Of a DNA stretch of 64,000 nucleotides, positions 1 through 64,000 are shown piece by piece. The notes below the pieces were generated by a model. That model had not been told where the DNA came from and did no database searches. It saw only the letters and a list, made by a program, of their open reading frames with translations. The stretch is from Macrostomum lignano (lineage: Eukaryota). Where the stretch lies: positions 1 through 64,000 of the forward strand of contig NIVC01002748.1 of NCBI GenBank assembly GCA_002269645.1, given 5' to 3'. The number at the start of each line of letters is the position of its first letter. Position 1 is the stretch's first letter. A program made the position numbers and the translations under genes.

Positions 1-415
1 ATTGCCCGCCGAGATTTGCCCCGCAGTGCAATTTGCCCGTGAGCGAATTGCCCGTTGAGATTTGCCTGCCGAGAATTGCCCGCTGAGATTTGCCTGCGAG
101 AATTGCCCGCTGAGATTTGCCTGCCGAGAATTGCCCGTTGAGATTTGCCTGCCGAGAATTGCCCGCTGAGATTTGCCTGCCGAGAATTGCCCGCTGAGAT
201 TTGCCTGCCGAGAATTGCCCGCTGAGATTTGCCTGCCGAGAATTGCCCGCTGAGATTTGCCTGCCGAGAATTGCCCGCTGAGATTTGCATGCCGAGAATT
301 GCCCGCTGAGATTTGCCTGCCGAGAATTGCCCGCTGAGATTTTGCCTGCCGAGAATTGCCCGCTGAGATTTGCCTGCCGAGAATTGCCGCGCTGAGATTT
401 GCCTGCCGGGAATTG
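1..415. repeat. Tandem array of ~29-bp unit (gagaattgcccgctgagatttgcctgcc), running off the window start
   Basis: About 13 near-identical units are visible. Inverted partial copies follow at 421-452 (ctcggcgggcaa; cgggcaattctc). Confidence 0.95.
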
Positions 416-769
416 AAAATCTCGGCGGGCAATTCGTCTGCGGGCAATTCTCATGGACCCCGCGGATTCGAGCCCTGAGCACGGACAAATGAAGGTCAGA
501 GAACAGCATCTTTTACAGCAAAGTTACACTAAAGTTTTTGACTGATAAAATTTATAGATATTGTCTTTCGTTATGCAGTGCCGACTCTTTCGGAGTCAGT
601 TTGAATTGGTAGGTTACTTGGGACACACGTTATATTTGGATCACCCGTTAATGGAAAGACTATTTGGGTATAGTAGAGTTTTAGACTTTGAGAAATGCAA
701 GCTTCTCTAACTCGCCAACTTATTCCAGATCGTGATCACTCCTCACTCCTCCTCGTAACTATTGCTGGT

Positions 770-3149
770 ATGGACAGCCCGGCCTACCACTGCCTGGTGC
801 TGGCCGGCTGTGCCGTGTTTTGTACCTCACCTATCGAACCCAGCGGCCCAGTCCAGCTTGCACTCTGTCGGCATTGGCTATGCTGAGAAGCAGCGCCGTC
901 AGGTGCTAGACTCCGCTGCTGGAGCAGTTGGCGACTCTGCCGCCGATGCCGCCGCGGATGCCGACGGACCAGCCGAGGCCGGCGATCAGACAGTGGCCAC
1001 GGCCGACACCTACAAGGTGGCGCTGATGTCGATTCCGCGCAAGCAATTGCGCTATTATTGGCAAAGACGGCGCCGCTATCCGTCAACTGCAGCAGACTAC
1101 TAAGACTAAAATTACATTTGTCAATCGGCTGCTAACGGCGGTGACGGCCCGCAAGCCGACGGCAGGTCGGCCTCAGCGACGGAGCCTGTCCGAATACGCG
1201 GCGAGGCGCGCTGCGTTCACGCCGCCGAGGAGGAGCTGCGTCGGCTCATAGCCGCGGTGCCGCGCAAAGAGACCGCCGAGTTTCGTTTGGCTTCGCGCTA
1301 CATCGGCCCGCTGATTGGCAGGGGCGGCCAGAATGTGCGCGATCTCATGACTCAGTCCCGGTGCAAAATCGACGTCGAACGCGGCGGCGCGGCGGCGGCC
1401 GGCTCAACGAGGAAACGCGGCTGGTGACGCTGTGGCGGCACCGCAAGACCAGATCGACCTGGCTAAATCTTTAATCGACCAGCTGTGCGCCGAGATTGAT
1501 CAGCGCGACGCTAGGCGCTCAACTAATCGTAGTAGAAATGGCGCTCCAAATTCTGCTAACGGAGCTAACTCTGCCTCTTCGTCGCCTCAGCAGCCTCAGC
1601 CGCCAGCTCAGCAGCCCCAGCCGCCAGCTCAGCAGCCCCAGCCGCCAGCTCAGCAGCCCCAGCCGCCAGCTCAGCAGCCTCAGCCGCCAGCTCAGCAGCC
1701 TCAGCCGCCAGCTCAAGCAGCCTCAGCCGCCAGCTCAGCAGCCTCAGCCGCCAGCTCAGCAGCCGCCCCAGCCTCCATACCCTGTTAGGTTCGCTGCATT
1801 CCCAGCCACAACGAACCTATAAGCGTCTGCGTGTCGGCTGTAGGCGACGATCCCTTAGTTTTCTACTTGCTGTGCGACAACGAACAGAGCAGAAGTCTGA
1901 GCAATCTGGTCTGCTCGATGGTTGAGTACTATAATGGTTTGAAGCCTGACCATCCGCTAGGCTGCAACCTTTGCCCAGGCGAATTGGTGGCCGCTTTATT
2001 ATGAGCCAGATCAAACCTGGCAACGGGCCAGAGTTGTCAGTGTTGACCTTACACAGCAGCAGCAGGCTATGCTGGATGTGGACTGTTTGGACTATGGCGA
2101 CTCTCTGATGGTGCCAGTTGGCCGGGCGTTCCGACTGCAGCCTCAGTTTTGCGAGCTGCCCTTCCAGGTTGGTAGTGAAAGTTATCAGGGATGAATGGGG
2201 ACTCCCGCCCCCAAGGGTGTACTTTTAAAAACTGGCCAGATTTTATATATTTAGCATCCCGATTTCGCTTTGGCATTGTACCAATAAGAGAGAACTGTTC
2301 AATTCAGCTGGACAGAAAAGGCAGCTTTTCCCCCTCCCTGAAATTTAAGATGATTTTTCACTTAAAATGGCAGAGCCATCCAGGGGGAGGTCAGGGGGTC
2401 AGCTGTCCCTCTTAGTGTACGTGTTGATGGGGGGTCATGCTTTCTGGAAAGAAAGTCTCACCTGCTGGACTTCCGAATTGCAAATGCAGCCAGCAGGTGT
2501 TTTTTGTCAAAGATTTGCATTTTGCACAGCGCTGAGTGGGGTTTGGCCATAGACAAATCCGTCCAGACAAAACACTGCAGAGACAGGAGCGACTGCAATT
2601 TCGCCGCAACTTTGCTTGCTTGCCGGTCTCCGGCAGCAGTTCATGAAAAAAGCAGCTTGATAAACTTGTAAGCGCAGCTCGGACAAAACACCTGCTGGCT
2701 GCATTTGCAATTCGGAAGTCCAGCAGGTGAGAAATTGGGGATTCAGTGCTGAAGAACTGAAAACTTCCCATCTCGCCAGTCTGCACGATTCGCGAGTGCA
2801 GCGTCCTGCTGCTTCAGCTGTGCATGGTGGCCTTTTCTAGTCCACATGCCCACAGCTTCCAGTACTAAGACAGACTAGTTTCTATAAGCCTCTCGTAAAC
2901 CCCCGCCAGGCCATCCGCTGCACCCTGGACGCGGAGCTCGTCCTACCGGCCGGTGCTAGCGACGAGTGCATCGCCGAATTTCAACGGCTGACAAAGTGCG
3001 CCACCTATGAACCAATCAGGGCCAGGCTGATCCGGTTCCAGCCGGGAACTGGCGAACCCGTGCTGCAGCTGCTGGTCCCGGCTGGTGCGGATAGCAACTC
3101 GCAGCTGTGCGTCACTGAGGAGCTGCGTCGGCAAGGTTTTCTACTCTGA
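770..3149 (+). CDS. TDRKH: Tudor and KH domain protein (TDRKH/PAPI-like), 2 recognisable exons (~770-2167, 2910-3149), frameshifted as assembled
   Basis: Pieces across frames: hydrophobic N-terminus ..LAGCAV/LYLTYR; KH1 AIIGKDGAAIRQLQQTTKTKITF (1051+); KH2 YIGPLIGRGGQNVRDLMTQSRCKIDV; Tudor VCVSAVGDDPLVFYL..YEPDQTWQRARV..LDYGD..FCELPFQ. A phase-0 GT-AG intron (2168-2909) leads to AIRCTL..EFQRLTKCATYEPIRARL, resembling TDRKH 'LPFQAIEC..FDRLTHCADWKPLVAKI'. About 6-7 indels plus a TAG at 1786-1788 break the frame. Confidence 0.85.
1587..1772. repeat. 21-bp tandem repeat (cagcctcagccgccagctcag) in the KH-Tudor linker of the TDRKH-like gene
   Basis: About 8-9 copies; encodes QQPQPPA or SSPSRQL depending on frame. 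Confidence 0.9.
2456..2732. mobile_element. MITE-like element (~277 bp) with ~48-bp terminal inverted repeats, inside the TDRKH intron
   Basis: 2456-2503 tctcacctgctggacttccgaattgcaaatgcagccagcaggtgtttt is the exact reverse complement of 2685-2732. The internal sequence recurs at ~9582-9750, ~30885-31035 and ~60022-60213. Confidence 0.85.
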
Positions 3150-3189
3150 TTGCTAGTAACTGGCTACTCGTATTGCTAGTAACTGGCAG

Positions 3190-5040
3190 TTCGCTTTCTT
3201 GCGTGAAGCTGACACTGTGCACACCTTTGAACGAAACTGTTTATCTGCGTGTCGATTCCTGGCCACCAGAAATACTGTCGTGCCAAGCGAATCATGCGCA
3301 CAACTCCCGGGGTGATTTTCATGCAGCAGGTGTAAAATTTCCGTTCCTAAATCACTGGGTGGTACAATCCGCTTGAATCCTTTAAACACAATGCCATTCT
3401 GTATAGTATACTCAAGCTTTCCTTTTGAGTAAGGCAGCATGACTTTCGGTAAGTACTCCGGCCATCCATCCTGAATGTAATGCTTCAGTGTCTGCAGATG
3501 GCAGTCATTCGTCTTAGCAATTCGACGCAGTAGATCTTCGGAATTCGCAAAGGTGTCCTGGGCATTTATTGACAGTAGGTTGACGGATTCCTTCGTTATA
3601 CAATTGCCACTTGGAAGTCGCGACAGAGTATCAGCGGCGTACATCGAATCGTCTTTGGAATATTCGATCTTGTAGTCATACGCTCGTAGAATGAGCGACC
3701 AGCGTTGAAGCCTGGCGGAAACACGCTCAGACGATTTATTGTGATCGAAAATGAACTGAAGCGGTCTGTGGTCTGATAGAATAGTAAATCTTCTTCCGGC
3801 GAGAAACTGGTGGAAATACTTAACTCCTTCGACGATAGCCAGCGCCTCTCGTTCGATATTTGCATAATTGCCCTCTGCGGGTGTGAGCACTCTGCTTCCG
3901 AGCCAAACAATCTGTCTCTGCTCTCTGTCATGAGAGAGCACGAACCCCAATCCATCCTTTGACGCATCACAAGTCAGAAACAGACGCTTGGACGAGTCGT
4001 AAGCAGTTATTGCTCCTTGTCGAATACTTTGCTTCAATCTCGTGAAGGCCTGTGAATGTTCTTTGTTCCAGAACCAGTGCTGTCCTTTCTTCAATAATGA
4101 ATACAATGGTCGAGCAATGATAGAAAAATTCTTGCAGAACAGGCCGTAGTGTCGAAGAGTACACAAGGCGCTTTTTAATTGGTCTTTATCCGCGGGATCT
4201 GGCATATTTTCCCATGCCTCTATTCTCGCTGGATCAGGCTCGAGCTTGCCGTTGTGGAGAATGAACCCGAGAAACTTGACGCTTTTTAAGCATTCCTGTG
4301 ACTTGCGGGCGTTAATTTTGAACCCATTGTCAGCCAAACGTTGCTTTACCTTGTTTAGCACCAGCATGTGCTGTTGTCGGTCTCCGGGAGTTCCGATTAT
4401 TATGTCGTCTTGATACGAAGCAGTGCATTCTACGTTTCTGAGCACATCATCCATGACTTCTTGGAATATTAATGGTGCTGCGGAAATTCCGAACTGAAGA
4501 TTTTTGAAAGCGAAGTGGCCCAGGTGCGTAGAGATGCAGGTAAGTTTCTGGCTCTCAGGCGAAAGCGCAACTTAAAGAAACGCGTCTTCCAAATCCAAGA
4601 CTGAATAGTACTTGGCATTAGGAATTTTAGAAAGGATTTCTTCTAGCTTTGGAAGCTTGTAGCGATCGGCATCGATTATGCGATTAAGCGTGACTGAGTA
4701 GTCGCCGCATAGACGTATTGGTCTCGTTGAGCCTTGCTGCTTTAAAACTGGAACAATTGGCGCAGAAACGTCTGGGTCTTCCACTGGATATATAATGCCT
4801 GCATTTAGCAGTCGCTTGAGCTCAGTCTCAACCATAGACTTCATCGAAAAGGGCAGAGATCTGGCAGGATATCGCATGCCGTCCGTTCTAGCATCTGAGC
4901 GGAGGCGGAAACTTGCGAGAAATCTCGAATTTGCATCACGCACCACTGGCATGCAAAGATCTTCTGAAATGCTTCCGTCGATGTGTAGTATGTCCAGGCG
5001 CGATAGGAAATCCATTCCCAGTATAGCCAATAAATATAGC
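3190..5040 (-). pseudogene. Retrotransposon pol (protease remnant-RT-RNase H-integrase Zn finger), disrupted
   Basis: Motifs ILGMDFL, SAPIVPVLK..RLCGDY, LDLEDAFL, YQDD, TCDASKDGLG, YANIEREALA, DHRPL, RLQRW, HPG..WWPG..CAQC. In-frame TAA at 4572-4574, +1 frameshift near 3308, and no protease DTG motif visible. Confidence 0.9.
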
Positions 5041-5874
5041 CGTTGAATGACGATCTCCGATGTCAGTTGTCGCGTAGATTGTTCCCACATGTCCATGGCT
5101 AGAATCCTCTGATCGGCACACGTTCTGCAGAGCATTAACGGTCTTGGAGCGACAAACTGCTGCCAGGTGTCCAACCTTTCCACACTTTCGGCACTGCGCA
5201 TCCCGAAATCGGCACTTTGACCTGACGTGTCCTGCTTTTCCGCATGTGTGGCAGTGACCAGTTTCACGAGGCTTTGTCGGTCCTTTGCGGTTGTCCAAAC
5301 TGTGCTGCTGCTTGTGGGCAGGCGTCTTCTCTGGTCTCACCCATCCGGAATGACTCTTCTTCTGCACCGCCGCGATTGTATCCGGCTTGCTTGTTGCCAT
5401 CCTAATCGACTCAGACAGCAAACCTTCTTGTATCGCGCCTTCCAAAGTGACATCCTCTCTTGAAAGAAGCTTTTGCTTTAGCACTTGATTCCACAAGCCA
5501 AATATGTACTGCGACAGAATTAGTTCGTCTCGGACATCACCGAATCTGCATTTGTTGGCTTGGCGCTTTAGACATTCGATGTAGGTAGCAATCGATTCAC
5601 CCTCTTTCTGCACCATGGAGTGAAGCACGTGTCTCTCATAGTGAAGCAATGTTTTGGGCTTAAAATGTGCGGTTAGCGAACTCTGGATATCATCGAACGT
5701 TACTTCGTCCTTCGTGATGTCTTTTGGCTTTGCAAGCTCTTCTATCAGCGTGAAGGCTGCGTCTCCGCATGTCGCTAGAAGTACTGCTTTGGAGTGAGCT
5801 TGCTTCCCTGAAGCCACCAAGTAAAACTGCAGTCTTTTGAAATACTGCTCAATCTCATGATAAGAAAGAGGCAA
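4936..5874 (-). CDS. Retrotransposon Gag with tandem CCHC zinc knuckles
   Basis: ORF track gives CHTCGKAGHVRSKC-RFRDAQ-CRKCGKVGHLAAVC and YIECLKRQANKCRFG, typical of Mag-clade gag. Exact start is uncertain. Confidence 0.88.
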   Translation of the reverse strand: MPLSYHEIEQYFKRLQFYLVASGKQAHSKAVLLATCGDAAFTLIEELAKPKDITKDEVTFDDIQSSLTAHFKPKTLLHYERHVLHSMVQKEGESIATYIECLKRQANKCRFGDVRDELILSQYIFGLWNQVLKQKLLSREDVTLEGAIQEGLLSESIRMATSKPDTIAAVQKKSHSGWVRPEKTPAHKQQHSLDNRKGPTKPRETGHCHTCGKAGHVRSKCRFRDAQCRKCGKVGHLAAVCRSKTVNALQNVCRSEDSSHGHVGTIYATTDIGDRHSTAIFIGYTGNGFPIAPGHTTHRRKHFRRSLHASGA

Positions 5875-5959
5875 TTCTCCAAGTCGAAAATCCAGCGGCT
5901 GAGTTATCAGTCCTGCGAACGTAAGGTAGTCAGTACACAGCTTCTTCAGTGAATCCAGT

Positions 5960-5977
5960 GACTTTTCCTCGTCGCCA
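5960..5977 (-). other. Primer binding site of the gypsy element
   Basis: Minus strand reads ...TAACA|TGGCGACGAGG immediately after the LTR end. Confidence 0.75.
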
Positions 5978-6132
5978 TGTTACGGTTGAAGAACGCAAAG
6001 GCACTTGGGTTTATGAATTGAAGGAGGGCGTTATTTGAGCAGCTCCAAATTGGCATGTGCACGAAGCTCGCTCTTATATTTCTTTACCCTTAAGGGCATT
6101 AAAGTTTCTAGCAAACAAGGTGTACGGTAACA
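5978..6132 (-). repeat. 5' LTR (~155 bp)
   Basis: TG...CA ends with short inverted termini (TGTTACCG...CCGTAACA on minus), abutting the PBS. Confidence 0.8.
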
Positions 6133-9100
6133 TTTTGCCCCGATGGCACATAGACTACTTTTAGAAGAAAATAAATCTATGAATAATGCAGCATAGCATG
6201 CAGCATATGCAACAACTAATAACTAGCTACCCTGGTTACTAGTAACTAAATACTCTGATTACTAGTGACTAGCTACTCGTATTGCTGGTATCTGGCTACT
6301 CTGATTACTAGTGACTAGCTACTCTGATGCACCTATATTGTTCTCCCGGTGCTATAGAGAAGTGCTTAATAGTTCCTTTATTAACTTTTTGGTTCTGTTT
6401 TTTGTTGTTGCTTTTCTTTTTTTGACCGCTCATGTCATATGGATAACGTCGTGCATTTGCGTAAGATTCTTCTACTAAGCCTAGTAGGGGACAGACATAA
6501 CGAGTAATAAACTCTCGGGTATTTTGATGATGCTTATGCGGGACTACCAGGAAATTCTCCTAAATAAAAAACTTCAAAATCAATGAATTCAGAGATATAA
6601 ATACAATTTAGAATATATAGCATTTGATTGATATTCTGCTAACAGTAGAAATGGCAGAATATTACGCGTATAAAATTTATTTTAATCAATTCTTTAATAC
6701 TTTACTGTTAGTAAGAGCAAGCAAAATTACGTTTATTACAGTTAAAAAACCATGAAATTGTATCTAATACTCTATTAGTAGTATACAAAAATATTTGCTT
6801 TTAAAATTAATGATGCCAAAGCAATCGCTTGACATTATAAAGACCTCAAAACATGCTGCATTATTATATTAAATTGGTTTGTATTATTACAGTATTAAAC
6901 TGTCTTGCATATAATAGAGCTCTTGCATATGTCTATGGCCAAATAAGTAGTGTCTCTTCCACGGAAGGGGTTCCTTAGACTTCATGAAAACTTGTCTATG
7001 GTCAAAACCGACAGTTCTGGTGTCTTTATGAAGTAATTTATGAGGCACTGAAATAATTACTAGGGATAACTCCTCAATTTCTAACTCTAGTTCGATCTGA
7101 TCGAGGTTTTTTCCGCATTTTATTCTACTTTGTTGTGCGCTGCGTTTCTTTTTTATAACAGTAGAACCAACTGTCTGCTTTTAATATTTATAGTTTTATT
7201 ATCTCACGCTCACAACCATCCGATTGTCCATCCATCAAACTGTCAATATAAATCGCCTGGTTGTCATTCTTAAAAAACAGCCACGTAGCCACGTAGCTTG
7301 ACTTCTAAATCCTGCAGTATTTATTATGTTCTGTTTATTTTCATTTTAAAAAAAGTAGAAATGCTTGCTTTACAACAGCAACAACATAGGCTGTTGGTTC
7401 ATAAAAAACGCAGGCGCGCCTGTCTCTGCCGGTGGGGTGCCTGCAGCGTCAGCAGCAGCAGCTAGTCAACATGCTGTTCAAGTGAGTCTATCAGCGGATG
7501 CTCCGTCGTTTAAAGCTTCGCTTACGAAGCAAAAGCAGGAAAAGTTCAAGTTGATAATCAGGATATAATTTTGCCACGTCTTAAACAGGCCATTTAATAC
7601 GAAAAAGCGATTAATTAGCAATTTCGTCAATGATCTTGACGTCCGAGGTCACGCGAACCCTCAACGAATATAAGCCAAAATTTGCGCATGCTACCAAACC
7701 CTAGTGTAATTAAAATATGATTTTGAGTATAATGCAATTTACAGCGTCGAAACACAAAACCCCCACATTTATAGCGCTATATATCACACATGCAAATGTA
7801 AGTCGTCCATACGTCTACTACACTTGCGTGAAGTCTGGTCAGCCAAAACAAATTTATCTTATTTTTATGCAGAACTACATGACGGTTCGATAGATACATT
7901 CATTCAAAAGAACTATAGTGATCACTGGTCAGAATTGAAAAATAAACCTGTTAATATACGTGTATATGAATCTTCTGCACGACATTTTGAAGAAGAAGCA
8001 CGACATAATATTGAAGAAGTACAGAAACAAAACTTTTAACTATGGAAATTTGTGCAGCGTGGCGATGGTATTGTCATATTCATAAATTTTTGGGGAAAAA
8101 ATTAAATCCAATTGATTTGTTCCATCGATTTCAAGTAATTATTGGAACGCAATATGCCCATAGGAGTATTTAAGGCATTAAAATTCTGTTTCGGATAATT
8201 TTGTAGCACGAAAAGGCTTTATTTACATCCTATTTGTGCTTTTAAATTATATTATAATTTTATTAAGTATTTCACTTCTTCCCAAATGTTTTCTTTAATT
8301 TAGTTTCGTTGAACTCAATATGTTCAAAAAATTCCGGGTTTAATTTATCTCGTTATTTGTCGTTGATAGGCACGCTAGCGTTCTATAAATTTTTCGACTT
8401 CCGCGTCAATCCAGGAAAACCGCAATCTTTAGTCAGCTTATTTTAGTCAGCCCATATACTGAAAGTTCTTCAGTACTTTGGCGCAGCTAGTTTCAAATAG
8501 TTTTCTTCCAATTTAGGTATTTCATTTCGCATAATTTACGGTGAGTATCTTACTTATTTTCATATATATTTTTTTCTTTATAAAGTATTCAAATCTAATC
8601 CCACATTTAATAGTAAAATTTGTGCGTGCTATCAACATTAGAACAGGAAGCTATGTTTATTTACTTTCTTGTAATTTTAAGTTCCTATACCCAGCAAGTA
8701 GTTAATTAATCATGTTTATTAATTTTGAAGTTTAGTAAACAACAAAATTATTCTAAAAAATAATCATGCAACCGACTAAAGCGCTTTCGAAGTTTATGAA
8801 AAACTTCCCTCCATAAAAATTAATCTAAAATTTAAATTATGAATCTTGAGTAATACCATATATGAGCAGCTTCTTTCGTAGTTGTTTTACGCATGTTCTA
8901 ATGTGTGTTCTGGTAAATAGAATACACTAATGTTTAGTATCTGTATTTGCATATTTTAAAAAGCTGGAAGATATTACTGTTCTTATTTCTCTATTTTTGT
9001 TTGATCTTTTTATTTTTATACACCATTACTCGCCTAGGAAGTTTTATAATTTCGTATCATTGCATTTAAAAATATACCCATTTCTTCTTTATAAAAGCAG

Positions 9101-9261
9101 CTTGAAATATTTGTCTAACTCTTTGATAGCACACTGTATACACTGTTTGATTAAATTATATTTACAGTCTGTTATTAATGTGCAAAACTAAAATAGCATA
9201 TTATTGCCAACCCAACCCCGCAAGCAGGGCACCGCCCCAGTCGCCCAGTCGCATATAAGCC

Positions 9262-12200
9262 ATGTCTGATCACGGCAGCGCCACCATGCAGTCGTCCACT
9301 CTGCCCCTCGATGGCCGGGGTGCCACTGGTCGGAATGCCGAGTTCGAGAGCACAATGTCCAAGAAGGACTATTATACCCTGCGGGACAAGGGCGTGCCGT
9401 TCTATCAGTCCGGCACTATGCAGTCGCAGCAGTCCTACAACACGGCCAGCCGGCCGGCCAAGCCCTCCGGCAAGCTGAAGCCCATCGAGGTGGTGATGCT
9501 GGACGGCTCGGTGCACACATTCGATGTTGATGTGAGTGTCCAGTTTATCTCTAGGGGACAAGATATAGAAGTATAATCTCGTGTTTTGTCCGAGCTGCGC
9601 TCACAAGTTTATCAAGCTGCTTTTTCATTAACTGCTGCCGGAGACCGGCAAGCAAGCAAAGTTGCGGCGAAATTGCAGCTGCTCCTGTCTCTGCAGTGTT
9701 TTTTCTGGACGGATTTGTCTATGGCCAAACCCCAGTTAGCGCTGTGCAAAAGAGCCATTAATTGAAAAATCCGTTTAGAAAATCCAAATTTGCTTTGAAC
9801 GTAGTCACTCTCCAATAATGAACTCCAGAAGGTGAGATTTGTCAATTTAGTTCCTAATAATAATATTAATGAATTACACACCTTACACTGAAGGCTGCTG
9901 AAGGCTGTTTACAACTGCTCAGTCCAAGGACTGGGGTCGCCACACACAGCCTCAATTACCCCAGCTAATGCTGGCACCCATTTTACAGCTGGCTGAACTG
10001 AAGCAATGCAGAGTTAAGAGTCTTGCTCACTGACACAAATGTTCCAAGTGGGTCGGGAATCGAACCCGCGACGTTTCAGTCGTGAGTCCGACGCTCTGAC
10101 CACTGGGCTACAAGCCTAAGAAATAAAAATTCCATTTTCTCTAGTGTCATTTCTAAAGTAAAATTTGAGACCAGAACTGAGCAAAACTATATTCTGCTTT
10201 TGTTTTGTATTTTTTAAAGTGGTCTTTTATTTTATAAGAATCTAATCTTCTAATTTTCATATGTCTAGCAATAATTTCTCATTTATTTTGGTGCAATAAA
10301 ATAAAATAGCTAATAAAATAGCTAATCTTTGGGTTGCTATGCGGGGCTGATAATGCGCAGTTACAGAATAATCTGTCTGGGCTTAAGTCGCATATTTCAG
10401 CATTAAAATCTGTCCAGTTTTTCACATAGTCCAACTGCATGTAAATCTAGGAATGGAAATTGTTATACTTTACTCCCAATGTTCAAAGATTCCTTGCTTA
10501 TTTTAAACAACGCAGTTCCGCGTTCAATTAAACTACATGATACTTATTTAGCTCCAGACGCCGATATGTAGCGTTAGTAACTTTATAAAGCAAAAAATGT
10601 ACAAGGATATATTTTATGCAATTGGTAATTTTATTATTTTTCCTCTATTTTCCCACTCAACACAGCCCAATGGCAAGCCAACGGATCTGTTTGACGAGGT
10701 CTGCGTGGCGCTGGGCCTTCACGAGAAGGAGTACTTCGGCCTGTGCTTCCGCGACTCCAGCCAGATGTTTGTGAGTGCATTTAACACTTAAATTAGAGTG
10801 TGCCTTTAATTGAACTAGCTCAGCAGTCTATAGATCTTGAGACCCTTGACTCAGAGATCGCTCTAGTAGGCATCTAGTCTATGTCCATGTAGCCACTGAT
10901 ATTAGATCTATAGACGAAAAAGAATCTAGGGATTCTGGTTAGACTAAAACCCTGAAATTTTAGAAAGTGCCTAAATAGTCTTGAAATTATCTGATAGCCC
11001 TAGGAGTTATCTAGAATTCGTATAGAGGCTTTATAATTAATCTAGAGGCTTCGGAATCCATCTAGAGGCTTTAAAATCCATCTAGAGGCTTTTGAATTCA
11101 TCTATAGTCTTTAGAATTCATCTATGGTCTTTATAATTAATCTATAGTCTTTATAATTTACCTAGAGGCTTTAAAATCCATCTATACTCTTTTTTAGAAT
11201 ACATCTAGAGGCTTCGGAATCCATCTGTAGTCTTTAGAATACATCTAGAGGCTTCGGAATCCATCTGTAGTCTTTAGAATACATCTAGAGGCTTCGGAAT
11301 CCATCTGTAGTCTTTAGAATACATCTATATAGTCTTTAGAATCCATCTAGAGTCTTTAGAATCCATCTAGAGTCTTCAGAATCCATCTAGAGTCTTTAGA
11401 ATGCATCTATATAGTCTTTAGAATCCATCTAGAGTCTTTAGAATCCATCTAGAGTCTTCAGAATCCATCTAGAGTCTTTAGAATGCATCTATATAGTCTT
11501 TAGAATCCATCTAGAGTCTTTAGAATCCATCTAGAGTCTTTAGAATTCATCTCGAGAATTTAGAAACCATCTAGAGAAAAGGTTCGTTGCAATTTTATCG
11601 ATAGACTGACTGTAGGATCTATCAAGATATTCTGGGATACATTTAGTGACTCAGATCAACTAGAGATGATAGAATCTATAGACGTAAATCATCATAACCA
11701 TCAGATTCCATAAATCATCTGTAGTCTCTAGAGGCTAAACTATAGACTCAGGTATCCCTCTATAGACTTGAGAAACTATTAGGCTCTAGGGTATCGATCT
11801 ATGCATTGTAGAGTCTGTCTAACAGGTTTGCACCAAAACTGCATTTGTTTCAGTTCTGGCTTAATAACGAAAAGAAGCTCGGCAAGCAGATTGGCAGTGA
11901 GTTGGTTGATTGATTATTTTGTTTTATTTAATTCGACGCTCCTTATAGAAAGACAGCAACAAATTTAGCTATATATATATATAGAATAGAGCGGTCTGAA
12001 AGCGTCTCAGCATGCAGTTTATGACTCCTGCTGCCTGCTTCTCTGCCGCCGGTTTTGCGCGCGCAAAGCAAGAGCGGAGCTAACAAAACACGCCGATAGC
12101 ATAACAGAGAGTAAGTAATGAATTAGAGTAAGGAGAGCGAGGAGGGGTGTACATTTAATCTGGCGTCGTGTCTCATATTAAACTGCTTCTTTCGTCTCTC

Positions 12201-15200
12201 CTTTCGGGTTGCGCCCGCTTCACGCATAGTGGGTGTCTCGTCTCCTGTTATCTCTCTGCTTTGAGCAAACTAATGGTTTCGGGTTATTGCATATACAGAG
12301 CCAAGCTATGCTAATGCTAGACTATGGGTGCCTTATACTATGTACAAGCAATGCTCGTAAACCTGCCCCCCCCATGTCTAAGATACCGCAGAGCTGATTC
12401 TTAGAAATTCTGAACAGCTATTATAAAATGCCCTTCCGTCCGACTGGAGGTGACAGCGGGCTTGTGCTTATCAGTTGATATCCTGTCGTTGTTTTGATTG
12501 TTAAAATTACGATCGTAGGTCGAGTATAACAAAACAGCTCGATTGGTGTGAAGAATTCAATTTTTTTAGTGATAAGATTTTTGTTTGTTATAAATTCGCC
12601 CCTGTTAATAAAAAATTTCCGTAAACAAAGAATTCATATAACATTTGCTCAGGTGTTTTCCCTCTGTCAATCTTTGGTCTAGCTGCTATACAAATAGCCT
12701 AGCGTTATAATAGATAGATCGCTATAGTTATAATTATATAAAAATCTACAATACTTCAGACTAATGCACATTTCTATTGTAACATAAGGCTTGACTTGGG
12801 CTGGTATATTCTTCTCTGTTTGTAGCCTGAGGGTCCGCCTCTCTCTCTCCTCTCACTCTCTGGAAACTCACTCTGCAATAGCATTTTAGCAGCTAGCCTG
12901 TCCGATTAAGAGAGACTGGCCACACTTGATTGCACACTCCATTGCACACTCCGTTGCACACTCCATTGCACACTCTGCCCAACCCCCATCTATGGCTCTC
13001 CTGACCCTTGGGTCCTTCTTTTCTCTTCTCTGCCTCTCTCGCAGACTTTGGATTGGTGTTTTTGCAATGCTGCACACACGCACACACACAAGCATGAAGT
13101 TGCAGCAGCAGCAGCAGCAACAACTCTGCTTCAAGTTCGAACCGAGTAGTTTCGCCCGCCCATGTTTACTATTAATAGATATATTTTAGAATTTGCAGCT
13201 CCCTCTTTTGCTAACAGCCTAATTGTTGTTGTCGTTTTTTCATATTTGTTATCACTAAATGCTAGGGTTCGAATAACAGAGTTGGCTGACTCTGGAGTGC
13301 TGAGGGTCGAAGGACAGGAACTGTTCCTTCATCATTGCCAACAGTTCCTTCATCATTATCAACTGTTCCTTCATCATTGCCAACTGTTCCTTCATCATTA
13401 TCAACTGTTCATTCATCATTGCCAACTGTTCATTCATCATTGCCAACTGTTCATTCATCATTGCCAACTGTTCATTCATCATTGCCAACTGTTCATTCAT
13501 CATTGCCAACTGTTCATTCATCATTGCCAACTGTTCATTCATCATTGCCAACTGTTCATTCATCATTGCCAACTGTTCATTCATCATTGCCAACTGTTCA
13601 TTCATCATTATCAACTGTTCATTCATCATTGCCAACAGTTCATTCATCATTATCAACAGTTCCTTCATCATTATCAACAGTTCCTTCATCATTATCAACT
13701 GTTCATTCATCATTATCAACTGTTCATTCATCATTGCCAACTGTTCATTCATCATTGCCAACTGTTCATTCATCATTGCCAACTGTTCATTCATCATTGC
13801 CAACTGTTCATTCATCATTGCCAACTGTTCATTCATCATTGCCAACTGTTCATTCATCATTGCCAACTGTTCATTCATCATTATCAACTGTTCATTCATC
13901 ATTGCCAACGGTTCATTCATCATTGCCAACTGTTCATTCATCATTGCCAACTGTTCATTCATCATTGCCAACTGTTCATTCATCATTATCAACGGTTCAT
14001 TCATCATTGCCAACTGTTCATTCATCATTGCCAACTGTTCATTCATCATTATCAACTGTTCATTCATCATTGCCAACGGTTCATTCATCATTGCCAACTG
14101 TTCATTCATCATTGCCAACTGTTCATTCATCATTATCAACTGTTCATTCATCATTATCAACTGTTCATTCATCATTGCCAACGGTTCATTCATCATTGCC
14201 AACGGTTCATTCATCATTGCCAACTGTTCATTCATCATTGCCAACTGTTCATTCATCATTATCAACTGTTCATTCATCATTGCCAACGGTTCATTCATCA
14301 TTGCCAACTGTTCATTCATCATTGCCAACTGTTCATTCATCATTATCAACGGTTCATTCATCATTGCCAACTGTTCATTCATCATTATCAACGGTTCATT
14401 CATCATTGCCAACTGTTCATTTCTCATTATCAACTGTTCATTCATCATTGCCAACTGTTCATTCATCATTGCCAACTGTTCATTCATCATTGCCAACTGT
14501 TCATTCATCATTATCAATTGTTCATTCATCATTGCCAACTGTTCATTCATCATTGCCAACTGTTCATTCATCATTGCCAACTGTTCATTCATCATTGCCA
14601 ACTGTTCATTCATCATTGCCAACTGTTCATTCATCATTGCCAACTGTTCATTCATCATTGCCAACTGTTCATTCATCATTATCAACGGTTCATTCATCAT
14701 TGCCAACTGTTCATTCATCATTGCCAACTGTTCATTCATCATTATCAACGGTTCATTCATCATTGCCAACTGTTCATTCATCATTGCCAACTGTTCATTC
14801 ATCATTATCAACTGTTCATTCATCATTGCCAACTGTTCATTCATCATTGCCAACTGTTCATTCATCATTATCAACTGTTCATTCATCATTGCCAACTGTT
14901 CATTCATCATTGCCAACTGTTCATTCATCATTATCAACTGTTCATTCATCATTATCAACTGTTCATTCATCATTATCAACGGTTCATTCATCATTGCCAA
15001 CTGTTCATTCATCATTGCCAACTGTTCATTCATCATTGCCAACTGTTCATTCATCATTATCAATTGTTCATTCATCATTGCCAACTGTTCATTCATCATT
15101 ATCAATTGTTCATTCATCATTGCCAACTGTTCATTCATCATTATCAACTGTTCCTTCATCATTGCCAACTGTTCATTCATCATTATCAACTGTTCCTTCA

Positions 15201-18200
15201 TCATTGCCAACTGTTCATTCATCATTATCAACGGTTCATTCCGCATGTCAACTGTTCATTCATCATGTCAACTATTTCATTCGCAACACTTAGTGTCTCA
15301 TTCACTACACTTTTTTTCATGGCTGTTTTCAACAGATTCTTGCTTTGTATTAAGCAGATTTATTTTCCCACAATGCCATTCTAAATTCCGATTATGACTG
15401 TTCAACCATTAAGTGACGGTTACTACGAGCTAAATAGCTAAATGCAAAATAAGAAACTATTCGAGTCAGCTTCTGCGCAGTTTAGTGACAAACCCGCGGC
15501 CAGCAGAGCCCCGGCAGCCGTCGGAGCAGCTTTAGTCAACGGCCTGGCACACAGCACAAAAAAATTCTGAAGCCGTGTCTGAGAGAAGAGGCTTGATGTG
15601 TGGGGGGGGGGTATTTAGTCACTGTCTACCCCCACCGCCCTTTGTGTGCGTTCCACAAGTCGTACGCGAAGTGGTGACTAAGGCCTTGGGCGGAGGCTGC
15701 TGGCAGACATATTCAGGCTGCTTGTTGTATCTCATAATTTTGGTTTGGCTGCAGTCAGCCTTAAGCTGTCTGCTTCCACTTTCTGAATATGGGTATCATT
15801 GCTTCAGCCATGGAAAAGAAATTTCGGTAAATTGCTATCACAAGCCCCAAATTTTTATTTCAGTTAAGCATTACTGCAAGATTTTGGTAAAGAGATCACT
15901 AGGCCATGCGGTTTGCTTACATTCTCTAATAGTTGCCTGAAACAGCTAGTCAGACCGCTACAAAAGTCAGGAAACCTATAATTGAAGCATGGAACATAAG
16001 ACACACAAGCAAGGGCTTTAAATTAAAGCGTCGGTAAGGGCACTTCTTCTCCTGGCCAAATCTTATAAGCAAATCTTTGACCAAACAGTTTAGAATTTCT
16101 ATAAGTCTATTTTCGACAATTTCCACCGCTATATATGTTTCATCTGCGACCTTCGTATGCTATAGATGGCTTTATTCGAATGAGGCATGTTGCTTACTAG
16201 ACAACTTTGTTTCAAGCCTAACTGCGTACTGGAGGGGTAGTTGAAGGTGGCTGAAGTAGCACGGAGGGTATTGCTGCAGGGGCACTGAAGTAGCACGGAG
16301 GGTATTGCTGCAGGGGCACTGAAGTAGCACGGAGGGTATTGCTGCAGGGGCACTGAAGTAGCACGGAGGGTATTGCTGCAGGGGCACTGAAGAAGCACGG
16401 AGGGTATTGCTGCAGGGGCACTGAAGTAGCACGGAGGGTATTGCTGCAGGGGCACTGAAGTAGCTCAGAGGGTATTGCTGCAGGGGCACTGAAGTATCAC
16501 GGAGGGTATTGCTGCAGGGGCACTGAAGTATCACGGAAAGTATTGCTGCAGGGGCACTGAAGTATCACGGAAAGTATTGCTGCAGGGGCACTGAAGTATC
16601 ACGGAAAGTATTGCTGCAGGGGCACTGAAGTATCACGGAAAGTATTGCTGCAGGGGCACTGAAGTATCACGGAAAGTATTGCTGCAGGGGCACTGAAGTA
16701 TCACGGAGGGTAGCAGCAGGGGCACTGAAGTAGCACGGAGGGTAGCAGCAGGGGCACTGAAGTATCACGGAGGGTAGCAGCAGGACCCACGAGTTAAGAC
16801 CCACACTATGTCATCAAGCATTCCAGTTGATTCGATATCTCTTTTTCTCAAATTTGTTTCCGCCAGAGAACGAGTGGAAGCTGGAGTTCATGGTGAAGTT
16901 CTACCCGCCCGACCCGGAGAATCTGCGGGAGAATCTCACCCGCTACTACATGGCGCTGCAGATTCGGCAGAACCTCATGGCCGAGCTGCTGCCTTGCAGT
17001 TTCATCACCTACATCATCCTGGGCAGCTACGTGCTGCAGTCTGAAGTTGGCGATTTCGATCCGTTGGACGAGAAGATGAACTCGCTGATGTACTTGAATG
17101 TAAGTCTGTAAGCGCAGAGCTGACGATGAGAAAGTCAGGGCTCGCTTGATTGACTTTTTATCGAATTGCTACAGCTCATGTAGTACCTCGACATGTCAAT
17201 AAACAAAGGCTCAATAAGGATCTAGAACAGGGGTCAGGTAGAGAACATAGCGGATGACTGCGGGACAGAGATTTGAGAGAAGACAGCTGAGAAGAGACAC
17301 AAACCCTGGGCAGACCGGATTGCTATCGTGAAGTTTCCGAGGACCCAATGGCCGGATAGAGAGGCTTCGCCAACCCCTGATCTAGAATATCCCCATTTAT
17401 CCGGTATTATCCCTCTCAAGATGGAAAGAGTTGGCAATTGATTTTCCTAGTTTAAACTTCGCCGCCCAGGACTGCCCGTTCTGTCCGGAGGAGTACCGAA
17501 ACAACGCCGAGCTGGCCGAGCGAGTCAGCGAGCTGCACCGCACGCACCAGCGCATGACTCCGGAGGAGGCCGACCTGCACTTCCTGCGGAACGCCAAGAA
17601 GCTCGCCATGTACGGCGTCGATTTGCACGAGTCTAAGGACGCCTCTGGCGAGGAGGTCCTCCTTGGAGTTTACCACGGCGGCGTTCTGGTGTACCGCAAC
17701 AACCTCCGGATTAACCGCTTCTCCTGGCCGAAGATTCTCAAAGTGTCCTACAAGGGCAGCACGCTCAAGGTGTCGATTCGCACCGGGGATAACGAGCGCG
17801 ACCCCAAGTCGGAGACTCTGTTTGAGTTCAAGTGCGCCTCATCGAAGCTGGCTAAGCGACTCTGGCGGGCTGTGGTTGAGCATCACGGATTCTTCAGGTT
17901 AGCTTATTGTGCTCATGAACACAAGTTCCTACTAGTCTATTTATATCACTCTTTTTTAGAAACAATTCAATTATTGATTTAATCTTCTAATAGTATTTTT
18001 GTTTTCGAGTTGAAAACGCATTTAACCTACTTATAGTAAGCAAGTAGCAAATAATGTTAGCAAAATTGAATGATCTTCAGATTGAAGTCCGCCGAGAAAC
18101 CGCAGAAGCCGCACATTCCCGGCACCTTCAAGGGCAAGTGGGGCACCGGCATCCGGGACTCGCAGAACGACCAGTCGGGCGCCTACCAGGAGGTGCAAGT

Positions 18201-21200
18201 TACCCCTGACATGCGCAAGAGCTTCAAGAAGAAGGGTACGCATTGCTGCTTTTGCCGATGTTCATATCTGTCGCATTTTCAGCTCCTACGCTGACCATCA
18301 AGCAAATACATGGTAATCTTTCTGACAAGGCAGCTACTTTTAGAGTTGGATTGGCAGAGCATCAGAGCCGGGGTGTCAGAGAGCTAGAGTGTCAGAGAGC
18401 CAGGGTGCCAGGGAGCCAGGGTGTCAGGGAGCCAGGGTGTCAGAGAGCCAGGGTGTCAGAGAGCCAGGGTGTCAGGGAGCCAGGGTGTCAGAGCCAGGGT
18501 GTCAGAGCCAGGGTGCCAGGGAGCCAGGGTATCAAAGAGCCAGGGTGTCAGAGAGCCAGGGTGCCAGGGAGCCAGAGTGTCAGGGAGCCAGGGTGTCAGA
18601 GAGCCAGGGTGTCAGAGAGCCAGGGTGTCAGAGAGCCAGGGTGTCAGAGAGCCAGGGTGTCAGAGAGCCAGAGTGTCAGAGAGCCAGGGTGTCAGAGAGC
18701 CAGGGTGTCAGAGCCAGGGTGTCAGAGCCAGGGTGTCAGAGAGCCAGGGTGTCAGAGAGCCAGGGTGTCAGGGAGCCAGGGTGTCAGAGAGCCAGGGTGT
18801 CAGAAAGCTAGAGTGTCAGAGAGCCAGGGTGCCAGGGAGCCAGGGTATCAAAGAGCCAGGGTGTCAGAGCCAGGGTGTCAAAGAGCCAGGGTGTCAGAGC
18901 CAGGGTGTCAGAGCCAGGGTGTCAGAGCCAGGGTGTCAAAGAGCCAGGGTGTCAGAGCCAGGGTGTCAGAGAGCCAGGGTGTCAGAGAGCCAGGGTGTCA
19001 GAGCCAGGGTGTCAGAGCCAGGGTGTCAAAGAGCCAGGGTGTCAAAGAGCCAGGGTGTCAGAGCCAGGGTGTCAGAGCCAGGGTGTCAAAGAGCCAGGGT
19101 GTCAGAGCCAGGGTGTCAGAGCCAGGGTGTCAAAGAGCCAGGGTGTCAGAGCCAGGGTGTCAGAGAGCCAGGGTGTCAGAGAGCCAGGATGTCAGAGAGC
19201 CAGGGTGTCAGAGAGCCAGGGTGTCAGAGCCAGGGTGTCAGAGCCAGGGTGTCAGAGCCAGGGTGTCAGAGCCAGGGTGTCAAAGAGCCAGGGTGTCAGA
19301 GCCAGGGTGTCAGAGCCAGGGTGTCAGAGAGCCAGGGTGTCAGAGCCAGGGTGTCAGAGCCAGGGTGTCAGAGCCAGGGTGTCAAAGAGCCAGGGTGTCA
19401 GAGCCAGGGTGTCAGAGCCAGGGTGTCAGAGAGCCAGGGTGTCAGAGAGCCAGGGTGTCAGCCATCAGCACTATGCAAATAGTCTAATTCTAGTAACTAA
19501 CAAGTAATTTCTAAATAGCATGTGTAACGTTAAAAGCATCGATTTAAAAAGTTCTTTACGTACTTTAAAAGCACTATTTATTAATTAACTTTGATCAGCA
19601 GGCCCAGTGAATCGCTGGCACATCCACACAATTGTACTATTATTATTGCAATGCACTTTTAATTTCACTGCAGGCGGCCCTACAAAAGCTAAAGTAGACG
19701 AAGGATTCGACGGTCTGTTGATAGTTTTTAATTTAAAAAACTTGTAGAATATATTTGTAATATATTTGGATATTGCTAACCAATGCCTAACTCTGGTACT
19801 TTAATGTTTTTTTCTGTCTAACACACTCGCAATGGCGGTGTGGCATAATATCAATTTGGGCAATACAATTCAAGCCAGTAGTGCGAACGTCTGGACTGTT
19901 TAGTCCAGATGCTCTGTTCAAAGGTCTATGATTCTAAAAAAAGGAGAAATAGAAGTACAAACTGGTCACTTTAATTGTCATTTAAATATTTGATGTGGCA
20001 TGAATTTAACTGCTATAATATTAAGATCTGCTTGCTTCAGTAGACGAATAAATTATTAATGCCCATTGAAATTTTTTACGATAGAAGCATACGAATATTC
20101 CACAGCCTGCTATTTGTGCGATGAATTCTTTGTAAGAAACGCTTGACTGCCGTGCTTATAATTTTCAGCTTAGGCGACTACGCTATTACAAATCCGATTG
20201 ATGCACTTTTCAGCCTGTGATTCTCTGCAATATATCAAGCAGTTTAGTAAGGGAGGGGTCGATTGAGGTCACACAGTGCGGGACTGTGGAGAACAGGGGT
20301 CGATTGAGGTCACACAGTGCGGGACTGAGGAGAACAGGGGTCGATTGAGGTCACACAAATGCGGGACTGAGGAGAACAGGGATCGATTGAGGTCACACAA
20401 GTGCGGGACTGAGGAGAACAGGGGTCGATTGAGGTCACACAAGTGCGGGACGCAAAGGGTTTAACTAAGGTCACGTAGTGCGGAATGGACCAAAAGAAAA
20501 ACGAAAAGGTCAGCCAAGGTCAACTCGGTGCGAAATCTTTAAGAGAGAAAGGTCAATCAGTTCGGCGTTCGGATATCCGGGGACTAATGAATGAGCTTTA
20601 GTTTAACTGTCTCAAACAGTTTCTATTAAAATTGTTAAAACAAAATCAAAACATTTTCAAATCATCATTCGCGCAGACGACGCCTACAACCGTGAGGCTC
20701 GAACGGGCGCCGGCGGCGCTGGCACCTCGGGCTTGACCAACGACGACACCTACGCGATGTCCAACCGACAGGGCGCCGGCATGGGCGCGCCGCTGCTGCC
20801 GCCGGTGAACCGACGAGAGCAGTACGACCGCCGGCCCGAGCTGGACGTTGACAGACCGATTCGCTGGCAGATGAATCCATCAGACGCCGACCCCTACCTG
20901 GCCGCTGGCATGGACCCCGTGCGCTGCGCCGGCGCCTGCCCGGCCGGGGTTCGCGACTGGCAGGGCTGCCGGGCGGACCGCGGCATCCGGGCCTCGGCTG
21001 GCGGCAAGTGGTACTACGAGACCGCTGTGCGGGGAGACGGGCCCTCCGACCAGCCGGTGGAGGCGCGGGTCGGCTGGGCGGACGGCAACGCCGATCTCAA
21101 CCTCGGACGGGTGAGACGAGCAGCCAGGATGGGATGAGAGGAACCAATTAGGGGACTACAAGGGTGTGGAGGGATGTACTCGTAGATAGGAGCGGAGAGG

Positions 21201-24200
21201 TGTAGATAGGAGCGGGGAGGTGTAGATAGGAGCGGGGAGGTGTAGATAGGAGCGGGGAGGTGTAGATAGGAGCGGGGAGGTGTAGATAGGAGCGGGGAGG
21301 TGTAGATAGGAGCGGAGAGGTGTAGATAGGAGCGAGAGGAGAGGTGTAGAGAAGAGTGGATAATAGAAAATCAGCCAATGCCTTCCTCCCGCCCCCGCCC
21401 CCAGGACAACCACGGCTGCGGTTTTGGCACCGACCCGGCCGGCCGACACGCCCAGAAGATGCTAGATGGAGTCTCCGAGCAATACGGCGTCCAGCTGATG
21501 ACTGGTGACATAGTCGGTGCCTACCTGGACCTCGACAACGGCACCGTCACCTACGCGGTCAACGGCAAAGAGCTAGGGCCCGCGCACCAGCTGCCAGCCG
21601 ACTTCTTTACTCCGACAGGCACTGCTGGCGGTAACAGGAAGTCCCGTGGTGGCGACGGTCCCCCCGGCGGCCCGCAGGCTGTTTATCCGGCCGCCTGCCT
21701 TCGCGATGGCGCCGCAGCTGACTGGAACTTTGGCGACGATCCGTCCAGACCGCTCGCCTATCCGCCCGGCGGAGCCTGGCGTCCGGTGGGCCTGGCGCTC
21801 GCCAACCAGACTTCGGAAAATCCACGCAGCTGGCGGTTAAACCCGCACGACACCAGCGGGCCGGGCCTGCAACTGGGACCCGACCAGCTGTCCGCGCAGG
21901 GCCAGCTGGGCTTTGGTTGGCAGGGCGTTCGGGCCAACAAGGTGAGTACAGCTTCCTGTGATAATGTGTGCGCTTCTGTATCCTTTAGGAGTAGCGGCTG
22001 TCTGTGGAAGAATCCATTGGAAGTAGCGGCTGTCTGTGGAAGAATCCATTGGAAGTAGCGGCTGTTTGTGGAAGAATCCATTGGAAGTAGCGGCTGTCTG
22101 TGGAAGAATCCATTGGAAGTAGCGGCTGTTTGTGGAAGAATCCATTGGAAGTAGCGGTTGCCTGTGGAAGAATCCATTGGAAGTAGCGGCTGTTTGTGGA
22201 AGAATCCATTGGAAGTAGCGGTTGCCTGTGGAAGAATCCATTGGAAGTAGCGGTTGCCTGTGGAAGAATCCATTGGAAGTAGTGGCTGCCTGTGGAAGAA
22301 TCCATTGGAAGTAGCGGCTGCCTGTGGAAGAATCCATTGGAAGTAGCGGCTGCCTGTGGAAGAATCCATTGGAAGTAGCGGCTGCCTGTGGAAGAATCCA
22401 TTGGAAGGAGCGGTTGCCTGTGGAAGAATCCATTGGAAGTAGCGGCTGTCTGTGGAAGAATCCATTGGAAGGAGCGGCTGCCTGTGGAAGAATCCATTGG
22501 AAGTAACGGCTGCCTGTGGAAGAATCCACTGGAAGTAGCGGCTGCCTGTGGAAGAATCCATTGGAAGTAGCGGCTGCCTGTGGAAGAATCCATTGGAAGT
22601 AGCGGCTGCCTGTGGAAGAATCCATTGGAAGTAGCGGCTGCCTAAGATTAAAAACCCAGGCAGTGCCTAAGGCACTTGGCCCAAAACAAGTTTATTTGTT
22701 TAAAATCAATTACGGGTTCGGCGTAGATAAGAAAGGAGGGGTGGAGTGCGGGACTGAGAAAGGGGGTAAAATTGAAGAGCCAATCAGAAAGCTGCGCAAG
22801 AGAGAGAGAACCAGATTGAACTAGACTAAGAGAGAACAGTAAACGAGTTGAATAGATGACTAAGAAAGTCGCTGCAACACCAACACTTCCAGGGCCTGAA
22901 AGGCAGCGAGGGCGGCCGGTTCTACTGGGAGGCGGAGCCCCTGGAGTCCGGCGGCCTCGGCCGTGTCGGCTGGACCACCGAGTCCGGCTTGCTGGACGTC
23001 GGGCGCGACGCCAACGGCTGGGGCTACGGCGCCGACCACGAAGGCTTCGGCCTGGCCGGCAACCAGGGCAAGAAGCTATTCGACGACGAGATCGAAGCCT
23101 ACGGCGAGCCCTACGCCAAAGGCGACGTCATTGGCTGTTTTTTCGATTTCAACAATGGCGAACTGCAGTTCGCTAAGAACGGCCAGCCGTTCGGACCGGC
23201 CTACAGTCTGCAGCAGGACATGCTCGAGCGCGAGTCCTTCTTCCCAACTGTTGCCATGCGAGACCAGACGTTGGACGTGAATCTTGGACAGCGGCCGTTC
23301 CGTTATCCACCTGGTCCGGACTGGACGCCTGTCTGCCTGGCGCCCGAGTCTTCCATCCAGCCGAGTAGCAGGGCCGGCATTATGGAGGTTCGGATGATGC
23401 AACATCATTTTCTTGCATTCTCGCTCATAGCAGGGGCCGGCGTAGCTAGAGAGGGGCAGGGGACGGCACCCCCTCTTCTAATAGGCTGACAAAATCTGGG
23501 GCGCCCCCTTTACAGTAGCTGTGGCGCCACTGGTGCTGCTGGCGCGCCTGGTGCTGCTGGCGCCACTGGAGGTGCTGGCGCCCCTGGTGCTGCTGGCGCC
23601 ACTGGTGCTTCTGGCGCCACTGGTGCTGCTGGCGCGCCTGGTGCTGCTGGCGCCACTGGAGGTGCTGGCGCCCCTGGTGCTGCTGGCGCTACTGGTGCTG
23701 CTGGCGCGCCTAGTGCTGCTGGCGCCACTGGTGCTCTGGTGCTAGCCTCATCGATGACACCCCCTCCCCAATGATTGCGCCCTAAAGATGCACCTCACAG
23801 AAGCGATCCAATGAAGAAAACGTGACTACGCCCGTAACTCGTATTAGAGCAGAAGCATAACATTGATCTCGCAAGCAGTTCAATATTAATTTGATTCAAG
23901 CTAGGGGACGAATTCACAATTCACTCAATGGCATAACGATTTTCCAGCGCAAGCCAAAAAAACGAGGCTTCAAATACGCCGACCCGAACTCGATCCGGGA
24001 CAGCCTCGCCAAACGGGTTTGGGGCGCGAATTGTTTTTTAGACTCCTTTCTAAATCTAAGCACAGAACTGCATGCTTAATAATTGTTGCACTTTCTTTTC
24101 GGTTGCTTTACTGTTTTTTACTCGGAGTACGTCTGGAATTATAGCTTATTGGCTTCAAGCTCGACATCGGTTTGCATTTTATCAAATATTTATCCTTGTC

Positions 24201-27200
24201 GCCGCCTTTTGTCCCCCTGCATGCCAATCGTTGCCTCTTATGCTAGCTTGTAATGAAACTATTTCCACATTTTTTCCACTAGTTGGTGCAAACATAGAAA
24301 AAACACAGTAACAGTATACATGCAAACAGGCACTGGTTAGCTCGTAAAGAAAATCAAGAAAGCTCAAAGAAAACTACTGAAAAAATGATTTAGTGATTGA
24401 TTAATCGAACACGCACACTGCTAACTAGTGGTGAACTAGCCTGATCCAACATCATTTCCCTACTCAAGTCTCGCTGAAACACCAACCCATCTTTATGTAA
24501 GGTAACTTCCTCACTTCCAAGGCTCGCTATGACACCCACCCCACTCCATTTCCTTACCCCTCGACTCGCTTTAACAAACACCTCACTCCCCCCAAGCCTC
24601 GCTGAGACACCCACCCCACTCCATTTCCTTACCCCTCGACTCGCTTTAACAAACACCTCACTCCCCCAAGCCTCGCTGAGACACCCACCCCACTCCATTT
24701 CCTTACCCCTCGACTCGCTTTAACAAACACCTCACTCCGCCCAAGCCTCGCTGAGACACCCACCCCACTCCATTTCCTTACCCCTCGACTCGCTTTAACA
24801 AACACCGCACTCCGCCCAAGCCTCGCTGAGACACCCACCCCACTCCATTTCCTTACCCCTCGACTCGCTTTAACAAACACCGCACTCCGCCCAAGCCTCG
24901 CTGAGACACCCACCCCACTCCATTTCCTTACCCCTCAAGACTGGCTATGACACACATGATTTCTTTAGCACTTCATTTCACGTATGCTTTTATGCTTTTC
25001 ATTTTCTTTGTTTTCTTTGAACTGCACAATAATTTATCCAACTCTATTGTATTTTTAAAATATGCTGACTACTCACTCTTCTTGCTCAATTTTTCAACTA
25101 TTGCGCAGGCCTCCAACCTACCGGCGGTTGACCAGAAATACGACATGATCAGGGAGAACAAGCCCCAGATCCGAGCTCCCAGCCCCAAGCCAAGGGGCAA
25201 CGCTGGCGGCCCAGAGGGTCAGTCGGTCACGGTTCTGGAGAGTCGCACCGAGGTCAGTTGCTTTGAATTTCCCTATTTAAATTCCATTTAGGAAAACTAA
25301 GGTTAGTTCTGAGTTAGCTATTCTGTTGTTCAACTATGATTGTCTTTATATTCACCGAAAGGACGTTGAAAAAGTTGAATCTCAGCGGCGGCAGCAACAA
25401 GCGGATGCGACTCGGAAGCAGCAGAATGAGGAGCTTAGTGTCACTACTGTAAATAGGCGATTGTGAATTTTGAAATCTTCTTTAAAAAAAACGTATAAAA
25501 CAGAAAATTCTTATTAATATTTATGTTTACACGAGTATGACATGCATGTTTTTGCATGCATTTGATATATGACCATAAACATAAACATAAACTTAAGTAT
25601 GCCATTGCAACACGGATATAGATTACAGTTAACGAAATGGCAGTGTTAATCAATATTTTTAACTGAAAGAAATGGGCAGTTCTATCAATTCAGATATTCT
25701 CATCTGGTTTACAGCTAGATATTCTCATGCTGCCTTTGACCAAGCATTAAGTTTTTTACACCAGTGCATTATGCTGTAAACCAAATAGCAATATCCTTTT
25801 CTAAATGGAGATTCGATAAAATGCATGTCACTGGTTTTGTAGTGGCGCATATGTTCCATATTATCTTACTCATTCTGTTTTTTTATCCATATTGGCTAGA
25901 AACCTGTCTATCGGTTCGTCCATGTTGACTAGATTAGCAATCCATTCTATTCCTGCACCCATGTATTGGCTAGATTAGCAATCCACTGCCATCCTATCGC
26001 AGAGCGAGCAAGTCGGCGAGCCCGAGGAGGAAATAGTGACGTACGTTGACGAGCACGGCAACACTGTCACGAAGAAGATTGTGCGCAGCAAGAAGACCCG
26101 CCAGGTGATCACCAGCAAGGTGATTGAGACGCGCGGCCCGGCAGTGCCGGAAGGCGACGCCGCCTCGTCTGAGCATTTGGAGAAGTCGGTGAGTGCAGTA
26201 AGATACTGTAAACGTGAGTGAGTCCGGTTAAGTGTTCAGGTGATAGAAGCCGCCTTCTAAACGGCGCAGGTGATAAGACCCATTTACCGAATGGCCCAGG
26301 TGATGATAAATGCCTTCAAATGGCCCAGGCGATAAGAGTCACCCATCAGGTGGCCCAGACCCCAGGTGACAAAGGAGCCTTGAAACTTGCTCGAAATTAA
26401 GCTTTTTAAATTGGCTTCAACTCATCGCAAATCTCCAATTCGGCAGATCAAGTCTGGCGCATCCAAGCTGACCCGCAAGGAGACTCGCACAGGCCGGCGC
26501 AATCCGGCCATCTACGAGGAGGGCGGCGAAGAGGACGATGTAAGATTTCATGCGCGGATACGTGGGGCAACCGTGTTCAACCCCTCCTTCACAAGCGGGT
26601 CAATCCAGGGCTTCAGGCTGTTCATTGTTGATTGAATAGCTTAACAGACTGACCTTAATAAATTTCTAGGTATCTTAAGAGTAGTACAAAATATTCTTTA
26701 CTGTGTTCTTATCCTTTATAACACCACAATACACCACGATTCGCTCCAAGACTAAAGATTCTTTATCTGTCTTGATTGTGGCTCGACGAGGGTGAGAAAA
26801 GTGGAGCGTCTCCGCACGGCTAGTGGGTTGGAAAATGGAGTGAGGTGGGTATTGCAGCGCGGCTAGTGGGTTAAAAAATGGAGTGAGGTGGGTGTCGCAG
26901 CGCGGCTAGTAGGTGTAGGAAATGGAGTGAGGTGGGTGTCGCAGCGCGGCTAGTGGGTGTAGGAAATGGAGTGAGGTGGGTGTCGCGGCGCGGCTAGTGG
27001 GTTAGAAAATGGAGTGAGGGAGGCGTCGCTGCGCGGCAAAGCTTTTTATGTCTGCTAGACTGTTGTCTTTATTTAATCAAATCATTGCTGATTGGTAAGA
27101 ATCCAAGGCAATATGAATAGCTTTTGTATTGGTCTTTCTACGAGCTATGTCTAGAAGGGGACCTACATGAACTTAGTTAAATGACTATGAATGGTAGATT

Positions 27201-27414
27201 TTTTTAAAGGATTTGAGAAAGCTAATTTATTAGTTCCACTTCTATTGAAACTCATCCACTTTAACTCATTTTTTTCCAGATTCTAAACGACATTATCTTC
27301 GAGCAGACCGGCCTAAGCCGAAAAGACAAAATCATGGACGAGAATGTGAACGATTTCAGCATGTCCACCATCGATTCCAGGAAATCGCCTCCGAAGCATG
27401 AGAGCGAAATCTAG
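9262..27414 (+). CDS. Protein 4.1/Coracle-family FERM protein with two tandem DDX1-type SPRY domains (14 exons, 1114 aa)
   Basis: Exons 9262-9531, 10666-10770, 11854-11896, 16867-17099, 17470-17897, 18081-18235, 20677-21110, 21405-21941, 22893-23387, 25109-25252, 25362-25448, 26003-26188, 26447-26539, 27280-27414. All introns are GT-AG, phases match and the total is 3345 nt with no internal stop; an in-frame TAA lies 2 codons before the ATG. FERM motifs: [73 protein letters not shown] motifs: WQMNP..WQGCRA..YYE..RVGW..YLDLDNG..NGKELG..NFG. Confidence 0.9.
9582..9750. mobile_element. Inverted internal copy of the 2456-2732 MITE family
   Basis: tttgtccgagctgcgctcacaagtttatcaagctgc...gtctatggccaaacccc is the reverse complement of ~2525-2690 with few changes. 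Confidence 0.85.
9890..10114 (-). mobile_element. tRNA-derived SINE, family A, with CORE-like central domain
   Basis: Minus strand shows A box TAGCCCAGTGG and B box GGTTCGATTCC, then gagcaagactcttaactc...cagctgtaaaatggg resembling the CORE domain. The anticodon stem does not pair. A degenerate second copy lies at ~31050-31140. Confidence 0.8.
11040..11575. repeat. Degenerate ~20-22-bp tandem repeat (ctagagtctttagaatccat), FERM intron 2
   Basis: Repeated tctagag/atccatc units visible. Confidence 0.85.
13318..15270. repeat. 21-bp minisatellite (caactgttcattcatcattgc/at), ~92 copies, FERM intron 3
   Basis: Direct inspection. It explains the 650-740 aa low-complexity ORFs in three frames. Confidence 0.97.
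16245..16785. repeat. 34-bp minisatellite (acggagggtattgctgcaggggcactgaagtagc), FERM intron 3
   Basis: Unit starts at 16261 and 16295; about 15 copies. Confidence 0.95.
18365..19462. repeat. 14/16-bp minisatellite (gtgtcaga[ga]gccagg), FERM intron 6
   Basis: Direct inspection. Confidence 0.95.
20255..20450. repeat. 41-42-bp tandem repeat, ~4.5 copies, intron 6
   Basis: gtcgattgaggtcacacagtgcgggactg at 20258, 20299, 20340 and onward. Confidence 0.9.
21170..21345. repeat. 20-bp tandem repeat (tgtagataggagcggggagg), intron 7
   Basis: Direct inspection. Confidence 0.92.
21985..22640. repeat. 32-bp minisatellite (gaagaatccattggaagtagcggctgcctgtg), ~20 copies, intron 8
   Basis: Period 32 (22021 to 22053). 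Confidence 0.95.
23518..23745. repeat. GC-rich 9/18-bp-based tandem repeat (ctggtgctgctggcgcc), intron 9
   Basis: Direct inspection. Confidence 0.88.
24525..24938. repeat. 74-75-bp tandem repeat, ~5.5 copies, intron 9
   Basis: acacccacccc at 24532, 24607, 24681, 24756 and onward. Confidence 0.93.
26812..27040. repeat. 41-42-bp tandem repeat (ggaaatggagtgaggtgggtgtcgcagcgcggctagtgggt), intron 13
   Basis: About 5 copies; same unit as 27698-28222. Confidence 0.9.
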
Positions 27415-27697
27415 AAGCGGTTCTTGCTCTCCCCCTTTGTCCGGTCCTAAATGCGTGTCGCACTAGTTACGAAATATTAACAAAAAGATTTCTTGCAGCC
27501 ATTGAATACTTCTGACCAGCCATTGACAACTGCCTTTTTATATTTCTATGGATTAGTAATATATAGGCTGCGGTTACTCTAACTAGCTCGTGTATTTTGG
27601 GAATGAAGGCCAGGATTATTTGAGCTCAAACGTGTAGTAAATTTAAAAGCCTGCAAAAATGAAGTATATGTCATATAATGGCTAGATGCGAGTGAGA

Positions 27698-28222
27698 CAA
27701 ATGGAGTGAGGTAGGTGTCGCAACGCGGCTACTGGATAAGGAAATGGAGTGAGGTAGGTGTCGCAACGCGGCTACTGGATAAGGAAATGGAGTGAGGTGG
27801 GTGTCGCAGCGCGGCTAGTGGGTAAGGAAATGGAGTGAGGTGGGTGTCGCAGCGCGGCTAGTGGGTGTAGGAAAATGAGTGAGGTGGGTGTCGCAACGCG
27901 GCTACTGGATAAGGAAATGGAGTGAGGTGGGTGTCGCAGCGCGGCTAGTGGGTGTAGGAAAAGGAGTGAGGTGGGTGTCGCAACGCGGCTACTGGATAAG
28001 GAAATGGAGTGAGGTGGGTGTCGCAGCGCGGCTAGTGGGTGTAGGAAAATGAGTGAGGTGGGTGTCGCAACGCGGCTACTGGATAAGGAAATGGAGTGAG
28101 GTGGGTGTCGCAGCGCGGCTAGTGGGTGTAGGAAATGGAGTGAGGTGGGTGTCGCAGCGCGGCTAGTGGGTGTAGGAAATGGAGTGAGGTGGGTGTCGCA
28201 GCGCGGCTAGTGGGTAAGGATA
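27698..28222. repeat. 41-42-bp tandem repeat, same family as 26812-27040, downstream of the FERM-SPRY stop codon
   Basis: About 12 copies in direct orientation. Confidence 0.93.
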
Positions 28223-29240
28223 TGGATTGAGGAGGGTGTAACCATTTAATGACTGTTGTTCAACACTGTAAATTAGAAATATCATCGTCAAGCCCTTTTA
28301 TCTAGTGTTTTATTCATCAGCCAAACATTCTCTTCCCAAAGCGTGCCTCTGTTTCCCTATTGCCTTTTTAGTGCTAATTTTTTTAGAATTTTGGATAAAA
28401 GCCTTCGATGCACCTGCTTGTATCCATCAAGATTTTGTAAGAACATCCTGCCCGCTGAATATGAGCTAGAAAAGCTATTTTGCGTGCTTGGTTAGAAATT
28501 TTTGCCCAATATTTACTGCAGCCATTTTTGCATGCTTTTAAATTAATTGAAAACGGAACGGCCTTTTGTTGAATCGATTTAAGTTTTATTTCGACTGTAT
28601 TTTTGTGATTGTTAAAAGTTAAAACAATTTTTATTATTATTTAACATTTCCATTACTGTACACTCATTACAAGGTGCTAAATTTATTCTAAAGGTGATTT
28701 TAAAGTCATATAAAACGAAAAGCTTATTTAAGTGATCTTCTAATTCGTCGCTATCGTTCTGATCTATGTAGTAATAATAAATGCTAAACATAGGCTGCCA
28801 GTAGTGTATGACGGCACTATAAGCAGTGTGACTTTTTTAGTCATGCAGCCCGACCGCTGATCAATGCTGCTTGTAAATTGCTGCCTAATTTAACAGTTAC
28901 TCTATTGATTCAATACAGACCCTCATATCATGGCGTTGAAAAAAGCTGAAATTCTTATAATTGTTTTAATTGCAAATTTCATCTTTGTGTCACTAGCCGC
29001 GATTTTTCTGAAAATGCCTGCTTACTGAGTGAGAAATACACTACTACTGCTACTATTAGTAACTGAGCGTGTATGCATACTGTATGTCTAAAGAATTAAG
29101 TTAAATAAATTACAACCGAAAAATAGCAGGCAATACACCCTATGCTTTTTTGCCTGGAGCTCAGCTTTGCTACCCGGTCGCGGGACTGCGCGCCTCCGTG
29201 CTGATGCAAATATAATTAACCCGGCCTCTGTTTTTCTTAT

Positions 29241-30205
<965 letters not shown>

Positions 30206-30629
30206 AACCTGCCTGCCTTACTGCTTGTCTACGTAGTAATTTGAAGTTCAGCCAAATTCTACTACTCCTCTTTCTCTACTTAGCTTGTCTGTCTTCTACG
30301 CTCGTAATTGCAGGGAAATTTCTAGAAGCTTTCAGTAGGATGTCGATTGGTTTTTAAAGCTGGTGAGGCTGTCAGATAGCCAAGGTAGTCCGGGAGTGAG
30401 ACTGCTTTTCTCCCAAAGCTAACAAGTCAGTTCAAACAAGTCTTTTACATCGGTATTCGTCTTTTAACCCGTGGTCCCCATGATTTCAACTCGCGTTCTC
30501 ACACCCGACAGCAATTTCCTGCTGTTCCGGTTGCCAGGAGCAACAACAGCTCAAAAATAGAGAAGATTGCAAAGTCAATAAGCAGGCAAATCAGCAGCAA
30601 TGATCTTACACTAGTTTCATGGACGCAGC

Positions 30630-30636
30630 TATAAAT
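30630..30636 (+). promoter_or_regulatory. Putative TATA box of the PAN-fibrinogen gene
   Basis: TATAAAT about 70 bp upstream of ATG 30701. Confidence 0.45.
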
Positions 30637-30700
30637 GAAAGCCACCCTGAAAATCAAATACACCTCTGGCTTGCGCGGTAATTGTGACTCTGCATGCAAA

Positions 30701-33492
30701 ATGCTGGCCCTATTCTCTGCTCTGCTGCTCATCCACTGCATCTCTGGTAAGTTGAGAAGTCTTCATTTGTCATAAAAATAGCTAAAAAAGAACGATTGTA
30801 GAACGGCAACGCTTAGAATACGCGCACTTGCGTGTTTCTGAACGAATTTCGCAAGGCTTTGCGTTTTGTGCGTTATGTGAATGTGGTTTGGCCATAGACA
30901 AGCTGAGTCGAGAAATCTATAAAATCCGTCTAGACAAAGACACACTACAGAGACGGGCTCAGCTAAAATCTCGTCACAACTTTGCTTGCTTATCAGTCTC
31001 AGGTAGCATTCGATGAAAAATAGCTTGATGAACTTTTATTGTCCATGGCACTTGGGGTGAACTGAAGAATGTGCAGAGTTACTTGGCTTGCTCAGTGACA
31101 CAAATTGTTCTGAGTGAGTCGAGAATCGAACCCCCGACTGCATAGAATAATACCGGTGCATGTGCGCAACTGTGATATACCAATCCTGAAGCAGAAAATT
31201 AAAACAAAAAATTACCCGAAATTCGCCACTTTGAATTTTGAAATTTTATTGAAAACTAAAATTTGCTTCAACTACCTTTAGGAATTTCTCTGTTTCTTAA
31301 GAAAGGCATCGACTTTTTGTTCCTAAGCAGCATTGGTGGGCCTTTCCGTCGTTTCCACGCTTAACGACTTCGAATTCGCATATTTAAACTACGCTCACTT
31401 TTCCGCAGCCTCGGCCGATTTCGAAGCTGTGCCGCAGACAACCTGCGCCTGCGTGGACTCCCGCTCTTCCATCACCGTCTCAAAGTCCGACTGCGTGTTG
31501 CAATGCCTGGCCAGTCCGACCTGCCGCTCGTTTCGATTCAACGACTCCACATCGGAGTGCGAGATGTCAACTAGCCGGGATGGCTGCTTCAACTACCTAC
31601 CGGAGAATTCCACCTTGTACCGAAAATTTGGTAAAATTGTTTACACTTGTACATTTATACTTTGAACTCGTGAATGGCTGAAGCAGCAGGACGTCGAAAT
31701 ACAACTCCAAATAAATAGGTTTCTGTAGTCTATGGCCCGGGTCCAAGTGGGGAATAAATAGGTTTCTGTAGTCTATGGCCCGAGTCCCAGTGGGGAATAA
31801 ATAGGTTTCTGTAGTCTATGGCCCGGGTCCCAGTGGGGAATAAATAGGTTTCTGTAGTCTATGGACGGGCCCGAATAAATAGGTTTCTGTAGTCTATGGC
31901 CGGGTCCAAGTGGGGAATAAATAGGTTTCTGTAGTCTATGGCCGGGTCCAAGTGGGGAATAAATAGGTTTCTGTAGTCTATGGCCGGGTCCAAGTGGGGA
32001 ATAAATAGGTTTCTGTAGTCTATGGCCGGGTCCAAGTGGGGAATAAATAGGTTTCTGTAGTCTATGGCCCGGGTCCCAGTGGGGAATAAATAGGTTTCTG
32101 TAGTCTATGGCCGGGCCCAAATGTTCCTTGGAAAAGTGCGCAAATTTCTCCGAAAAACACTAGCAGACGGCCAAATGAATTTAGTGCCACTCACTATTGA
32201 AGCGGGTCATCCGTGTGCTTTATTCTGTTTCCATCTATGATTTAAAAATCTATTTTCTCAGGATCCGAGCCCACGAATTCGACCAAGTGCTTGGTGCAGA
32301 AACGCTATAATAGCGCCGTGAGCTTCGAGCGAAGCTGGTCTGACTACGTCAATGGATTCGGCGACAAAACGAATTTCTGGCTAGGTGAGAGTTGTCACGA
32401 GGAATTGCTCTTCTCTTCTTATTGCCTCGAGATTTGAAATTGTCTGTATAGATTTTCAAAGTATTTGTAGTTACATCGCAAGCAATGTAAGAAGCTTCAT
32501 CACAGACCAATGAACCACATTTATTGCGTCCAACAGCATGCTTTAACTGCCTTAAATGGATAAATTTGGATGTTGGGTACCGGTTATCAGGTATCGGGTA
32601 TTGGGCATCGGGAATCGGGTACAGGGAATCGGGTACAGGGTATCCGGTACAGGGTATCGGATACAGGGTATCGGCCGGGTATCAAGTATCGAGTAAAAAG
32701 TATTGGGTATCGGGTTTTTGGTATCGGGTGTTGGGTATCGCCGGTATCGGGTTTTAGGTATCGGGTGTTGGGTATTGGGTATTGAGTATCGAATAAAGGG
32801 TATTGGGTATCGGGTTTTAGGTATCGGGTATCGAGTACAGTGTATCGGGTATCGGGTACAGAGTATTGGGTATCGGGTACCGCGTTTTAGGTATCGGGTA
32901 TCGGGTATCGGGTATCGAGTGCAGGGTATCGGGTATCGGGTATCGGGTATCGGGTATCGAGTGCAGGGTATCGGGTATCGGGTATCGGGTATCGGGTATC
33001 GGGTATCGGGTATCGGGTACTCAGTAGCAGCAATTCAGCATGGCCGATCGCCGCACCGCAGGGCTGGACAGACTCCATCTGCTGACAAGTGGAAATGTGA
33101 GCGTGACGATGTCCGTTCAGAGCGGTATTGACGGAAAATATTACAAATGCAAGTACCTCGACTTCACCGTGAAGGGCCCAACTGAAGGGTACGCCATGAA
33201 CTACTCCAAGTACCAAAAGGGCTCCGTCAATTTCGGAGACTCAATGCTGGCCAGCCGAGGTGCCGAGTTCGCCACCTTCGATTTTCCAGTGGGCTCGCCA
33301 GGCCAGGCCTGCTCGCAGGCTTACGGCAACAGCGGCTGGTGGTTCGGCACCGGAGACAACTGCAGCGAGGCCAATCCCAATGGCATTTTCGATCGTAATG
33401 GCGATATTGGCGACATCCAGTACATGGGCTGGTTCGGCGCCACGGGCCAGTGGGAGCCGCTGCAAATGTCCCAGATCTATCTACACTTTTAA
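30701..33492 (+). CDS. Secreted PAN/Apple-domain + fibrinogen C-terminal (FReD) protein, 4 exons, 273 aa
   Basis: Exons 30701-30746 (signal peptide MLALFSALLLIHCISA), 31409-31630 (DCVLQCLASPTCRSFRFNDSTSECEM, PAN/Apple), 32262-32384 (VQKRYNSAVSFERSWSDYVNGFG..NFWLG) and 33062-33492 (GLDRLHLLT..EFATFD..CSQAYGNSGWWF..CSEANPNG). All introns are phase-1 GT-AG; total 822 nt. Confidence 0.88.
30885..31035. mobile_element. Degenerate internal copy of the MITE family
   Basis: gtttggccatagacaa...aatccgtctagacaaagacactacagagac...caactttgcttgctt...gatgaaaaatagcttgat. Confidence 0.7.
31050..31140 (-). mobile_element. Truncated copy of SINE family A
   Basis: gaactgaagaatgtgcagagtta..cttgctcagtgacacaaat..gagaatcgaaccc matches ~9990-10070. 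Confidence 0.7.
31713..32120. repeat. 42-bp minisatellite, ~9 copies, FReD intron 2
   Basis: gaataaataggtttctgtagtctatggccgggtccaagtggg repeated. Confidence 0.94.
32565..33020. repeat. 7-bp G-rich repeat (GGGTATC)n, degenerate, FReD intron 3
   Basis: Direct inspection. Confidence 0.92.
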
Positions 33493-33824
33493 TTCACTTT
33501 TAGCTTAAAGCCATCGCGGCCGATTTCGGCAGAAGGATTGGAAAATCCGTTTCTAAGAAAATTAATCAAAAATTTGCATGTAAACTACTTCTGTTCAGTA
33601 GAAAGTTGAAGTGAAGAATTTTTTATGTATTTCACGAGCTGGGACAAAACTCGCCGTTAAGTATACATAATCTAGGATATTCGAAACTTCTTGTGAACTA
33701 TAAGATATTATATGACTTCTGTATTGCTAATAAGATAACCCTGAAAAATCTATGAATCTAAAAATCTAAAATATTTGGAGTTCCTATCTCGGTAAATGTT
33801 TTTTGGGCAAAGTCTACTGTCGCA

Positions 33825-34582
33825 ATGTGATTTGAGCACACTAAATGATACTCTATGTTATTTTGAGCACACTAAATGATACTCTCATGTTATTTTGAGC
33901 ACACTAAATGATACTCTCATGTTATTTTGAGCACACTAAATGATACTCTCATGTTATTTTGAGCACATTAAATGATACTCTATGTTATTTTGAGCACACT
34001 AAATGATACTTTCATGTTATTTTGAGCCCACTAAATGATACTCTCATGTTATTTTGAGCACACTAAATGATACTCTCATGTTATTTTGAGCACACTAAAT
34101 GATACTCTATGTTATTTTGAGCACACTAAATGATACTTTATGTTATTTTGAGCACACTAAATGATACTCTCATGTTATTTTGAGCACACTAAATGATACT
34201 TTCATGTTATTTTGAGCACACTAAATGATACTCTCATGTTATTTTGAGCACACTAAATGATACTCTCATGTTATTTTGAGCCCACTAAATGATACTCTCA
34301 TGTTATTTTGAGCACACTAAATGATACTCTCATGTTATTTTGAGCACACTAAATGATACTCTATGTTATTTTGAGCACACTAAATGATACTCTCATGTTA
34401 TTTTGAGCACACTAAATAATACTCTCATGTTATTTTGAGCACACTAAATGATACTCTTATGTTGCTATTTTGAGCACACTAAATGATACTCTCATGTTAT
34501 TTTGAGCACACTAAATGATACTCTCATGTTATTTTGAGCACACTAAATGATACTCTTATGTTGCTATTTTGAGCACACCAAA
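33825..34582. repeat. 31-32-bp AT-rich minisatellite (ttttgagcacactaaatgatactctcatgtta)
   Basis: About 23 copies. Confidence 0.95.
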
Positions 34583-34872
34583 TGGTTAATAAGATAATTA
34601 AAGGTGGGCAGTCAACCCGGGTCCAGAGATGAGGCAAGCAGCCATGGCCATTCCCCTGACCCCTGAGCATGCACAAGCATGACTCATAATCAGCGGCTTC
34701 TCATAATCAGTCAGCTCAGATACGTACACACTCAAAAAATTTAATTGCAAATTGCCTTCTGGACTTTGAAACCGAGTGCAAATAAGAGCTCCCGAATGGG
34801 TTTGTGTATGTATTTTTCACTTCAAGACGCAACTGAAATCCAATTCAAAAAGAGATGCAAAGTAAAACAAAA

Positions 34873-41494
<6,622 letters not shown>

Positions 41495-41739
41495 CTGACT
41501 AGCTGACTAGCTGACTAGATGCTTAGCGCCGCGCTCGAACGGAATGAAAACTCGAACTCAGCTTAGCGAACTGAGCTGCCGTAGCTCCGTTGGACCCCAG
41601 GGACCATAGACACAGAAGTTTCTAAAAATAGAGCTTTTGCAAGTAACTACTTCTCTGAAGTAGCAATCAGCGCACACCCCCTTCGAGAAGCCAACAAAGA
41701 ATGGAATAATTTTTTTGAATAAACTACATGTAGCTTCTG

Positions 41740-42795
41740 ACGTCAGCCTTGGCATCTCAGCAACTCTCTCATCAGCCTTGGCATCTCAGCAACTCTCTCA
41801 TCAGCCTTGGCATCTCAGCAACTCTCTCATCAGCCTTGGCATCTCAGCAACTCCCTCATCAGCCTTGGCATCTCAGCAACTCTCTCATCAGCCTTGGCAT
41901 CTCAGCAACTCTCTCATCAGCCTTGGCATCTCAGCAACTCTCTCATCAGCCTTGGCATCTCAGCAACTCTCTCATCAGCCTTGGCATCTCAGCAACTCCC
42001 TCATCAGCCTTGGCATCTCAGCAACTCTCTCATCAGCCTTGGCATCTCAGCAACTCTCTCATCAGCCTTGGCATCTCAGCAACTCTCTCATCAGCCTTGG
42101 CATCTCAGCAACTCTCTCATCAGCCTTGGCATCTCAGCAACTCCCTCTCATCAGCCTTGGCATCTCAGCAACTCTCTCTCATCAGCCTTGGCATCTCAGC
42201 AACTCCCTCTCATCAGCCTTGGCATCTCAGCAACTCTCTCTCATCAGCCTTGGCATCTCAGCAACTCCCTCATCAGCCTTGGCATCTCAGCAACTCTCTC
42301 ATCAGCCTTGGCATCTCAGCAACTCTCTCTCATCAGCCTTGGCATCTCAGCAACTCCCTCATCAGCCTTGGAATCTCAGCAACTCCCTCATCAGCCTTGG
42401 CATCTCAGCAACTCCCTCATCAGCCTTGGCATCTCAGCAACTCTCTCATCAGCCTTGGCATCTCAGCAACTCCCTCATCAGCCTTGGCATCTCAGCAACT
42501 CTCTCTCATCTGCCTTGGCATCTCAGCAACTCCCTCATCAGCCTTGGAATCTCAGCAACTCCCTCATCAGCCTTGGCATCTCAGCAACTCCCTCATCAGC
42601 CTTGGCATCTCAGCAACTCTCTCATCAGCCTTGGCATCTCAGCAACTCCCTCATCAGCCTTGGCATCTCAGCAACTCTCTCTCATCTGCCTTGGCATCTC
42701 AGCAATTCCCTCATCAGCCTTGGCATCTCAGCAATTCCCTCATCAGCCTTGGCATCTCAGCAATTCCCTCATAAGCCTTGGCATCTCAGCAACTC
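41740..42795. repeat. 29-bp minisatellite (tcagccttggcatctcagcaactctctca), ~36 copies
   Basis: Period 29 (41761 to 41790). Confidence 0.96.
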
Positions 42796-42809
42796 CCCCT
42801 GCAAGCAAT

Positions 42810-43065
42810 TCCGCCCATTCCGCTGACTCGTGAGCGCAAAGAAGCCCGCCAATACTGTACACATGGACTTGACACACACGCTCACACAGGGTGTACAGCG
42901 GCCCTGACTTCCTAATCATCCGGTATGTACACTCTCTGTGACTTTGGGGTTGATCCTCATGGGCGGTGAATCGCAAGACATCCCCCAGGGGCCAACTTTC
43001 GTGCACACACAGCCCCGAATGAGTGCTGCCGCTCACGGAATCGAACCAGGGGTCTTGGCGCGGTA
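42810..43065 (-). mobile_element. Second copy of SINE family B (head partly lost)
   Basis: cccattccgctgactc, cacacagggtgtacagcggccctgact, tgtacactctctgtgactttggggttg and ggaatcgaacc (B box, minus) parallel 36950-37175. Confidence 0.7.
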
Positions 43066-44539
43066 GTTTTCCGCTCTGCAATTTTTGGTTTCCGCAAATA
43101 AATAAGTGCGATTTACTCCTGAATACTACTAGTTGTAAGTAGCTCAAATGCATACAGTCCGATTCGTTCCTGCCCTGTCAATCAAGCTGCAGTATCATCA
43201 TCAAGTGCCAGATGACAGTGCCAGCTTCTGCAGCAACCACTCACCGATGCGGATGCGCCCTGCCGGAATTGGTAATCAGATCAGAGCGCACGCGAATAAA
43301 CAAACCTGCCGCCGACACATTGATAATTCCGCGCGCTGCACGCATCGAAAGTGCTGCTGACAGAAAGACAACGGAAAGGAATGCCCGGAATGCGGATGGA
43401 AGCAGCTTCTGCTTCTTTCTTCTTTGCTTGTTGCAGAAATTCTTTTGCGGAATTCCTTTACGCTCGCAGTTCGGGTCGAAGCGAGAGAGAACGAGTCCCA
43501 CCCCAAAGCTCTTTAGTGTCCTTTTTCTGTCCTCCCACATCCGCCACTCTGTATAGCCAGACAAATCGCCGTTACTGCGGAAAATATGTTTTTTCGCCTG
43601 TTTTTTTGCCCGCCACCAGCCCGCTCTCTACAGCCTGTTGACGGCTTCAATGATCGATGCCGCCCTCTCTGCCGGGAGAGGTCGCCAACATTGCAGATTG
43701 AAGTGATCTGGACTGTGCTGTCCTGCCGGCCCTCCTAAACAGAAACCAAGCACTCTAGCGTGCCTGGAATGCGGGGCGGGGGTTGGGGCGCATCGGGTTT
43801 GACCCTCGCTGACTTCGGCCTGAGGTCAGGACCTTGGCTGGCATGCCTTTTCGCCGAATTTTTTTTAGGCGAGAATTTGGCAATAGGGAAATGCAAGACG
43901 GAAATCCGAAAGAGGGGGAGGGAGAAGTGGCGCTTCACTGATGCCGAACACACGCGCACCTCGCCGGGATTCCTGGGGCCAGGCTGGCCTTGTTAATCCG
44001 GCCATCCCAATGGACACCTGATCGCGCGGCTACCTCAAGCAAAAACAACACTTTCAGCGGCTGAGGCGTTTAAATTGCCACCCATCGAGGCCCGCGAAGG
44101 AGTGGGCGGCGGAGGTGGGAGGTGGGAGGAGGTGGGCCTGGCCTGGATAGCTCGTACTCTCCGCTTGTTGCTTCCCTCTTGCTTGCTAATCTTGTGGATG
44201 TGCAGGATTTGTTTTTGACAAACTGGCTTATTTTGAGTGCTGCAGGAGCGACCCAGCGCTCGCTTGCTTTTAAAAAATTCAGCAGGTATTCGTTCGATGG
44301 AGTAAAGTTCCTTGTTAAGAACAAAATTTATTCCCCATTTCCGAAGCGAATATTCACTCAATTCCAGTGGGACTTGGCTGAAAAATATTATTGCCGTTCG
44401 GTCTGCCTCGGAGTCCCGCTTGATGAGCTGCAACTTGCTTCCGAAAATTCTACCCCACTGGGCGCTTCATCCTTCTTAACTGCTACTTGATTATTTCAGT
44501 AAATTCTAGGGATTTAGTTTGTACTTTCACTTAATAGTG

Positions 44540-45268
44540 TTACTGCAGCTAGCACCTGTGCCACTCCAGACAGCACCTGTGCCACTCCAGCTAGCACCTG
44601 TGCCACTCCAGCTAGCACCTGTGTCACTACAGCTAGCACCTGTGTCACTCCAGCTAGCACCTGTGTCACTCCAGCTAGCACCTGTGTCACTCCAGCTAGC
44701 CCCTGTGCCACTCCAGCTAGCCCCTGTGCCACTCCAGCTAGCACCTGTGCCACTCCAGCTAGCACCTGTGTCACTCCAGCTAGCCCCTGTGTCACTCCAG
44801 CTAGCCCCTGTGCCACTCCAGCTAGCCCCTGTGCCACTCCAGCTAGCACCTGTGTCACTCCAGCTAGCACCTGTGCCACTCCAGCTAGCACCTGTGTCAC
44901 TCCAGCTAGCCCCTGTGTCACTCCAGCTAGCACCTGTGTCACTCCAGCTAGCACCTGTGTCACTCCAGCTAGCACCTGTGTCACTCCAGACAGCACCTGT
45001 GCCACTCCAACCAGCACCTGTGCCACTCCAACCAGCACCTGTGCCACTCCAACCAGCACCTGTGCCACTCCAGACAGCACCTGTGTCACTCCAGCTAGCA
45101 CTTGTGCCACTCCAGCTAGCACCTGTGCCACTCCAACCAGCACCTGTGCCACTCCAACCAGCACCTGTGCCACTCCAACCAGCACCTGTGCCACTCCAGA
45201 CAGCACCTGTGCCACTCCAGACAGCACCTGTGCCACTCCAACCAGCACCTGTGCCACTCCAGCCAACA
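44540..45268. repeat. 21-bp minisatellite (ccagctagcacctgtgccact), ~34 copies
   Basis: Direct inspection. Confidence 0.96.
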
Positions 45269-45584
45269 ACTGCAACCTACATTTTTCCAATTTTTTTCCG
45301 CACAGACTTCAGGAATCCTTTCAAAATATTTCAAAATCGCTCCAATCATGAACAATTTAAGCACCTGTTGATTAGCAATTTGGGAAAAGTAATTAGCCAG
45401 CCCGGGATTAGAGCGGACTCAGATGCTTGAACACGAAGACACAAGAGCTCTATAGATAAATTAGCACGCAACAGCATTTCCAAGGCTTCACAGATTACCA
45501 AAAAAATTTCTTCAGCAAAAAGACGCAGAAAATGAGAAAGCAAATCAATGGAAGCCATCTCTAAGGTAATTAAGGGTGTCCCAG

Positions 45585-45592
45585 TATAAAAG
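45585..45592 (+). promoter_or_regulatory. TATA box of the small secreted-protein gene
   Basis: TATAAAAG, followed by a GTAAGT..TTTTCAG 5'UTR intron (45675-45753) and ATG 45763. Confidence 0.6.
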
Positions 45593-45762
45593 ATCGAACA
45601 GCCGGGCAATCATCGATGCCACACATTCCTCCTTCCGTTGCACAGACGAATTTCAAAACTCAAGCAATACTCGGGTAAGTAAAGGAAACGATATTAACTT
45701 TTATTCTGCTGTCTGTCAAGTTGCACAATAATTCTTGGATTTATGCTTTTCAGTAGTCGCCA

Positions 45763-46086
45763 ATGTCGAAGGCTTGCCAACTTCTCCTAGCGGTCAGCTG
45801 CTGCGTGGCCGCCTGCCTGCTGACGGACAGCCGGGCCGATGGCTTCATCGTGTCCTCGCCGAGCGGCAACAGCAACGGCGGGCATCGGTACCAGCGGCCG
45901 AGGAAGTCCTTCGAGCAGCCGGCGGCGGCGGCCGAGTGCAAAGCCGCCCGCTTCGGCCAACTGGTGGCCGAGTTCCGGACTGTCCGAGAGGCCTACCTGA
46001 GCCTGCTGGCCGAGTTGACTGCCTGCACGGAGGAGCTGCGGTACAAACTGGTGGCAGCCCCGCCAGGGAGCTCCAACATGGACTGA
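45763..46086 (+). CDS. Small secreted protein / putative neuropeptide-hormone precursor (107 aa)
   Basis: Signal peptide MSKACQLLLAVSCCVAACLLTDSRA, basic site RPRK, Cys pair around an amphipathic helix, GC-rich codons, 5'UTR intron, TATA box and AATAAA at 46153-46158. Confidence 0.8.
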   Translation: MSKACQLLLAVSCCVAACLLTDSRADGFIVSSPSGNSNGGHRYQRPRKSFEQPAAAAECKAARFGQLVAEFRTVREAYLSLLAELTACTEELRYKLVAAPPGSSNMD

Positions 46087-46479
46087 CTGGACAGTTGAGC
46101 TGACCTGATAGGGATGGCTCCCAGTTGGCGAAATTCAACACTGATCAGTTAAAATAAAGCTACTACTTATGACGCATACTACTACTCGTTGGCTTGTTTA
46201 TTTCGCTGGGATTATGTTATTGAGGCTGTGGGCTTGTTTTACCTGAAGGAAAGGATCTTCGCTGGATTCAGTGGCAATTTCAGAATCTTCATTGGTCTTT
46301 CATGATCTGCAGTTACCTGTGCCTGATGGTCTCTAGGGCATGGCTACCTCATGCTCTTCATCCGGTGCCTCATGACCATTAGTGGTCCTTCATTTATCAT
46401 CACTGGTTATTCTTGATATTTCGTGGTCCCTTGTAGTATGGTATTCATGATTCGTTTATTATCCAGAGTGGTAGATCAT

Positions 46480-48372
46480 GATCCTCAGTGGTCTGTCATG
46501 ATCCTCAGTGGTCTGTCATGATCCTCAGTGGTCTGTCATGATCCTCAGTGGTCTGCCATGATCCTCAGTGGTCTGCCATGATCCTCAGTGGTCTGTCATG
46601 ATCCTCAGTGGTCTGCCATGATCCTCAGTGGTCTGTCATGATCCTCAGTGGTCTGTCATGATCCTCAGTGGTCTGTCATGATCCTTAGTGGTGTGTCATG
46701 ATCCTCAGTGGTCTGTCATGATCCTCAGTGGTCTGTCATGATCCTCAGTGGTCTGTCATGATCCTCAGTGGTCTGTCATGATCCTCAGTGGTCTGTCATG
46801 ATCCTTAGTGGTCTGTCATGATCCTTAGTGGTCTGTCATGATCATCAGTGGTCTGTCATGATCCTCAGTGGTCTGTCATGATCCTCAGTGGTCTGTCATG
46901 ATCCTCAGTGGTCTGTCATGATCCTCAGTGGTCTGTCATGATCCTCAGTGGTGTGTCATGATCCTCAGTGGTCTGTCATGATCCTCAGTGGTCTGTCATG
47001 ATCCTCAGTGGTGTGTCATGATCCTCAGTGGTCTGTCATGATCCTCAGTGGTCTGTCATGATCCTCAGTGGTCTGTCATGATCCTCAGTGGTCTGTCATG
47101 ATCCTCAGTGGTCTGTCATGATCCTCAGTGGTCTGTCATGATCCTCAGTGGTCTGTCATGATCCTCAGTGGTGTGTCATGATCCTCAGTGGTCTGTCATG
47201 ATCCTCAGTGGTCTGTCATGATCCTCAGTGGTCTGTCATGATCCTCAGTGGTCTGCCATGATCCTCAGTGGTCTGTCATGATCCTCAGTGGTCTGTCATG
47301 ATCCTCAGTGGTCTGTCATGATCCTCAGTGGTCTGTCATGATCCTCAGTGGTCTGTCATGATCCTCAGTGGTCTGTCATGATCCTCAGTGGTCTGTCATG
47401 ATCCTCAGTGGTCTGTCATGATCCTCAGTGGTCTGTCATGATCCTCAGTGGTCTGTCATGATCCTCAGTGGTCTGCCATGATCCTCAGTGGTCTGTCATG
47501 ATCCTCAGTGGTCTGTCATGATCCTCAGTGGTCTGTCATGATCCTTAGTGGTGTGTCATGATCCTCAGTGGTCTGTCATGATCCTCAGTGGTCTGTCATG
47601 ATCCTCAGTGGTCTGTCATGATCCTCAGTGGTCTGTCATGATCCTCAGTGGTCTGTCATGATCCTTAGTGGTCTGTCATGATCCTTAGTGGTCTGTCATG
47701 ATCATCAGTGGTCTGTCATGATCCTCAGTGGTCTGTCATGATCCTCAGTGGTCTGTCATGATCCTCAGTGGTCTGTCATGATCCTCAGTGGTCTGTCATG
47801 ATCCTCAGTGGTGTGTCATGATCCTCAGTGGTCTGTCATGATCCTCAGTGGTCTGTCATGATCCTCAGTGGTGTGTCATGATCCTCAGTGGTCTGTCATG
47901 ATCCTCAGTGGTCTGTCATGATCCTCAGTGGTCTGTCATGATCCTCAGTGGTCTGTCATGATCCTCAGTGGTGTGTCATGATCCTCAGTGGTCTGTCATG
48001 ATCCTCAGTGGTCTGTCATGATCCTCAGTGGTGTGTCATGATCCTCAGTGGTCTGTCATGATCCTCAGTGGTCTGTCATGATCCTCAGTGGTGTGTCATG
48101 ATCCTCAGTGGTCTGTCATGATCCTCAGTGGTCTGTCATGATCCTCAGTGGTCTGTCATGATCCTCAGTGGTCTGTCATGATCCTCAGTGGTCTGTCATG
48201 ATCCTCAGTGGTCTGTCATGATCCTCAGTGGTCTGTCATGATCCTCAGTGGTCTGTCATGATCCTCAGTGGTCTGTCATGATCCTCAGTGGTCTGTCATG
48301 ATCCTCAGTGGTCTGTCATGATCCTCAGTGGTCTGTCATGATCCTCAGTGGTCTGTCATGATCCTCAGTGGT
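46480..48372. repeat. 20-bp minisatellite (atcctcagtggtctgtcatg), ~94 copies, highly homogeneous
   Basis: Direct inspection. Confidence 0.98.
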
Positions 48373-48949
48373 CGCTCATGCTCTTCAGTGATCCTCTAAA
48401 ATCTCCGATGGCTCCAGGCTTCCGTCAAAACCCTGAGGATCCAAAAGTAGGTCGCAGCCTACTACAAGTACTTAATCTTCACCTATCGTGTAGGATCCTT
48501 ATCTGGCTGCCGCAGGGCAATTGTTTCCGAGGGGGGGAGAAATCCCATGTGTCTTTGGCTGGGTTGATTGCTGTCATAGCCAATTCCACCAATTTGACTT
48601 CGACTTTGGTCGAATATTGGATCCGAATGCCCAACCCCATCCCCCGCCCCTGCAGATGTTGCGCATCGCAGGGCAGCATCGTGGGGAATTTCAGCTATGC
48701 AAAAGTGCACACAGCTCTGGGTTGTCTTCGCTAGTCTAGGGGCCAGCCGACCAGATTCTGCAAAATTTGCATTCTAGGAAAACTACATTTCTATCCCGAA
48801 CTGCTGGTTGACAGTGAAAACTGCAAATGCAGAATTCTACATCACTATATATAGAATGGCGACATCATAATTGCCTAGTTACTTCTGGGAGCCTTCGAGT
48901 CTTATAATCTAATCAAATAAGGCTTCTTTATGGGACCTTATCACATTCT

Positions 48950-49240
48950 GAAATTCCCTATCACATTCTGGGATTCCCTATGACATTCTAGGATTTCCTA
49001 TGACATTCTGGGATTCCCTATCACATTCTGGGATTCCCTATCACATTCTGGGATTTCCTATGACATTCTAGGATTTCCCATCACATTCTGAGATTCCCCA
49101 TCACATTCTGAGATTCCCCATCACATTCTGAGATTCCCCATCACATTCTGAGATTCCCCATCACATTCTGAGATTCCCCATCACATTCTGAGATTCCCCA
49201 TCACATTCTGAGATTCCCCATCACATTCTGAGATTCCCCT
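48950..49240. repeat. 20-bp tandem repeat (tcacattctgagattcccca)
   Basis: About 14 copies with a polarity gradient of variants. Confidence 0.93.
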
Positions 49241-49754
49241 TTACCCTCAAGAATTCCCTCTTTACCTTCCAGGACAACCTGTTTCATAGTTTGCTTACTT
49301 TGTCAGCAGCTATACAATTTAAGAGGGCAGCACTAAGTAGGATCCAGCAAATCTAAATATACTAGATCTCTAACCAATTACTAAATGTAAGCGCTATCCT
49401 TGATTGAAATCAGCGCTAAGAAGGTTAAAAAAGAGTTTAGCAAAATTTGACTAAAATCAAAAGCGTAAGATAAGGCGATCTGGATAATACAGTGCGCGAT
49501 AATTCATTCTTGAGTAGTTAATCCTTGCTAAGTGCTATACGTGCCGCCAGAGCTGGTTGGTCAATATATACGAGTAGTTAGTGAGTGGGCGAGGCAGCCT
49601 TCTGCTCTCAAAGCAATCGTTGATATTGTTTCTTTCAGCAATAATTTTCTGAGCCTTGAAAAGAGAAAATACTAATATAGAGTAAAGAGTTAACGTTTTG
49701 GTAACATCCGATAAACATTCGCTCTAAGGTGTCTTAAATTTGGTCAACTTGAAC

Positions 49755-50895
49755 GCTCCATTAGCACCTCAGCTGGTTACCCCATTAGCACCTCAGCTGG
49801 TTACCCCATTAGCACTTCAGCTGGTCACCCCAATAGCATCTCATCTGTTTGCCCCAATAGCACCTCAGCTGCTTACCCCATTAGCACCTCAGCTGGTTAC
49901 CCCATTAGCACCTCAGCTGGTTACCCCATTAGCACTTCAGCTGGTTACCCCATTAGCACCTCAGCTGGTTACCCCATTAGCACCTCAGCTGGTTACCCCA
50001 TTAGCACCTCAGCTGGTTACCCCATTAGCACCTCAGCTGGTTACCCCATTAGCACTTCAGCTGGTTACCCCATTAGCGCTTCAGCTGGTTACCCCATTAG
50101 CGCTTCAGCTGGTTACCCCATTAGCGCTTCAGCTGGTTACCCCATTAGCGCTTCAGCTGGTCACCCCATTAGCGCTTCAGCTGGTTACCCCATTAGCACT
50201 TCATCTGGTCACCCCATTAGCACTTCAGCTGGTCACCCCAATAGCATCTTATCTGTTTGCCCCATTAGCACCTCAGCTGGTTACCCCATTAGCACCTCAG
50301 CTGGTTACTCCAATAGCATCTCAGCTGGTTACCCCATTAGCACCTCAGCTGGTTACCCCATTAGCACCTCAGCTGGTTACCCCATTAGCACCTCAGCTGG
50401 TTACCCCATTAGCACTTCAGCTGGTTACCCCATTAGCGCTTCAGCTGGTTACCCCATTAGCGCTTCAGCTGGTCACCCCATTAGCGCTTCAGCTGGTTAC
50501 CCCATTAGCACTTCATCTGGTCACCCCATTAGCATCTCATCTGTTTGCCCCAATAGCACCTCAGCTGGTTAACCCATTAGCATCTCAGCTGGTTACCCCA
50601 TTAGCACCTCAGCTGGTTACCCCATTAGCACCTCAGCTGGTTACCCCATTAGCACCTCAGCTGGTTACCCCATTAGCACCTCAGCTGGTTACCCCAATAA
50701 CACCTCAGCTGGTTACCCCATTAGCACCTCAGCTGGTTACTCCATTAGCACCTCAGCTGGTTACCCCATTAGCACCTCAGCTGGTTACCCCATTAGCACC
50801 TCAGCTGGTTACTCCATTAGCACCTCAGCTGGTTACCCCATTAGCACCTCAGCTGGTTACCCCATTAGCACTTAGTTACCATATTAGCACCTCAG
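49755..50895. repeat. 24-bp minisatellite (cccattagcacctcagctggttac), ~47 copies
   Basis: Direct inspection. Confidence 0.96.
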
Positions 50896-51274
50896 CTCCT
50901 ACCTATAAATTAGCAGGTAGGAAGACCGCAAAAGAGTATGTAGTTCTAGTATCTTCAGTGAAAAAGTACATTTATTAAGGTGCAATACTTACAGATAGGA
51001 CGATGATGTATTTTAGAAGAAGTATTACACTAATTATTACAAATTAAATGGCGCTTAGGCTTGACATTGACAGGGCGAAAACTGCTGAAATAGAAATAGC
51101 TTTTGTCTATGGCAAAATCTGATACATAGACTGTTCTCTTTGATTGCTAAGTAGTATATCCAAGCGGAGGCCGATCTACGGCTATTTAGATTTTAAAAAG
51201 CGACACAAAATAAACTATAGAAACAGCCCTAATAGCTGGCCTATTCTGGCCGGCTGGCTCAGTATTTTAACAAC

Positions 51275-51282
51275 AGACAGGC

Positions 51283-51363
<81 letters not shown>

Positions 51364-51378
51364 CACAGACAGACACAC

Positions 51379-51409
<31 letters not shown>

Positions 51410-51487
51410 CACAGACAGACACACAGACAGACACACAGACACACAGACAGACACACAGACAGACACACAGACAGACACACAGACAGA
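51275..51487. repeat. (GACA)n/(CA)n compound microsatellite
   Basis: Direct inspection. Confidence 0.95.
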
Positions 51488-51698
51488 ACTGCTAAACGGA
51501 CAACAGTAAGTACTCGCAGAATAGATGTGTACAAAACTCATTAAGAAAACACATTGAAAGGGATGGGGAGTGTACAACGGTCCGGACTGGCAGCTCGCGC
51601 CAGGCCTCCACTAAACAATAGTCACTGTTATTTATCTCCCCACTCATCAGCGAGGAAAAACAAAGCATTTTGCACGGCGACGAGCTCGAGTTTCAGCA

Positions 51699-53126
51699 TC
51701 AGAAGTCGAACCGCGGTCCTGCATCGGCCTCGTCCCCGCCGACGCAGCCACCGCGGCAGCAGCGGCAGCAGCAGGCTCGCAGGCGACCTCCGGCCGCTTC
51801 AAATCCGGCCCGAGTTCGCCGATGGCACAGCCGGTTGCCGCAGAACACGTAGGCGAATGGGTCCAGGACGCTATTGAGGTGCACCAGCAGCTCCAGGTAG
51901 AAGCTGCAGGGCCTGAACAGCCCCGCTGGCAGCAGACCGAGCCACTCGGCGCCGGAAAGCGCCGCCCGCGGCGCCCGGCAGACGACGAAGAGCAGCACCA
52001 GCAGGACGAGGGTCCGCAGCGCCCGGCGGTGCTGCTTGGCCAGGATCTCGTTGATCACCTCCTCGGAGTCGCGCTGGCGAGCGTAGCGACGCGAATTGGC
52101 GTCCAGAGACAGTCGCTGCATGGACTGCAGGCTCAGGCGGGTGTCGCCGCGGTGCAACGGAGTCGCGGTTCCGCCGACCGGGCCGGCGCCTCCGGTGCAG
52201 CCAACAACGCCCAAATCGCAGAGGGTGTTCCTCCGCTGCGGCCTCTCCAGGAGTTTGGCGGCGCCGGCGGAGGCGGCAGCGGCGGCGGCTGTCTGTCCGA
52301 CATTGACGGGGACGGAGCACTTCCTGGCGGCGGGGCCGCACGGCTTTCCTGTGGTTAGCAGCTGCCTGGTGGAGCCGCCGCCGCCGCCGCCGCCACCGCA
52401 GTCGGTTGAGTAGCCCGAGTGCCTGCGCAGGAACTTGAGCTTCCTGCTCCGTTCGATCTGCCGGCAGATGGTGAAGTTGCAGACGGCCAAGGCGCACAGG
52501 GCGGCGGCGAATTCGGCGACAATGTGCAGCCGCTGGAAGAGGCGACGGCCGTCCGGGCCCAGGCCGAGTCTGGGCGCCTGGCCGGCGGTGCACAGCACCC
52601 AGGCGAGGCCGGCCAGCAGCATCGGGGTGAGCCGGCGGTGGCTCAGGCGGTACTTGATCGGCCGGAACACCAGGCAGGTTCGGTCGATTGTCACGGCAAC
52701 TACGGCGCAGACGGAGGCTGACTGGGCGGCCTGCACGGCGGCCTCGGTCCAGCGGGCCGCCCGAGAGTGGCCGGCGGCCGGCGGCCAGACGTAGAAATAC
52801 CAGGCGGCCGGGGTGAGCAGTGTGACCAGCAGGTCGGCCAGCGCCAGGTTGCCAACAAAAATCGAGTGCAACTTCGACTGGGCGCCGCGGCGGAGGGTCA
52901 GCGCCAGGGCGACGGCGTTGGCGGCGGCGCCGGCCAGGAGAATGACGGCGACGCCAGATGCGCCGAGGGCCGTCTCCAGCTGGCGTGGCGGCCGGTTTTG
53001 CAAGTCGCTGGAATTGTCGGTGGCCATCAGACAGGCTGCGGTGGTGGATGCGTGGGTGGAGGCAGCGGGATAACAGAACAGCTGGGGCAGCGGCGGAGCG
53101 CCCCCGGTGCCGCTAAAATAGTTCAT
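51699..53126 (-). CDS. Rhodopsin-family (class A) GPCR, intronless, 475 aa, orphan
   Basis: CCACCATG start context. Seven hydrophobic segments with TM1 GAAANAV, TM2 FVGNLALADLL, TM3 TIDRT..FRPIKYR, TM4 AWVL, TM6 FVVCRAP, TM7 LNSVLDPFAY; long Gly/Ala-rich ICL3. Confidence 0.93.
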   Translation of the reverse strand: MNYFSGTGGAPPLPQLFCYPAASTHASTTAACLMATDNSSDLQNRPPRQLETALGASGVAVILLAGAAANAVALALTLRRGAQSKLHSIFVGNLALADLLVTLLTPAAWYFYVWPPAAGHSRAARWTEAAVQAAQSASVCAVVAVTIDRTCLVFRPIKYRLSHRRLTPMLLAGLAWVLCTAGQAPRLGLGPDGRRLFQRLHIVAEFAAALCALAVCNFTICRQIERSRKLKFLRRHSGYSTDCGGGGGGGGSTRQLLTTGKPCGPAARKCSVPVNVGQTAAAAAASAGAAKLLERPQRRNTLCDLGVVGCTGGAGPVGGTATPLHRGDTRLSLQSMQRLSLDANSRRYARQRDSEEVINEILAKQHRRALRTLVLLVLLFVVCRAPRAALSGAEWLGLLPAGLFRPCSFYLELLVHLNSVLDPFAYVFCGNRLCHRRTRAGFEAAGGRLRACCCRCCRGGCVGGDEADAGPRFDF

Positions 53127-53734
53127 GGTGGGGGTGCTGGCGAGGCACTCGGGGTTGGGGGGAGGGGCGGCCGGGGAGGGGACGCTGGGGATGGATTGGT
53201 GGTTGGGGAAGAAGGGACGGCTGTGATGGAGGGTGTAGGGAGTGCTGAATTCGGTGGGTCGGGGAGGGGGTGAGGGGAATAGCAGGGGGCGGATAAAAGC
53301 CGGCCAGCTCTATAGCCGGCCCGATTCCCAATTGACAAGAAAGTCGCCCTGCGCTGCGCAATTGCAAACGTTGACGCCACGGGGTTGGGTCGCAACAAAG
53401 ATGGAGGAATAAAAGAAGGAAGTGGAGAGTCAGCAGACTTGGCTTTTATCCAAGACTTTGTGGGCGGAGGCGAAAAAAATGAAATTTTCCTAATGCAACG
53501 ATACAGTTGGGTCCATTAGCGAAGACAAAGGACAAGATTCTTGACTTCAGCGTGGGAGGCCGGCCTGACTACCCGGCTATCTGATTATATTCCAGATTCA
53601 AAGAGTTCAATTAAGAATTCTTTTATTCGCATTGTGGCAGCGGCTTCTCGACAGTCATGCATTGCAGGCGGCATGACTGCCAAATTGAAAATTTCTCTTG
53701 TACTTTTCGGTTAGCGCCATTCATTTCGGTCATT

Positions 53735-54635
53735 GTTGATCACCAACTCGTATCTTCGGTCATTGTTGATCACTATTTTCAGTCATTGTTGATCACCATT
53801 TTCAGTCATTGTTGATCACTATTTTCAGTCATTGTTGATCACTATTTTCAGTCATTGTTGCCCAATCTTTTCGGTCATTGTTGATCACTATTTTCAGTCA
53901 TTGTTGATCACTATTTTCAGTCATTGTTGATCACTATTTTCAGTCATTGTTGATCACTATTTTCAGTCATTGTTGATCACTATTTTCAGTCATTGTTGAT
54001 CACTATTTTCAGTCATTGTTGATCACTATTTTCAGTCATTGTTGATCACTATTTTCAGTCATTGTTGATCACTATTTTCAGTCATTGTTGATCACTATTA
54101 TAAGTCATTGTTGATCACTATTTTCAGTCATTGTTGATCACTATTTTCAGTCATTGTTGATCACTATTTTCAGTCATTGTTGATCACTATTTTCAGTCAT
54201 TGTTGATCACTATTTTCAGTCATTGTTGATCACTATTTTAGTCATTGTTGATCACTATTTTCAGTCATTGTTGATCACTATTTTCAGTCATTGTTGCCCA
54301 ATCTTTTCGGTCATTGTTGATCACTATTTTCAGTCATTGTTGATCACTATTTTCAGTCATTGTTGATCACTATTTTCAGTCATTGTTGATCACTATTTTC
54401 AGTCATTGTTGATCACTATTTTCAGTCATTGTTGATCACTATTTTCAGTCATTGTTGATCACTATTTTCAGTCATTGTTGATCACTATTTTCAGTCATTG
54501 TTGATCACTATTTTCAGTCATTGTTGATCACTATTTTCAGTCATTTTTAATCACTATTATAAGTCATTGTTGATCACTATTTTCAGTCATTGTTGATCAC
54601 TATTATAAGTCATTGTTGATCACTATTTTTAGTCA
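53735..54635. repeat. 23-bp minisatellite (gtcattgttgatcactattttca), ~38 copies
   Basis: Period 23 (53761 to 53784). Confidence 0.96.
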
Positions 54636-55334
54636 TTTTCTTCCTTCGCATCATTGTAGCTATGGTGCGCGGACATTGCTAAAATTGTAAAAAATTAGCA
54701 AAAACTGTATACTACTGCAATTTGCCACTCATGGCTGTTTTCAAAATGTATGCAGCACTGCCTGGGACATCTAAGAGATCTTGAAGAACCGAAGCCTCAT
54801 AAAGCAAGAGTAATTAGAGAGCTTCCGTGTGAGGCGGGCGGTATCGCGGAGGCGTGCAAAAGCAAATTTAAGGCGAGAAGGAGAAAGGGGCTTTAATGGC
54901 AGCTCTTTAAAAGTAAGAAAAGTGAGCTCATCTCAACTGCGACTGCTTGGGAGGATTGGGAAAGTGATTGAGGGACAGAAGCTCAAACCCCAGGCAGAAC
55001 CGCCCCCTCCCGATCCAGGCCAGCCCCAGCTGCTCATCCAGGGCTGAATAAGAGAAGGCGCGGCAAAGCTTGACCTGAGATGAACTCATCTCGCCGCCGC
55101 CCCCACGCCGCCCAGCCAACCAAACCAAAACGTGGCAGGAGTGAGGTGCGGAGTGCGGGGGCAGCAGCTGACTGAGTAGCGATGAGGCCAGGTTTAAGTA
55201 GGTGCCCTGGGAGGCTGAGGGGGACGAGCGGACAACAACGCAGCCCCCTCGTATGCGCCCTCACGCACGGACGTCCCGGCTCGAGTCAAAGAGAATCCAA
55301 GCCTCAGAGAATGAGCTGGCAATTTGGCTTTGGT

Positions 55335-56195
55335 TCTCACCCACTGGCTCACTCTCACCCAATGTCTCACTCTCACCCAATGTCTCACTCTCACCCAATG
55401 TCTCACTCTCACCCTCTGTCTCACTCTCACCCAATGTCTCACTCTCACCCTCTGTCTCACTCTCACCCAATGTCTCACTCTCACCCTCTGTCTCACTCTC
55501 ACCCAATGTCTCACTCTCACTCACTGTCTCACTCTCACCCAATGTATCACTCTCACCCAATGTCTCACTCTCACCCTCTGTCTCACTCTCACCCAATGTC
55601 TCACTCTCCATCTCTGTCTCACTCTCACCCACTGTCTCACTCTCAACCAATGTCTCACTCTCCCCCTCTGTCTCACTCTCACCCAATGTCTCCCCCTCAC
55701 CCACTGTCTCACTCTCCACCTCTGTCTCACTCTCACCCACTGTCTCACTCTCACCCAATGTCTCACTCTGCCCCTCTGTCTCACTCTCACCCACTGTCTC
55801 ACTCTCCCCCTCTGTCTCACTCTCCCCTCTGTCTTACTCTCACCCACTATCTAACTCTCACTCACTGTCTCACTCTCACCCAATGTCTCACTCTCACCCG
55901 CTGTCTCACTCTCACCCAATGTCTCACTCTCACCCGCTGTATCACTCTCACCCAATGTCTCACTCTCACCCAATGTCTCACTCTCACCCTCTGTCTCACT
56001 CTCACCCTCTGTCTCCCCCTCACCCACTGTCTCACTCTCCCCCTCTGTCTCACTCTCACCCACTGTCTCACTCTCCCCCTCTGTCTCACTCTCCCCTCTG
56101 TCTTACTCTCACCCACTATCTAACTCTCACTCACTGTCTCACTCTCACCCACTGTCTCACTCTCACCCTCTGTCTCACTCTCCCCCTGTCTCACT
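55335..56195. repeat. 18-bp minisatellite (tgtctcactctcacccaa and variants)
   Basis: Direct inspection; an internal block is duplicated (~55850 and ~56120). Confidence 0.94.
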
Positions 56196-56989
56196 CTCGC
56201 ACACGTGACCTTGATTTACTTCCTGTCAGTCCATCAAATGCTCTCGGTGTAAATCCGGGAGAATTTTTCTAAGCGCTTAAATCCAGGGAAGCGGCATCCC
56301 CGTCTGCGTGTATCTCCCGCAGGCAGGTATCGTTCGCAATAGGGTACACGCAAGCACCGAAATCCTGAGCAGAATTGCATAAGGCAAATTGGGCTCAGGC
56401 AGTTGAATAGCCTGGAGAGAGTCCTCAAACAGAAGCAGAGAGAGCTCCGCAGAGCAGCAGAAGGAGACTCTGATGAAGCCAGCGGGCGGCTTCTCGATTT
56501 CCTCGGCCGGAAGAGCGCACGCGCTCGGTGGGGTGGGGCAACAAGGAAAAAATATATAGATACATTTGAGAGGCCGAAGCGAGTCCAGAGCCCCACTTAA
56601 CTTATTTTCATCCGCTGGTTTTATCCGCCATATCAGCCTTCTTCGAGAGACTGCTTTGCCCAGCAACGATTCTTAGCCGAAATCCGGTCAACCAGAGGGC
56701 GGAGCTGCAGATGAGAAAGATTTTGATGAGGGCCTTTCCTTGCTGGCTATAAAAAGAAAATGTCCTTGTTGCCAACGATAAAAGTGCAGCGTTCTGTTGC
56801 TTGTCATAAGAGAATGATATAATTGATGGAAGATAACTATTCACAGGTGGCCTTCGTTGACATCGGTCCCACAACCAGCTCTGAGGCAGTTCTGCCCGTT
56901 CCACTGACTCCTGAGCACTTTCAAGCGCACCAATACTGTACGCAAGCACTGCACTCATGCACACAGGCTGTACTGCAACCCTGACTTTC

Positions 56990-57662
56990 TGTCTCTGTCT
57001 CTGCCTCACTCTCTGTCTCACTCTCAATCTCTGCCTCACTCTCAATCTCTGACTCACTCTCAATCTCTGTCTCACTCTCAATCTCTGTCTCACTCTCAAT
57101 CTCTGACTCACTCTCAATCTCTGTCTCACTCTCAATCTCTGTTTCACTCTCAATCTCTGTCTCACTCTCAATCTCTGTCTCACTCTCAATCTCTGTCTCA
57201 CTCTCAATCTCTGTCTCACTCTCAATCTCTGTTTCACTCTCAATCTCTGTCTCACTCTCAATCTCTGTCTCACTCTCAATCTCTGTCTCACTCTCAATCT
57301 CTGTCTCACTCTCAATCTCTGTCTCACTCTCAATCTCTGTCTCACTCTCAATCTCTGTTTCACTCTCAATCTCTGTCTCACTCTCAATCCCTGTCTCATT
57401 TTCAATCTCTGTCTCACTCTCAATCTCTGTCTCACTCTCAATCTCTGTCTCACTCTCAATCTCTGTCTCACTCTCAATCTCTGTTTCACTCTCAATCTCT
57501 GTCTCACTCTCAATCCCTGTCTCATTTTCAATCTCTGTCTCACTCTCACCCACTGTCTCACCCTCACCTACTGTCTCACTCTCACCCACTGTCTCACTCT
57601 CACCCACTGTCTCACTCTCACCCACTGTCTCACTCTCACCCACAGTCTCACTCTCAATCTCC
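56990..57662. repeat. 18-bp minisatellite (tgtctcactctcaatctc), related to 55335-56195
   Basis: Direct inspection. Confidence 0.95.
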
Positions 57663-58079
57663 GTCTCACGCAAGTTATCCCAAGCAAAATTCAGATAGCT
57701 TTTAGAGTCGTTATTAAAAATCCTATAAGTCCTATTATGGCAACGAGATGAAATAACCACGACAGTGAATCACATAGACGAACCAGATACTAATGAATAA
57801 AAACGTTCGCTGATTGCAGCCTGGCTAAAGCGCTTTTTGGTTGCTGGGCCATCGTCTGCAAATTGAGACCTAAATTCTCTCTCTGAGCCATTCTCTAGAC
57901 AATGAGTTAGTAAGAGAGGCCTGCGAATGCATTCAGGCCAGTCACGGGACGCTGATTAAAATGAATTGCAAGTGCCGACAGTCAGACTGGAGAGGCGTTT
58001 TTAACGCTAGGCTGAACTGGAAGAAAGGTGGGGAGCGGGAAATAGCGGGAGTGGATGGGGGAAAAGAGATGCAGGATTA

Positions 58080-59415
58080 CGCAGAGTGGAGAGCGGAGAG
58101 CGGAGAGTAGAGAGCGGATAGTAGAGAGCGGATAGTAGAAAGCGGATAGTAGAGAGCGGAGAGTAGAGAGCAGACAGTATAAAGCGGATAGTAGAGAGCG
58201 GAGAGTAGAGAGCGGATAGTAGAGAGCGGAGAGTAGAAAGCGGAGAGTAGAGAGCGGGTAGTAGAGAGCGGATAGTAGAGAGCGGATAGTAGAGAGCGGA
58301 TAGTAGAGAGCGGATAGTAGAGAGCGGATAGTAGAGAGCGGATAGTAGAGAGCGGATAGTAGAGAGCGGATAGTAGAGAGCGGATAGTAGAGAGCGGTGA
58401 GTAGAGAGTGGATAGTAGAGAGCGGATAGTAGAGAGCGGAGAGTAGAGAGCGGGTAGTAGAGAGCGGGTAGTAGAGAGCGGGTAGTAGAGAGCGGAGAGT
58501 AGAGAGCGGGTAGTAGAGAGCAGAATGTAGAAAGCGGAGAGTAGAGAGCAGATAGTAGAGAGCGGAGAGTAGAGAGCGGATAGTAGATAGCGGAGAGTAG
58601 AGAGCGGTGCGTAGAGAGCAGAAGGTAGAAAGCGGAGAGTAGAGAGCAAATAGTAGAGAGCGGATAGTAGAGAGCGGATAGTAGATAGCGGAGAGTAGAG
58701 AGCGGGTAGTAGAGAGCGGATAGTAGAAAGCGGATAGTAGAGAGTGGATAGTAGAGAGTGGATAGTAGAGAGCGGAGAGTAGAGAGCGGATAGTAGAGAG
58801 TGGATAGTAGAGAGCGGATAGTAGAAAGCGGATAGTAGAAAGCTATGAGTAGAGAGCAGAAAGTAGAAAGCGGAGAGTAGAGAGCGGATAGTAGAAAGCG
58901 GATAGTAGAGAGTGGATAGTAGAGAGCGGATAGTAGAAAGCGGATAGTAGAAAGCTATGAGTAGAGAGCAGAAAGTAGAAAGCGGAGAGTAGAGAGCGGA
59001 TAGTAGAGAGCGGATAGTAGAAAGCGGAGAGTAGAGAGCGGATAGTAGAGAGCGGATAGTAGAGAGCGGATAGTAGAGAGCAGACAGTAGAAAGCGGAGA
59101 GTAGAGAGCGGATAGTAGAGAGCGGATAGTAGAAAGCGGAGAGTAGAGAGCGGATAGTAGAGAGCGGATAGTAGAGAGCGGATAGTAGAGAGCAGACAGT
59201 AGAAAGCGGAGAGTAGAGAGCGGATAGTAGAGAGCGGATAGTAGAGAGCGGATAGTAGAGAGCGGATAGTACGCGTAGAGAGCGGGTAGTAGAGAGCGGG
59301 TAGTAGAGAACGGTGAGTAGAGAGCGGTGAGTAGAGAGCGGTGAATAGAGAGCGGATAGTAGAGAGCGGATAGTAGAGAGCGGATAGTAGAGAGCGGATA
59401 GTAGAGAGCGGGTAG
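58080..59415. repeat. 14-bp minisatellite (gtagagagcggata), ~95 copies
   Basis: Direct inspection. Confidence 0.96.
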
Positions 59416-60021
59416 TAGTGTATAGTAGGAAGCTAAGATCGAATAGAAGGAGAGTGGCAGGATTCGATTTCACAAAATAGGCTGTCCAGAAAAAAGCAAA
59501 CGACAGCTGGATTGTCTTTAAAAGAAAGCTACAATTTAATGTGGTGAAGGAAGCACAGACTGCAACATGAGCTCAGCAGCTACAAATGAAATTCTTGCCA
59601 GTTCAAAGCTGGCAAGACGCCCAATCCACGGAGAAATGACTCAGTCGGATCTGCAGCTGTTTCTACGCATAATTTAGTCAGCAGTTTGAGGGAAAATGAA
59701 AGGGAACGGATCATGCAAAGGTCAAAAGCATCAATCACCTCTCAGAGGAGTAAATGATGAGAAGGCAGATGAGCCAGGACAAATAGGGCAGGCGGTGCCG
59801 ACCTTGGGCGCTGGGCCATCTGTTGCGGGGCTGAGGATTTCATATCGGACTTTTCTTCTGGCGCATATTGAAGAGACTTCTGTTGCTTAGGGGCCGACAA
59901 CTTGAAGGGAGGTCAACAGGTTTGTCGTGCGATTTACACCAATCCGGGCCACCTCTAATCATTCTTGATTAGAAAGTCAAGAGGGGCGGCTGTGCACCCT
60001 GTGTGCATGAGTGCGAGCCAT

Positions 60022-60213
60022 GGGTTTGGCCATAGACAAATCCGTCGAGACATAACACTGCAGAGACAGGAGCAGCTGGAAACTCGCCGCAACTTTGCTT
60101 GCTTGCCGGTCCCTGGCAGCAGTTCATGAAAAAGCAGCTTGATAAACTTGTGAGCGCAGCTCGGACAAAACACCTGCTGGCTGCATCTGCAATTCGGAAG
60201 TCCAGCAGGTGAG
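60022..60213. mobile_element. One-ended copy of the MITE family, joined to a SINE-B fragment (~59955-60010)
   Basis: gggtttggccatagacaaatccgtc...ggacaaaacacctgctggctgcatctgcaattcggaagtccagcaggtgag matches 2525-2731. Confidence 0.85.
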
Positions 60214-61024
60214 GCATTGGAACGGTACCGGCGATAGGGCATAGCTCAAACAGATTCTAATAGAAAATGTTCTATTTTTATCCACGTATGTAACATTTTT
60301 AAAAGAAAGTCAACTTTTAAAAACCAAAAAAAGTTACAAGTTTGGCTTATGATCTAGCAAAACCCTGTAACCCTAATTCAAAGTTTCCCATTGAAAAACC
60401 ACGTGAACAAGCGAACGAGTGCCAGCAGCCCCGCGTGACAAACGGGTAACCGGAAAAAAGTGGCCCTCCCATAACTTGTTGATTCCCCCCTACGCAGGAG
60501 GGGACAAATCCCTTTGGGAGGGAGTTCCCATTTCTTGCCGCTCTCGAAGATTTCATTCCAGAAATCTTGGAAAAATCTTCTTTTTTTGCATCTCAAACAA
60601 GTTACTCGTGCTGCAGCTCCCGCCAGCTCCCGCCAGCTCATGAGTTGAATCCCCTCCACAAGCCAAGATTTATCCCATTCTGATTCGCAATCTATCCAGC
60701 CACTGGGATCAATAATTAGTGTGGGCGTCAGTAGCAACCAAGCTTGACGAAAAGGCGAAATTTCCAATTATCACAACCCGGAGATGGGCACCGGCCTCCG
60801 CCAAAAAAAGTACGAACAGATTTTTGTTGGACCGAAAAGACTGAACAAGTTGTCTATATATGTATATGAATAGTCGAAATATAAACACTTTATGGCCTCG
60901 CACCTAAAAGAACGAAATAAAGCTACTAAAGAAACAAATTATTGTTGCATAATTTTGATGAATAAATTTCAACAGAAATCATAACCGGATCGCTATATAA
61001 GTGTCGGCGATCCTTTAGTAAAAG

Positions 61025-61850
61025 TTTGGCGCCCCTTACTAAAAGCTCGGCGCCCCTTACTTTACTAAGAGAGTTTGGCGCCCCTTACTTTACTAAGAGA
61101 GTTTGGCGCCCCTTACTTTACTAAGAGAGTTTGGCGCCCCTTACTTTACTAAGAGAGTTTGGCGCCCCTTACTTTACTAAGAGAGTTTGGCGCCCTTTAC
61201 TTTACTAAGAGTTTGGCGCCCCTTACTTTACTAAGAGAGTTTGGCGCCCCTTACTTTACTAAGAGAGTTTGGCGCCCCTTACTTTACTAAGAGTTTGGCG
61301 CCCTTTACTTTACTAAGAGTTTGGCGCCCCTTACTTTACTAAGAGAGTTTGGCGCCCCTTACTTTACTAAGAGTTTGGCGCCCCTTACTTTACTAAGAGA
61401 GTTTGGCGCCCCTTACTTTACTAAGAGTTTGGCGCCCCTTACTTTACTAAGAGTTTGGCGCCCCTTACTTTACTAAGAGAGTTTGGCGCCCCTTACTTTA
61501 CTAAGAGTTTGGCGCCCTTTACTTTACTAAGAGAGTTTGGCGCCCCTTACTTTACTAAGAGAGTTTGGCGCCCCTTACTTTACTAAGAGTTTGGCGCCCT
61601 TTACTTTACTAAGAGAGTTTGGCGCCCCTTACTTTACTAAGAGAGTTTGGCGCCCCTTACTTTACTAAGAGTTTGGCGCCCCTTACTTTACTAAGAGTTT
61701 GGCGCCCCTTACTTTACTAAGAGAGTTTGGCGCCCCTTACTTTACTAAGAGTTTGGCGCCCTTTACTTTACTAAGAGAGTTTGGCGCACCTTACTAAGAG
61801 TTTGGCGCCCCTTACTTTACTAAGAGAGTTTGGCGCTACCCTAAGAGTTT
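61025..61850. repeat. 28/26-bp minisatellite (ggcgccccttactttactaa[ga]gagttt)
   Basis: Period 28 (61077 to 61105), mixed with 26-bp variants. Confidence 0.96.
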
Positions 61851-62924
61851 GACGCTCATAGGGCGCTCTTTGACGCTCTTACAGAATCATATTTATATAA
61901 GCCATTATACTGTCTGTGATTATTAATAGCAATAAAACCGGCAGGTCGGTAAAAATTAAAAACTTTCTGTTTGCTCGGTAAACACTTGCGTAAATGAAAA
62001 GAAGGCAAAATATTGGCCGGGATCTGCAGCCCAACAAACAGCGTACAGCAAAAAGTACAAAACTTTTCTGGGCGACAATTCTTCCGCATACTGGCCCATG
62101 CCTCTGTATGGAATGGAGGATTAATAAAGGGTTGTGTTTGGATTGACACGACCTCGGGGAAAACATAACACGAAGAGTCTCGAACTGACGCCTACACACC
62201 CGCAACAGCTATACATATCTCCGTTGCATTGCTGACAGTGCTATCGGACAGTATAACAAATGCGTTTTTCCAATTTTCGTGTGCTTATTAAAACAAAATT
62301 AGTCAGACTTCAGATATGGAATTAGCCAGACCTCAGATGTGGGATTAGCCAGACCTCAGTTGTAGACAATGGGATTAGCCAGTCTACAAATCGGGAAAGT
62401 GCTCGACAAGTGTTGATCAGTACTGGTGCACATGTACTTTATAGCGCTATTGCGCATCCGAAAAAATCGGCTATCTGGCAGGCTTGCATTTTCAGGAGGC
62501 CAAGCGGTTTGACTACTCATTCACCTGCATACGGGGTGCCTGGATAGGATTTTTTGCCGGCAACAATAAACTACAATTTTCCGACACAGAAAGAGTTGTT
62601 CAGCGCGCAGTTCAAGCATCAAGTGATGCGACCTAGTTTACTTCTAAAAGGAAGCCTAGTCTGCTTGTTCAGAAAAAATCTGCACTTTTGTAGTGGCGGC
62701 AGGGTTATTGCGCACTACAAGAAGAAGTGTATTGCTTGTTCAAAGTTAGGTAGATTTTGTATATTGCCGACATTTTTTAAGAAACTCGCCTTTTATGACG
62801 TATAAATACTAGTAATGGTCCCTGGTAAGGCTGACGCTTGTGTACAGGTGCTTGACTTGAATCATTCAATATGGCGAAAACTATAGTATTTCTATTGGAC
62901 CAGTTATGTAATTACTCCTAACTA

Positions 62925-63360
62925 AACTAGCACCTGTAATTATATAGACCGTACCCCTAATTACCTGAGCCGCACCTCTAATTATCAGAGCCGCATCTGT
63001 AATTATCAGAGCCACACCTGTAACTACCTGAGCCGCACCTGTAATTATCTGAGCCACACCTGTAACTACCTGAGCCGCACCTGTAATTATCTGAGCCACA
63101 CCTGTAATTATCTAACACACATCTGTAATTGCCTGAGCCGCACCTGTAATTATCTGAGCCGCATCTGTAGTTATCTGAGCCACATCTGTAATTATCAGAG
63201 CCGCATCTGTACTTATCTGAGCCACACCTGGAATTATCTTAGCCATACCTGTAATTACCTGAGCCGCATCTGTAATTATCTGAGCCACACCTGTAATTAT
63301 CTGAGCCACACTTGTAATTATCTGAGTCGCAAATATAATTATCTAAGCCGCACCTGCAAT
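62925..63360. repeat. Degenerate 21-bp minisatellite (gagccgcacctgtaattatct)
   Basis: About 20 copies. Confidence 0.9.
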
Positions 63361-63825
63361 TGCATTAACTTCTGTGATTAACTTGAGCACAGACACTATT
63401 AAACATCCGACCACGAGAGAAGACAAATTATTAATAATTAAAGAACCACTGTTTTATTCAAATAATTTCACTATTTAAAACAAATAATCTGCATACACTT
63501 TTAATACGAAAACTAATCAGTACTACTATAAATAGATCTGTTGCGTGCAAGAAACCAATTAAATTTTATTCTGATTTGAGAAAAGTAATGAGTGGCTAAC
63601 CAACTCTCATATGCAGCCAGCTGTCTGGCTCACCATGACGGTGCAAATTGCAATGCGAAAATGTGCTACTGATATTAAAGCAGTAAGTAGCAAGCATTAT
63701 GTATTAAAGTCATAAAAATAGGATACAAACAAAACGCCAGAAAAATGCAAACAACGCGTTGCACAGAAAAAAACACAAACACCAGCTCGTGAGGAAACAT
63801 TGGGAAATAAGTAAAGCTGAGGTCA

Positions 63826-63926
63826 TCAAGAAGAGGAGAATTTGCACTTTTTGAGATCCTCCGTCAGCTTGTAGAACATCAGCTCCATGCAGGCTTGAGC
63901 GTCCTCGCTGGAATCGTGGCCAGCAT
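63826..63926 (-). CDS. REXO1: Terminal coding exon of an RNA exonuclease 1 (REXO1/Rex1, DEDDh) homolog; rest of gene lies beyond the window
   Basis: Acceptor ttatcattgcgctgcag| then (D)AGHDSSEDAQACMELMFYKLTEDLKKCKFSSS*. GHDSSEDA.ACM matches the ExoIII motif at the REXO1 C-terminus. Not in the ORF track. Confidence 0.72.
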
Positions 63927-64000
63927 CTGCAGCGCAATGATAAGGTCAGTTGCATTGTAACGGCTTTTTTGCACACAGTTAATCTAGCAACTAAGATTTA

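What the first reader, a model, noticed from the sequence alone, without database searches (positions are those of the whole stretch)
9262..27414. Unrecognised architecture: protein 4.1/Coracle FERM fused to two tandem DDX1-type SPRY domains
The FERM exons splice in frame (phase 1, 18235 to 20677) into two SPRY domains and on to a terminal exon, forming one stop-free 1114-aa ORF over 14 GT-AG exons. SPRY1 ([58 protein letters not shown]) and SPRY2 ([45 protein letters not shown]) follow the SPRY insert of DEAD-box helicase DDX1 as I recall it (WQMNPYD..EWHGCRA..HYYE..RVGW). Protein 4.1/Coracle normally has FERM-FA-(SAB)-CTD with no SPRY. The inference is capture and duplication of a DDX1-like interaction module in a cortical/septate-junction scaffold, potentially linking the membrane skeleton to RNP or other SPRY ligands.
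Basis: partly seen in the sequence, partly recalled or inferred. Interest (0 to 1): 0.88.

Follow-up and report, generated by a model that had tools for sequence, protein, structure and literature searches.

The report
Flatworm protein 4.1 carrying two SPRY domains
The window holds one real gene for a flatworm version of the membrane-skeleton protein 4.1/Coracle, whose middle part is two DDX1-like SPRY binding domains; unnamed or mis-named relatives already exist in databases for a dozen flatworm species, but I found no paper on them.

Summary
On the + strand, 9262-27414 encodes a stop-free, all GT-AG gene: 4.1-type FERM, a degenerate FA-like stretch, two tandem SPRY domains and a weakly 4.1-CTD-like tail.

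two small in-frame exons, 19674-19712 and 23948-24016. The product is 1085-1121 aa depending on their use, not 1114.
- **One gene, not two:** intron-less RNA contigs from a close relative (complete 1088-aa ORF, 80% identical end to end) break exactly at my exon boundaries and run from FERM through both SPRYs to the stop. A trematode RNA contig and Macrostomum lignano models and genomic locus show the same order.
- **SPRY type:** SPRY2 is DDX1-type (4XW3: sequence E=1e-29; fold TM 0.86-0.88, rmsd 1.6 Å). A tree is consistent with one capture and one duplication before macrostomids and parasitic flatworms split.
- **"Unrecognised" is only half right:** FERM+2xSPRY proteins are already in public databases for trematodes, cestodes, monogeneans and M. 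lignano. They are unnamed or wrongly called "DDX1". I found none outside flatworms and no paper on them.
- **Function** (a membrane-cortex adaptor with a lineage-specific ligand platform) is inference only.

Moderately interesting: a phylum-wide variant of a known family.

The parts
9262..9531 (+). Exon 1: start ATG, disordered N-terminus, start of FERM_N
   Evidence: ATG at 9262; GT donor after 9531; maps to the relative's cDNA 172-363
10666..10770 (+). Exon 2: FERM_N
   Evidence: Pfam FERM_N; AG/GT; cDNA block ends at 10770
11854..11896 (+). Exon 3: 43-nt FERM exon ([14 protein letters not shown])
   Evidence: AG/GT, phase 0->1; matches the 4.1 motif 'WL..K...KQ' and the relative's 'FWLKSEKKIGKQIG'
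16867..17099 (+). Exon 4: FERM_M
   Evidence: Pfam FERM_M; cDNA block starts exactly at 16867; 78% identical to the M. lignano exon at L001:2425-2658
17470..17897 (+). Exon 5: FERM_M and FERM_C
   Evidence: Pfam FERM_M and FERM_C; cDNA block 17467-17895; 69% identical to L001:7268-7693
18081..18235 (+). Exon 6: degenerate FA-like linker, ends '...MRKSFKKK', phase 1
   Evidence: AG/GT; cDNA block ends at 18234; FA-like '[10 protein letters not shown]' compared with classical 'GSKFRYSGRT'; Pfam FA not detected
19674..19712 (+).
   Evidence: AG/GT; corresponds to the 39 nt (SGPQKAKVDDGFD) between the exon-6 and exon-7 blocks of the relative's cDNA; absent from M. lignano models, so probably optional
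20677..21110 (+). Exon 7: linker plus first half of SPRY1; the only exon that converts phase 1 to phase 0
   Evidence: AG/GT; cDNA block 20676-21111; motifs WQMNP, DWQGCRA, WYYE, RVGW
21405..21941 (+). Exon 8: second half of SPRY1 (with a disordered 18-residue loop) and start of SPRY2
   Evidence: Pfam SPRY; cDNA block 21404-21942; AF2 pLDDT<50 only at residues 157-174 of the SPRY pair
22893..23387 (+). Exon 9: SPRY2 (DDX1-type)
   Evidence: Pfam SPRY E=4e-19; 4XW3 E=1e-29; Foldseek 4XW3 TM 0.86-0.88
23948..24016 (+).
   Evidence: AG/GT; matches M. lignano 'KSKGFAYADPRMLQESLSKR'; by eye resembles 'RKVKGWSYIDPS(I/V)LEP' in S. japonicum and Echinostoma; skipped in the relative's cDNA
25109..25252 (+). 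Exon 10: linker ([23 protein letters not shown]...)
   Evidence: AG/GT phase 0-0; matches the relative's '[22 protein letters not shown]' and M. lignano paralogue P0002
26003..26188 (+). Exon 11: conserved tail segment ([38 protein letters not shown])
   Evidence: cDNA block 26001-26192; conserved in M. lignano; by eye similar in Schistocephalus, Mesocestoides and Cichlidogyrus tails
26447..26539 (+). Exon 12: 'ETRTGRRN...EEGGEEDD', start of the CTD-like end
   Evidence: AG/GT; cDNA block ends at 26539; aligns to 4.1 CTD 'ETRIERK.VI..EGE'
27280..27414 (+). Exon 13: terminal exon, '[12 protein letters not shown]...' and stop TAG 27412-27414
   Evidence: cDNA block 27281-27413; flatworm-tail profile against 4.1 CTD profile, hhalign E=5e-5, probability 67%

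Best explanation
Window 9262-27414 (+) is a single protein-coding gene of a macrostomid-like flatworm.

**What it encodes.** A member of a flatworm-wide family of protein 4.1/Coracle-type proteins with this layout:
- a disordered N-terminus
- a three-lobed 4.1-type FERM domain
- a degenerate FA-like stretch
- two tandem SPRY beta-sandwich domains of the DDX1 type
- an optional short basic cassette
- a tail whose end is weakly homologous to the 4.1 C-terminal domain (CTD)

The SPRY pair sits where classical 4.1 proteins have their variable or spectrin-actin-binding region.

**Origin (inferred from the tree and the distribution).** A DDX1-like SPRY domain was copied into the 4.1 gene and duplicated in tandem. 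This happened before the macrostomid lineage and the parasitic flatworms (trematodes, cestodes, monogeneans) split.

**Mechanism (inferred from what the domain families do, not tested).** The FERM domain anchors the protein to the cytoplasmic tails of membrane proteins at the cell cortex or septate junctions. The SPRY pair is predicted to be a folded two-domain unit and offers a lineage-specific protein-binding platform. Two small in-frame exons (39 nt and 69 nt) on either side of the SPRY pair tune the linkers by alternative splicing.
For: **Shown**
- A stop-free, all-GT-AG model with FERM_N/M/C and 2xSPRY.
- Intron-less RNA-derived contigs from two sequencing runs of a close relative (3522 and 3521 nt, complete 1088-aa ORF) align end to end with the model at 80% identity. 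Their blastn blocks stop at my exon boundaries, including 18234 and 20676.
- A 3975-nt intron-less contig from a trematode sample carries a complete 1105-aa FERM_N/M/C+SPRY ORF.
- M. lignano models join FERM to SPRY ('MRKSFRKK|EDAFSTYE') and SPRYx2 to the same tail. In the M. lignano contig the FERM exons lie directly upstream of the SPRY exons on the same strand.
- M. lignano has no Met before SPRY1 in the exon-7 equivalent, so the SPRYs cannot start their own ORF there.
- Exon 6 ends in phase 1, exon 7 is the only 1->0 exon, and all later exons are 0-0. FERM and tail are therefore in frame only through the first SPRY exon.
- FERM+2xSPRY occurs in at least 8 further flatworm species.
- SPRY2 against DDX1 SPRY 4XW3: E=1e-29 by sequence; TM 0.86-0.88 and rmsd 1.6 A by fold.
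- AF2 model of the SPRY pair: pLDDT 84, pTM 0.74.
- NJ tree: flatworm SPRY1+SPRY2 form a clade (78% bootstrap). The SPRY1 and SPRY2 subclades each contain both macrostomid and neodermatan members.
- Tail against 4.1 CTD: hhalign E=5e-5.
Against: - There is no RNA from the source organism itself; the transcript evidence comes from relatives.
- Pfam detects neither FA nor 4_1_CTD in the model. The CTD link rests on a 25-column profile match at 67% probability, and the FA link on a motif seen by eye.
- Support for separate SPRY1 and SPRY2 clades is only 50-56% in a simple NJ tree.
- Nothing here bears on localisation, ligands or phenotype, so the mechanism is inference from domain families.
- I did not test whether flatworms also keep a classical SPRY-less 4.1.
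Confidence: 0.85

Rival explanations
1. There are two adjacent genes: a FERM-only gene ending after exon 6, and a separate SPRY-SPRY-tail gene whose mRNA starts at the 20677 acceptor, for example by spliced-leader trans-splicing. The continuous ORF would then be a coincidence of frames.
For: - The NCBI M. lignano model PAA53167.1 is 5'-partial and begins exactly at the exon-7 equivalent.
- The window has in-frame Met codons in exon 7 upstream of SPRY1 ('[12 protein letters not shown]').
- Read-through of the exon-6 donor meets a stop at 18291, so a FERM-only product is possible.
- SPRY exons are more GC-rich (0.64-0.73) than FERM exons (0.44-0.61).
Against: - cDNA contigs of a close relative and of a trematode carry FERM and SPRYs in one complete ORF.
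- The partial start of the M. lignano model is explained by the contig. The 3' end and donor of exon 6 are replaced by a minisatellite in that contig, while other M. lignano models cross the junction.
- M. lignano has no Met before SPRY1.
- The same architecture recurs in at least 8 other flatworm species.
Confidence: 0.04
2. It is one gene, but the SPRY-containing mRNA is a minor isoform. The main product would be a FERM-only or otherwise SPRY-less 4.1, so the fusion would have little functional weight.
For: - 4.1 genes are known for heavy alternative splicing (established knowledge; many isoforms are listed).
- Exons 8 to 12 are all phase 0-0 and could be skipped in frame.
- Two optional small exons were demonstrated here.
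Against: - The only assembled full-length transcripts found, from two runs of the relative and one trematode run, all contain both SPRYs.
- Both SPRYs are conserved as folded domains across deep flatworm divergences, which argues for selection on them.
- Exon 7 (half of SPRY1) cannot be skipped without losing the frame of the tail.
Confidence: 0.1
3. The apparent fusion is an artefact: a chimeric assembly of the window, or a chimeric transcript assembly.
For: - The region is full of minisatellites, which are error-prone to assemble.
- M. lignano gene models of this locus contain frameshifts and truncations.
Against: Independent sources give the same gene order: the window, the M. lignano contig, RNA contigs from three runs, and gene models from at least 8 further species produced by different projects.
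Confidence: 0.01

Closest known systems
Protein 4.1 family (EPB41, EPB41L1-3; Drosophila Coracle; Platynereis Cora)
   Same: - Three-lobed FERM domain, 44-51% identical to classical 4.1 proteins, which are the best non-flatworm matches.
- The FERM is followed by an FA-like stretch.
- The tail end aligns to the end of the 4.1 CTD.
- Use of small in-frame optional exons.
   Different: - Two SPRY domains lie between the FA-like stretch and the tail. None of the 119 classical 4.1 proteins listed has SPRY.
- FA and CTD are too diverged for Pfam.
- There is no spectrin-actin-binding domain.
SPRY domain of the DEAD-box helicase DDX1 (PDB 4XW3; PMC4555926)
   Same: - SPRY2 is 30-40% identical to DDX1 SPRYs, with E=1e-29 to 4XW3.
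- The predicted fold superposes on 4XW3 at rmsd 1.6 A and TM 0.86-0.88.
- After the flatworm family, true DDX1 helicases are the next-best hits in an exhaustive search.
   Different: - There is no helicase core (no DEAD or Helicase_C).
- There are two copies in tandem rather than one inserted in RecA1.
- SPRY1 is more diverged and carries an 18-residue disordered loop.
- The database names 'DDX1' given to the Clonorchis, S. japonicum and Cichlidogyrus homologues are misnomers.
Unnamed flatworm FERM+2xSPRY proteins (e.g. Dicrocoelium CAH8602423.1, Echinostoma A0A183A9Y8, Mesocestoides A0A158QTF4, M. lignano A0A1I8FBJ9 and PAA53167.1)
   Same: - Same domain order.
- Same FERM-SPRY junction as M. 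lignano.
- Similar tail motifs: 'GEPE..V..Y...DG..V.R' and 'DEALN.AI..TT.L'.
   Different: - 36-52% identity in the SPRY pair, so this is a distinct orthologue in a different species.
- Neodermatans appear to have two paralogue groups.
- The 39-nt micro-exon was seen only in the window and its close relative.

Membership tests
Protein 4.1 / Coracle family | FERM domain (N, M and C lobes) most similar to the 4.1 subfamily | tested here: met
   Pfam FERM_N, FERM_M and FERM_C all above cut-off. The best non-flatworm hits are all 4.1, band 4.1-like or Cora proteins at 44-51% identity.
Protein 4.1 / Coracle family | FERM-adjacent (FA) domain, Pfam PF08736, directly after FERM_C | tested here: inconclusive
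   Pfam FA was not detected even at E<=1. By eye there is a degenerate motif at the right place: window '[10 protein letters not shown]', relative 'GTFKGRYATG', Cichlidogyrus 'RKYQFSGR', against classical 'GSKFRYSGRT'.
Protein 4.1 / Coracle family | C-terminal domain (4_1_CTD, PF05902) | tested here: inconclusive
   - Pfam negative.
- A small CTD HMM was insignificant.
- Window+M. lignano profile against the CTD profile: E=0.003, probability 10%.
- Ten-species flatworm tail profile against the CTD profile: E=5e-5, probability 67%, over 25 columns at the equivalent position.
Protein 4.1 / Coracle family | Spectrin-actin-binding domain (SAB, PF04382; vertebrate 4.1 only) | tested here: not met
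   No SAB hit in Pfam. The listed invertebrate 4.1 proteins also lack it, so this does not argue against membership.
SPRY domain proteins, DDX1-type SPRY | SPRY beta-sandwich (PF00622), closest to the DDX1 SPRY | tested here: met
   - Two Pfam SPRY stretches, E=1e-30.
- 4XW3 is the best solved relative by sequence (E=1e-29, SPRY2) and by fold (TM 0.86-0.88).
- SPRY1 is more diverged; its best PDB sequence match is a RyR SPRY at E=1e-10.
DDX1 helicase (orthologue) | DEAD-box helicase core with the SPRY inserted in RecA-like domain 1 | tested here: not met
   There are no DEAD or Helicase_C domains in the model or in its flatworm homologues. True DDX1 hits show DEAD+SPRY. This is not a DDX1.
Flatworm FERM+2xSPRY family (unnamed) | FERM_N/M/C, then two SPRYs, then a conserved tail, in one polypeptide | tested here: met
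   End-to-end 80% identity to P0129. The same Pfam architecture occurs in P0129, P0130, P0133, P0134 and P0135.

The most novel reading that the evidence does not exclude
The FERM+2xSPRY protein is the only 4.1/Coracle orthologue of rhabditophoran flatworms. Under this reading the SPRY pair has replaced the usual cytoskeleton-binding middle region. It would then connect septate-junction or tegument membrane proteins to a flatworm-specific partner, possibly components that bind the DDX1 SPRY in other animals (RNA-processing complexes). That would make it a phylum-specific, conserved cortical scaffold, including in parasitic species.
Probability: 0.15. Interest if true: 0.7.

Novelty: new variant of a known kind. 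Interest (0 to 1): 0.48.

Why it matters
- It is a clean example of domain capture and tandem duplication inside a very well-studied scaffold family. It was apparently fixed early in flatworm evolution and kept in free-living and parasitic lineages.
- It corrects database names: several homologues are labelled "DDX1".
- It gives an experimentally tractable entry point. Macrostomum is a laboratory model, so one can ask what a DDX1-type SPRY domain binds, which is still unknown even for DDX1 itself.
- Because the protein is conserved and lineage-specific in trematodes, cestodes and monogeneans, its role at the cell cortex or tegument may interest parasitologists.
- It does not open a long-standing question, and the architecture is already present, though unremarked, in public databases.

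Tried and rejected
- **Full-length protein search:** a search with the 1108-aa model timed out. I replaced it with partial queries and one exhaustive phmmer search.
- **Pfam FA and 4_1_CTD:** negative on the model and on the isolated linker and tail, even at E<=1.
- **Home-made CTD HMM:** five sequences gave insignificant scores. Only a broader flatworm profile gave a usable match.
- **The look-up of encoding contigs:** nothing on record for P0001, P0006 or P0130.
- **Literature:** FERM+SPRY+'protein 4.1' returned only incidental co-mentions. FERM+SPRY+Platyhelminthes returned nothing. The run accession SRR28338163 returned nothing, so the relative's species stays unidentified.
- **Acceptor at 17451:** considered for exon 5 and rejected because it breaks the frame.
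- **Independent SPRY gene starting at the Met in exon 7:** considered and rejected, because that Met is not conserved in M. lignano and the cDNAs are continuous.
- **GC-richness of the SPRY exons:** considered as a sign of a separate gene and rejected for the same reason.
Full report
**1. What is in the sequence**

Fourteen of the 15 motif strings I searched for lie on the + strand in one frame between 20865 and 23169. '[10 protein letters not shown]' spans a splice junction and appears only in the spliced protein. Stop-free segments on the + strand carry FERM_N (10552-10788), FERM_M (16761-17108), FERM_M and FERM_C (17386-17979) and SPRY (21330-22055 and 22860-23486) by Pfam.

I built an exon chain by hand from GT/AG sites and frame continuity. 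The exons are:
- FERM and linker: 9262-9531, 10666-10770, 11854-11896, 16867-17099, 17470-17897, 18081-18235
- SPRY pair: 20677-21110, 21405-21941, 22893-23387
- Tail: 25109-25252, 26003-26188, 26447-26539, 27280-27414

All introns are GT-AG and the chain has no stop. Pfam on the spliced protein gives FERM_N, FERM_M, FERM_C and two SPRY stretches.

Two further small exons emerged from comparison with relatives:
- 19674-19712: 39 nt, phase 1->1, encoding [13 protein letters not shown]
- 23948-24016: 69 nt, phase 0->0, encoding [23 protein letters not shown]

Depending on their use the product is 1085, 1098, 1108 or 1121 aa. I could not reproduce 1114 aa.

**2. One gene or two?**

This was the critical point, and four lines of evidence agree.

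(a) *Transcripts of relatives.*
- An exhaustive phmmer search with the SPRY pair found P0129 (1088 aa, 84% identical over the query).
- P0129 is encoded as a complete ORF on contigs of 3522 and 3521 nt assembled from two public sequencing runs. The window's orthologous gene spans 18 kb, so these contigs can only be spliced RNA.
- The 1098-aa window model aligns with P0129 over its whole length at 80% identity.
- blastn of the contig against the window gives blocks that stop at my exon boundaries. Examples are 16867, 18234, 20676-21111, 21404-21942, 22891, 26539 and 27281-27413.
- Only 39 nt of transcript lie between the exon-6 and exon-7 blocks, and these match the micro-exon.
- The same transcript goes directly from the end of SPRY2 to '[11 protein letters not shown]'.
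- A second, distant example is a 3975-nt contig from another run. It carries a complete 1105-aa ORF with FERM_N/M/C and SPRY and clusters at 90% identity with Dicrocoelium dendriticum proteins.

(b) *Macrostomum lignano models.*
- A0A1I8HQF5 runs from FERM into SPRY1.
- A0A1I8FBJ9 runs from FERM_M/C across 'MRKSFRKK|EDAFSTYE' into both SPRYs.
- PAA53167.1 runs from 'EDAFSTYE' through both SPRYs and the 69-nt cassette equivalent to a tail ending 'SFLNDAIYQQTGF...', which matches the window's '[12 protein letters not shown]...'.

(c) *The M. lignano genomic contig.*
- In NIVC01003118.1 the FERM exons (L001:2425-2661, 7268-7693, 9300-9473) lie on the same strand directly upstream of the first SPRY exon at 10001.
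- The NCBI model is 5'-partial because, in that contig, the last codons and donor of exon 6 are replaced by a ~22-nt minisatellite.
- M. lignano has no Met between the junction and SPRY1, so the SPRYs cannot begin an ORF of their own there.

(d) *Exon phases.* Exon 6 ends in phase 1, exon 7 is the only 1->0 exon, and every later exon is 0-0. The FERM and the conserved tail are therefore in frame only through the first SPRY exon.

I conclude that this is one gene. The probability of the two-gene reading is a few per cent.

**3. What the parts are**

*FERM.* Of the best 120 relatives of the FERM region, 119 are classical 4.1, band 4.1-like or Cora proteins at 44-51% identity. Their architecture is FERM+FA with or without CTD and SAB, and none has SPRY. 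The remaining hit is the M. lignano homologue.

*FA.* Pfam does not detect it. A degenerate motif sits at the right place. Classical 4.1 has 'GSKFRYSGRT', the neodermatan homologues have 'SRKYHY' or 'RKYQFSGR', and the window has '[10 protein letters not shown]'.

*SPRY pair.*
- SPRY2 matches the human DDX1 SPRY structure 4XW3 at E=1e-29. SPRY1 is more diverged; its best PDB sequence match is a ryanodine-receptor SPRY at E=1e-10.
- An AlphaFold2 model of the pair, built from a six-sequence alignment, has mean pLDDT 84 and pTM 0.74. The only disordered part is an 18-residue loop in SPRY1.
- Its best structural match is 4XW3 (TM 0.86-0.88 normalised to the target, rmsd 1.6 A).
- The pTM value suggests a fixed mutual orientation of the two domains. 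That is my inference.

*Tail.*
- Pfam CTD is negative.
- A profile of ten flatworm tails matches a profile of 4.1 CTD ends over 25 columns: 'DEALN.AI.ETT.LD....V' against 'DHDAALAEAI..VT.MNPDLSV'. hhalign gives E=5e-5 and probability 67%.
- I treat CTD homology as likely but not proven.

**4. Distribution and origin**

The 14 hits with E<1e-30 in the exhaustive search are all flatworm proteins or fragments, as far as they carry a name:
- the unnamed relative
- Dicrocoelium dendriticum
- Clonorchis sinensis (named 'DDX1, partial')
- Paragonimus kellicotti
- Echinostoma caproni
- Mesocestoides corti (two clusters)
- Cichlidogyrus casuarinus (two; one named 'DEAD box helicase 1')
- Schistocephalus solidus
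- Protopolystoma xenopodis
- M. lignano

Pfam shows at least one FERM lobe plus two SPRYs in nine of the ten longest. Five of these have all three lobes; the others are N-terminally truncated. The tenth, Paragonimus, has SPRY only.

A profile search added four more species: Schistosoma japonicum (named 'DDX1'), Heterobilharzia, Dibothriocephalus and Rodentolepis (FERM_C+SPRY).

Below these come genuine DDX1 helicases (DEAD+SPRY) and unrelated SPRY architectures.

An NJ tree of SPRY domains (178 columns, 100 bootstraps) shows the following:
- All flatworm SPRY1 and SPRY2 group in one clade (78% support), apart from DDX1, HNRNPUL1 and RNF123 SPRYs.
- SPRY1 (50%) and SPRY2 (56%) subclades each contain macrostomid and neodermatan members.
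- Neodermatans fall into two well-supported paralogue groups (86-99%).

This fits one capture of a DDX1-like SPRY and one tandem duplication before these lineages split. The support is modest and the method is simple.

**5. Mechanism**

Nothing here tests function. From established knowledge of the families:
- 4.1 FERM domains bind cytoplasmic tails of membrane proteins and MAGUKs at the cortex or septate junctions.
- SPRY domains are protein-interaction modules.
- For the DDX1 SPRY the partner is unknown. A conserved positively charged patch, rather than the usual 'surface A' loops, was proposed as its interface (PMC4555926).

The best-supported reading is a membrane-cortex adaptor. Its variable middle region has been replaced by a two-SPRY ligand platform, and the linkers on both sides are tuned by small optional exons.

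**6. Novelty and verdict**

- 'Unrecognised' holds for the literature I could search. It does not hold for the databases, where the architecture is present for about a dozen flatworm species under uninformative or wrong names.
- I rate it a new variant of a known kind and moderately interesting.

**7. Source organism**

- The closest named relative is M. lignano: 69-78% identity in FERM exons and 42-61% in SPRY exons. This is much closer than to any non-flatworm.
- An unnamed species, 80% identical at protein level, is closer still.
- The window's minisatellite-filled introns are matched, in the one orthologous intron I examined, by an unrelated minisatellite in the M. lignano locus.
- The species itself was not identified.

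Noticed in passing
window 11012-11577, 13319-15282, 16251-16776, 18364-19461, 20254-20451, 21990-22643, 23518-23739, 24517-24936, 26817-27037; L001:9474-9990: Most introns of the gene are largely filled by a different minisatellite (periods 16-82 nt, up to 94 copies), and the same is true of much of the rest of the window. The orthologous FERM-SPRY intron of M. lignano also holds a minisatellite, of unrelated sequence, which has swallowed the end of exon 6 in that assembly.
   Followed up: partly
window 3156-5979 (-): Retrotransposon with long open frames: gag with a CCHC zinc knuckle (4939-5979), and reverse transcriptase plus RNase H (3156-4571). It looks young. It lies between the upstream KH/Tudor gene and the 4.1 gene.
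   Followed up: partly
window ~1110-2191 (+): Exons with a KH domain (1110-1424) and a Tudor domain (1961-2191). This is probably a TDRKH-like gene on the same strand upstream.
   Followed up: partly
window 31327-31662 and 33028-33489 (+): A PAN/Apple-domain exon and a fibrinogen C-terminal-domain exon downstream of the 4.1 gene, possibly parts of one secreted-protein gene.
   Followed up: partly
window 51702-53309 (-): A 536-codon open frame with a rhodopsin-family 7TM domain: an apparently intron-less GPCR gene.
   Followed up: partly
window 2415-2836 (-), 9555-9908, 30766-31035, 59958-60256 (-): A dispersed repeat whose translations share 'LLDFRIANAASRCF...[15 protein letters not shown]'. 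One copy lies in intron 1 of the 4.1 gene. It is probably a non-autonomous mobile element.
   Followed up: no
P0131 (Clonorchis GAA30691.2), P0135 (Cichlidogyrus KAL3319268.1), P0293 (Schistosoma japonicum): Public records name these proteins 'ATP-dependent RNA helicase DDX1' or 'DEAD box helicase 1'. P0131 and P0135 scanned here have FERM and SPRY domains and no helicase domain; P0293 carries only SPRY in the precomputed Pfam column. The names are best-hit artefacts.
   Followed up: yes
window 21405-21941 (residues 157-174 of the SPRY pair): SPRY1 of the window carries an extra Gly/Pro-rich loop ([19 protein letters not shown]) that is absent from M. lignano and predicted to be disordered. 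The SPRY exons are also markedly more GC-rich (0.64-0.73) than the FERM exons (0.44-0.61).
   Followed up: partly
NJ tree of SPRY domains; P0134 and P0137 (Mesocestoides), P0135 and P0138 (Cichlidogyrus); P0001 and P0002 (M. lignano): Neodermatans seem to have two paralogues of the FERM+2xSPRY gene (two groups with 86-99% bootstrap support). M. lignano also has a second, more window-like copy, P0002, whose model is riddled with frameshifts.
   Followed up: partly
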